From IMG/VR virus record IMGVR_UViG_3300009177_000029, positions 1 to 41,063 of that record: a DNA stretch of 41,063 nucleotides; one strand, written 5' to 3'. The first letter of the stretch is position 1. Each line of letters begins with the position of its first letter. Source of the stretch: a virus. Lineage: Duplodnaviria > Heunggongvirae > Uroviricota > Caudoviricetes. Under the pieces are notes generated by a model that worked only from the letters and a program-made list of their open reading frames with translations, had not been told where the DNA came from and searched no databases. The translations under genes and the position numbers were made by a program. Below are positions 1 to 41,063 of the stretch, piece by piece.

Positions 1-102
1 CCACAAGAGTGGATAGACGCGTTCCATGCAGGTCTCAAGAACGACTGGCAGACGTTCGACAGTGTGCTAGGACTATGGGAGCTTTCTAAAGCAAAGGACT
101 GA
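1..102 (+). CDS. 3' end of a hypothetical protein (partial), probable paralogue of 3301..3816
   Basis: Frame 1 reads PQEWIDAFHAGLKNDWQTFDSVLGLWELSKAKD*, and the stop abuts the ATG at 103. Confidence 0.7.
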   Translation, partial: PQEWIDAFHAGLKNDWQTFDSVLGLWELSKAKD

Positions 103-624
103 ATGGACAATAACACACTACGCGTAATGACTTCTTCGAAGAACGAGCACTGGTGCACGCCTAACGTCATTCTTCAACCCATGAGACAGCACCTTGGTCC
201 TATTCTTTTGGACCCGTGCTCAAATCCAGGCAGCATCGTTCAAGCAGCTAGGTCTTTCTGCGGACCTATTGCTGGCGACTTGGACGGCCTTGCTGAGACG
301 TGGCAGTACAACGGCCTGGTGTATGTGAACCCGCCGTATGGTCGCAAGATCAAGCCGTGGATCAAGAAGTGTTCCGACGAAGGTGCGCTCGCCAAGAAAG
401 CTCAGAATGGAACTGAGATTGTTCTTCTGGGTCCGGCGCGTACAGATACGAAGTGGTTCCAGCGCATTATACTACCGACTGCGGACGCTGTGATTCTTTG
501 GGAAGGTCGCCTCAAGTTCGAAGGCGCCAAGGACCCGGCAGTATTCCCGTCGTTCCTCGCGTATTGGGGTCATCGTCCTACGAAGTTCAAGGTAGCGTTT
601 GTTGGAAAGGGTTGGCCAATATGA
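103..624 (+). CDS. dam: Phage DNA N6-adenine methyltransferase (Dam-like, PF05869 type)
   Basis: HWCTP, LDPC, VYVNPPYG catalytic motif, PARTDTKWF, GRLKF..A.FPS. Confidence 0.9.
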   Translation: MDNNTLRVMTSSKNEHWCTPNVILQPMRQHLGPILLDPCSNPGSIVQAARSFCGPIAGDLDGLAETWQYNGLVYVNPPYGRKIKPWIKKCSDEGALAKKAQNGTEIVLLGPARTDTKWFQRIILPTADAVILWEGRLKFEGAKDPAVFPSFLAYWGHRPTKFKVAFVGKGWPI

Positions 625-902
625 TTTGGTTAGTGCCTGTCATCTACATCCTCGTGATGATCTGCACCTTCCTAGGGTTTGCCTGGTTTAGTGATAGCAA
701 CGAACCAGACGGTGGACATTTTCTGGGAAGTGTGTTTTGGCCAGTTACGCTACTGCTGGCGATTCCATTTCTGACGTGGGAATGGGTCTATAACGCCAGG
801 CAAGCATACAAGCGGACCAAAGAATACGAAGACAATCTTCGTATTGTCCGCGAGACAGAAGCGAAGATCGCAGCGGCCGAAGCTGGTGGGTACAGACCAT
901 GA
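621..902 (+). CDS. Small membrane protein (2 TM plus charged coiled tail)
   Basis: ATG at 621 overlaps the dam stop (ATGA). Hydrophobic segments WLVPVIYILVMICTFLGFAWF and FLGSVFWPVTLLLAIPFL. Confidence 0.75.
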   Translation: MIWLVPVIYILVMICTFLGFAWFSDSNEPDGGHFLGSVFWPVTLLLAIPFLTWEWVYNARQAYKRTKEYEDNLRIVRETEAKIAAAEAGGYRP

Positions 903-1060
903 GTCCCTGGCTCATCGCCTTCTGCATATACATGATGGTTGCTAGCATCACGTACGAAGCGATTGTGCGTGAGCAGGATTGGGTATTGTGCATTCTAGTA
1001 GCTCTTATCTGGCCAATCGTGCTGTTTCACCTCGTATATGACTATTTGATTGGAGAATAG
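899..1060 (+). CDS. 53-aa membrane protein (not in ORF track)
   Basis: MSPWLIAFCIYMMVASITYEAIVREQDWVLCILVALIWPIVLFHLVYDYLIGE*. ATGA overlap with the upstream gene; fills the gap to 1063. Confidence 0.75.
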   Translation: MSPWLIAFCIYMMVASITYEAIVREQDWVLCILVALIWPIVLFHLVYDYLIGE

Positions 1061-1062
1061 CC

Positions 1063-1260
1063 ATGGTCTTCGAATACTACTTCGTCATCCTGACCAAACA
1101 AGGTAAGTTGATTGACGTGTATGTGAAAGCTCCGTCTCCGGCTGAGGCGCTCGACAAGATCATTGACAGGTTCGATCTCGGTGGTAGTATCGCGGACTAC
1201 AAGTTCTGCATACGTCGAGAACTGTCATTGTTTCCTGAACGCTCAACCAACGAGACATGA
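1063..1260 (+). CDS. Hypothetical protein
   Basis: GGAGA SD upstream; packed in operon. Confidence 0.65.
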   Translation: MVFEYYFVILTKQGKLIDVYVKAPSPAEALDKIIDRFDLGGSIADYKFCIRRELSLFPERSTNET

Positions 1261-1884
1261 ATGAGAAACCTACTACTCGCACTGTTCGTAATCGCCATCG
1301 TCCTAGTTCCCAACTGCGCACACGCGCAACACCAGCCTCGTGTTTCACCACACTTGATTCTGGCGAGGATGTGTGCACACGAAGCCAGCCTTCCGGTGCT
1401 AGTTGACGGCGAGTGGAGACAGACACGTCACCACGACCTTGCTTGGGGAGCAGACTGCTGGATTATTCACACGGTCATTTTGCGTGGAGCCCACAGGATT
1501 CAACAAGACCATCCTGAAATGTCGCTTCCACGCGCGTACGTAATCTCAGCACAGAACTACTCACATGGTCGTATCATTCATCCTCCTGCTACTGACGGTA
1601 ACCGTTGGGCCGCCGACCTACGTCCTGATGGCAGACCTCCGGTCGGTTGGCACGGCCTCCCGTGGTCGCATATGCGGGCCTCGTGGCTCCACGTCTACGA
1701 AGTCACGGACGCGATCGTCCGGACGCCTCTAGAAGCCCTTGACGGCGGTCTAACTCCGCTCCATTGTGATGGACGCGTGGATGATTGGGGCGGACGGATG
1801 GATAGAGAACATGCTGCGGCTATTGGTCTCATCGAACTTCACTGTGAAGGTAATCCGGTCAACTTCGCGTATCGAAGACCATGA
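1261..1884 (+). CDS. Secreted protein, possibly a divergent SleB/Hydrolase_2-like cell-wall hydrolase
   Basis: Sec signal peptide MRNLLLALFVIAIVLVPNCAHA (AxA cleavage). LARMCAHEAS resembles the SleB catalytic helix (LAR..y.Ea). Confidence 0.45.
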   Translation: MRNLLLALFVIAIVLVPNCAHAQHQPRVSPHLILARMCAHEASLPVLVDGEWRQTRHHDLAWGADCWIIHTVILRGAHRIQQDHPEMSLPRAYVISAQNYSHGRIIHPPATDGNRWAADLRPDGRPPVGWHGLPWSHMRASWLHVYEVTDAIVRTPLEALDGGLTPLHCDGRVDDWGGRMDREHAAAIGLIELHCEGNPVNFAYRRP

Positions 1885-2207
1885 AACTTCCTCACGTAAG
1901 TGTACGGTTGCGGATGCACATACACGACGAGATTGTCGTAGACTTTGACCTTGACCCTGCGGAATGGGCGGACTACGGCACAGGTATGAAGCTATTGCAA
2001 GAACTAGTCAGACTGAATACAGTGGTATTTCATGATCGCGTACTAGGCCGGGTGTATGACCCAGAACGATTGCGAGCGGCAGTACAGGCAACGTTCATAC
2101 CTTTGATTGAGCGCGGAAAACTCTGGTGGGAAAACGGATACGCTTGCGTAGACGTAGAAAACCTTGAATCAATGATCTGTATACGGGAGCTAGCGAAAGA
2201 ACCATGA
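1881..2207 (+). CDS. Hypothetical protein
   Basis: ATGA overlaps on both sides. Confidence 0.7.
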   Translation: MKLPHVSVRLRMHIHDEIVVDFDLDPAEWADYGTGMKLLQELVRLNTVVFHDRVLGRVYDPERLRAAVQATFIPLIERGKLWWENGYACVDVENLESMICIRELAKEP

Positions 2208-2614
2208 TCAACTCATTCCGTGGCAAGAATCGATTTCTGTCCAACTTTTGGCCAGCACCAGTCACACTAGACGGCGTTGAGTATCCGTCCACTGAAAACG
2301 CGTACCAAGCCGCGAAGACACTGGACCTCGAATGCCGAAAGGTTTTCGAGACGTGTTCTTCGGGTGATGCCAAGAAGCTTGGCCGCCAGCTAACCGTACG
2401 CGATGATTGGAAGAACATCAGCCTTGGAATCATGTTGGACCTGAATCGACAGAAGTTCCAGGATGAAGAACTCAAGGCTAAGTTGAAGGCAACGGGCGAT
2501 CAAGAACTCGTTGAAGGCAACACCTGGGGAGACACCTTCTGGGGCGTGTGCAACGGGGTTGGTGAAAACCATCTTGGAAAGATTCTCATGCAAGTTCGGA
2601 AGGAAGTGTCATGA
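2204..2614 (+). CDS. ybiA: NADAR family protein (YbiA-like N-glycosidase / ADP-ribosyl hydrolase)
   Basis: FLSNFW, YPSTENAYQAAK, AKKLGR, KFQ, LVEGNTWGDTFWGV..GENHLGKILMQVR. Confidence 0.92.
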   Translation: MINSFRGKNRFLSNFWPAPVTLDGVEYPSTENAYQAAKTLDLECRKVFETCSSGDAKKLGRQLTVRDDWKNISLGIMLDLNRQKFQDEELKAKLKATGDQELVEGNTWGDTFWGVCNGVGENHLGKILMQVRKEVS

Positions 2615-2973
2615 CTACGCCAGAACTAGTTGTTCGCTATGAGCAGACCTACTCTGGAAGAAAGTTGCTGGGAGAGCACAATCTCTACGAAGAAGGCACC
2701 TGGCAAATCTACGGAGAAGACCCGAACTGTGACCTCGGTGGTCCGCATCACGAGCCAAACCTGGGCTTGCTCGAAGGAAAGCTTCGTGACGTGATCGAAG
2801 TCGCTGTAAACCTACCGGGCTTTTGGGCCTGGGGTGGCGGTGGACGCATCGTGAAGTATGCTGCACCCGTAGTGCGCAAAGTTGATTCGAACACGATGGC
2901 AAAGCGTGCCGCTGCTGAGAAGCGAATCACAGAACTAGAAGCGGAACTCAAGCGTTTGAAGGAACAGCTATGA
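2611..2973 (+). CDS. Hypothetical phage protein with C-terminal coiled coil
   Basis: ATGA overlaps; GEDPNCDLGG motif. Confidence 0.7.
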   Translation: MTTPELVVRYEQTYSGRKLLGEHNLYEEGTWQIYGEDPNCDLGGPHHEPNLGLLEGKLRDVIEVAVNLPGFWAWGGGGRIVKYAAPVVRKVDSNTMAKRAAAEKRITELEAELKRLKEQL

Positions 2974-3317
2974 AGGTCATCATTGCCGGCTCACGCACGT
3001 TGACGAACTACCAGACAGTGTTAGATGCTATCGCAGCTTCTGGGTTCTTCATTTCGCAAGTAGTATCTGGCGGTGCCAGTGGTGTAGACCAACTTGGTGA
3101 GCTATACGCTTTCGAGCAGGATCTATCACTCAAAGTGTTTCCTGCCAAGTGGAGCCTCTATGGCAAGGGCGCTGGACCTATCCGCAATCAAGAAATGGCT
3201 GACTATGCCGAAGCGTTGATTGCTGTGTGGGATGGTGAGAGCACGGGTACGAAGGACATGATTGCACGGGCACGAGACAAGGGTCTAGAGGTGTACGTCC
3301 ATGTTGTCTCGACGTGA
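2970..3317 (+). CDS. SLOG superfamily protein (DUF2493/YspA-like)
   Basis: KVIIAGSR, VVSGGASGVD, GKGAGPIRNQEMA, WDGESTGTKDMI. Confidence 0.88.
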   Translation: MKVIIAGSRTLTNYQTVLDAIAASGFFISQVVSGGASGVDQLGELYAFEQDLSLKVFPAKWSLYGKGAGPIRNQEMADYAEALIAVWDGESTGTKDMIARARDKGLEVYVHVVST

Positions 3318-3816
3318 AGCTGCTGAGAAGGCACAAGCTGCGGAACGTGAAGCGAACGACCAAGGGTTGATTCGTACGGTCCATCTGCTTACCTTCAAAG
3401 AGCATTTCGACCGCTTGGTACGAATCACCAACCAGAAGTATCATACTGAGTTTGGCAACTTCAAGACACACTGCATCAGCGTGCCGAACGCAGAAGCTAT
3501 TCTACGAGACGAAGATGTAAACAACTCGTATTGTAGGTCGGCACCATTCATGCCTGTGTGGGTTCTTCAACTCATTCTCATTGAACGAGAGTGGCGCAAG
3601 AATCCGTTCAAGCGTGCGGAAGATCACGACGACATAGTGGCGGCCTTCCATCAAGGGTTGCAGGGTAACCTAGATGCGGTAGAGTCCTTCTTCGGAATCT
3701 ACGATCTCAATCGCCAGTCTGACAAAGAACTCAACAGGTCTCCTGTCCAGGCAGACAATAGCGGTTGGATGACCATCAACGAAACCCGCGCAGCCAACGG
3801 AATACAACCACTATGA
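3301..3816 (+). CDS. Hypothetical protein with portal-like C-terminal peptide
   Basis: 171-aa ORF with GAGGTG SD; ends in GWMTINETRAANGIQPL. Confidence 0.7.
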   Translation: MLSRREAAEKAQAAEREANDQGLIRTVHLLTFKEHFDRLVRITNQKYHTEFGNFKTHCISVPNAEAILRDEDVNNSYCRSAPFMPVWVLQLILIEREWRKNPFKRAEDHDDIVAAFHQGLQGNLDAVESFFGIYDLNRQSDKELNRSPVQADNSGWMTINETRAANGIQPL

Positions 3817-5012
3817 ACATCCCTCAGAACGTCAAAGATATCGTGCAGTGTCTCCACAACAATGGATACGAAGCATTCATTGTTGGCGGCTGCGTGCGTG
3901 ACTTGCTTCTAGGCAAGACGCCAAACGATTGGGATATTACGACGTCGGCAACGCCACACCAGGTGATGGGTCTGTTCATGCGATCTATTCCAACCGGCAT
4001 CGACCACGGAACAGTCACAGTGCTCATGAAGGGTGAGCACTACGAAGTGACTACCTTCCGCGGAGAGGGTGCATACTCGGACGGTAGACGTCCGGATTCT
4101 GTGCGCTTTGGTGTGCCACTCCAAGAGGACTTGGCTCGCCGAGACTTCACGATCAACGCCATCGCCATGAACCCAATCACAGGCGAAACGTATGACCCGT
4201 TCAATGGCACCGAGGATCTCAACAAGCGAGTCGTACGCTGTGTCGGGAATCCACTAGAGAGGTTTGCTGAGGACGGCTTACGTGTCCTTCGCGCCGCACG
4301 GTTCTGCGCCGTGTTGGGCTTCTCATTGGATCCCAAGACTGAGGCGGCGATTCACTTCAACATCGAGACCTTCCAGAAGGTTTCTATGGAGCGAGTCTAT
4401 GCCGAGTGGCAGAAGCTGCTGACGAAGGCTGAGTATCCTTCGCGTGGTTTCGAGATCATGCAGCGCACTGGAATCCTTGAAGCTACCTGTCCTATGTTCG
4501 GCTTCGAACAGGCCAAGGAAAACTTCATGTACGCGATGGATGCCATTGACGAGCAGAGGCGCGATTTCGTGCTTCGACTTGCGTCACTCTTCCACTACGT
4601 GCGATTCACGCCTGTGCAGGTTGAGACGTGGATGCGCACATTCAAGGCTTCTAACGAAGTACGTACACGTGTCGTGCATCTACTCAACTGCTACAACCCA
4701 TGTGTCAACAACACGCCAGAAGGTTGGCGACGCTGGGCAAGCAAGGTCGGACGTGAGCACTTGGACGACGCGCTAGCACTCTACTGGACGCGTTCGACGG
4801 GAAAGGTTGTCCATGGAATCGTGGATAGTACACCCTTGTCCTTGAGCGAGCTTGCCATAAACGGCAACGACGTCCTGTCGATGGGCATCCAACCCAAGGA
4901 CGTCGGTAGATATCTTCGTGAAGCATTGGACAAGGTTCTTAGTGATCCTAGTCTTAATACTAAGGAAGACCTAACTATTCAGCGCTGTGGATTTGGTATC
5001 AACCAAACGTGA
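3813..5012 (+). CDS. cca: tRNA nucleotidyltransferase (class II CCA-adding enzyme family)
   Basis: VGGCVRD, DWDITT, EVTTFR, EDLARRDFTINA, EDGLRVLRAARF, SMERV. Start set at ATG 3813 from the ATGA overlap. Confidence 0.92.
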   Translation: MNIPQNVKDIVQCLHNNGYEAFIVGGCVRDLLLGKTPNDWDITTSATPHQVMGLFMRSIPTGIDHGTVTVLMKGEHYEVTTFRGEGAYSDGRRPDSVRFGVPLQEDLARRDFTINAIAMNPITGETYDPFNGTEDLNKRVVRCVGNPLERFAEDGLRVLRAARFCAVLGFSLDPKTEAAIHFNIETFQKVSMERVYAEWQKLLTKAEYPSRGFEIMQRTGILEATCPMFGFEQAKENFMYAMDAIDEQRRDFVLRLASLFHYVRFTPVQVETWMRTFKASNEVRTRVVHLLNCYNPCVNNTPEGWRRWASKVGREHLDDALALYWTRSTGKVVHGIVDSTPLSLSELAINGNDVLSMGIQPKDVGRYLREALDKVLSDPSLNTKEDLTIQRCGFGINQT

Positions 5013-6795
5013 AGATGACACCGCGACGCATGCGTTCAAGCGCAATGTTGCAGTAGTTCCACGAGTGAGCAAAGTGCGGGTCGCCACCTGAGTAAATCCA
5101 CTCATGGCGACCTTCACCCGTTTCCTCGTTCGTCACGTGGAAGTGCTTCACTAGACGCATGTACATGCTTTGGGCACGACGCATCACAGCTTCGGGCTCC
5201 AACAAGCGGGTCTTCTCGTTGTAGCAGATCTGCACCAAGCGGTCGGGATCTGGGCAAATCACTTCCTGCTTAGCCCAAGCACCGAGAGCGATGTCGAGCG
5301 ACAGGTAGCGACTAAGTGCACAGTAATATTTGAACTTGAGGTGAGGACCAGCCTTCTTGATGGTGATCTTCGTCTTTGGCTTGTCGGACCACAATACAGG
5401 GTCCTTGCCTTCCGAGGAGTAGAACGCAGCGAATGCACGTCCTGGGAACTCCTGACAGAACTCAAGCACCATGTCGTAGTTCGGCATTGAGTCGATGACG
5501 CACAACTGCACCTTGAACTCTTTCATGAGTTCACGCAAACGCTTGAACGGTGTGACCTTCTTGCCAGCTTCCATATACGCAGGGTTGTCTGCTTCGATAA
5601 TCTCTACATGTCGGATTCTCTTCCTTGAGTCCTTCATGTCAGCGATCGTCACGTATAGGTAGCCGCCTCCTTGATCTACACCCATCGCGCAACCAGAAGC
5701 CTTTCCAGGCTGTGCCCATTCGAGCATCGGGTCGACGCACTGGTCAAGCTGCGCCTTGGTAACGCCACGGTTCTGTTCGTCAATCCACGGCAAGCCAAGT
5801 GACGCGTTCATGAACTCGGCCTTGTTGGTCGTACGGTTGTACGTGTTCCACAAGTCCTTAAGAGGAACATACTTGGAGTTTGCACAGAGAGCGGACACAC
5901 CAAAGGTCGTGTAGTCAGCGCCAGGATTGTGCGCAACGTAACGGCCGTTCTGGGCGTCATGGATGACGTACTTGCACTTTGGGCAACGCAAGTAGAGCTT
6001 GCCACGCTTCTTGTCGTCCACAACACAGTCAGGAAAGCTACGAGCGAGGTCACAGCCATCAGGGCAGCCGCACTTGCTCATCCAAATGTGTTGTGTACCC
6101 ATCTGGAAACGTGCGTCAATGTCAGCGTCCGGGAGACCGCACGTTGACATGAAGATCTTCTGCTTGTATGGACTGTGCTGGATACGATACTGCGCCTGAT
6201 CGATTTCTGCGGGTGAGCATAGACGCACCTCGTCGAACGCGATGAAATCGAGAGGCACGGAGTCCTTGCTTGCAACACCGCCAAGGTGGAACAAGTAGAA
6301 GGAACTCTTACCGATCTTACGCAAGCCGAGCTTGTCGGTATGGTCGATTGTGCCGTTCAGCTCTGCAATCGAATCTAGGATTGGTGTGAGACGGTCCTTA
6401 GACAAGTTCTCAACACCTTCCTTCGTTGGGAAGTACAAACCTCCCTTACGCCCCTGGTGCGTGTGCAGCCAGTGGATCATACGCAACAACATGTACGTAG
6501 TAGCGCCGAGCTGAGCTGCCTTGCGCCAAACGATTTGCAAATCGTCACACATGTAGATGGGCAGCAGATAGCGGTGAGAATCGAAGTCGATTCTGTTACC
6601 ATCGATTTCTACGTTGGAAGTCTGTGTCCAGAGCGTGAAGCTGTCATTGCTTAGATGCGTCAAGTCATCCAGCGTGATGTCCTCTGGCTTGATCTTCTTC
6701 GGCAGGCGTACAATGTGTGGAAATCCGCCTACGGGTGCAGCATGTGCTGCATCCCAATCTGGATCTGGTGGCAGTGTCGTATAGTCAACACTCAT
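4999..6795 (-). CDS. Terminase large subunit, lambda gpA-like
   Basis: Walker A RKAAQLGAT, Walker B IAFDEV, motif III MST, Cys ribbon (CGC..C / CPKC), N..LGLPW, RNase H-like GVDQG, IDS, DPHFAH. Confidence 0.85.
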   Translation of the reverse strand: MSVDYTTLPPDPDWDAAHAAPVGGFPHIVRLPKKIKPEDITLDDLTHLSNDSFTLWTQTSNVEIDGNRIDFDSHRYLLPIYMCDDLQIVWRKAAQLGATTYMLLRMIHWLHTHQGRKGGLYFPTKEGVENLSKDRLTPILDSIAELNGTIDHTDKLGLRKIGKSSFYLFHLGGVASKDSVPLDFIAFDEVRLCSPAEIDQAQYRIQHSPYKQKIFMSTCGLPDADIDARFQMGTQHIWMSKCGCPDGCDLARSFPDCVVDDKKRGKLYLRCPKCKYVIHDAQNGRYVAHNPGADYTTFGVSALCANSKYVPLKDLWNTYNRTTNKAEFMNASLGLPWIDEQNRGVTKAQLDQCVDPMLEWAQPGKASGCAMGVDQGGGYLYVTIADMKDSRKRIRHVEIIEADNPAYMEAGKKVTPFKRLRELMKEFKVQLCVIDSMPNYDMVLEFCQEFPGRAFAAFYSSEGKDPVLWSDKPKTKITIKKAGPHLKFKYYCALSRYLSLDIALGAWAKQEVICPDPDRLVQICYNEKTRLLEPEAVMRRAQSMYMRLVKHFHVTNEETGEGRHEWIYSGGDPHFAHSWNYCNIALERMRRGVIFTFG

Positions 6796-6962
6796 CTACG
6801 AACCTCAGCCAATGATTCCACAGAGAAGCGACACGTGTGGTTGCCTACACGTACTTCGACCTCTTGTGTCTCAGGGAAGAGGCAAATCACTTGGTGATAC
6901 GCCTTCTTACGAGTCACACGAACTAGATCACCGAGTTGGATTACGTCAAAACGTACGCTCAT
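6792..6962 (-). CDS. Small hypothetical protein (SH3/KOW-like)
   Basis: IQLGDLVRV pattern; ATGA overlaps; GGAGG SD. Confidence 0.6.
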   Translation of the reverse strand: MSVRFDVIQLGDLVRVTRKKAYHQVICLFPETQEVEVRVGNHTCRFSVESLAEVRR

Positions 6963-7204
6963 ACTTGCCTCCAAAGAACCTCACTCTTGGCATAGATTGC
7001 TTCTACAATACCGTCGATGACACGAAGGTAGTAGCACTCATCTGTGCGATTTGATGGAATCTTGAGTTGCTTGATAGGAATCTCGTCCCAGGTTGCCAGC
7101 TTCTTGACCACTGGAACGAAGCCATGCAACTCCATGAAGTCGAGGACAGCAAAGAGTTTGTCGTTCATTGCCTTGAGTTCCTCTGCGGTCACCTCTGTGG
7201 TCAT
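6959..7204 (-). CDS. Hypothetical protein
   Basis: ATGA overlaps on both sides. Confidence 0.65.
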   Translation of the reverse strand: MTTEVTAEELKAMNDKLFAVLDFMELHGFVPVVKKLATWDEIPIKQLKIPSNRTDECYYLRVIDGIVEAIYAKSEVLWRQV

Positions 7205-8064
7205 TCGTCCACCCTCAGTTCTGGATTGGTGTCGCCTGCAATGGACCCTGCGTTAATCACAGGCTTCTTGTCAGTGTCACCCTTGAAGAATCCGGTGTGG
7301 TGGATAGCGATCTGTAGCAAGCCACCGAGTGCTGTGTTCACATCCATACCATCTGCTACACACTTGGTAGTGATAGCATCGATAGACTTCTTGAGAGCTG
7401 GCGTCATCTGAATGAAGACGTGATTACGTCCACCAAGTGGGAACACCATGAAAGAGTTTGGCACGGTCTTGCCATAGCGCTCAAACAAGACGCTGATGAT
7501 GGTGCCAAGGTCGTCGATCATCTTGACCTGGCTTACCTGTTGCTGAGAAGCCACAGCCGAGGCGATGGAGCGCTCTCTTTGCTTCTCTTGTTTGTAGAAG
7601 TTGGAGAATGCTTCGCTATCTTCGAAACCCATGCGTTCCATGATGATGTCGAGACCAAGCTGGTGCTCTGCGGTCAAACGATTGATCTCTTCGGTGAAGA
7701 GCGTACGGTCAATCTCACCGCGAACCAAGTTACGACGCACGAGTTGGATGCGGCTCTCTACTTCGTCCCAATCGTCACGAATGACACATGGGAACTCTTC
7801 CATGCCTGCGGCCTTGCCTGCTCGACGGCGGTGGTTACCGGACACGATGAAGTAGCCGGGTGTTTCGTCACGACGTGGAACGATGATGAGAGGCTCGTCG
7901 AAACCATGTGCCATGATGCTGTCAATCAGCTCTTGGTGCGTGTGCTTCGACTGCTTGTTCGTATTGTTTGGATGGTCGAACAACAACTCATCACGAACAC
8001 GAACAATCTCGTGGATCTTTGGTGCTGCCTTTGCAGCGGGTTCGATAACCTTCTTCTTGGCCAT
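7201..8064 (-). CDS. ParB/Srx N-terminal domain protein
   Basis: HPNNTN, LIDSIMAHGFDEPLIIV, IVSGNHRRRAG. Confidence 0.85.
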   Translation of the reverse strand: MAKKKVIEPAAKAAPKIHEIVRVRDELLFDHPNNTNKQSKHTHQELIDSIMAHGFDEPLIIVPRRDETPGYFIVSGNHRRRAGKAAGMEEFPCVIRDDWDEVESRIQLVRRNLVRGEIDRTLFTEEINRLTAEHQLGLDIIMERMGFEDSEAFSNFYKQEKQRERSIASAVASQQQVSQVKMIDDLGTIISVLFERYGKTVPNSFMVFPLGGRNHVFIQMTPALKKSIDAITTKCVADGMDVNTALGGLLQIAIHHTGFFKGDTDKKPVINAGSIAGDTNPELRVDE

Positions 8065-8065
8065 T

Positions 8066-8881
8066 TCACTTCCCCTTGATGGACTTCAAGAAGTTGCTTG
8101 AATAGCCGTTCTTCTTGACGCCAAATACCCACTTCGAAGACCAAAAGCGGACTTCTTCGACACCGTACGAAACCGCTGTGTTGTAGGCAAGCTGCATAGC
8201 TTCCTGTGCCGTGTGTCCGGCGAACGTCTGGTCGTAGGCGGCCAAACCACAGCAAAGCTTGTGTGTACCCTTGACCTGCTTTGCCAAGTCAAGCGTATAC
8301 TTCTGCATGTTTCCTGGTGCCAACTTCGTGCCCCATAAAACCTCTGCGGTGTCAGTGCGGTTTGCTACTGAGTATGCCTGGGGTAGTAGGCGGTCAACAT
8401 GCGTTGCCAAGTCAGCGTGTGGTCCATTTTCTGTGTGTGCAGAGAACGTGGTCAGCTCAACACGGATGTTGTGCTTTACACGTAGACGCTGCATGATTGC
8501 TGCCAGGTAGTCTGACGCGAGGTGCAGTGTGGCAAATCCGGAGACCCTGCTTGGTAGCCAGTTGCCCTCGGTGTCAAACTCAAGCGCGGCACATCCCGAA
8601 GCTGTGATGTACGCGGAAATGTGAGCTTCCATGTCATCGAGATACTTCTTGCTGGGTTCGGGCCACAACGTGAGAGCCAGCTCAACATCACGTGAAAAGG
8701 CAAGACCGCGGATGGTCTGCAAGTCAGTCGTGGTGTACATGGGGTTGAACCCATTGCCGATAGACTCAAGCATGATACCGGCAGTTGTGAGCCCGTGCTC
8801 TGGGAAGTGGTCCCAATACTGCGCGGTTAGTACCATGGATGGCGGATCATCAATCCAGATTCCCTTACGTGTCATTTGCAA
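8066..8881 (-). CDS. Glycoside-hydrolase-like TIM barrel (GH18/GH25-like DxE motif)
   Basis: Alternating beta/alpha pattern; KGIWI first strand, ALEFDTEG, LLPQAY, terminal VRFWS. Confidence 0.5.
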   Translation of the reverse strand: MQMTRKGIWIDDPPSMVLTAQYWDHFPEHGLTTAGIMLESIGNGFNPMYTTTDLQTIRGLAFSRDVELALTLWPEPSKKYLDDMEAHISAYITASGCAALEFDTEGNWLPSRVSGFATLHLASDYLAAIMQRLRVKHNIRVELTTFSAHTENGPHADLATHVDRLLPQAYSVANRTDTAEVLWGTKLAPGNMQKYTLDLAKQVKGTHKLCCGLAAYDQTFAGHTAQEAMQLAYNTAVSYGVEEVRFWSSKWVFGVKKNGYSSNFLKSIKGK

Positions 8882-9836
8882 CCTCCGAGAGTAGAGATAC
8901 TATCATACTCTCTTTTCCTAGTATACCTACATGTGTGGGCAATGCCACAAGTTTCTTCGCCAAACCTTCCGCTACGGGATAGCTTGGCTTCTCGACCCAA
9001 CGCCTGTTGATGTCAGAGAGCATGTGTAGCGGATACACAGGCTTCATGACACTGATTTCGTGGCTGTGTAGGTGTGCCACTACACGGTCAGCATTGTCTA
9101 CACGGACAATGAAGTACGGCCATTCCGGACTGGAAATGAACGGAAGAGCGTAGTTCTCTTTGAGTAGTTCAATGTAGCGGTTGGCTACGATGGTCTGCTG
9201 GCCTCTACGAACACCCAATGAAGGATCTGTAGATAGGCGTTTCATAGCATACGCGGCGAGAGCATCATTCAAGTTGGCTGCCAAACCAAGTACGCCTGCT
9301 CTAACCATCTTGAGTTCTCGAACCTGCTGTGAAAACTTGTGAAACACAAGGGCACCTGTCCCTACCAGGGGTGCTAGGTCGAAAACGTTGAATGTGCAGC
9401 AAAGGTTTGACTCAATGTCTTCGTGCGGCGGAAGACGGCTGTCCAAGATGGTCGGCAGCTCTGTTGTCAACGCCAGTAGCTCCGGGTCCACGTCTTGGCC
9501 TCCCGGACGGCCTAGGATGACCACAGCGGCCTTCACCTCAGTCAAGACCTCACCCAGCACCACCGGGTCGATCTGTAGCGTCTGAGGGCGGATATCGAGC
9601 AGCAACGGGTCACCGCCACCTCGCAGCACAGCCGAGATAGTGTCTGGGGATGCAGTGATTGGGAGAATCACCGGAATCATGTGCGAACGTGAGCCTAGTA
9701 CCTCAAGGATGGCTGAAATGGCGTTTTGATAGCTGTTGAACGCCACAGCACTTGGTCCGAAGTGTTGCTCAAGCTTCGCTTGTTCTACAGTACCTGCGAA
9801 GTCGTTTCGACCGTCCCAGGTGTCAAATGGAATCAT
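8865..9836 (-). CDS. DegT/DnrJ/EryC1/StrS (ArnB-like) aminotransferase homologue, apparently lacking the PLP lysine
   Basis: AVAFNSYQNAI, VILP.TA...AVLRGGGDPLLLDI.PQTLQIDP, VYPLHM, YPVAE.LAKKLVALPTH. The expected SF...K segment reads FDLAPLVGTG. Confidence 0.75.
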   Translation of the reverse strand: MIPFDTWDGRNDFAGTVEQAKLEQHFGPSAVAFNSYQNAISAILEVLGSRSHMIPVILPITASPDTISAVLRGGGDPLLLDIRPQTLQIDPVVLGEVLTEVKAAVVILGRPGGQDVDPELLALTTELPTILDSRLPPHEDIESNLCCTFNVFDLAPLVGTGALVFHKFSQQVRELKMVRAGVLGLAANLNDALAAYAMKRLSTDPSLGVRRGQQTIVANRYIELLKENYALPFISSPEWPYFIVRVDNADRVVAHLHSHEISVMKPVYPLHMLSDINRRWVEKPSYPVAEGLAKKLVALPTHVGILGKESMIVSLLSEVANDT

Positions 9837-10051
9837 CGTACAACTACTCCGGTGAACCTGTGAACAAGTTCTACTTTACCAGTGAGCTTTCGTACGGTGT
9901 TCGCATACCTGGGATCATATGCGCCCTTGTCGTGATTGATCTCAATCACGTAGCCCTTCTCGGTGTCCGCTTCGATTGCCTTGATGATGCGAACACCGTC
10001 ACAATAGGCGTGATGAGCATCGCCTTCAACTGTACCTGCTATGATCTTCAT
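9833..10051 (-). CDS. Hypothetical phage protein
   Basis: ATGA overlap; IEADTEKGYV motif. Confidence 0.65.
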   Translation of the reverse strand: MKIIAGTVEGDAHHAYCDGVRIIKAIEADTEKGYVIEINHDKGAYDPRYANTVRKLTGKVELVHRFTGVVVR

Positions 10052-10054
10052 GGT

Positions 10055-10273
10055 TCACTCCGATGGGATCACTATACGACGACACTCAGGACACTTCCAG
10101 CCCTTTCGTGTGCTACGTAGCGGGCCGTCGTACCCGCATTCATCACACCCTTCTTCTTGCTCAAACAAGGACTGCGTAAAGCCTTCCTCGGATTCCGTAC
10201 TGCTAGGGGCGCGATTCCAAGAGTTCCCTGTTTGGAACCCTTCCGAATCAATCAGTGCTGCTTTTCTTGCCAT
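10055..10273 (-). CDS. Small zinc-ribbon protein
   Basis: CDECG...WKCPEC. Confidence 0.7.
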   Translation of the reverse strand: MARKAALIDSEGFQTGNSWNRAPSSTESEEGFTQSLFEQEEGCDECGYDGPLRSTRKGWKCPECRRIVIPSE

Positions 10274-10274
10274 G

Positions 10275-10466
10275 TTATATCCTTACCCAGAGGTCACGAA
10301 CCTCATCCATCTTCATGATATAGCCGTGTTTTGCCAAGTTAGCAAGCACTTTCTGTGCCGTGTGCTTATCCAGGCCGGTCAGCCTGCAAATATCGCAGTA
10401 CGCGAGTGGTAGCAAATCGTATACTCGTTGACCGTGCTTGATATCAGCCAGCGCCTTGGTCTTCAC
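10275..10466 (-). CDS. Small winged-HTH-like protein
   Basis: DICRLTGLDKHTAQKVLANLAKHGYI. Confidence 0.65.
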   Translation of the reverse strand: MKTKALADIKHGQRVYDLLPLAYCDICRLTGLDKHTAQKVLANLAKHGYIMKMDEVRDLWVRI

Positions 10467-11148
10467 TGTGAATCCTTTCGTAAGAACCTACTTCGTGTTC
10501 GATGGACTTGATCATGTCGATGTTGCGACGGTGATGAACAGAGGCACCGTGCTTCTTCAATGCGTCTGAGTGTGCCGGAGTTGGATAGCCTTTGTTGGTC
10601 TTCCAATCAAACTCCGGATAGTTCTTGTGTAGCTCACGCATATGTAGGTCACGAGTTACCTTCGCGACAACACTAGCAGCACCGACTGCACACACGAACT
10701 TGTCTGCCTTCGCAAAGCAGATCTGTGCGCCCTTGTATCCCTTGACTTGGTTCTTGCCGTCAATGACAAGAACAGACTTAGGATACAATGCCAATGCTTC
10801 GTTTGCAGCCGTGAGGAACAGGTTTTGGAGCACCGGACCTGGCCCATAGAGTTCCAAGTCGCTTGGTGTTGCAGCTACCACGTTCAGGTATTCGGCTGTC
10901 TCGTGAACGGTGACGTAAGCCTTTTGCCTGGACGCCTCAGTGTAAGACTTGCTGTCACGAATACCTCGGTTGGTGTAACCCACCTTGTATACTGCACAGC
11001 CGACCATCACAGGTCCGGCAATAGCACCCCAGCCAACTTCATCCAATCCGATGATGTATTCGGCCTTTGTAGTTGCTAGGATTTCACTCAGCATATTTCT
11101 GCGCTTCTTGAACTTGCCATGCGGGATCTTGAGTCGTCTCAAGCGCAT
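10444..11148 (-). CDS. rnhB: Ribonuclease HII (start 11148 or 11094)
   Basis: GLDEVGWGAIAGPV, IRDSK, VIDG, KAD...AASVVAKVTRD, NKGYPT..H. Confidence 0.92.
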   Translation of the reverse strand: MRLRRLKIPHGKFKKRRNMLSEILATTKAEYIIGLDEVGWGAIAGPVMVGCAVYKVGYTNRGIRDSKSYTEASRQKAYVTVHETAEYLNVVAATPSDLELYGPGPVLQNLFLTAANEALALYPKSVLVIDGKNQVKGYKGAQICFAKADKFVCAVGAASVVAKVTRDLHMRELHKNYPEFDWKTNKGYPTPAHSDALKKHGASVHHRRNIDMIKSIEHEVGSYERIHSEDQGAG

Positions 11149-11150
11149 CG

Positions 11151-11471
11151 TCAAGCCAAACCCCACCCGTTCTTGTGATCCGAGTTGTATTGTGCGAGGT
11201 CACCGCCAGTGACCTTTCTACCAGCAAGATAGATGCACACAACTCGAACCTTAGGTGTGATTGGAGGATCACCCTGACGGTCGCCTACGATGGTGCAAAG
11301 CTCCATCTGAATGGAACCCACCTTAGTTCGTGCAGCGTCTCTCGTCGCGGTCCTGCCCTTTGTTTCTGCTTCGTAGTAGGTGTACGGACCGTCCATCACA
11401 GAATCCTTGTCCACACGCAAGTAAAACTCACGTAGTGGTCCTGGCGTACTGTTGCTCGGACGGTCTGTCAT
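11151..11471 (-). CDS. Hypothetical protein
   Basis: Fills the gap in the operon. Confidence 0.65.
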   Translation of the reverse strand: MTDRPSNSTPGPLREFYLRVDKDSVMDGPYTYYEAETKGRTATRDAARTKVGSIQMELCTIVGDRQGDPPITPKVRVVCIYLAGRKVTGGDLAQYNSDHKNGWGLA

Positions 11472-11762
11472 TCATGCCTCTACAAGAACGCGGGTCACCT
11501 TGCGCTTCTCGACGTTCACTTCGGTCACACGAAACTTGCCGTTTTCAGCATACTCATTGCTGATTGCCGTGAGAGTCTGCTGCAACTCGCTCTGACGTAG
11601 CTGAGCCAACGTCTGTGCTGAGTTCACACGCTCCGAAGCCAACGAAAGAGCAAGCGCCGCGTTTTCAGCGAGGTCAACGGAGAACACGCCGTCACCCTTT
11701 GCCTTGTCACCAGGCTCTGAATACTTCTTTTCTAGATCCGTTTCCATCTTCTGCTTTGCCAT
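11472..11762 (-). CDS. Hypothetical coiled-coil protein
   Basis: GGAGG SD before ATG 11762; promoter upstream. Confidence 0.7.
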   Translation of the reverse strand: MAKQKMETDLEKKYSEPGDKAKGDGVFSVDLAENAALALSLASERVNSAQTLAQLRQSELQQTLTAISNEYAENGKFRVTEVNVEKRKVTRVLVEA

Positions 11763-11781
11763 TAGAAACCTCCGATGCTCG

Positions 11782-11809
11782 ACATTAGCATGCAGCAAAT
11801 CATTGTCAA
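11782..11809 (-). promoter_or_regulatory. sigma70-like promoter TTGACA-N16-TAATGT with extended -10 TG
   Basis: Minus strand ttgaca atgatttgctgcatgc taatgt in an intergenic gap. Confidence 0.7.
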
Positions 11810-11813
11810 ATGA

Positions 11814-14800
11814 TCACTGTGGAGCTTCGATCACTAGACGCATTAGGTCTGCACTTGCTGCCGAAGCTGTGGAGCCGTTATTGACCCAGCAGTGTGCGGC
11901 CAAGAAATCTGTCGTAGCTGGAAGATCGGTGTTGACAGTAAGCTGCTTCTTCGAACCACCAACAACGTCTACGACGTAGAACTGCACGTCGCCGCCGTTT
12001 GGTGCTGCGTAGATCCAAATGTCAAGCACAACAGTAGCCGAACGTGCCGAGATACCTGTGCTTGTCTTCGTTGCAGTACCCGAACCGTCATTCACCATGA
12101 TCTGGATGCTAGAATCCGCCGAGTCGTAACCTACGCCGATGATGGACGTCATCGAGCTTGGATCAGCGTTAGACAACGCAGAGCCGCTCTTTGCAAAACC
12201 AACAAATCCGCGCTGGTTTGCAGTAACTGTCACGTTAGGTGCCCAGCGTGCGTGGAACAAGAATCCACCAAGGCCAGCACCGCTACCGCGCCATGCAAGG
12301 GTTTGGTTACCCGAATAAACTTCGGCACTAGTACCTGCGGAAGCAGAGGTAGCCATGTTGATGCGGTTTGATGCCGTACGGAAGTTCGTCGTTGCTTGCG
12401 CAGGCGTCGTAATGGTGCCAGCGGTGCTCGTGAAGAAGCCCTGCTGGTCGGTGCCGCTCTTTCCCGGAACTACCCAAGCCTGGAAACGGTCATGCATTGC
12501 GCTTCCAAGCATGATGTTGCCAAACTCAGGCATGGACTTCTGCAAGAATGGAGGACGGCCATTGCTGGTGTCTACTCCAATCTTGTTGTGTCCAGAAGCT
12601 GGCGTAGACAAAGCCGAAGTTGAGATATCGACCTGAGGCACGAATGGAACGCCAGCAGAGTCGATGTATGACAGCTCGACGCTGTTGGACTGGAAGCTGA
12701 TGAACTTACCACCACCAGAACCGAACACAGGCGTACCCGCACCGGATGCACCAAACATGTTGAACTTCATGCTTACGAAGCTCGAAGAACCCGTCTGGTT
12801 GACATAGTGACCAACCTGCATACCCGTCTGAGCGATGCTTGCACCCGTGAAGGTGTTGTTGGCGAAGATGACGCCAGGAACGCCACCAACTGTGAATGCT
12901 GGAACACTTCCAGTTGCCTTCGCTCCGGTAACTGCCATGCTCTGAATGTAAGCGTAGCTGTAGCTCAAGCTGTCGAGACCAAGAGAAACAGTCAAATCCT
13001 GTCCAGGGTGCAACGCAGTGCTTGCCCCGTTTGCGCACACTACAGCCGTGCCACCAGAAATCAAGCTAGTTTCCGAGTCCGAGATACTTGTGAAGCCTAG
13101 ACCATCGCCAGGACTTCCCATGAACGCATATGCTGGGATGACACTAAGTGGGCCGAAACCACTACCTGTAGCCTGTACTTGACCATCTGAGTTTACCAAG
13201 TACACGGTGGTTGCGTTATTGATATACAGCGCAAACTTACCACCGTTAGATCCGAATACAGGCGCACCCGTGCCGCCAGCACCGTGGAGAACGATTTCCT
13301 CTGCGACGAATACAGAGCCACCCGTCTGGTTGACGTTGTACGCCATCTGCGTACCAACCTGTAGACCAGAAGAGGCTGTGAAGTTTGTTGCGTTTGAAAT
13401 GGCGATAGAAGGTCCCGCACCCGAAGAAACGTTTCCGTACACGTTCATGCCTGAGTTGGTTGCGGCCATGCCGATACCAATGCTTGGTTGAGTAAAGAAA
13501 ATACCCGAACCGTTCATAGCAAAGATGCTTCCACCAAACGAGAAGTCGATGCGCGACGCATTGTCAAAGAAGCCAATGTCGAGTGCTGGACGGAAGAAGA
13601 ATCCGTTCTCAGCCATCACAGAACCCGCAGTGTTCACAAAGAACTGCGACGTTCCGTTGGTCTGTGCATCGATGAACTTACCGCCACCAGAGCCGTAGGT
13701 TGGGGAGCCGGAGAACCCAGCGCCCTTAGCGTTGAGTTCCAACATCGTGTGGGCAGCCGTGCTCGTCTGTGCTACTGCGGCAACGATCTGCAACGCTCTC
13801 TGAGTTCCAGTAGACGCAGAGAAGTTGTTCGTGTTCGCGAATACGAATGGAGCATCTGTTCCGGTAGTTACCGAACCGCTCATTGCAATGTAGCCGTTAG
13901 TCACAGCCGACTTGAACTGCTGCGTGCTTACGAGACCAGAGATTGAAGAACTGATCTGCCAGTATTGTGTACCCAGACTCAACGTCGTGATCGTACCTGC
14001 ACCCGAACGGAATAGTCCGGTCGTAGGATCGCTTACAAAGCGGTAACCAAGGTCACCCGCCTGTACTGTGCCATCACTGACGAGCTTGAACACCGACGTT
14101 GCGTTAGACACTACGTCAAAGATCAAGCCACCACCAGAACCGTAGACAGGGGCACCAGAACCACCTGAGCCATGCAAGACAAACTGATAAGCTGTCCAAG
14201 ACGCAGAAGACGTCTGGGCAATGTTCATCTGTTGCTTGATGCCATACTGAGCTGTACCAGCACCGCCAGTGAAATCACCGTTGTTCAACAAAAACAACGC
14301 AGGATTTGTGCTGTTGGTACTACCAACCACAGCGCTGGTGAAAACTTGCGTCCAACGGTATGAACCCGTGCCTAGGCTAACGCTATCATCTACACCTGGA
14401 ATGAATCCGTTTTCGTTTGTCGAAGCTGCGGCGATTAGAGCACCGCCAGACCAAAACGAAAGATCCTCAGCATCAGACGGTGCACTACGGTCAATACCTG
14501 TGCCTGGATGCGAAATGAATGAGATACCCGGAACGCTGCTCGAACCCGCAGCAAAGCGCGCCTGGAAGTCACCAGTGCTGCCATCCAAGAACAACATTTC
14601 ACCACCGCTGCCACTGCTGACGAACGCCATTGACCCGGTGGTGTTGAGGTAGATGCCCGTTGCGGTGTCGAACTTGAACGAGTATGCAGGAACGCCAGCG
14701 TTGCCGTTCTGAGCCAAAACCTGTGAGTTGGCGAAACGAACTACGTCACCAGTAAGTGCAGTGATTTCTACACCACCAGAGGCGTAGAAGATACCTGTGG

Positions 14801-15308
14801 TACCGTCTGTCTGGAATGTGTAGGCTGGGCTTCCTGCTGAGCCATCCTCTGCGTAGTAGCGTTCACTGTAGACACCACCCCAACGGAAAGATGGACCACC
14901 AAGAGAGCGGCTGTTGTCAATGTCAGGTAGAATATCTCTACCAGCAGTGATCTGTACACCACCAACACTGAGGAAGTCGATACCACCACCGGCTACTACG
15001 ACTGCACCAGCATTGTAGTAGAGGCCAGTGTTTGCGTCACTAGCAAAGGACAGTGATGGAGTACCGACGCTGCCGTCTGGTAGAACCAACTTGACGTTTG
15101 TAGTCAAAGACGAACCAGTGAGGATTGCTAGGCTAGTCTTGATGAGCTTTCCACTTGTTCCATCGAATACAGCAATGGCGTTGTCTACACCGCTGCCTGG
15201 ACCTTGAACATAGCTGCTCAAATCCGGGGCTGGCGCACCGCCAATCAATACTGGAACTAGATTTCCAGTAGGTACGTCACGTACCGATGCGAACTGTGGA
15301 ATACTCAT
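11814..15308 (-). CDS. Tail fibre / receptor-binding protein (1164 aa, Gly/Ser/Thr-rich)
   Basis: Repeats PsxsFxxDxxTGiy, PxxDxsxSLGxxSxrw and GxxGxPxyGSgGGkF; beta-rich C-terminal domain. Confidence 0.8.
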   Translation of the reverse strand: MSIPQFASVRDVPTGNLVPVLIGGAPAPDLSSYVQGPGSGVDNAIAVFDGTSGKLIKTSLAILTGSSLTTNVKLVLPDGSVGTPSLSFASDANTGLYYNAGAVVVAGGGIDFLSVGGVQITAGRDILPDIDNSRSLGGPSFRWGGVYSERYYAEDGSAGSPAYTFQTDGTTGIFYASGGVEITALTGDVVRFANSQVLAQNGNAGVPAYSFKFDTATGIYLNTTGSMAFVSSGSGGEMLFLDGSTGDFQARFAAGSSSVPGISFISHPGTGIDRSAPSDAEDLSFWSGGALIAAASTNENGFIPGVDDSVSLGTGSYRWTQVFTSAVVGSTNSTNPALFLLNNGDFTGGAGTAQYGIKQQMNIAQTSSASWTAYQFVLHGSGGSGAPVYGSGGGLIFDVVSNATSVFKLVSDGTVQAGDLGYRFVSDPTTGLFRSGAGTITTLSLGTQYWQISSSISGLVSTQQFKSAVTNGYIAMSGSVTTGTDAPFVFANTNNFSASTGTQRALQIVAAVAQTSTAAHTMLELNAKGAGFSGSPTYGSGGGKFIDAQTNGTSQFFVNTAGSVMAENGFFFRPALDIGFFDNASRIDFSFGGSIFAMNGSGIFFTQPSIGIGMAATNSGMNVYGNVSSGAGPSIAISNATNFTASSGLQVGTQMAYNVNQTGGSVFVAEEIVLHGAGGTGAPVFGSNGGKFALYINNATTVYLVNSDGQVQATGSGFGPLSVIPAYAFMGSPGDGLGFTSISDSETSLISGGTAVVCANGASTALHPGQDLTVSLGLDSLSYSYAYIQSMAVTGAKATGSVPAFTVGGVPGVIFANNTFTGASIAQTGMQVGHYVNQTGSSSFVSMKFNMFGASGAGTPVFGSGGGKFISFQSNSVELSYIDSAGVPFVPQVDISTSALSTPASGHNKIGVDTSNGRPPFLQKSMPEFGNIMLGSAMHDRFQAWVVPGKSGTDQQGFFTSTAGTITTPAQATTNFRTASNRINMATSASAGTSAEVYSGNQTLAWRGSGAGLGGFLFHARWAPNVTVTANQRGFVGFAKSGSALSNADPSSMTSIIGVGYDSADSSIQIMVNDGSGTATKTSTGISARSATVVLDIWIYAAPNGGDVQFYVVDVVGGSKKQLTVNTDLPATTDFLAAHCWVNNGSTASAASADLMRLVIEAPQ
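12705..14175 (-). repeat. Four diverged protein-level repeats in the fibre gene (core GxxGxPx(Y/F)GSxGG(K)F)
   Basis: HGSGGSGAPVYGSGGGLIF, GAGFSGSPTYGSGGGKFI, HGAGGTGAPVFGSNGGKFA, FGASGAGTPVFGSGGGKFI, about 150-175 aa apart. Confidence 0.75.
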
Positions 15309-15733
15309 AGTGCGATTGGGATGAGAACGACGCTAAAACCCATGTCAGCAGGTGAACCTGCTGTGTTGTACGTCTTGACATTGATCTGCGACGTAGGTGG
15401 TGGGCCTGCGTAGTCAGTGGTCACGAATCCTGGGTCCTTGATGTTGGCTAGAGGAATCTTGATTGTGGAGAACGTGATGGGCGTAGCCAAAGTCACAGCG
15501 TACTCACCAGTTCCGGTGTGAACTACACCGGAGATTCCTGGTGATGCAATGTCAACAGTACCGTCAGACTCAACGATAGCACCGTCCGGGTTCTGGCCGA
15601 TCAATGCCGATTCTGCGCCAGTGTCAGTCTGTGCATAGACCTTCTTGTCAGTCTTTGCGTAAACACGTACGTGATTCGACGCTGGGATTGCTGGGGCTGT
15701 GCCCGTCTCTAGATCAATCACTGCTGCTGCCAT
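15305..15733 (-). CDS. Putative virion/tail-associated protein
   Basis: VYAKTD, HTGTGEYAVT and ADMGFSVV beta-sandwich pattern typical of tail proteins; ATGA overlap with the fibre gene. Confidence 0.6.
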   Translation of the reverse strand: MAAAVIDLETGTAPAIPASNHVRVYAKTDKKVYAQTDTGAESALIGQNPDGAIVESDGTVDIASPGISGVVHTGTGEYAVTLATPITFSTIKIPLANIKDPGFVTTDYAGPPPTSQINVKTYNTAGSPADMGFSVVLIPIAL

Positions 15734-15740
15734 GGTAACC

Positions 15741-16589
15741 TCAAATCACATGTAGTGAACCGCCCGCTGCGATGTTCAAGACACCGCCAGCGTCGATGTT
15801 GAGTACACCATCTACAGTGTACTGATAGTTTGCCGGGACTGATACTACCTCAGAAACGAGAATGTGGTCCTTGATCAACCCGTCGAAATCTGGTGCCCAA
15901 CTCGTTCCATTCCAACGCAAGAGCTGTGCCACTATTGGTGGTGTAGCAGAAACAGCACGTCCTTGCAACCCAACAACCGAAGGATTTGGATAGGTTCCGG
16001 ACAGATCGCCGCCTGCTGGACCACTTGGTGTGGACCCGGAAATGAGCGAAGGATTCACTCGACCAGTAGCTGGATCGGTCATGACGATGCGGCTAATGGC
16101 TCCTGCAAACGTCGTAATCGCGTTCTGTACAGCCCAAATGCCATCCTCAATCTCTTCGTAAATCAAGTCTTCATTTGTAGCCCAGCCACGCGGGTTGATG
16201 TTGCTTGGGAAGCCTAGTCCTGCGTACGTCTCGTTGTCTTCGGTTGTTTCACCCGCAGCCTGGTAGCGCCAGCCAAGTGTTCGCGTTGCGAACGTGCGAA
16301 TAGCGATATAGGATGAGGCGTTATCACTTGGGGAGCTGGACCCGTTGACCTGCAAGGACACAGTATACGTACCCTTTACATCCGGCGTGAATGTAAAGGA
16401 CGAACCTGCGCCAGTAGTACCACGAACTAGCGCCGAGCGAATAGGCACATCCACGAGAGTCCACAGGTATGTGGTCTCGGAAGTGTTGTTCGTACACGTC
16501 ACTAGTTGGGAGACAACACCGTCAGAACGAGCTTTTCCGGCTGTTCCTGCGGGACGGGTCGCCTGGTTGATCAGAATAGACGCAGGCAT
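15741..16589 (-). CDS. Putative virion protein with an Ig/PKD-like N-terminal domain
   Basis: YLWTL...FTFTPDVKGTYTVSLQVN; GPAGGDLSGTYPNPSV motif; AGGAG SD. Confidence 0.65.
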   Translation of the reverse strand: MPASILINQATRPAGTAGKARSDGVVSQLVTCTNNTSETTYLWTLVDVPIRSALVRGTTGAGSSFTFTPDVKGTYTVSLQVNGSSSPSDNASSYIAIRTFATRTLGWRYQAAGETTEDNETYAGLGFPSNINPRGWATNEDLIYEEIEDGIWAVQNAITTFAGAISRIVMTDPATGRVNPSLISGSTPSGPAGGDLSGTYPNPSVVGLQGRAVSATPPIVAQLLRWNGTSWAPDFDGLIKDHILVSEVVSVPANYQYTVDGVLNIDAGGVLNIAAGGSLHVI

Positions 16590-16598
16590 CAATACTCC

Positions 16599-16624
16599 TA
16601 GGGCTTGGAAGCTTCCAAGCCCTA
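16599..16624. repeat. Perfect 26-bp palindrome TAGGGCTTGGAAGCTTCCAAGCCCTA
   Basis: Identical to its own reverse complement; intergenic; abuts the SD of 15741..16589. Confidence 0.95.
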
Positions 16625-16653
16625 AGTGTACTAGATTCCGAGGTCTATGACAA
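16625..16653 (-). promoter_or_regulatory. sigma70-like promoter TTGTCA-N17-TACACT
   Basis: Minus strand ttgtca tagacctcggaatctag tacact directly before the palindrome. Confidence 0.55.
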
Positions 16654-17365
16654 GTGGCGGATTTGTAGGCTTGTATGCTTCCGTACAGATCGCCGCGTTC
16701 AACATCATGGTACTACCCAACATGGCGAAACCGTGTCCGGCATGGATGTGACCGCAAATGTGCACACGTGGCTTCTTCGTGAGAATCACGTCTCGTAGGT
16801 CCATACAACCCACACGTTCGCCACGAGGCGTGAGATCAAGAGCACCGTAGGCAGGGCCGTGCGTGATGAGAATGTCGAGTCCTTCGGGGATCTTGTCCCA
16901 CTTGGACCTGATTTCCTTGCCTCGCTCGGCATTGAACACCCAATGCTGCTTGAAGAAAGCAGGCGTCCAGGGCGAACCGTAGATGCGGAAACCAAAGCGC
17001 TCAATCTCTTCGTCCTCGATGTATGTCACATCCGGCAACAAAGATTTCCACGTCTCTGGGTCACGTTGTGCCGTGAGGTCATGATTGCCAGCGATACAGA
17101 CGACTTCACCGACCTTGCCACTGTCCTGTAGAGCAAAGCACCAGTTGTTGAAATCCGTGATCTGTGCGTACTCTCCACGGTCCGTGATGTCACCAGCTAC
17201 GATGAGCAAATCACAGTTGGGCACCTGTATTCTATTTTGGTACGAGTGCATGTCCGAGATAGCGCAAATACGCTTCGTCTTCACAGGAAGTTGCGGCGTC
17301 TGTGGCTTGTTGCGCCAAGCTCGTGCTGATTGAACCATGTCGCCCGTCATAGCTTCCTCAAACAT
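16631..17365 (-). CDS. Metallophosphoesterase (MPPED/Rv0805-like calcineurin fold)
   Basis: ISDMH, AGDIT, AGNHD, YGSPWTP, LITHGP, GHIH. Confidence 0.9.
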   Translation of the reverse strand: MFEEAMTGDMVQSARAWRNKPQTPQLPVKTKRICAISDMHSYQNRIQVPNCDLLIVAGDITDRGEYAQITDFNNWCFALQDSGKVGEVVCIAGNHDLTAQRDPETWKSLLPDVTYIEDEEIERFGFRIYGSPWTPAFFKQHWVFNAERGKEIRSKWDKIPEGLDILITHGPAYGALDLTPRGERVGCMDLRDVILTKKPRVHICGHIHAGHGFAMLGSTMMLNAAICTEAYKPTNPPLVIDLGI

Positions 17366-18179
17366 TTCCGCGTGCCATCAGGAAGAGTCCGCTTCGGAGT
17401 GATACCTTAGGCTTCCATTTACCATCAATGCGGAGTCTGTCAAGGGACGGCACCTTCCACCAAGCATGACGCTCGATTGGTTCCACAGTGACAATCTCGA
17501 TGTCCTTCTCGAAGGCATGGCCAACAGACTTGGCTAGGGAGAGAATCTCCACCTGTTCATCTGAGCCGACATTGTAGATGCCTCTGTGACCCTTGAGCAA
17601 GCGCTGTACCAACACGCCGATTGCTGCTGTGAAGTCTTCTTCCCAAAGGAATGTACGGATTTGGCGACCAGGATGGTCAACAAGCAGCGGGTGGTTACCA
17701 CGTGCTTGCTTCATGAACTTGTTGACTACGCCGTGCGTACAGGTAGGTCCGTAGACGTTGAATGGTCGTACGACCACAGTCTTACCTGTTGGTCGCTGCA
17801 CAAACATGTGCTCGGCAAGCAAGGACGTGAGCGGACGCACAGCACTCTCATCAAGAGGCGATGTAATCACGTGTCCTTGCGCTTCATCCATAGGTTCTAC
17901 TTCACGTAGATTCAACGCGTAGTCTCGGTCTGAGTACACGCTGGATGAAGAAAGAAGAAGCACGGGCCAATCCTTGGACTGTACCGTGCGGAGTTCGTCG
18001 AGTAGTTTGTATGCGGCATCGCGGTTGTGTACCTCTGCTCCGGCTAGCACGAATACAGGGTTGTCTTGATCGACCTGCGAAGGGTCAACGACGAGGGCAA
18101 AGCCCTGCGAGATCAAGAAACCAATCGTGATCGGAAGAAGTACGTGGCGACCTACTACGACGAACTGTGTACGCTTCAC
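17358..18179 (-). CDS. NAD-dependent epimerase/dehydratase homologue (UDP-glucuronate decarboxylase-like), degenerate
   Basis: LLSSSSVY, VVRPFNVYGP, RQIRTFLWEED, IYNVGSDEQVEILSLA, WKPKVSLRSGL. No GxxGxxG or YxxxK. GTG start at 18179 with AAGGA SD. Confidence 0.75.
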   Translation of the reverse strand: MKRTQFVVVGRHVLLPITIGFLISQGFALVVDPSQVDQDNPVFVLAGAEVHNRDAAYKLLDELRTVQSKDWPVLLLSSSSVYSDRDYALNLREVEPMDEAQGHVITSPLDESAVRPLTSLLAEHMFVQRPTGKTVVVRPFNVYGPTCTHGVVNKFMKQARGNHPLLVDHPGRQIRTFLWEEDFTAAIGVLVQRLLKGHRGIYNVGSDEQVEILSLAKSVGHAFEKDIEIVTVEPIERHAWWKVPSLDRLRIDGKWKPKVSLRSGLFLMARGNV

Positions 18180-18262
18180 TTTTTGAGTTCCTTTTCTGCA
18201 CACTTGCAGTGTAGGACAATCTTCTTGCACTTGTCGCACTTAGGCAAGATCTTATCGGTCAT
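18176..18262 (-). CDS. 28-aa Cys-rich microprotein (not in ORF track)
   Basis: MTDKILPKCDKCKKIVLHCKCAEKELKK*; overlaps both neighbours (GTGA coupling). Confidence 0.6.
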   Translation of the reverse strand: MTDKILPKCDKCKKIVLHCKCAEKELKK

Positions 18263-18752
18263 ACAACCAGCTCTCTTTCATGGTCGAGAACAGCACAGAC
18301 AACGGGAAGATCACTACACAATCTGCCGTTCCCAACTGAGTTTCAAAGTATGTCTTCGACGTGGACAACTTATGCCACAGTTCCGGAGTCATGTGCATGC
18401 GACGAACCATTGCGTACAGAGGCGCATGGTTCTTCGTAAACACAAGCAATGGAATCTTCCCCTTCGGTGTTTCCGTCAGGGTCTGTTCCCACCACTTGTG
18501 CATCAAGGTCTTGTCGGACGTGAGCATCTGCTCCAACGTCCAACCTTCGACCTTCTTGCTTTCCACACAGAACGGGAACGATTTGTCAGGCGTCACGAGG
18601 TCGCCGCATGCGTTCCAGTCCTCACGAAACTTTGCCGTCGCGAAGCCACCTGAAAGTGGCGTACGTGCAAAGTCCGCTCCCCACCATGCCGAGAATAGCT
18701 TTGCCAGCTTCCTCTCGGCCGTCTGTCCCTTCTTGCGTCCGTTTACTGCCAT
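18252..18752 (-). CDS. Holliday junction resolvase, PD-(D/E)xK type (T5 D14-like)
   Basis: KKGQTAERKLA, RTPLSGG, GDLV, VESKK, WWEQ, PLLVFTKN. Confidence 0.85.
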   Translation of the reverse strand: MAVNGRKKGQTAERKLAKLFSAWWGADFARTPLSGGFATAKFREDWNACGDLVTPDKSFPFCVESKKVEGWTLEQMLTSDKTLMHKWWEQTLTETPKGKIPLLVFTKNHAPLYAMVRRMHMTPELWHKLSTSKTYFETQLGTADCVVIFPLSVLFSTMKESWLYDR

Positions 18753-18758
18753 TCACGG

Positions 18759-18787
18759 ATGATACGCCGTGAATCACGAACTGTCAA
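18759..18787 (-). promoter_or_regulatory. sigma70-like promoter TTGACA-N17-TATCAT
   Basis: Minus strand ttgaca gttcgtgattcacggcg tatcat ccgtga ATG. Confidence 0.75.
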
Positions 18788-19170
18788 GTCAAATCCCACT
18801 CGGTTTCAACTTCGATTAGCTTGGGCTTTTCTGCCTTTGCTTTCGGAGGGTTGGTGAGCGGCGTGCTGGACACGGATTGGTAACCCTTCTTGATCTTCTC
18901 GCGCATCACGTTCTCAAAGACTTGCATGGCATCGTCCTCAGTGGAGTATTCGCCGAAGCCAGATTGGCCTTGTGTGCCGATCTTGCCCCAACGAGTCTTG
19001 AATGCGTGCGAACGTCCCGTACGACCAGCAGAACCACGGCCGCTGGATACGAGCTTGAGTGCAGTAAGTTCGTAGAACTTGTTCGAGTTCTCAGCTACGT
19101 TCTTGTACTCAAGATACTCACGACGTAGAACCTCGTAGTCAAGTCCGTTCTCTTCAACTAGGTTAGCCAT
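18784..19170 (-). CDS. Stand-alone WGR domain protein
   Basis: SNKFYEL, TRWGKIGTQGQ, EKIKKGY. Start ATG 19170 overlaps the HNH stop. Confidence 0.85.
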   Translation of the reverse strand: MANLVEENGLDYEVLRREYLEYKNVAENSNKFYELTALKLVSSGRGSAGRTGRSHAFKTRWGKIGTQGQSGFGEYSTEDDAMQVFENVMREKIKKGYQSVSSTPLTNPPKAKAEKPKLIEVETEWDLT

Positions 19171-19792
19171 GTTTCTTCCGTGAAGGTGTGAAGGCAACTT
19201 CTTTATGGTCTGTCCAACCGCGGTCAAGACGCTTGTACATTGTGAACTCAGAGACTGAGCAGCGCGGGTCGCGGGACCACTCACTGACTGTCTTAGTCTC
19301 TCCATCAATGGTGAGTTTGACATTTGAGCGAGTATTCTGGTTCTGTTCATAGCGAGTTGCCCAACGAACATTACCTGGCTCGTAGTTGCCGTTTGAATCC
19401 ATGCGCTCAATCGTGTGCTTGAGTGTGGGACGCTTGCCTACCATGAACAGGAAGGCTTCGAAGCTGTCTCGCCACATATCACACACGACGATGCCGCGAC
19501 CACCATAGTTCTTGTAGTCTTTGTTGTTCGGGTTGTGGCAGCGTTGAATCATGTGCACCCAAGTATTGTACTCGGGCGATGCTTTACCGTATGGCGAAGC
19601 GCCATGAGAAGTCTTTGACACGGAGACTGAGCAACGTCGGCACATGAGACTCTTGGCATGCGTCAAGTCATACTTGCGCACTGCCTTGGTCGTACGTCCG
19701 CACGAACAGGTACAGATCACCTTTGTGGTGTCTTTGCTCTGCGCGGTTACGGTCCATGCACCGAACGTTTGCCCAATCGCCAGGTCACTCAT
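19163..19792 (-). CDS. Free-standing HNH-type homing endonuclease
   Basis: CTCSCG, WVHMIQRC, YKNYGGRGIVVC, TIERMDSNGNYEPGNVRWAT. Confidence 0.85.
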   Translation of the reverse strand: MSDLAIGQTFGAWTVTAQSKDTTKVICTCSCGRTTKAVRKYDLTHAKSLMCRRCSVSVSKTSHGASPYGKASPEYNTWVHMIQRCHNPNNKDYKNYGGRGIVVCDMWRDSFEAFLFMVGKRPTLKHTIERMDSNGNYEPGNVRWATRYEQNQNTRSNVKLTIDGETKTVSEWSRDPRCSVSEFTMYKRLDRGWTDHKEVAFTPSRKKHG

Positions 19793-19986
19793 ACGATTTC
19801 GAGTGCATCACGATGAACACGCATGTAGTTCATGTGGTACTCGCAGTTGTCCAGCTCGTTGAACCAAGCACACACGAAACCATTACGTGTATGTTCATCC
19901 TTCGAGACAACGCTCATCGCAGGACAAGGGAACAGTCCCTTGAGCTTGACACGAGACCCGATACCCACTACTTGCTTCTTTGCCAT
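19789..19986 (-). CDS. DUF2158/YodC-like small protein
   Basis: IGSRVKLK..PAMSV...CAWF. Confidence 0.6.
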   Translation of the reverse strand: MAKKQVVGIGSRVKLKGLFPCPAMSVVSKDEHTRNGFVCAWFNELDNCEYHMNYMRVHRDALEIV

Positions 19987-19995
19987 GTTTCCTCC

Positions 19996-20286
19996 TCAGC
20001 AGATCGCCGATGCGTGCCAACCCTTGGTTCCGTATGCGCTGCCATAGGCATCGTACCTGGCACGAAGGTTGTCATCCGCATCATACCACTTCTTCGTGTT
20101 CTTGGGCTCGTAGGTCACGTCGAACGAGGCACCGTCGAGATTGAAAGTAACTGGCACGCCAGTCTCTTCGCAAACCTTCGCGAGTTCTGCCATGGCTTCC
20201 TTCACAGTCTTCTCAAAGACTGCCTTCTGCGCATGGACCTTCTCAGCCGCTTCAACGAACTGTTCGTCTAGTGTTTTCTTGGTCAT
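19996..20286 (-). CDS. Hypothetical protein
   Basis: GAGG SD; operon packing. Confidence 0.7.
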   Translation of the reverse strand: MTKKTLDEQFVEAAEKVHAQKAVFEKTVKEAMAELAKVCEETGVPVTFNLDGASFDVTYEPKNTKKWYDADDNLRARYDAYGSAYGTKGWHASAIC

Positions 20287-20357
20287 GATTATCGCCTCTT
20301 CGGATCCTTGTAACGACGACCACCCTCAGCCTTTTGCTTTGCGGAGTCCAGGACGGC

Positions 20358-20618
20358 CTATGCCTGGCTTCCAGAGACAACCTGGATGCGTTCCGCTTCC
20401 GAGACTGCCTTGCCCTGCATCTTCGACGCAATGACCTCAGGCGGGTTCTCGATGACCTGGAAATCGATTTCCTTGGTGTCCTCGTTGATGACCTTCGTGA
20501 AGGTGAAGTAGAGGCTCACAAGTTCACGGAAACGTGCCGACTCCATGAGTCGAGAAAACATGATTCCATATTCACGAAGCTTGGCATCTGCAAGCTGGTC
20601 TTCGGTCTCTGTGCTCAT
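20358..20618 (-). CDS. Hypothetical protein; reading frame continues past TAG to 20289
   Basis: 86 aa to the TAG, then 22 more sense codons to TAA at 20289-20291. Confidence 0.7.
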   Translation of the reverse strand: MSTETEDQLADAKLREYGIMFSRLMESARFRELVSLYFTFTKVINEDTKEIDFQVIENPPEVIASKMQGKAVSEAERIQVVSGSQA

Positions 20619-20851
20619 ACTTGCTCCAACTTCGTCTTGATGGTCACAGTCACATCATGCCCAGACTGACGGTCCTTGAACATGAAGCTCACGCCGTAGT
20701 CTGTAGGCACATGACGGATGACTTCACCGTTCTTGCCTTCGATGGGTTCGTAGTCAACAGTCTCGGCATACTGAGACACGTGGTCATTCTCGACCAACTC
20801 AGTGATAGCCTTGAGACGCCCAATCAGCTCTTTCTTGAATACGCCACTCAT
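20615..20851 (-). CDS. Hypothetical protein
   Basis: ATGA overlaps. Confidence 0.7.
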   Translation of the reverse strand: MSGVFKKELIGRLKAITELVENDHVSQYAETVDYEPIEGKNGEVIRHVPTDYGVSFMFKDRQSGHDVTVTIKTKLEQV

Positions 20852-21171
20852 AGATCAAACTCCGCGTTTAGGGTTGTGCCGTCCGATTCAACTTCTGTCT
20901 GCAACTCACCGTCGATGTACACCTTGAGTTTGAGTGTACCATCTGTTTCCTTGCGCGTGACAACACGCACATGACGCTTCTCTTGGGGCGCAGCCGGCAA
21001 TACGATCTTCGTACCTGTAGTCGTGTCAGGCAACACCGGATACGGCTCGAATGGAATCTGCGGTACTGTTGGGATCCATGGTTGATCTGGAATCCAAGGC
21101 TCGCCTGGCCACGGGCCAGTCATTGGCGGCGCGCCATACATTACGGTTCCATGTGTTGCCGGAGTTCTCAT
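20848..21171 (-). CDS. Proline-rich hypothetical protein
   Basis: GPWPGEPWIPDQPWIP repeats; ATGA overlaps. Confidence 0.65.
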   Translation of the reverse strand: MRTPATHGTVMYGAPPMTGPWPGEPWIPDQPWIPTVPQIPFEPYPVLPDTTTGTKIVLPAAPQEKRHVRVVTRKETDGTLKLKVYIDGELQTEVESDGTTLNAEFDL

Positions 21172-22025
21172 TGTCCACCTGTGAAGATTTGTTCGTTTGG
21201 AATACGCTTGCGATACTGTTGGAACGGTGCCGCAAAGTTACCATACCCAAACTTGGCTTCTGGGTCACTTGGGTCGATGACAAATGCTTGATGCTCGAAC
21301 GGAGACATGTGTCCGTTGGTTAGAAGCATGTCATGTAGTGCGTGGTCTGCCTTGTAGTCGATGACGTTGCGGTCGTGAGTAAGATACGACACCCGAGCGC
21401 ATCGTGCAACCGAGCATTTCAGAAGGAACAGGTCCACTCCACGGTCATCGTACTTGTACGCCTCTTCAATGTCCTCAGGACGGATGTAAGGTGCATGAAG
21501 ATCGCCAACACAGCGTGGAATAGGCGTACTCTTCTCGATAGCCTCACGTACATTCTTCGCGACAATCTGAATCTCCGGCTGTGCTGCTGGATGCTCACGA
21601 AGCGCCAGGAAGTTACGCCACTCTGTTGCCGAACAGATTACCTTGTGCCAAGCATACGGCTCGATGATACGGTTCGCCCACTGCTTGTGAACGCCCACAT
21701 CCGCCAAACGCTTTGCGTGCTTGGTAGCAGAAGCACACGCCTCCAACCAAATCTGACGAGCTTGTGCCTGTGCGATTGGGTCGAGCGTGTCACCAGCCTG
21801 CATACCCTTCTTGTTTGCAAGAAAGGCTTCTGGGATGAATGGGTCTGTCTGCAACATTGCGATGCGCTTCTCAACCGGAATAGCTCGACTTGATGCCGAG
21901 TTGCGGGAGAACATGCGATGTGTGTTGAACTCTGCCAGGATGAAGCGCGGCATGTCGATCAACAATGTGATGAGGACTTCCCCACCCGCAGACGAGTGTG
22001 CGAGGACTTCTACTTCGTAGCTCAC
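21168..22025 (-). CDS. thyX: Flavin-dependent thymidylate synthase (ThyX/Thy1 family)
   Basis: EFNTHRMFSRNSASSRAIP, HKQWANR, LR..AQPEI, ARCARVSY, HMSPFEH. GTG start at 22025. Confidence 0.85.
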   Translation of the reverse strand: MSYEVEVLAHSSAGGEVLITLLIDMPRFILAEFNTHRMFSRNSASSRAIPVEKRIAMLQTDPFIPEAFLANKKGMQAGDTLDPIAQAQARQIWLEACASATKHAKRLADVGVHKQWANRIIEPYAWHKVICSATEWRNFLALREHPAAQPEIQIVAKNVREAIEKSTPIPRCVGDLHAPYIRPEDIEEAYKYDDRGVDLFLLKCSVARCARVSYLTHDRNVIDYKADHALHDMLLTNGHMSPFEHQAFVIDPSDPEAKFGYGNFAAPFQQYRKRIPNEQIFTGGQ

Positions 22026-22225
22026 TTCGAGTTCCTCAACTGATCTTGAAACTTGCGATAGCCTGCGGCAAGTGCTGCATACAAGCAGAGCCAAGCAACG
22101 CCTACGAGTGCGAACACACCGCCAGCGAACAGGTTTCCGACCAGCAGTTGTGACCCGCCGATGCCCAAGCATAGACCGCCTAGAACCGCAGCCAACCTAC
22201 CACTGTACAAAGACATAGTGTTCAT
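22022..22225 (-). CDS. Small membrane protein (2 TM)
   Basis: LAAVLGGLCLGIGG / LFAGGVFALVGVAWLCLYAALA. Confidence 0.7.
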   Translation of the reverse strand: MNTMSLYSGRLAAVLGGLCLGIGGSQLLVGNLFAGGVFALVGVAWLCLYAALAAGYRKFQDQLRNSK

Positions 22226-23043
22226 GTTCCCTCGTGCTGTGCCTTGTAGACAAGCATGTACGTATCTACGTTGGCGTACAAGTCTACTAGCGTCTTGTCG
22301 TTGTTGAGGATGAAGTCGAAGTTGTTGATGTCGAAGTCTTGTGTCTCCGATGCATGACCCGCTACCCCAAGCGTTGTTGCCTTCGCATCCGAAGAAGGAC
22401 GTAGCACGCGGATGACACATCCGCCAGCGTCGTGAATCTGCTTGAACTCGTTCTCGAAACGAATATCAGTCACCACAACACCCTCAGGCATCTTGAAGCC
22501 CTTGAGCTTGCGAACCTTCAAGCCTTCCAAGCGGTCATAGCCGTATGGAATCATGTCGCCCTCTTCATTGAGCAGCTTGCGAGTGGTACGTAGAAGGCAG
22601 TCAATCCACAGGTTTGGACCCACCGCTTCACGACCCCACTCAGTTCCTAGCGTCTGCAACATGATGCGAGGTGACAGCTTTCCGGTGTAGTGATCACGGA
22701 GCCAACAGAACCAGTGAACTAGATGCTTGTACGCACCAGCTACGAACTGCGGTTCTGAGTTTCCAGTGACACGTTCGATGTACTCGTGCCCGTACATTTC
22801 GATCCTGTACTGTGCCAGGTTCCAAGCTTCTACAGTGTGATATCTTTCGTCCACACCATTGCGGCGATCACTCGGACCCCATAGCTGGTCCTCAGTGAAT
22901 CCGAATACGTGATAGCCAAGATGCTTGATTGGATCTGCCAATGCAATCTTGGTGAAGTCGTACTTCTCGACAAGATAGTCACCGACTGTATCCTTGCCAG
23001 AACCTGCTTGACCAGAGACACCCATGATACTGAGCTTGTGCAT
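22222..23043 (-). CDS. Deoxynucleoside monophosphate kinase (T4 gp1-like)
   Basis: GQAGSGKDT, ADPIK, SPRIMLQTLGTEWGR, VTDIRFENE, HASE. Confidence 0.9.
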   Translation of the reverse strand: MHKLSIMGVSGQAGSGKDTVGDYLVEKYDFTKIALADPIKHLGYHVFGFTEDQLWGPSDRRNGVDERYHTVEAWNLAQYRIEMYGHEYIERVTGNSEPQFVAGAYKHLVHWFCWLRDHYTGKLSPRIMLQTLGTEWGREAVGPNLWIDCLLRTTRKLLNEEGDMIPYGYDRLEGLKVRKLKGFKMPEGVVVTDIRFENEFKQIHDAGGCVIRVLRPSSDAKATTLGVAGHASETQDFDINNFDFILNNDKTLVDLYANVDTYMLVYKAQHEGT

Positions 23044-23137
23044 CACTTTGGCTTTCGTAGATAGATTTGACAACGGTCCATTGTTGCCCAAATAACAAGG
23101 ACCACGAGGATAGCAGCGTCACACCAGTCTAGAAAGG

Positions 23138-23488
23138 TCATAGTCCCATCCTTTGTGCATCAGCAAGCGTGATACGGTATACGCGTGTCGGACTGAAAGA
23201 CTGTCCGAGAGTCGTCAAGGCTCGAATCTCTTTCTCAAGCCATGCAGCCTTCTCGATACACGCCTTGAAGAACAAGGCGTTTGCTGTGAGCGAAGCGTCA
23301 CCAGCAAGCGAAACCATCAGTGCTACCGCGGTCTTCTTGTCCGGCATTTCCAAGTCCATGCGATCGAGCAAAGCCTTGTACTGATCCTGATACAAACCGA
23401 CACGATTTCGGATGATGTCTCGTAGAGCTTGGCCTTCGGCTTCAACGTGATCGCCACCTCTGGCATCTAGGATAGGAGCTTCCTTCAT
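23138..23488 (-). CDS. Hypothetical protein
   Basis: GAGGT SD; ATGA overlap. Confidence 0.65.
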   Translation of the reverse strand: MKEAPILDARGGDHVEAEGQALRDIIRNRVGLYQDQYKALLDRMDLEMPDKKTAVALMVSLAGDASLTANALFFKACIEKAAWLEKEIRALTTLGQSFSPTRVYRITLADAQRMGL

Positions 23489-23766
23489 ACTACGAAACCT
23501 CTAGCTGGCGTGAGAGACTTGATGCCACTGAGGGCGAATGCGTGTGCGTCATCACGCTCAAACACTGCGGCCTGCAACTGACGGTCAAGTTCCTTGAGTC
23601 GGTGCTGTGCAAGACGAATGGTCTCTTGTTCCTTAGCGATGAGCTTCTCAACGATGCGCACACGCTCTACACGCTCAGCGTACTCCGAAACGAACTTCAT
23701 TGCGAGATTTGAATCCATGTCCATCCTCCGAGCTTCCAAGCATACTACGAAACGGTCGACGTTCAA
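23485..23766 (-). CDS. Hypothetical coiled-coil protein
   Basis: Helical heptad pattern; start uncertain. Confidence 0.6.
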   Translation of the reverse strand: MNVDRFVVCLEARRMDMDSNLAMKFVSEYAERVERVRIVEKLIAKEQETIRLAQHRLKELDRQLQAAVFERDDAHAFALSGIKSLTPARGFVV

Positions 23767-23769
23767 GTA

Positions 23770-25689
23770 TTACTGGAAATCCTTGGTCAGTGTTGACACG
23801 CCGTTTTCCTTCGTGATCACAATCTTCTGATTGAAGAGTTGCTTGAACGAAGACTTGTGTGTCACAACAAACACAGTCTTGTAGCGTTCCTTCTGGTCTG
23901 CGAGCAGTGCGGTGATTGAGAGGTTGCCTGCGTCGTCGATGCTCTCGAATGGCTCATCCAGGAAGCGCCAAGGCAGTTGCTTGGCAGTTCGGAACGTAGC
24001 CAGGTCGCCCAGGGCCATCGCGATTACGAGGTCAGCACGAGCCTTCTCGCCCTTGCTGACGCCCTTGTACTGCTCACCGCCATGATTGTAGATGACACTG
24101 ATCTGGAACTTATCCTTGACGTCGCCCTTCTTCAAGGCAGTCTTGGTAGAGAACGTCACCTTCATTTCGTTGCCGGTAAGCACACGAGCATAGTAAGCAG
24201 CACGGTCATTCAGAACAGGTGTCACGTAGTCAAGCATGTAGCTACGGAGACCAGCCGGTGAGAAGCCATCGACCCAGAAACTGCAAAGCTTCTGCTCGCT
24301 TACCAACTTCTTGTGCTCGGCCATGAGGGCACACAGCTTATCCACCAACCCTATTACGAGCTTTGCCTTGTCTCCGAAGATCTCTCCGAAGTTGTGTTCC
24401 TCTGATTCTACCTTCTGCAATGCCGCTTGTTCCCGAGCCAAGTCAGTCTTGTGGCGAATCATCGAATGAGAGAATGCAGACTTGGTTGTGGCAACAGTGC
24501 GCAACGTGTTCATAGCCATAGTCTTTATGTTGACCATGCCCTGCAACGTCGCAAGCTCATTTGCTGCGGCATTGATTTCACGCTGGATTTCCCCATCCAA
24601 CAACTTGATTTCCGTAGTGTGCGCGAAGATGAGGTCTTGGTAGCCTTGCTTCTCCACGTCAACTTGTGCCAGTGCAGACTCAAGATGATCGGGTGTAATC
24701 TTGGCTTCACAGGTCGGACACGTGCCCTCAAGCTTTTGCAAGCGTTCACGACGCTTATCCTGCGTCGTGATGCCTTCCTTACCAATCATGAGTTGTAGTT
24801 CTTCGTGAAGGCGTTCGTCCTTGAGCTTCTTGATGCGAGCCTTGGCTGGTGTCTCGATAGCAAAGATCTGCTTGTTGAGACCGTCAATCTCACCCTTGAT
24901 ATCCTCAGCCTCTATTAGAAGTTGAGGTACCTTATCTAGCTCAGCCTGACAGTTTGCAATGTCCTGGACGAGCAACTGTATTCTTTCCTTGATATTAAAT
25001 ACGCTAGCCGCCTTGTTTTCAGTAAAGCTTTTCTCCAAAGCACGAAGCTGCCCAACTTCCTTCTCGATAGCATCGAGGGAGTTGCGACAGCTTATTTGCT
25101 TCGAAGCATTCAGCGACAACGCACCATCGAGTTCACGTGCACGTTCGCGGGCTTGTGCATATGCCGAGGAAAGCTGTTCTGTCTGCAACAGCTTCTCAAG
25201 CAGTTCCTTGATTCCAGTATCGGTCAACGTAGCTACGTTGACACCAGCACCAGGCATCATGGCACAGAAGGTGATGAAGTCGAAGCCAACAATCTGGTTG
25301 ATGACCTCTTGCAACTGCTTCATCTTCTTGGTCTTTTCGACCCCATTGATGAACAGGCGCAAGTCGTTGGGCTTGTCGATGCGGGTATCCTTACGATGGC
25401 GAGACACGATATACGTGTTGTTACCATCGCGGAGCTTGAGCCTGACCGCACAATCCTTTCCATGGCGACGGCGTACCACGTCATCACCGCTCAACTCTCG
25501 GGCAGTCTTATCCCAGAGACACCAACAGATAGCGTCAAACAACAGGCTTTTTCCGGCGCCGTTGCTCTCGAATCCGATAGGTGCGTCCTTGTTGACACCC
25601 GTGACCAAGATGAGACCCGGCTGATTGAGCTTCAACTTGACGTGCTCAATAGTGCAGAAGTTCTCAATCGTGATCTCTTCAAACTCCAT
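23770..25689 (-). CDS. sbcC: SbcC/Rad50 (gp46-like) recombination ATPase
   Basis: SNGAGKS, coiled coil with CPTC zinc hook, SKGE signature, LDEPFE, VTH. Confidence 0.92.
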   Translation of the reverse strand: MEFEEITIENFCTIEHVKLKLNQPGLILVTGVNKDAPIGFESNGAGKSLLFDAICWCLWDKTARELSGDDVVRRRHGKDCAVRLKLRDGNNTYIVSRHRKDTRIDKPNDLRLFINGVEKTKKMKQLQEVINQIVGFDFITFCAMMPGAGVNVATLTDTGIKELLEKLLQTEQLSSAYAQARERARELDGALSLNASKQISCRNSLDAIEKEVGQLRALEKSFTENKAASVFNIKERIQLLVQDIANCQAELDKVPQLLIEAEDIKGEIDGLNKQIFAIETPAKARIKKLKDERLHEELQLMIGKEGITTQDKRRERLQKLEGTCPTCEAKITPDHLESALAQVDVEKQGYQDLIFAHTTEIKLLDGEIQREINAAANELATLQGMVNIKTMAMNTLRTVATTKSAFSHSMIRHKTDLAREQAALQKVESEEHNFGEIFGDKAKLVIGLVDKLCALMAEHKKLVSEQKLCSFWVDGFSPAGLRSYMLDYVTPVLNDRAAYYARVLTGNEMKVTFSTKTALKKGDVKDKFQISVIYNHGGEQYKGVSKGEKARADLVIAMALGDLATFRTAKQLPWRFLDEPFESIDDAGNLSITALLADQKERYKTVFVVTHKSSFKQLFNQKIVITKENGVSTLTKDFQ

Positions 25690-26584
25690 GCTTGCCCTCA
25701 CGTAAGTAGTTCGTTAGCTCACACACTACGTCATGGATGACGTCTGTTCGATAGAAACCGGAAGAGTGGATGCAGTTGATTTCCACGACCTTGAGGTCGA
25801 AGCAACCACGCCCCGAGCCGTACTTGCCATTACCGTCCGCAGGTACACACGCTACGTCCAGCACAAACGCACCAGCCTCAGCAATCTTGTCGCCTTGTTC
25901 CTTCGCGAACTGCTTGATTTCATAGGCTTGTGAGATATCACGCAGCGAACCATCTGGCGCTGTATCTACGTCAACCAACCATGGGTCAATACGACCATTG
26001 TGCTTGTAGCCTACAACTGCGGCAATCTTTCCACCAATGTACCAGGTGCGGTACTCTGTGCTGATTGGCAGTACGCGGTTGACGTACACCGGAGAATCCA
26101 AGGTGAGAGACAAGTCGTCACCTAGACGTGGCGCATTGTCCACAATCTGCTGGAAGCCTTGTACGTCTGTGACCTTGCCACCGAAGAGCTTGATACCCAA
26201 CTCAGGACGCACAAAGAAGTCCTTCGTAGGATCCTGTGCCAGTGCTTCACGCACGGTCATCTTCTGTGCACCAGCGTTCAAATAGTCAGCGCCAAAACGT
26301 GGGCCATACCACGGCACCGAGTGCATTACCGGGTCGTAGAAGAACGCTGCCTTGTCACACAGTGTTGGGTCGTTGTGCACCATCTGCACAAGCTTGGTCG
26401 ACCCGTAGTAGATACGAGGACCATCCCACGTGAAGTTGGGCACCTGACCGACAAACGGAGGAAGAGGGAACGCACCCCAGCTAATGCCGAAGGCGTTGAA
26501 CACCTCGACCATATTGGCTGCGCTATCTTCCTGCTTGAGTCGGCTCTGCACCAACCACAACACTTGTGACCAACTGTACTTCAT
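25679..26584 (-). CDS. ATP-grasp domain protein (DUF4343/R2K-like)
   Basis: YYGS, YLN, FFVRP..KLFGG, EYR, FVLDVA, KVVEINCIHSSGFY. Confidence 0.8.
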   Translation of the reverse strand: MKYSWSQVLWLVQSRLKQEDSAANMVEVFNAFGISWGAFPLPPFVGQVPNFTWDGPRIYYGSTKLVQMVHNDPTLCDKAAFFYDPVMHSVPWYGPRFGADYLNAGAQKMTVREALAQDPTKDFFVRPELGIKLFGGKVTDVQGFQQIVDNAPRLGDDLSLTLDSPVYVNRVLPISTEYRTWYIGGKIAAVVGYKHNGRIDPWLVDVDTAPDGSLRDISQAYEIKQFAKEQGDKIAEAGAFVLDVACVPADGNGKYGSGRGCFDLKVVEINCIHSSGFYRTDVIHDVVCELTNYLREGKHGV

Positions 26585-26772
26585 ACGTCTCTTCCACAGT
26601 CTGGACAGTACATGGACAGTTCTCCCATGCATGAAGCTCGACGCTGATTCGGATGCTCGCAATCGAGTTGCAAATGCTTGTACTCAATCTGTAGATGATC
26701 TTGCTGGCGCTTCAACTCTCGACTGAGGTGGTCGAGGGCGCGCTTGCGCTCACGCACTGCTTCGGGTGTCAT
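26581..26772 (-). CDS. Small zinc-binding hypothetical protein
   Basis: CEH...CPDCG. Confidence 0.65.
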   Translation of the reverse strand: MTPEAVRERKRALDHLSRELKRQQDHLQIEYKHLQLDCEHPNQRRASCMGELSMYCPDCGRDV

Positions 26773-26993
26773 GTGACCTCGTGGACATGGTTCACATTGA
26801 TCCAGTGACCATCGACACCCGGACCCTCGCCGTCAGTTTCGCGTGAGTCCAACTCTGGGTAATGTTGAACGATCAGCTTCAACCACTCAGATTCGTTCTT
26901 CGGTGCTTGTGCCATGTCAAACTGCATGTAGTAGTCATCACTACTTTCACTCGTGACGTGAACTACAAACTTCTTCATGATGGCTTTCTTCAT
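26769..26993 (-). CDS. Hypothetical protein
   Basis: ATGA overlaps. Confidence 0.65.
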   Translation of the reverse strand: MKKAIMKKFVVHVTSESSDDYYMQFDMAQAPKNESEWLKLIVQHYPELDSRETDGEGPGVDGHWINVNHVHEVT

Positions 26994-27508
26994 ACCTTCT
27001 CCCTGTTCGGAGCCACATCCTGGAACGGCTTATCTAAGCCCAAGTATTCCATGTGCTTGACGAAACCATTGCGAGTAAAGAAACCCCAATCCTTCTCATC
27101 CGGACCAGACACGAAGATTGTCCATGCGCCAGCCTTGAGATCCTTGAGTACCACTCGATGGAACGTGTCACCTGTGATGTAGTTGAATCCAGGTGCCTTC
27201 CTGTCGAACACATCCGGTTCCAAGTACGAGAGCGCGTGCATAGCGTTGTGTCGGTACTCGTAGTACCCACCCGTCAGGATGAGACTGAAAGACCAACGCC
27301 ACGGATGGTTGTGCAGGTCACGGTCCGGATCACTCTGATAGAAGTGATGGAGATAGATGCCTGGAAGACGCCCGTTGTGCTTGAGATAGAAACGATGAAG
27401 ATACGGCTTGCCGTCAACTTCAATCAGCTTCGCTCGTCCCGGAAACTTCTTGATCAGGAAGTTGCCCACCAGATTCACGATACGGACCCAGAGTTTCATC
27501 ATGTTCAT
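26990..27508 (-). CDS. Cupin-fold phage protein
   Basis: YLHHF..SDPDRDLHNHPW..SLILTGGYYE...FHRV...WGF. Confidence 0.7.
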   Translation of the reverse strand: MNMMKLWVRIVNLVGNFLIKKFPGRAKLIEVDGKPYLHRFYLKHNGRLPGIYLHHFYQSDPDRDLHNHPWRWSFSLILTGGYYEYRHNAMHALSYLEPDVFDRKAPGFNYITGDTFHRVVLKDLKAGAWTIFVSGPDEKDWGFFTRNGFVKHMEYLGLDKPFQDVAPNREKV

Positions 27509-27719
27509 CCCTCGTAATCACGGCGAAGAGCCGTACGTTGTAGTGTCCGAGCGGCAGTGTAGCCTTTCCTACGCACGGTGCAAGTGCCACTCGGTTCACG
27601 ACCTCAGCAAAGTCAGCTTCAGTCTGATCGCCTTCTGCTCGCAAGGTGAAGTCTACGTCAGCCATAATGTCAACTACCGACGTGTTGACATTGGCACTGA
27701 GTTCAATCTGACGCTTCAC
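27420..27719 (-). CDS. Hypothetical protein
   Basis: Fills the gap; 89-bp overlap with the downstream gene. Confidence 0.5.
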   Translation of the reverse strand: MKRQIELSANVNTSVVDIMADVDFTLRAEGDQTEADFAEVVNRVALAPCVGKATLPLGHYNVRLFAVITRDEHDETLGPYRESGGQLPDQEVSGTSEAD

Positions 27720-28017
27720 TGTTCGCTCTCAATCTTGCAGCCGCATCACCGCGAATCTCGCTCATCTTCTTTGGCTTGTTGCGAACAGCCATTGCCTCAT
27801 CGCCATGAACCAGAATGTCAGTGTATGTCGATTCGAGGATGAGGAACTTGTCCACATTCACTAGTAGAGCCCGCATGTCACAAGGCCCAAACATGTGAAC
27901 TTCCTTCTTGGACACAACCACGCGAGCCTTCCACTCGCCAGGATTGCGCGTCTGAAAGAAGTGCACGTCCACGTTCTGTGACGCAGGCTTGAGCTTGATG
28001 TTAGAGAAGTCAGTCAT
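27703..28017 (-). CDS. Hypothetical protein
   Basis: Operon packing. Confidence 0.65.
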   Translation of the reverse strand: MTDFSNIKLKPASQNVDVHFFQTRNPGEWKARVVVSKKEVHMFGPCDMRALLVNVDKFLILESTYTDILVHGDEAMAVRNKPKKMSEIRGDAAARLRANSEASD

Positions 28018-29152
28018 TCTCTTGTACTTTCGCGAGGATAGTCCTGCCGTATTCGATCAACTCCTCGTGAGTCACATCGGGCATGTTTTCCTTGAGCCAA
28101 GGTTCGTTTGCCTTGACCCACGTCTCAACCATAGCAGCCGGGGTTAGGTGCTTCTCGTCTAGTTCGATAGCTTGCAGCTTGGCTTTCGGTGGCACGTAGA
28201 TGACCTCGCAGTTGGTGGACTTGATCGTCTTACGCATAGCATCTGCGTCTGCCGGAGACAACCGCTTTTCCGTGAGCACCTTCACGAAGTCCTTCTCGCG
28301 AAGGTTTGCCGTAGTGAGTTCTTCTTCCGTCACTGCAATGAACCGTGCAGCTTCACTCTCAATGAAATCGAACTCGATGTGGTGCTGGTAGACACGCACA
28401 TGGAGAAAGCCACGCTTAGTATTTACATCACCCCAGTTATGTTGATGGGATGCTCCGATGTACCAGCCATTAGGAAACAGTGGTTGATGCTGGTGGAAGT
28501 GACCGAAGAGACACCCTGCAAATGCTGTATAGGGGATGTCACCAACGCCAATGTCGCCTTCGCTAACCAAAACGTAATCGCTGCCAACCTTGGCACCCTG
28601 CATGCCCAAGTGAGCAAACAAGAGCTTCGGACCTTCGCACACAGTGTCTGCGTGGTTGCGAATCGTGTCTATTGCAAGCTGTCTGTTCTCTGTGTACGGA
28701 ACAAAACACAGAGTGTACGTGTCTCCACGACGACCACGAACATGCGACCTCAGACTGCCTGAGCGCTCCCAACCCTTCACGACAACGTTGGGTATATGGT
28801 CAAAGACTTCCAGAGAGTGGACCTTACCCTCACGGTCAAAGCAATCGTGATTACCGACCAGCATGTAGACTGCTTCTACATTCTTGGCGAACTTGGCAAT
28901 CTCACGCGACGTGAAGTTGAATGCGTCAGTAGACACTGCCTCACGTGTGTGAAACAAGTCCCCACCGAACACAATCTTTTCGATGTCGTGTTCGTCCGCA
29001 TACTTGCGCATCTGTTCGATAACCTGGCAAGCGTCTACAAGACGGGAGTTCGTAAGAACCCCGTCGTGCATGACTTCTTGTGATCCGAACGGAAATGGGT
29101 GTGCGTGATGGTCCGAGAAGACGAGCAACTCGTCAATCAATACATCTGCCAT
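28010..29152 (-). CDS. sbcD: SbcD/Mre11 (gp47-like) nuclease
   Basis: FSDHH, GGDLFH, VGNHD, FAHLG, GHFH, YIGA. Confidence 0.9.
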   Translation of the reverse strand: MADVLIDELLVFSDHHAHPFPFGSQEVMHDGVLTNSRLVDACQVIEQMRKYADEHDIEKIVFGGDLFHTREAVSTDAFNFTSREIAKFAKNVEAVYMLVGNHDCFDREGKVHSLEVFDHIPNVVVKGWERSGSLRSHVRGRRGDTYTLCFVPYTENRQLAIDTIRNHADTVCEGPKLLFAHLGMQGAKVGSDYVLVSEGDIGVGDIPYTAFAGCLFGHFHQHQPLFPNGWYIGASHQHNWGDVNTKRGFLHVRVYQHHIEFDFIESEAARFIAVTEEELTTANLREKDFVKVLTEKRLSPADADAMRKTIKSTNCEVIYVPPKAKLQAIELDEKHLTPAAMVETWVKANEPWLKENMPDVTHEELIEYGRTILAKVQEND

Positions 29153-29309
29153 GTGGTATTTCGCTTGGCTTGTATACAGGACAACCCGCCTTTACCCAAT
29201 CCATACGCTCGCCTGTAACATCGCGCACAGAGTTCTGAGGGTCTGCCAGTTTCTCTAGCAGCTTCCTCAGAACCGGATGGAGCGGTGTGAAATCAACCCT
29301 TGAGATCAT
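29133..29309 (-). CDS. Small hypothetical protein
   Basis: [18 protein letters not shown]... fills the recA-sbcD gap; start uncertain. Confidence 0.45.
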
Positions 29310-30357
29310 AGTGCTTGCGGATCGCCTCGGAAAGCGGAGCAACCATGTCTGGATGCTGCCTGAGATATTCCACAGCCTTGTCACGGCCTTGTCCAATGCG
29401 CTCACCCTGGTAGCTGTACCATGCGCCGGACTTCTCCACAAGCTCAAGCTGTGCGCCGATATCAATCAGCTCACCGAAGTAGTCCACACCCTTGCCATAG
29501 AGAATGTCGAACTCTACTTCACGGAACGGAGGAGCTACCTTGTTCTTGATGATCTTCACACGTGTACGCGTGCCAATCACATCTTCTCCACGCTTGAGCG
29601 TACCGACCTTGCGAATGTCCAAGCGGCCAGAAGCGTAGAACTTGAGTGCGTTACCACCCGTCGTTGTCTCTGGGTTACCGAACATCACACCGATCTTCAT
29701 ACGGATCTGGTTGATGAAGATGACAAGTGTCTGGCTCTCACCTACGATTGGTGTGAGCTTACGGCATGCCTGGCTCATGAGACGAGCCTGGACACCCATC
29801 GTCGCTGCGCCCATGTCTGCCTCTTGCTCTGCCTGAGGCACCAGGGCGGCCACAGAGTCGATGACGATGACGTCGTAGGCTCCGGACTGCGCAAGGGTCT
29901 CAACGATTTCTAGGGCTTCCTCGCCGCTCGATGGTTGTGCGAAGGTGAGTGCGTCCATGTCCACACCAAGCGCACGAGCGTACGCCGGATCGAGAGCATG
30001 CTCAACGTCGATGAATGCAGCCAAGCCGCCATTCTTCTGAGCGTTTGCAATCGCGTGCAGCGTCAAGGTCGTCTTACCGCTGGCTTCTGGACCAAAGATT
30101 TCGATGATGCGACCACGTGGGTAGCCACCAACACCGAGAGCGATATCCAAACCGAGGCTTCCCGTAGTGAGAACCTCAACATCCTTGAGTGTGCAGTCAC
30201 CAAACAAGTTCACTGCGTCATCGCCATGCGTCTTCTTGATGAGTGCAATAGCAGCAGCAGCGGCCTTTTTCTTGTCACCGCCAAACTTGGTTAGGTCGAC
30301 CTTCTCTTTTGGGGCCTTCTTGCCCTTGCGTTCGATAACTGTTTCTTCGTCTGACAT
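29293..30357 (-). CDS. recA: RecA recombinase (bacterial-type)
   Basis: [70 protein letters not shown]. Confidence 0.98.
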
Positions 30358-30370
30358 GTTGTACCTCTAC

Positions 30371-30411
30371 AAATAGAAAAGGCCCACAGCTACAAAGTAG
30401 CCATGAGCCTT
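30371..30411 (-). terminator. Rho-independent terminator after the SSB gene
   Basis: Minus strand AAGGCTCATGGCTAC-TTT-GTAGCTGTGGGCCTT stem (with G-U pairs), followed by TTCTATTT. Confidence 0.75.
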
Positions 30412-30434
30412 CGCCATTCCCACCCTTGTTCTTC

Positions 30435-31337
30435 TCAGTCGTCGAGCTGCTTGCGCATGTCCGCAGCGAGGTCATCGCCGCCGTCATCGCCCGCCCATGC
30501 AGTCGAGGCTGCCGACTTCTTCGAGCTACGTGTCTCAGGTTCCGCTACGACACGAGTGTCCGATGCGCTTGCAGGAAGCAGACCGGAGAACTCCGATGCG
30601 GGACCTTCACCGAGCAACTTCACCATGTCTGCGTAGCTGTGAACCTTGCCGATCTTCGAGAGGTCGGGAAGCTTGAAGTCCGCAGGGATTGGCGCACGAG
30701 TTGGCTTCAACTCTGGCGTCACGGTGTAGCGCGTCTTGAGTGGATCCTTGTTCGGGATCTTCGTCAACACGATGTTGTAGCCCGCCTCAGCGTCCGTGAT
30801 GTCCATCTCGTTCGCAACGACGATGTTCATCACCTGCTCAGCGATCGTGGACGTTGCGGCGTAGCACTGCACCTTCGGGTCACCAACCTCGAACGGACAA
30901 TCCGAATCCGGACGTTCCTTCTTCCAGTCAGCGATATCCTTCGCGGTGTAGCTCTGGTCATTCATGTCAACAATGGACATGAGATACGCGAGCTTCGCAC
31001 GCAAATCCTTGACAAGCTGCTGGGCTTCTACGTCGCCCTTGCGCTGCTTGAGCTGGTCCACGAACTCACAGATAGGGCACGACTTGTCGTCTGCCGCGTG
31101 TGGGGTCTTGTGTGGGCAGAGCACAGGTCCGGTGCCTTCCGCTACGTTCCAGTGCTGATGCACCTCACGGAAGAACTGACCAGCCATCGGACCCTCATCC
31201 GTCCACGGAGGAAGGATGCGAATCACGTTCTTGCCTGCCTGGGGCTTCCAGAACTTGAGGCTTGGTCCGCCACCGCGTGCCATTCGTGCCTGTAGATCCT
31301 GCGCCGCCTTCTTCAACTTTTCGTAATCAAGTGCCAT
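30435..31337 (-). CDS. Single-stranded DNA-binding protein, T4 gp32-like
   Basis: FWKP..GKNVIRILPPW, HW, CP...CPICE, GYNIVL, TRYTV, acidic C-terminal tail. Confidence 0.85.
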   Translation of the reverse strand: MALDYEKLKKAAQDLQARMARGGGPSLKFWKPQAGKNVIRILPPWTDEGPMAGQFFREVHQHWNVAEGTGPVLCPHKTPHAADDKSCPICEFVDQLKQRKGDVEAQQLVKDLRAKLAYLMSIVDMNDQSYTAKDIADWKKERPDSDCPFEVGDPKVQCYAATSTIAEQVMNIVVANEMDITDAEAGYNIVLTKIPNKDPLKTRYTVTPELKPTRAPIPADFKLPDLSKIGKVHSYADMVKLLGEGPASEFSGLLPASASDTRVVAEPETRSSKKSAASTAWAGDDGGDDLAADMRKQLDD

Positions 31338-31388
31338 TGTGATTTCTCCTGTTTGTTTTGTTGCTACCTACTTGGTAGTTGAGCCAAT

Positions 31389-31416
31389 ACTTTACCACGG
31401 ACGTGCGAGTTGTCAA
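31389..31416 (-). promoter_or_regulatory. sigma70-like promoter TTGACA-N16-TAAAGT with extended -10 TG
   Basis: Minus strand ttgaca actcgcacgtccgtgg taaagt. Confidence 0.65.
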
Positions 31417-31925
31417 CGAGTATTACCCGAAATCGTCTCTCGCACGGCGGCTGCCTTGACAGACAAATCTGCCTGCATTTCAGCCCTAAACGCAGAGCCA
31501 AGCTGGATGAGCATGTCCTTGCGTTGAATCATCGAAAGCATTGCAACCTTGAGCACGGAACACTGCTTCTGTGCTTCAACGGTTTCCTCTTGGAATGCTA
31601 GGTAGCGGTCGTCTGTCACCACTGAGTTTTCGATCATCTTCTCAGTGACCTTGACACCCGCGTTCATCAGCTCTGCACGCTTCTCATGATCGATGAGAGC
31701 ATAGAGACGCTTGAGCGCGTTCTCATGCTGCTGCACCTTGATGCTCGCAAGTTCGTAGCAAGTTGCGTAGAACGCGAATCGTTCTGGCTGCTTCATGAAC
31801 TCGCTGTTCAAGTCACTGCGATTGACGAAGAGGTCTTCTTCTAGTTGTGAGTTGTAGGTGGTATTGCCTACTGTGAATGTTGGGTTCAACTCTCCGAGAG
31901 TTGGTGTCTGTTCGATGTCTGGCAT
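31413..31925 (-). CDS. UvsY-like recombination mediator
   Basis: EEDLFVNRSDLNSEFMKQP...YA helical pattern; located between polA and SSB/RecA. Confidence 0.6.
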   Translation of the reverse strand: MPDIEQTPTLGELNPTFTVGNTTYNSQLEEDLFVNRSDLNSEFMKQPERFAFYATCYELASIKVQQHENALKRLYALIDHEKRAELMNAGVKVTEKMIENSVVTDDRYLAFQEETVEAQKQCSVLKVAMLSMIQRKDMLIQLGSAFRAEMQADLSVKAAAVRETISGNTR

Positions 31926-31944
31926 TTGTTTCCTCGTTCGCTCC

Positions 31945-31972
31945 ATCGTAGCAGGGCGATTGCCACTGTCAA
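31945..31972 (-). promoter_or_regulatory. sigma70-like promoter TTGACA-N16-TACGAT with extended -10 TG
   Basis: Minus strand ttgaca gtggcaatcgccctgc tacgat. Confidence 0.7.
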
Positions 31973-34182
31973 CGTATTACCAGGTCCGGGATCTCCAACG
32001 ACTTCTTCTTGCCCCATGATGGATCTGCTTCGGAGAAGTCGGCTAGGATCGGCACAGTGAAGTGCCAGTCTTCCATTGCGTGCTTGATGCGTGGCAGTAC
32101 ATCCAACTCAGATCTGTGAATGTACATTTGGATTTCGTCGTGAACCAAGTTCACGATCTTCGATTTCTTTCCCTGTAGGATCTTGTCAGAGCGAACTACT
32201 GCAATCTTAAACAAGTCAGCAGCAGTACCCTGAATCAAGAAGTTGACGCCCTGGCGCTGTGCACGAGCTTCCATCCAGAAGAGCTTCTTGTCTCCGAGAA
32301 GCTTGCAAGCCTGTGCATTCGGCAAGTGACGTACACGACCGAAGTAGTTCTCAAGCTCTGCGTTCTTCGACACGAGACGCTTGCCCTGGTTCACGAAGCG
32401 CTTTACGCCCGTGTACTTCGACAAGTATTGGTCGATGAACTTCTGACACTGTTGAATCCATTCCTCTTCGGAAAGGTGCTTGTACTGTGCCGGACGGGTA
32501 ACTTGCTCACTCAAGCCCGGAGCACCTACACCGTAGATGATACCGAAGTTGATTCGCTTTGCCACTGTACGAAGCTGGTTGTATTCCTCAGAGAGTGGGT
32601 GATTCTTGTCCTTGAGAATCTTCGCCACTTCCTTGATATCCAGCCCGAACATTTCGCAGAACGTTCTGGTGTGAATATCCTGGTTCTTCGCATACGCGTC
32701 AAGTAGTAGTGGGTCCTGAGAGTAGTGCGCAGTTAGTCGCACTTCAATCTGCGAGTAGTCGGCAAGTACGTAGATGTACTCGTCATTCCAACTAAGGAAT
32801 GCTTCACGGATGATCTTGCCGGTAGTCGAACCTGGAATGTTCTGTAGGTTCGGGTCCTGGGACGACATACGACCAGTCTTCACATTCTGATTGAACTGGC
32901 AGTGAAGAATGTTGTCGTCAGTCAGCTTCTCAAGGATACCCTCGACGTACGTGCCTTGGAGCTTGGACAACTCACGAAGCTTGAGGATATCCCCAATGAT
33001 TTCGTGCTTGTTCTTGAGCTTCTCAAGAACCTTCTTGTCCAATGCGAAGCGAGCTTCCTCGCCAGGCAACATGTCTTTGGCATCCTTCGTCGTCTTGGTC
33101 AGCTTCACACCCGACGAAATGAGTGAGTCCGCAAGTTGCTTCGTAGACTGTAGGTTGATGTCTCCTACCTTCTCAGTGATGGAAAACTTTAGTGCCTCCA
33201 TGTGCTTGACGAACTCTTGGCCAGCCTTGACCAACAACTCGCGGTCAATACGTACGCCGTGCTCCTCTGCATCGAACAAGACACGCAGTAGTGCCATCTC
33301 GTTCTTGTAGAGCGCGCTTAATGCATTCGTCCACTGGATGTTCTTGACAGTGAACTCGTACAACCTGTACGTGAGGAACGTATCTAGCGCTGCGTATTCC
33401 GTCATGAGGCTGACCGGAACGAATGAGTAGTCAACGTCATCCTTGCCGTTGATGGCATACTCATGCTGTGCTAGTTCCGAGCACTCAGCAATCCACTTCT
33501 TCAACTGGTTGCGGTTCTTGCCTTGGTGCTCGATGTTCTTGTCAATACGATCTGCCTCAGCCATCACGAGCTTGCGGAAAGCTTCACGACGTGCCTTCGA
33601 TTCACGAGTACGGAACTGATCGATCTCATCTTCCTTCGCATTCGCAGTAGCGTCAATGAGACCCTTGTGTACGCGACCTAGGTCGTCCTTCCAACCAGAC
33701 GCGATGATCTTCAATGCACCCGGTGCGTTCTCGTCGTAGAAGTGCCACAAGATACGAGTATCATGTAGCTTCGTCTTGATCATGATACCTTCGCGTGCAT
33801 AGAAGTGCATATCGAACTTGGCGTTGTGCCAAACGGTAGTGCGCGTAGTATCAGCGAAGAAGTGGATGAGGTCATCACGAATGTCGAAGATGCTCAACTG
33901 TTCTGGTGCTGGACCTCCGAGGATACTAGCCTTGTGACGGACTGGCACGTAGAAGTGCATGTCCTTCCAGCCGAAAGACATACCGCAAATACGGTGTCCT
34001 CGGTACCAGTAAAAACCGGAGGTTTCTGTGTCGCACGCAACCAGACGCTGTTGTTGAAGCAGCTCAAAGAACGCACGCCATTCGTAGATTGTATTGACTA
34101 GGTGAAGTTTGCTACCGCCAACACCTGGCCAGTAGCTCATTTCTACTCCGTTGACGTAGTTTGTTAGAGTACCTGGGATCAT
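31969..34182 (-). CDS. polA: DNA polymerase family A with 3'-5' exonuclease
   Basis: ExoI DTET, ExoII HNAKFD, ExoIII YAALD; TGRMSSQDPNLQNIP, ADYSQIEVR, AKRINFGIIYG, VHDEI. Confidence 0.95.
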   Translation of the reverse strand: MIPGTLTNYVNGVEMSYWPGVGGSKLHLVNTIYEWRAFFELLQQQRLVACDTETSGFYWYRGHRICGMSFGWKDMHFYVPVRHKASILGGPAPEQLSIFDIRDDLIHFFADTTRTTVWHNAKFDMHFYAREGIMIKTKLHDTRILWHFYDENAPGALKIIASGWKDDLGRVHKGLIDATANAKEDEIDQFRTRESKARREAFRKLVMAEADRIDKNIEHQGKNRNQLKKWIAECSELAQHEYAINGKDDVDYSFVPVSLMTEYAALDTFLTYRLYEFTVKNIQWTNALSALYKNEMALLRVLFDAEEHGVRIDRELLVKAGQEFVKHMEALKFSITEKVGDINLQSTKQLADSLISSGVKLTKTTKDAKDMLPGEEARFALDKKVLEKLKNKHEIIGDILKLRELSKLQGTYVEGILEKLTDDNILHCQFNQNVKTGRMSSQDPNLQNIPGSTTGKIIREAFLSWNDEYIYVLADYSQIEVRLTAHYSQDPLLLDAYAKNQDIHTRTFCEMFGLDIKEVAKILKDKNHPLSEEYNQLRTVAKRINFGIIYGVGAPGLSEQVTRPAQYKHLSEEEWIQQCQKFIDQYLSKYTGVKRFVNQGKRLVSKNAELENYFGRVRHLPNAQACKLLGDKKLFWMEARAQRQGVNFLIQGTAADLFKIAVVRSDKILQGKKSKIVNLVHDEIQMYIHRSELDVLPRIKHAMEDWHFTVPILADFSEADPSWGKKKSLEIPDLVIR

Positions 34183-34841
34183 TCAGCCACCTTCATAACG
34201 CGCGCCAAAATCGATGCCGAGTCGATAGGTTCAGTCCCTTGACGCATTCCCTCAGTGATACGTGGGTCGCCCACACACGTGTACTGACGACATGTCCTTG
34301 GTCGGATGTCGTAGATTCCGCACCTCTTGTTTTCCATTAGGAATGGACAAGGTTCACCAATCTTACCTTCTAGGAAGTAAGCTGCTGCGGCCTTGGTGGG
34401 GCGTGGCGCGGTTAGCATCTGTGGGAGAATCAAGCGGCTTCGAAGCTGCTCGAAAATCTCCGGTGTGAACTTGACGGCGGCATCGCCGTACAAGCCACTC
34501 TCGTACTCCACCTCTGTGATGTTGACGACAAACACATGACAACAAGCTGCTGTCTTACATGTGTCACATGGAGGGGTCTTGTCTTCTGGGATAGGCGCTA
34601 CGGTATCGTGCAACACCTTCAAACGTACTCTAGCCTTGGCTGCCTTCGCTGGGTTGTGCGAAGTCGTCGGCAACCCAAACTTAGGCATCATTGATGTCTT
34701 AACAGGCAGAGGTTGAGCCGGTACATTCGGGTCAACACCAAACTGTGTCTTCTCGATACGCTTGTCTTGCGCTAGCTCATCTAGGTGAGTAGGACGCAAT
34801 AGAGCAACATGTACCGGCTTCTTGAGTACGTCTTCACTCAT
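34179..34841 (-). CDS. YkgJ/CxxCxxCC family Fe-S or Zn cluster protein
   Basis: CDTCKTAACC...CPFL..CGIYDIRPRTCRQYTC. Confidence 0.85.
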   Translation of the reverse strand: MSEDVLKKPVHVALLRPTHLDELAQDKRIEKTQFGVDPNVPAQPLPVKTSMMPKFGLPTTSHNPAKAAKARVRLKVLHDTVAPIPEDKTPPCDTCKTAACCHVFVVNITEVEYESGLYGDAAVKFTPEIFEQLRSRLILPQMLTAPRPTKAAAAYFLEGKIGEPCPFLMENKRCGIYDIRPRTCRQYTCVGDPRITEGMRQGTEPIDSASILARVMKVAE

Positions 34842-35122
34842 CGCTTCTTGCTACCCATCTTGATATGACGACTCATCACAGCAGTAGTTGGATCCTTCTT
34901 GAGCATCTTTCGTGTATGGTCACGAGAGCGCTTACGCAAATGCTTGGCCTGGTCGTCCTTACTCATCATCGAGTAGGACATGACGCCAGGACAAGAAATG
35001 CCGATGAACGCTTGCTCACCACACTCCGGGCACTTCTGCTCGTTCTCCTCAGAACGCTGGACTAGATCATCCCACTCGTGCTCACAGCTTTTGCAATAGA
35101 AGTCTCGACTGATCCAACCCAT
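34838..35122 (-). CDS. FmdB-like zinc-ribbon protein
   Basis: DFYCKSCEHEWDDL...CPECG. Confidence 0.8.
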   Translation of the reverse strand: MGWISRDFYCKSCEHEWDDLVQRSEENEQKCPECGEQAFIGISCPGVMSYSMMSKDDQAKHLRKRSRDHTRKMLKKDPTTAVMSRHIKMGSKKR

Positions 35123-35600
35123 ACGTGTTCCTCACTGCCTGTGCAATATCGCGCATCTGGTAACGTTGGGTCACTTTGATGCGCTTGGTGAATGGGGCAC
35201 TCTTCTTAGCGTTGCCCTTCGGAATGGCGACTGTTTGACCCCATGAGTAAACTTGCATGCCCGAGTTTACCGGGTCATTAATATCCACCCAACAAGACTC
35301 ATCTACGTCTGTCCAGATACGCAACACTCTGTGACCATTGATCAAGAGTAGATGCGAGTTCGTGGAAGACGCCCACACCAACATACCGAGGTGACTGTAC
35401 TTCTTGTTGAAGTGAGCAAGAGATCGATAGTGCCAATGCTTTGGCATCTGTCCGTTGCCTGGTATCTCGCGCAGGAAGTCCTTGAGCAAGAAGTCACACT
35501 TCCTGCCAAGGTCTTGATATCCTGTGCGAAAATACTTGAGGTCTTCTAGATCAGCTTCCGGTAGAACCGTAGCCGCCTTCGCCTCGGGCTGTGACGTCAT
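35082..35600 (-). CDS. Hypothetical protein (start uncertain)
   Basis: Fills the gap between dut and the zinc-ribbon gene. Confidence 0.6.
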   Translation of the reverse strand: MTSQPEAKAATVLPEADLEDLKYFRTGYQDLGRKCDFLLKDFLREIPGNGQMPKHWHYRSLAHFNKKYSHLGMLVWASSTNSHLLLINGHRVLRIWTDVDESCWVDINDPVNSGMQVYSWGQTVAIPKGNAKKSAPFTKRIKVTQRYQMRDIAQAVRNTYGLDQSRLLLQKL

Positions 35601-36117
35601 CGAATGCCTCGACCTCTACCATAGCAGCACGTGTCACAGGTGCAACCACAAGCTGCGCAATCCGGTCACCCTTCTTGATGCTCGTGATATACCCGTTACT
35701 GCGAAACAAGATGACACCAAGTGGGCCACGGTAGTCTGGATCAACCGTTCCAGGTGTGTTGAGCACAGAGAGACCTTTCTTGAGAGCCAACCCCGAGCGC
35801 GGACGAACCTGCACTTCGTAACCATCTGGTACCGCGATCTTCCAGCCTGTAGAAACTAGAATCGGATCTCCACCAATATCCGCATCTTCTACTGAATAGA
35901 CGTCCCAACCCACAGCACCGTCCGTGCCTCGGGTTGGAAGAATCGCATCAGGATGTGTGCGTACAAAACGCACCTTGGGCAAAGCTGCGATTTCTTGCTC
36001 CACCACATTGTCCTGCCATGCCTTACGGAATGCCTCGATCTGCTCTGCGGTGACTTCACCACCAATATCAAGTGTACCCTTAGTTACTGTCATGCCTTCC
36101 ATGTCCACTCCAATCAT
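35551..36117 (-). CDS. dut: dUTP diphosphatase (trimeric) with N-terminal extension
   Basis: AVGWDV, QVRPRSGLA, NTPGTVDPDYRG, GDRIAQLV, RGEGGYGSTG. Confidence 0.95.
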   Translation of the reverse strand: MIGVDMEGMTVTKGTLDIGGEVTAEQIEAFRKAWQDNVVEQEIAALPKVRFVRTHPDAILPTRGTDGAVGWDVYSVEDADIGGDPILVSTGWKIAVPDGYEVQVRPRSGLALKKGLSVLNTPGTVDPDYRGPLGVILFRSNGYITSIKKGDRIAQLVVAPVTRAAMVEVEAFDDVTARGEGGYGSTGS

Positions 36118-37844
36118 TTCATCTGCACGCCGCCACGTAGCATCTTGTCAAGGATGGTTAGCGGTTCGGCAACTAGGTCTTCGAGCTTGTTGATTACCAC
36201 ATTGTTCGGGTAATACTGCCTAACGTCCGTGGACTGAATACCGAAAGCAATGACTTCCACGCCCACGTTCTTCGCACCGGCCACAACATCGCGCAGGTTC
36301 TGCTGCACACGACCTGTGTTACCGAAGGAAGGATACGGCATTCCGTCGTTCAAGACTAGCAGAATCTTTCGCTTCTCAGGACGCGCGAGCAAACGCTGAA
36401 TGCCATGCTTAACAGCTTCACCATCAATAGTGTTGTTCTTGCAGTTGTGTGCTGCACCCGCAAGACGGATTGCGCCCTTCTCCCATGACTCACCAAAGTC
36501 ACGATAGTAACGAACCCAGAGACGGCCCCAGCGTGCGTACATACTAGTGTCTTGTGGACGCTCGATAGCGTCCTCAGTTGAGTAACCGTAGACCATGAAA
36601 GGAATACGGAGGATGTTGAGCACGTCACCCAACACGATCGCAGCTTCGCCAGCTAGCTCTAGCTTCTTACCATTCATAGAACCAGAATGGTCGATAGCCA
36701 ATCCGACAACAGTATTCAAGTGCCTCTTGTCAGAGAGCTGCTTGTAAACGTTCTCGGAAGTTCCAAAGATGGCGTGATGTAGACGACGACTGTCCAGTTT
36801 GCCTTCATCCTTGCCACCGAGCCAACGACGGCGGGACAATGCACGCAGCGTATTGACGAGACGCGTCTGGATGACAGACGTCATCTCTCGGGCTTCGTCA
36901 CGAAACTTCTGCAAGCGCTGACCGTTGGAGGACAAGTTTCCATCGGGCATCGGAAGATACGTGTCTCCTGCGGTGGAGTACACGAGATACCCAGACTCTT
37001 CCAAGCCATGTTGATAGCCAGCGAAACCCTTCTGAGTTCCGGCTTTCTTGTCAGTGAGTTGCTTGGACACCTGTGCCAGTGCAGCACCAATATCACCAGC
37101 AGTAGTGATCATCGGCTTGCCAGCAGAGTCCTTTTGCTGGCCAGTACCACCCTGACCTTCTTGGCCAGTCTTTCCTGCCTGCGGCTGTTGCTGCTTCTCT
37201 TGCTCTTCTTGTTGCTGGCGACGCTTCTTCTCTTCCTCAGCCAGATCCTTCAACACCTCGTACATACGAAGCCCGGCTTCTAGAGCATCGAGCGTGGTGT
37301 TGATCTGAGACTGTGGACCGATTGCATCGATGCACTTACTGACACGTTCCTTTGTTTCGACGTCAACAATGGTGTTCCAAAACTCTGTGTCCTTGTACTT
37401 CTCGTAGTCGAAGTACGCGGATATTACACGACGGAAGGGTTTGATATCCTTCCAGTGTTCCGCGATCCTGGGGTAGATCCAGTCATGTACACGGTGCAAG
37501 TTGTACGGAGAGCCAGGGTACAAACGTCCCATGGCATACTCGATACGCACATCCTCACACACGTTAACACACATGAGTTGTTCTGGTGTGAGTGCGGGGC
37601 GGTAGCCGGACACCACGTTGAACTCTGTGAAGATGATATGAGCCGTCTCATGATCGAGATAGCCCTGCACAGCCTCTAGAAGCTCGTCTGGGGCGTCGTC
37701 AGGAAGAACCGGAAGGATGATCGTCTTGCCTTCTGTCTTGGCTTGTGAGCCGCGCCAGACGACACGGATGCCGTACTCATGGGCAAGCATACGTGCCGTA
37801 CGCTCAACCGTAGTCTCAACAAGACGAATCCTTCGGCTCTTCAT
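36114..37844 (-). CDS. cobT: CobT-like vWA domain protein (partner of the MoxR/CobS ATPase)
   Basis: GYLDHETAH, EDVRIE, GKLDSRRL, MIDAS IDHSGSM, NNTIDGEA, LNDGMP. Confidence 0.85.
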   Translation of the reverse strand: MKSRRIRLVETTVERTARMLAHEYGIRVVWRGSQAKTEGKTIILPVLPDDAPDELLEAVQGYLDHETAHIIFTEFNVVSGYRPALTPEQLMCVNVCEDVRIEYAMGRLYPGSPYNLHRVHDWIYPRIAEHWKDIKPFRRVISAYFDYEKYKDTEFWNTIVDVETKERVSKCIDAIGPQSQINTTLDALEAGLRMYEVLKDLAEEEKKRRQQQEEQEKQQQPQAGKTGQEGQGGTGQQKDSAGKPMITTAGDIGAALAQVSKQLTDKKAGTQKGFAGYQHGLEESGYLVYSTAGDTYLPMPDGNLSSNGQRLQKFRDEAREMTSVIQTRLVNTLRALSRRRWLGGKDEGKLDSRRLHHAIFGTSENVYKQLSDKRHLNTVVGLAIDHSGSMNGKKLELAGEAAIVLGDVLNILRIPFMVYGYSTEDAIERPQDTSMYARWGRLWVRYYRDFGESWEKGAIRLAGAAHNCKNNTIDGEAVKHGIQRLLARPEKRKILLVLNDGMPYPSFGNTGRVQQNLRDVVAGAKNVGVEVIAFGIQSTDVRQYYPNNVVINKLEDLVAEPLTILDKMLRGGVQMK

Positions 37845-38065
37845 CAGTCACTCTCGTGTTCGGGGTCCAGGCAGTCACTGACTAGCTTTCCATCCTTCTT
37901 CACGGTAAACTCGATATGACCCGTAGATTCGCAGAAGCCCTCGAAGTATTCGGAGCGTTCCTCAGCATCTCGGTAAGCGTCACGCTTTGCTGCGGTGGTG
38001 AAGAACCTTGGTGATGCGCTACCATCCCCGTTGTTAACCACATAGTAGTACAGATCAACTTTCAT
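37844..38065 (-). CDS. Hypothetical protein
   Basis: Operon packing; NNGDGSAS motif. Confidence 0.65.
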   Translation of the reverse strand: MKVDLYYYVVNNGDGSASPRFFTTAAKRDAYRDAEERSEYFEGFCESTGHIEFTVKKDGKLVSDCLDPEHESD

Positions 38066-38066
38066 A

Positions 38067-38987
38067 TCAGACTTTCTTTACTCGGGCGTGGAACATCATA
38101 CGAGTCTTGGTTGTGATTGCATCACGAGCTTCCTTCGTGTCGATGATCTCAAGACCAGCCTCTCGGAAGACGTCTTCTAGCATCGCCTTGAGCACCTGTC
38201 CAGTCTCTCGCAATCCTGCGCCTGGAATCTTGTCTAGCACGTGATCGAGACGAGTTTCGGTTACCCACTCGTTCGCAATCTCTAGTGCATCAGAAAGCAC
38301 GGCAAGCTTTGCTGGATCCTCGACCTTGCGGTCCGTAGCGGTCTCGCGCTCTTCTGGACGCTTGTGCTTTGCCATCACACGGTTGCCGCGACTGTCCGTC
38401 ACCTCTGTGAGAGGACGGAGGACAACACCTTCCATGAACTTGTCCATGCCCATACCGTTGCGGTATGCCTGTACGGACTTCTTGTCGCGTGCCTCGTCAC
38501 AGGCTTCCGGGGTTCCGGGAATCTTGTCGTAGTGTACGAACTCCAAACCGAGCTTTGCTGCCACGTCCGCAGCATCTGGCACGGTCAACCAAGTCCCATT
38601 GATGTTGATGTCAAAGACACCAAACTTGAGGTCTGGACCGTATCGGTAGGCTTGCTTCTGTTGGCTGCCACCGTAGAGTTCACCGTGAACAACCATGGAC
38701 TCGATGTTCATCGCGTCGCAAGCGTTTGCAAAGTCCTGCATGTTGACGAGTTGCTCGAACAGCACAATCGATGCACCGCCCGAGAACATAGACACCACAC
38801 ACTCAGGCGAGTTCTTCACCGTGGCACGAAACTGAGAAGCCGTGCCTGAGTCTACAAACTTCACATGTGGATCCTTGTGATACGCGATGTGGGCACTTGT
38901 TCCGTGCAGCTTTTCCAGTGCGTATAGTTCCTTGAACATGAGGACCGTCTGGTCCTTGTACAAGTTATTGATGTGCATGTAACCCAT
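38067..38987 (-). CDS. RNA ligase, Rnl2 family
   Basis: Motif I EKLHGT, HGELYG, FDI, EGVVLRP, AKHK, C-terminal VTETRL..V. Confidence 0.85.
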   Translation of the reverse strand: MGYMHINNLYKDQTVLMFKELYALEKLHGTSAHIAYHKDPHVKFVDSGTASQFRATVKNSPECVVSMFSGGASIVLFEQLVNMQDFANACDAMNIESMVVHGELYGGSQQKQAYRYGPDLKFGVFDININGTWLTVPDAADVAAKLGLEFVHYDKIPGTPEACDEARDKKSVQAYRNGMGMDKFMEGVVLRPLTEVTDSRGNRVMAKHKRPEERETATDRKVEDPAKLAVLSDALEIANEWVTETRLDHVLDKIPGAGLRETGQVLKAMLEDVFREAGLEIIDTKEARDAITTKTRMMFHARVKKV

Positions 38988-38994
38988 GTGTCCC

Positions 38995-39252
38995 TCAGGC
39001 TTTCTTCGAAAGATCTTCCTTGATCTCCATGTCGTGGATGTATTGCATGACAAACTTGCCATGTTCCGAGGCTGGTCGAATACGCACTACCAGTTCGTCT
39101 GGTGTAGTCTCGTACGTAGCTGCGTAATCATCTGGCTGAAACTTTACATGAGTCAGAGAGTCCACCACGCCAGCCATCATGCTTGACATTTCCTTGTTGG
39201 TAGACAAGACGCGCGTAGCAACAGTTCTTCCAAGGTTAGTTGGTGTCATCAC
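38995..39252 (-). CDS. Hypothetical protein
   Basis: Operon packing. Confidence 0.65.
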   Translation of the reverse strand: MMTPTNLGRTVATRVLSTNKEMSSMMAGVVDSLTHVKFQPDDYAATYETTPDELVVRIRPASEHGKFVMQYIHDMEIKEDLSKKA

Positions 39253-40310
39253 TTCCTCGCCGTGAGATACTTCTTGTCATCCTTTTCCGGAAGCTGCATG
39301 TTGCGCTGAATCATCTGAGCGATGCTCATTGCCGCAGGAACCGGAAGCTTATCAAGGAAAGAGTAACGTGCCGCCTTCATAGGATACGGCAAGCGTGAGA
39401 TCTTTTCCATCCAGTTGATTCCGTCACGAGTAGTGAGCGGGATCGCAATCGTGCCACTCTTGAAAGCTTCACGTACCGCAGCGAGAACCTTGACAACACC
39501 AGGAATGAACTGCTTGGCGTGGTCTTGAGGGAACATCGCCATGAGCACCTTGGTCTCAGCTTCTGGCGTGATGTAGTCGATTTGGATACATGTCTTCCAG
39601 CGGTTCAAGAACGAGAAGTTCTGAACGTTTGTACCGGCGATGTACAGCGACGAGTCGTCACCAAGACCGTTCGTGTTCGCCGTACCCACAATCGTGTTCT
39701 GTGGGTGCAGGTTGAAGATCTGGTTTGTCTCGTGCATGAGGAAGCGAAGCTCATCCGAGATTGCACGCTGTAGTACGAAGGCAGTCTCAGGCGGACACGC
39801 GTCTACCTCATCGAACAAGACAATCGTTCCCGGCTCGGTGAACGCGAGCGGAACAAGGCCGTAGCGAAACTGCATCTGGCCATTGACAATCTTCCAGTCG
39901 CCAATCAAGTCTGAGCGGGACAAGTGACCATCGAAGTTGATGGTAACCACATTGTAGTTCAACCGCGCAGCTACTTGATTCGCAAGCTGTGTCTTACCAG
40001 ATCCTGAATGGCCAATCAGGTACGTAGTGTCCCGAAACTGTAGGGCCTTGAGAAACTCGATGGTTTCTTCTTGCGGGAACTGGTAGTTCGGATTCTTTTC
40101 CGGCGTGAGGATGCCAGGTTCCTTGAACGCTTGAATCAGAACGTCCTTCTTCACTGGCTGACCGTTGGCGTCGAGAACCTCTTTACCTTTAGTCTTCTTC
40201 ACACCAGTGTCGAGACCAAAGGTCGCCACCATGGAAACGGCTTCCTGTTCACGGTTCGGACGATTCGGAACCACCGTGATCTTGGAGTTGAGTAGAGCTT
40301 GAGTATCCAC
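39249..40310 (-). CDS. cobS: CobS/MoxR-type AAA+ ATPase
   Basis: GHSGSGKT, DLIG, LFDEVD, TANTNGLGD..Y.GTNVQNFSFLNRW, TTR. Confidence 0.9.
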   Translation of the reverse strand: MDTQALLNSKITVVPNRPNREQEAVSMVATFGLDTGVKKTKGKEVLDANGQPVKKDVLIQAFKEPGILTPEKNPNYQFPQEETIEFLKALQFRDTTYLIGHSGSGKTQLANQVAARLNYNVVTINFDGHLSRSDLIGDWKIVNGQMQFRYGLVPLAFTEPGTIVLFDEVDACPPETAFVLQRAISDELRFLMHETNQIFNLHPQNTIVGTANTNGLGDDSSLYIAGTNVQNFSFLNRWKTCIQIDYITPEAETKVLMAMFPQDHAKQFIPGVVKVLAAVREAFKSGTIAIPLTTRDGINWMEKISRLPYPMKAARYSFLDKLPVPAAMSIAQMIQRNMQLPEKDDKKYLTARK

Positions 40311-40319
40311 GTTTCCTCA

Positions 40320-40760
40320 TTACGACAAATCCCAATCTGTTTCGGTCTGGATGATCGGGTCTTTGCTTGGCTTGTTGGTGTATTGTTCGGGTTTGTTGAC
40401 GAAGGAAATCTTCGTGTTCGGGCCAACTGTGAGCACGGAGCCTGCCAGTATCATAGGCAACGCGTCGTCGTTGTCAAGGTGACGCGAGTGGATTTCGATG
40501 CCGTGATCACGAAGTAGATCACGGATCACACCAATCACGTGGGTGATGCTCAGCAAGTCCAAGTCATACTCAAACAAACTCACGTTGCCTGGCATTTCCC
40601 AGCCGTTTGGCAAAACGTATGAGTTGCCATGAGACAGTAGGATGACAACCTGATGATTCTTAGCTAGCGTCTCGATCGCTTCGGAGTGAGGTATGCCTAC
40701 GGGGAGGACAGAAGGGTCCTTCACGAACACGACGCGGTTGACTAGAACTCGGTCACCCAT
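40320..40760 (-). CDS. Hypothetical protein
   Basis: Operon packing. Confidence 0.6.
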   Translation of the reverse strand: MGDRVLVNRVVFVKDPSVLPVGIPHSEAIETLAKNHQVVILLSHGNSYVLPNGWEMPGNVSLFEYDLDLLSITHVIGVIRDLLRDHGIEIHSRHLDNDDALPMILAGSVLTVGPNTKISFVNKPEQYTNKPSKDPIIQTETDWDLS

Positions 40761-41063
40761 CTTGCATACTCCATGTCATCGTATGTATCCACACGATCTT
40801 TCAGGGCTGCTGTAAGTTTATCAGCCCCTGAGGAGTCTGCAAGCATGTTACCTGCATCTTGATTGTCTGGCCAGCCAGTCATACGCGAGACATACACTTT
40901 CTTGAAGTGCATGTGTAGCTCAGGAATAGCTTTCATCATCTCGGGCTTGGCGTCTCGCTTGTCCCAGAAGAGTGTGACTTCTTCGATGCCCCAAGTCTTT
41001 AGCCGGAGCATCTGGTCAAGTCCAATCTTCTTGGAGAAGGTTGCGTATGCACTCACCTGTGGT
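40742..41063 (-). CDS. DNA primase, C-terminal TOPRIM part (truncated by the window edge)
   Basis: ATFSKKI..Q, VTLFWD.DA, DAGNM TOPRIM-like pattern. Confidence 0.65.
   Translation of the reverse strand, partial: PQVSAYATFSKKIGLDQMLRLKTWGIEEVTLFWDKRDAKPEMMKAIPELHMHFKKVYVSRMTGWPDNQDAGNMLADSSGADKLTAALKDRVDTYDDMEYARWVTEF

Follow-up and report, generated by a model that had tools for sequence, protein, structure and literature searches.

The closest described relatives of the two proteins analysed here belong to two enzyme families: the extended SDRs (PF01370), among them UXS1 and the C-terminal domain of ArnA, and the DegT/DnrJ/EryC1/StrS aminotransferases (PF01041), such as ArnB, PerA, WbpE, NtdA and TlmJ. 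The enzymes of these families act in consecutive steps, and the canonical families work as dimers. ColD and E1 are DegT-family 3-dehydratases that are functional without the Schiff-base lysine, and the atypical SDRs NmrA, NMRAL1/HSCARG and TIP30 have lost the catalytic tyrosine and fulfil a binding or regulatory role, with NAD(P) binding kept. In viruses, conserved dead enzymes often mark repurposed binding functions.

Homologues of both families are encoded in the window, i.e. the whole stretch of 41,063 nucleotides of phage DNA that was analysed. The first-pass annotation had described an SDR-like and a DegT-like ORF on either side of a tail-fibre cassette, and had proposed that they form a matched system of inactivated enzymes. 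Both ORFs lie where it had placed them, on the minus strand, among the following features:

4999..6795, minus strand: large terminase (TerL) with a GpA-type ATPase
7201..8064, minus strand: ParB N-terminal-domain protein, upstream of TerL
8066..8881, minus strand: ORF of 271 aa without a family match, which shares 17 nt with the DegT-like gene and is found in some relatives only
8865..9836, minus strand: DegT-like gene (323 aa), DegT fold with the PLP site lost, acidic
9833..10466, minus strand: three small ORFs (72, 72 and 63 aa) that precede the DegT-like gene
10444..11166, minus strand: RNase HII, which opens a conserved block ending in the DegT-like gene, the ParB-like gene and TerL
11151..11798, minus strand: two ORFs (106 and 108 aa) that match no family, flanked by the fibre gene and RNase HII
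11814..16592, minus strand: variable cassette with a 1164-aa fibre-like protein, a 142-aa tail-protein-like ORF and a 283-aa PKD-domain protein
16631..17365, minus strand: MPPED2-like metallophosphoesterase with intact metal motifs
17358..18179, minus strand: SDR-like gene (273 aa), extended-SDR, UXS-type fold without GxxGxxG and Tyr/Lys, C-terminal nucleotide-pocket motifs retained
18252..18752, minus strand: nuclease of the PDDEXK_15 family (RusA-like Holliday junction resolvase in PHROGs), located upstream of the SDR-like gene

Besides the cassette, the interval between the DegT-like and the SDR-like gene holds RNase HII, five small ORFs and the apparently active MPPED2-like phosphoesterase.

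The SDR-like protein scores 37 bits against PF01370 in Pfam (cut-off 20.9), with a match to profile positions 91-240 only. Its start was placed at 18179 because the proteins of its relatives begin with MKRTQF. The AlphaFold model (pLDDT 94.0) resembles extended SDRs and UDP-glucuronate decarboxylases with TM-scores of 0.72-0.85, the value of 0.85 being reached over ~260 residues with UXS-type clusters; PDB entries 2b69 and 4lk3 and ArnA are among the best fold matches. With UXS1 and ArnA the protein shares, in addition to the fold, the serine at the catalytic Ser/Thr position (S78) and the motifs FNxYGP and GxQxR(T/D)F, whereas its Rossmann half is ~45 residues shorter and lacks GxxGxxG, and it carries a 7-residue insert and new invariant motifs. 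In 55 of 55 family members TGGxGFIG has been replaced by G-x-H-x-L-L, with the second and third glycine gone; the NAD-binding loop of the window protein reads V-G-R-H-V-L-L-P. Alignment to human UXS1 puts R115, S119 and S80 at the positions of Y147, K151 and E120, respectively, and the same replacements are found family-wide. The alignment also shows that the motifs of the C-terminal nucleotide-diphosphate pocket are retained: N141 in FNVYGP, R175 in GRQIRTF, and K242 at the position of UXS1 R277. At the former sugar site the family has polar motifs of its own, SVYSDRD and DEAxGHVITSPLD; S77, Y82, D84, R85, E99 and S107 are near-invariant and E123, R138 and R262 invariant. That many polar residues of the former active site are invariant fits new catalysis as well as binding. 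The protein stays far under all NCBIfam enzyme cut-offs (33 versus 365). Compared with the atypical SDRs, the SDR-like family has also lost the glycine-rich loop; by analogy, the atypical SDRs might be the nearest precedent for a possible mode of action.

The DegT-like protein matches PF01041 in two partial stretches (53.5 bits in Pfam, cut-off 19.8), and its AlphaFold model (pLDDT 90.9) resembles sugar aminotransferases, including ArnB, PerA and NtdA, with TM-scores of ~0.8. It has the two-domain fold-type-I architecture and the framework motifs GxxPxxxD, PLH and YPVAE...LP in common with the DegT aminotransferases, but is 35-60 residues shorter, has no Schiff-base lysine and carries S-x-Q as its phosphate loop. 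Motif columns were compared in an alignment of 72 family representatives and 18 canonical DegT proteins. The Schiff-base column holds a lysine in 17 of the 18 canonical proteins, whereas the phage family has S, A, T or Q (A155 in the window protein) and a lysine in just two of the 72. The threonine of the S-G-T phosphate loop, present in 18/18 canonical proteins, is a glutamine in 57/72 representatives, and the glycine has changed to Y, V, Q or H. The PLP-stacking aromatic residue (F/Y) has become P or S, and the aspartate that contacts the pyridine nitrogen (D132 in the window protein) is kept in 35 of the 72. The former PLP-pocket positions are mostly variable across the family; R50, R72, D81, D153, R179 and R279 are invariant, and the conserved residues are framework or surface positions. 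ColD and E1 have a histidine at the lysine position and keep the PMP site; the DegT-like protein lacks the histidine and has lost the phosphate and stacking residues. The median pI of the family is 5.3. No curated equivalog (WecE, ArnB, LegC) was matched in NCBIfam, with 19.5-23 bits against cut-offs of 375-631. ArnA and ArnB are among many near-equal fold matches, and the best sequence matches are to other members.

The two proteins have an identity of 15-21% to cellular enzymes. Their close homologues number 45 and ~60, with identities down to ~30-40%. The DegT-like family comprises >80 clusters at 50% identity; an exhaustive search with a threshold of E<=1e-30 returned 81 representatives, none of them longer than 350 aa or fused to another domain, and a score gap divides them from the canonical DegT proteins. 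The SDR-like family was found in phage contigs only, and a pattern scan of 185,579 prokaryote species genomes yielded no member. Each protein defines its own phage-only family, and it is well supported that the motif loss predates the diversification of both: the catalytic motifs missing in the window proteins are missing across the 55 SDR-like members and the 72 DegT-like representatives, although the two of these that carry a lysine in the Schiff-base column speak against it. Neutral evolution, set beforehand as the outcome that would speak against co-option, was not seen. The dN/dS was 0.116 for the DegT-like and 0.109 for the SDR-like gene, as compared to 0.068 for TerL, 0.074 for the dNMP kinase and 0.080 for RNase HII, all values being approximate because dS is near saturation (0.77-1.0). 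Purifying selection on both genes is strong, and comparable to that on the terminase and the dNMP kinase.

Both genes are found together, in fixed positions, on ~16 related contigs, so that the expected co-occurrence was indeed observed, and there is good support for their being core genes of an uncultured ~135-170-kb myovirus lineage. Common descent predicts that the core genes of a lineage occur together, and this does not establish that they act jointly. Two gene orders are fixed: PDDEXK nuclease and SDR-like gene; and RNase HII, small ORFs, DegT-like gene, ParB-like gene and TerL. In all relatives with a contig that covers that side, the nuclease gene is the upstream neighbour of the SDR-like gene, with at most one small ORF between, and the ParB-like gene lies upstream of TerL, adjoining or with small ORFs between, in all relatives with a contig that reaches there. 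Most of the examined relatives have 2-3 small ORFs before the DegT-like gene. The pair is never adjacent and never fused. In L002, L015 and L017 a stretch of 1.2-2.3 kb that holds no fibre gene separates the two; at this distance they could still form one functional module, which the best reading does not need. In G001, a relative of 139 kb, the DegT-like gene is present and the SDR-like gene is missing both from the syntenic site and from the rest of the record, and in L022 the SDR-like gene contains an in-frame TAG while the DegT-like gene is open.

The pair does bracket large fibre-like genes in the window, but the postulated system link did not survive the comparison: the cassette is missing in L002, L015 and L017, and in other relatives its slot is occupied by one to ~5 unrelated large genes, so that neither content nor presence is conserved. 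The main tail module is ~35 kb off, with the baseplate and sheath module located at 55-72 kb. The fibre genes fill a slot of variable content that separates two conserved gene blocks, outside any common system; the constant neighbours of the DegT-like and of the SDR-like gene are genes of DNA metabolism or packaging. The first-pass annotation had noted no glycosyltransferase in the window; in the complete 169,063-bp genome, a search with two glycosyltransferase families, GT2 (Glycos_transf_2) and GT1 (Glycos_transf_1), and with the sugar nucleotidyltransferase family NTP_transferase gave no match.

As far as can be judged from sequence, the two proteins appear to be what the first-pass annotation took them for, conserved and pseudoenzyme-like homologues of consecutive-step families: the catalytic residues are gone and the genes are kept by selection, a reading that is well supported. 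Equally well supported is the descent of the SDR-like protein from a UXS/ArnA-type extended-SDR nucleotide-sugar enzyme, and of the DegT-like protein from a DegT-type sugar aminotransferase. NAD and PLP binding have very probably been lost, which would put the ancestral oxidation/decarboxylation or transamination beyond both proteins. We favour, at a probability of roughly 0.55, the reading that they are cofactor-less, non-canonical ligand-binding proteins of the DNA-metabolism/packaging block. Both would be soluble cytoplasmic proteins of this part of the genome, in which old folds are reused to bind something. The SDR-like protein probably binds a nucleotide-linked ligand in its C-terminal pocket, through FNxYGP, GRQxRTF and the basic residue that aligns with R277 of UXS1. 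The DegT-like protein would more likely be a scaffold or a binding partner, because conservation in it is confined to framework and surface positions. It is the conserved motifs alone that suggest these binding roles.

One or both proteins might instead be neo-enzymes, which would convert a nucleotide-linked substrate in a new reaction that needs no cofactor and relies on family-specific polar residues. In the SDR-like family such residues lie close together in the sequence, about the former sugar site, the DegT-like family has its six invariant arginines and aspartates, and the strength of selection equals that on true enzymes. Nevertheless, we regard this as unlikely, since the former PLP-pocket positions are mostly variable in the DegT-like family, and we know of no chemistry for a nicotinamide-free SDR scaffold or for a fold-type-I scaffold without PLP/PMP. 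Unlikely, too, is a matched two-protein system, a complex or a pair with a common ligand, inherited paired from an ArnA/ArnB-like or UXS-plus-aminotransferase pathway. The consecutive steps of the ancestral families, the ~16 shared contigs, the short spacing in three relatives, the presence of ArnB and ArnA among the fold matches and the opposite net charges of the two families would agree with it. However, all core genes of a lineage co-occur, G001 and L022 retain the DegT-like gene with the SDR-like gene absent or interrupted, the genes are never adjacent or fused, and ArnA/ArnB are not favoured over other subfamilies. The first-pass proposal found no support in the analysis, and we consider it improbable; in it the proteins would be sugar-binding components of the virion fibres, or else decoys by which surface-glycan synthesis of the host is poisoned or diverted, for receptor shut-off or superinfection exclusion. 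Fibre-like genes do lie between the pair in the window and in several relatives, and dominant-negative mixing is conceivable, given that the canonical families are dimeric. Against this stand the missing cassette in three relatives and the conserved neighbourhood, made up of the nuclease, RNase HII, the ParB-like protein and the terminase; that the families are conserved across divergent phages with an identity of only 15-21% to cellular enzymes argues against matching the dimer interface of one host enzyme, and nucleotide-sugar pockets would recognise a nucleotide that is not found on cell surfaces. If the two genes were relics of a lost sugar pathway in neutral decay, this would explain the lost motifs, the absent SDR-like gene in one relative and the in-frame stop in another. 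This reading is contradicted by the dN/dS of ~0.11 and by the full-length open frames that persist in dozens of lineages, down to ~30-40% identity; the AlphaFold models are moreover confident and compact, and we consider decay extremely improbable.

The MPPED2-like phosphoesterase bears on a further alternative. The first 8 nt of its gene are also the last of the SDR-like gene, so that in the window it is probably translationally coupled to the SDR-like gene. It matches MPPED2 (E 2e-49) with intact motifs and the PADLOC candidate PDC-S10 (2.4e-72), and in the relatives it mostly adjoins the SDR-like gene. The SDR-like protein could be a sponge or a specificity partner of this phosphodiesterase, directed against cyclic-nucleotide or NAD-derived immune signals of the host. 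Such signal interception seems quite unlikely: the phosphoesterase is located elsewhere in L002 and is not in the interval in L009, L018 keeps it without an SDR-like gene, neither pseudoenzyme-like protein matches any PADLOC model, and to our knowledge an SDR-fold sponge has no precedent. In a wider and still rather speculative form, the pair would be a co-opted ligand-capture system, in which former nucleotide-sugar enzymes act as cofactor-less binders and trap a nucleotide-sugar of the host or a nucleotide immune signal, or hand the ligand to a hydrolase; the SDR-like protein may partner the MPPED2-like phosphodiesterase. If this is true, phages would have a class of counter-measure or pool-scavenging device for which no precedent has been described.

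Two apparently dead enzyme homologues, from consecutive steps of one pathway type, are thus core genes of a widespread group of uncultured large phages, with neither family matching a curated enzyme family. The apparent tail-fibre link is the product of a variable insertion slot, and the locus should not be annotated as a glycan or fibre-modification module. Identification of a ligand or partner would give a function to >80 protein clusters, and might expose a new way in which phages handle the nucleotide-sugars or nucleotide signals of their hosts.

Each of the two sugar-enzyme homologues of the window is a degenerate member of an enzyme superfamily, and both are real, widespread phage core proteins. 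Together with the gene adjoining one of them, they are encoded as follows:

8865-9836, minus strand, DegT-like protein, 323 aa, intact ORF
16631-17365, minus strand, metallophosphoesterase, 244 aa, with all calcineurin-type metal motifs
17358-18179, minus strand, SDR-like protein, 273 aa, intact ORF

Both sugar-enzyme reading frames are real and intact, as the first-pass annotation had stated; the SDR-like start at 18179 is supported by homologues that begin MKRTQF. AlphaFold models based on family alignments are confident (pLDDT 90.9 for the DegT-like and 94.0 for the SDR-like protein). In Pfam the proteins match PF01041 and PF01370, respectively, both partially (profile positions 91-240 for the SDR match). 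The DegT-like model resembles TlmJ, ArnB, PerA, NtdA and WbpE (TM ~0.8) at 16-21% identity. The SDR-like model superposes on the extended SDRs GalE, UXS1, RmlB and ArnA, its best match being to UDP-glucuronate-decarboxylase clusters (TM 0.85, rmsd 2.4 Å over ~260 residues). Against the curated enzyme equivalogs the proteins score far below every cut-off (23 versus 375 bits for the DegT-like protein and 33 versus 365 for the SDR-like protein). The BFVD fold search returned canonical viral aminotransferases only, the protein atlas feature search yielded generic clusters of DegT proteins and epimerases and no others, and a full-text search of the literature found no description of such phage proteins.

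The absence of catalytic motifs, likewise claimed from the window sequence, proved to be family-wide. Aligned were 72 DegT-like representatives of 50%-identity clusters and, for comparison, 18 canonical DegT proteins. The Schiff-base lysine is found in 17 of the 18 canonical sequences; the family has S, A, T or Q in this column (A155 in the window protein) and lysine in 2/72. The phosphate-loop threonine, present in 18/18 canonical proteins, is glutamine in 57/72 members, the glycine preceding it is replaced by Y, V, Q or H, and the PLP-stacking aromatic residue by proline or serine, while the pyridine-nitrogen aspartate is kept in 35/72 members only. In all 55 aligned SDR-like members the TGGxGFIG motif has become G-x-H-x-L-L, with bulky residues at the glycine positions, and the Rossmann half is shorter by ~45 residues. 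Aligned with human UXS1, the SDR-like protein has S78, S80, R115 and S119 at the positions of T118, E120, Y147 and K151. It keeps FNxYGP (N141), GRQxRTF (R175) and a basic residue (K242) at the UXS1 R277 position, all of which line the nucleotide-diphosphate pocket, and its family has acquired two near-invariant motifs, SVYSDRD and DEAxGHVITSPLD, around the former sugar site. Judged from these alignments, the catalytic machinery is lost throughout both families and not in the window phage alone.

A word-indexed search retrieved 45 DegT-like and ~60 SDR-like relatives, all metagenomic, with identities down to 30-40%. When 1.84 billion representatives were searched exhaustively with an HMM, 81 DegT-like clusters reached E<=1e-30, all <=350 aa and free of fusions to other domains, with a score gap between the family and canonical DegT proteins. 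The SDR-like family pattern, scanned against 185,579 genomes of prokaryote species, hit canonical SDRs only. Against the closest relatives the DegT-like gene has a Nei-Gojobori dN/dS of 0.116 and the SDR-like gene one of 0.109, compared with 0.068 for TerL, 0.074 for dNMP kinase and 0.080 for RNase HII; the ratios are approximate, dS being 0.77-1.0 and so close to saturation. Neutral evolution of both genes is excluded, in line with the first reading; both are working genes rather than relics.

The window is the initial 41 kb of a virus record that is complete at 169,063 bp and bears direct terminal repeats. The genes of the window lie mostly on the minus strand and serve DNA metabolism and packaging: PolA, RecA, a gp32-like protein, an SbcCD-like protein, ThyX, dNMP kinase, dUTPase, CobS/CobT-like proteins, RNA ligase, RNase HII, a ParB-like protein and a GpA-type large terminase. 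Being a myovirus, the phage has a baseplate wedge (55.5-59.3 kb of the complete genome) and a sheath (69.5-71.8 kb); the main tail module lies within 41-101 kb (L187-L189), and a tail-fibre-like protein is found at 74.5-76.3 kb. None of the named phages is close by sequence: the window region has no megablast match among their records, TerL and PolA reach <=29% identity to any of them, tblastn was empty for the DegT-like protein and gave canonical epimerases only for the SDR-like protein. The terminases of three related loci, L001 (12645-15503), L002 (11866-14691) and L018 (13850-16078), contain inteins (Intein_splicing, LAGLIDADG) and measure 742-952 aa; the window TerL has 598 aa and no intein. 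Upstream of TerL, adjacent or with only small ORFs between, lies a gene for a ParB N-terminal-domain protein (7201-8064, minus strand), an arrangement shared by all relatives with contigs that extend to this point. The neighbouring ORFs scanned around it have no match to a small-terminase family, and the ParB-like protein may have a role in DNA recognition during packaging.

Gene order is uniform wherever a related contig is long enough to show it. A first conserved block runs WGR, PDDEXK_15, SDR-like gene, and a second RNase HII, two to three small ORFs, DegT-like gene; between the blocks lie the metallophosphoesterase and a variable slot, and the DegT-like gene is followed, in some relatives after a 270-aa ORF or an HNH gene, by the ParB-like gene and TerL. 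In the window an HNH endonuclease ORF (19163-19792, minus strand; PHROG 374, E 4e-50) overlaps a long WGR-domain ORF (18784-19410). Because the WGR proteins of relatives have only 112-152 aa, the true WGR start is probably inside the long ORF, with the HNH gene as a probable insertion. One 41.7-kb contig (L016/L104, IMGVR_UViG_3300013128_000008) departs from all other relatives: its SDR-like gene is on one strand and its DegT-like gene on the other, with ~11 kb between them, which may reflect an inversion or a misassembly.

The slot itself is hypervariable. In three relatives (L002, L015, L017) it holds no large gene and the pair is 1.2-2.3 kb apart, in L009 it holds a single 761-aa protein, and in others between three and five large proteins that are unrelated to one another and in part carry beta-helix or SASA domains. 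The window slot encodes a 1164-aa protein with a weak tail-spike match and a C-terminal domain common to other phages, a short ORF resembling tail proteins and a protein with a PKD domain, which are plausible accessory receptor-binding proteins. Since the main tail module lies elsewhere, ~35 kb away, this fibre-like cassette is a second, detached set. The earlier observation that the pair surrounds fibre genes is thus true of the window, but the only reason for it is that the two conserved blocks have a hypervariable cassette between them. A promoter and terminator scan of 6.7-19 kb gave counts equal to chance.

The pair was also expected to co-occur in related phages, and ~16 contigs do carry both genes, one of them with a divergent 350-aa DegT-like homologue that Pfam missed (197 bits to the family profile). 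Co-occurrence alone says little, since all core genes of a lineage co-occur, and losses are the informative cases. In G001, a 139-kb relative (82% complete), the DegT-like gene is at its usual place, whereas an unrelated 111-aa ORF occupies the SDR-like site and no SDR-like match is found anywhere in the record; such loss of one gene independent of the other argues against coupling. In L022, an IMG/VR relative, the SDR-like homologue (990-1796) has a single in-frame TAG where relatives have Glu, while the DegT-like gene on that contig is open; nonsense mutation, sequencing error and amber read-through are all possible explanations of the TAG. In the window, an in-frame amber codon had been noted from sequence at 20289-20618. 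Moreover, the two genes are adjacent or fused in no case. Complex prediction of the two proteins scored 0.00, which is no verdict and was counted neither way. An obligate pair is therefore no more than possible.

The metallophosphoesterase downstream overlaps the SDR-like stop by 8 nt. It matches MPPED2 (PDB 3rl4; E 2e-49, motifs intact) and the PADLOC candidate defence protein PDC-S10 (2.4e-72), and it could be a phage cyclic-nucleotide phosphodiesterase. The overlap and both matches suggest a connection to nucleotide signals; the association with the SDR-like gene is not strict among relatives. A role as NDP-sugar pyrophosphatase was dropped, the nearest relative being MPPED2.

The nearest enzymes are the UXS/ArnA-type decarboxylases for the SDR-like and the DegT-type aminotransferases for the DegT-like protein; the defining cofactor and catalytic features of each were looked for and are absent. 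ColD and E1 have the DegT fold and work without the lysine, retaining a histidine and the cofactor site; the phage DegT-like proteins have neither. Atypical SDRs such as NmrA, which still bind NAD(P), are the nearest precedent for the SDR-like protein as a non-catalytic SDR.

The complete genome has a single gene of each kind and no match to the GT2 and GT1 glycosyltransferase or sugar-nucleotidyltransferase families, which suggests that there is no glycan pathway for the pair to serve. The first proposal is partly supported, insofar as the proteins are conserved, selected, co-occurring and pseudoenzyme-like; the links it drew with the fibre cassette and with remodelling of the host surface found no support. 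The fixed neighbours are nucleases, RNase HII, the ParB-like protein and the terminase. The place of the DegT-like gene beside the ParB-like gene and TerL raised the idea that its product binds DNA, but general DNA binding is unlikely because the family is acidic (median pI 5.3, net charge ~-10); the SDR-like family is mildly basic. The former PLP-pocket positions of the DegT-like family are mostly variable and its framework and surface residues invariant, a pattern that points to a possible scaffold or partner-binding role. Strong conservation in the SDR-like family falls on the motifs of the nucleotide pocket and on the new polar motifs where the active site used to be, and the protein would accordingly bind a nucleotide-linked ligand, or may even carry out a new catalysis on it.
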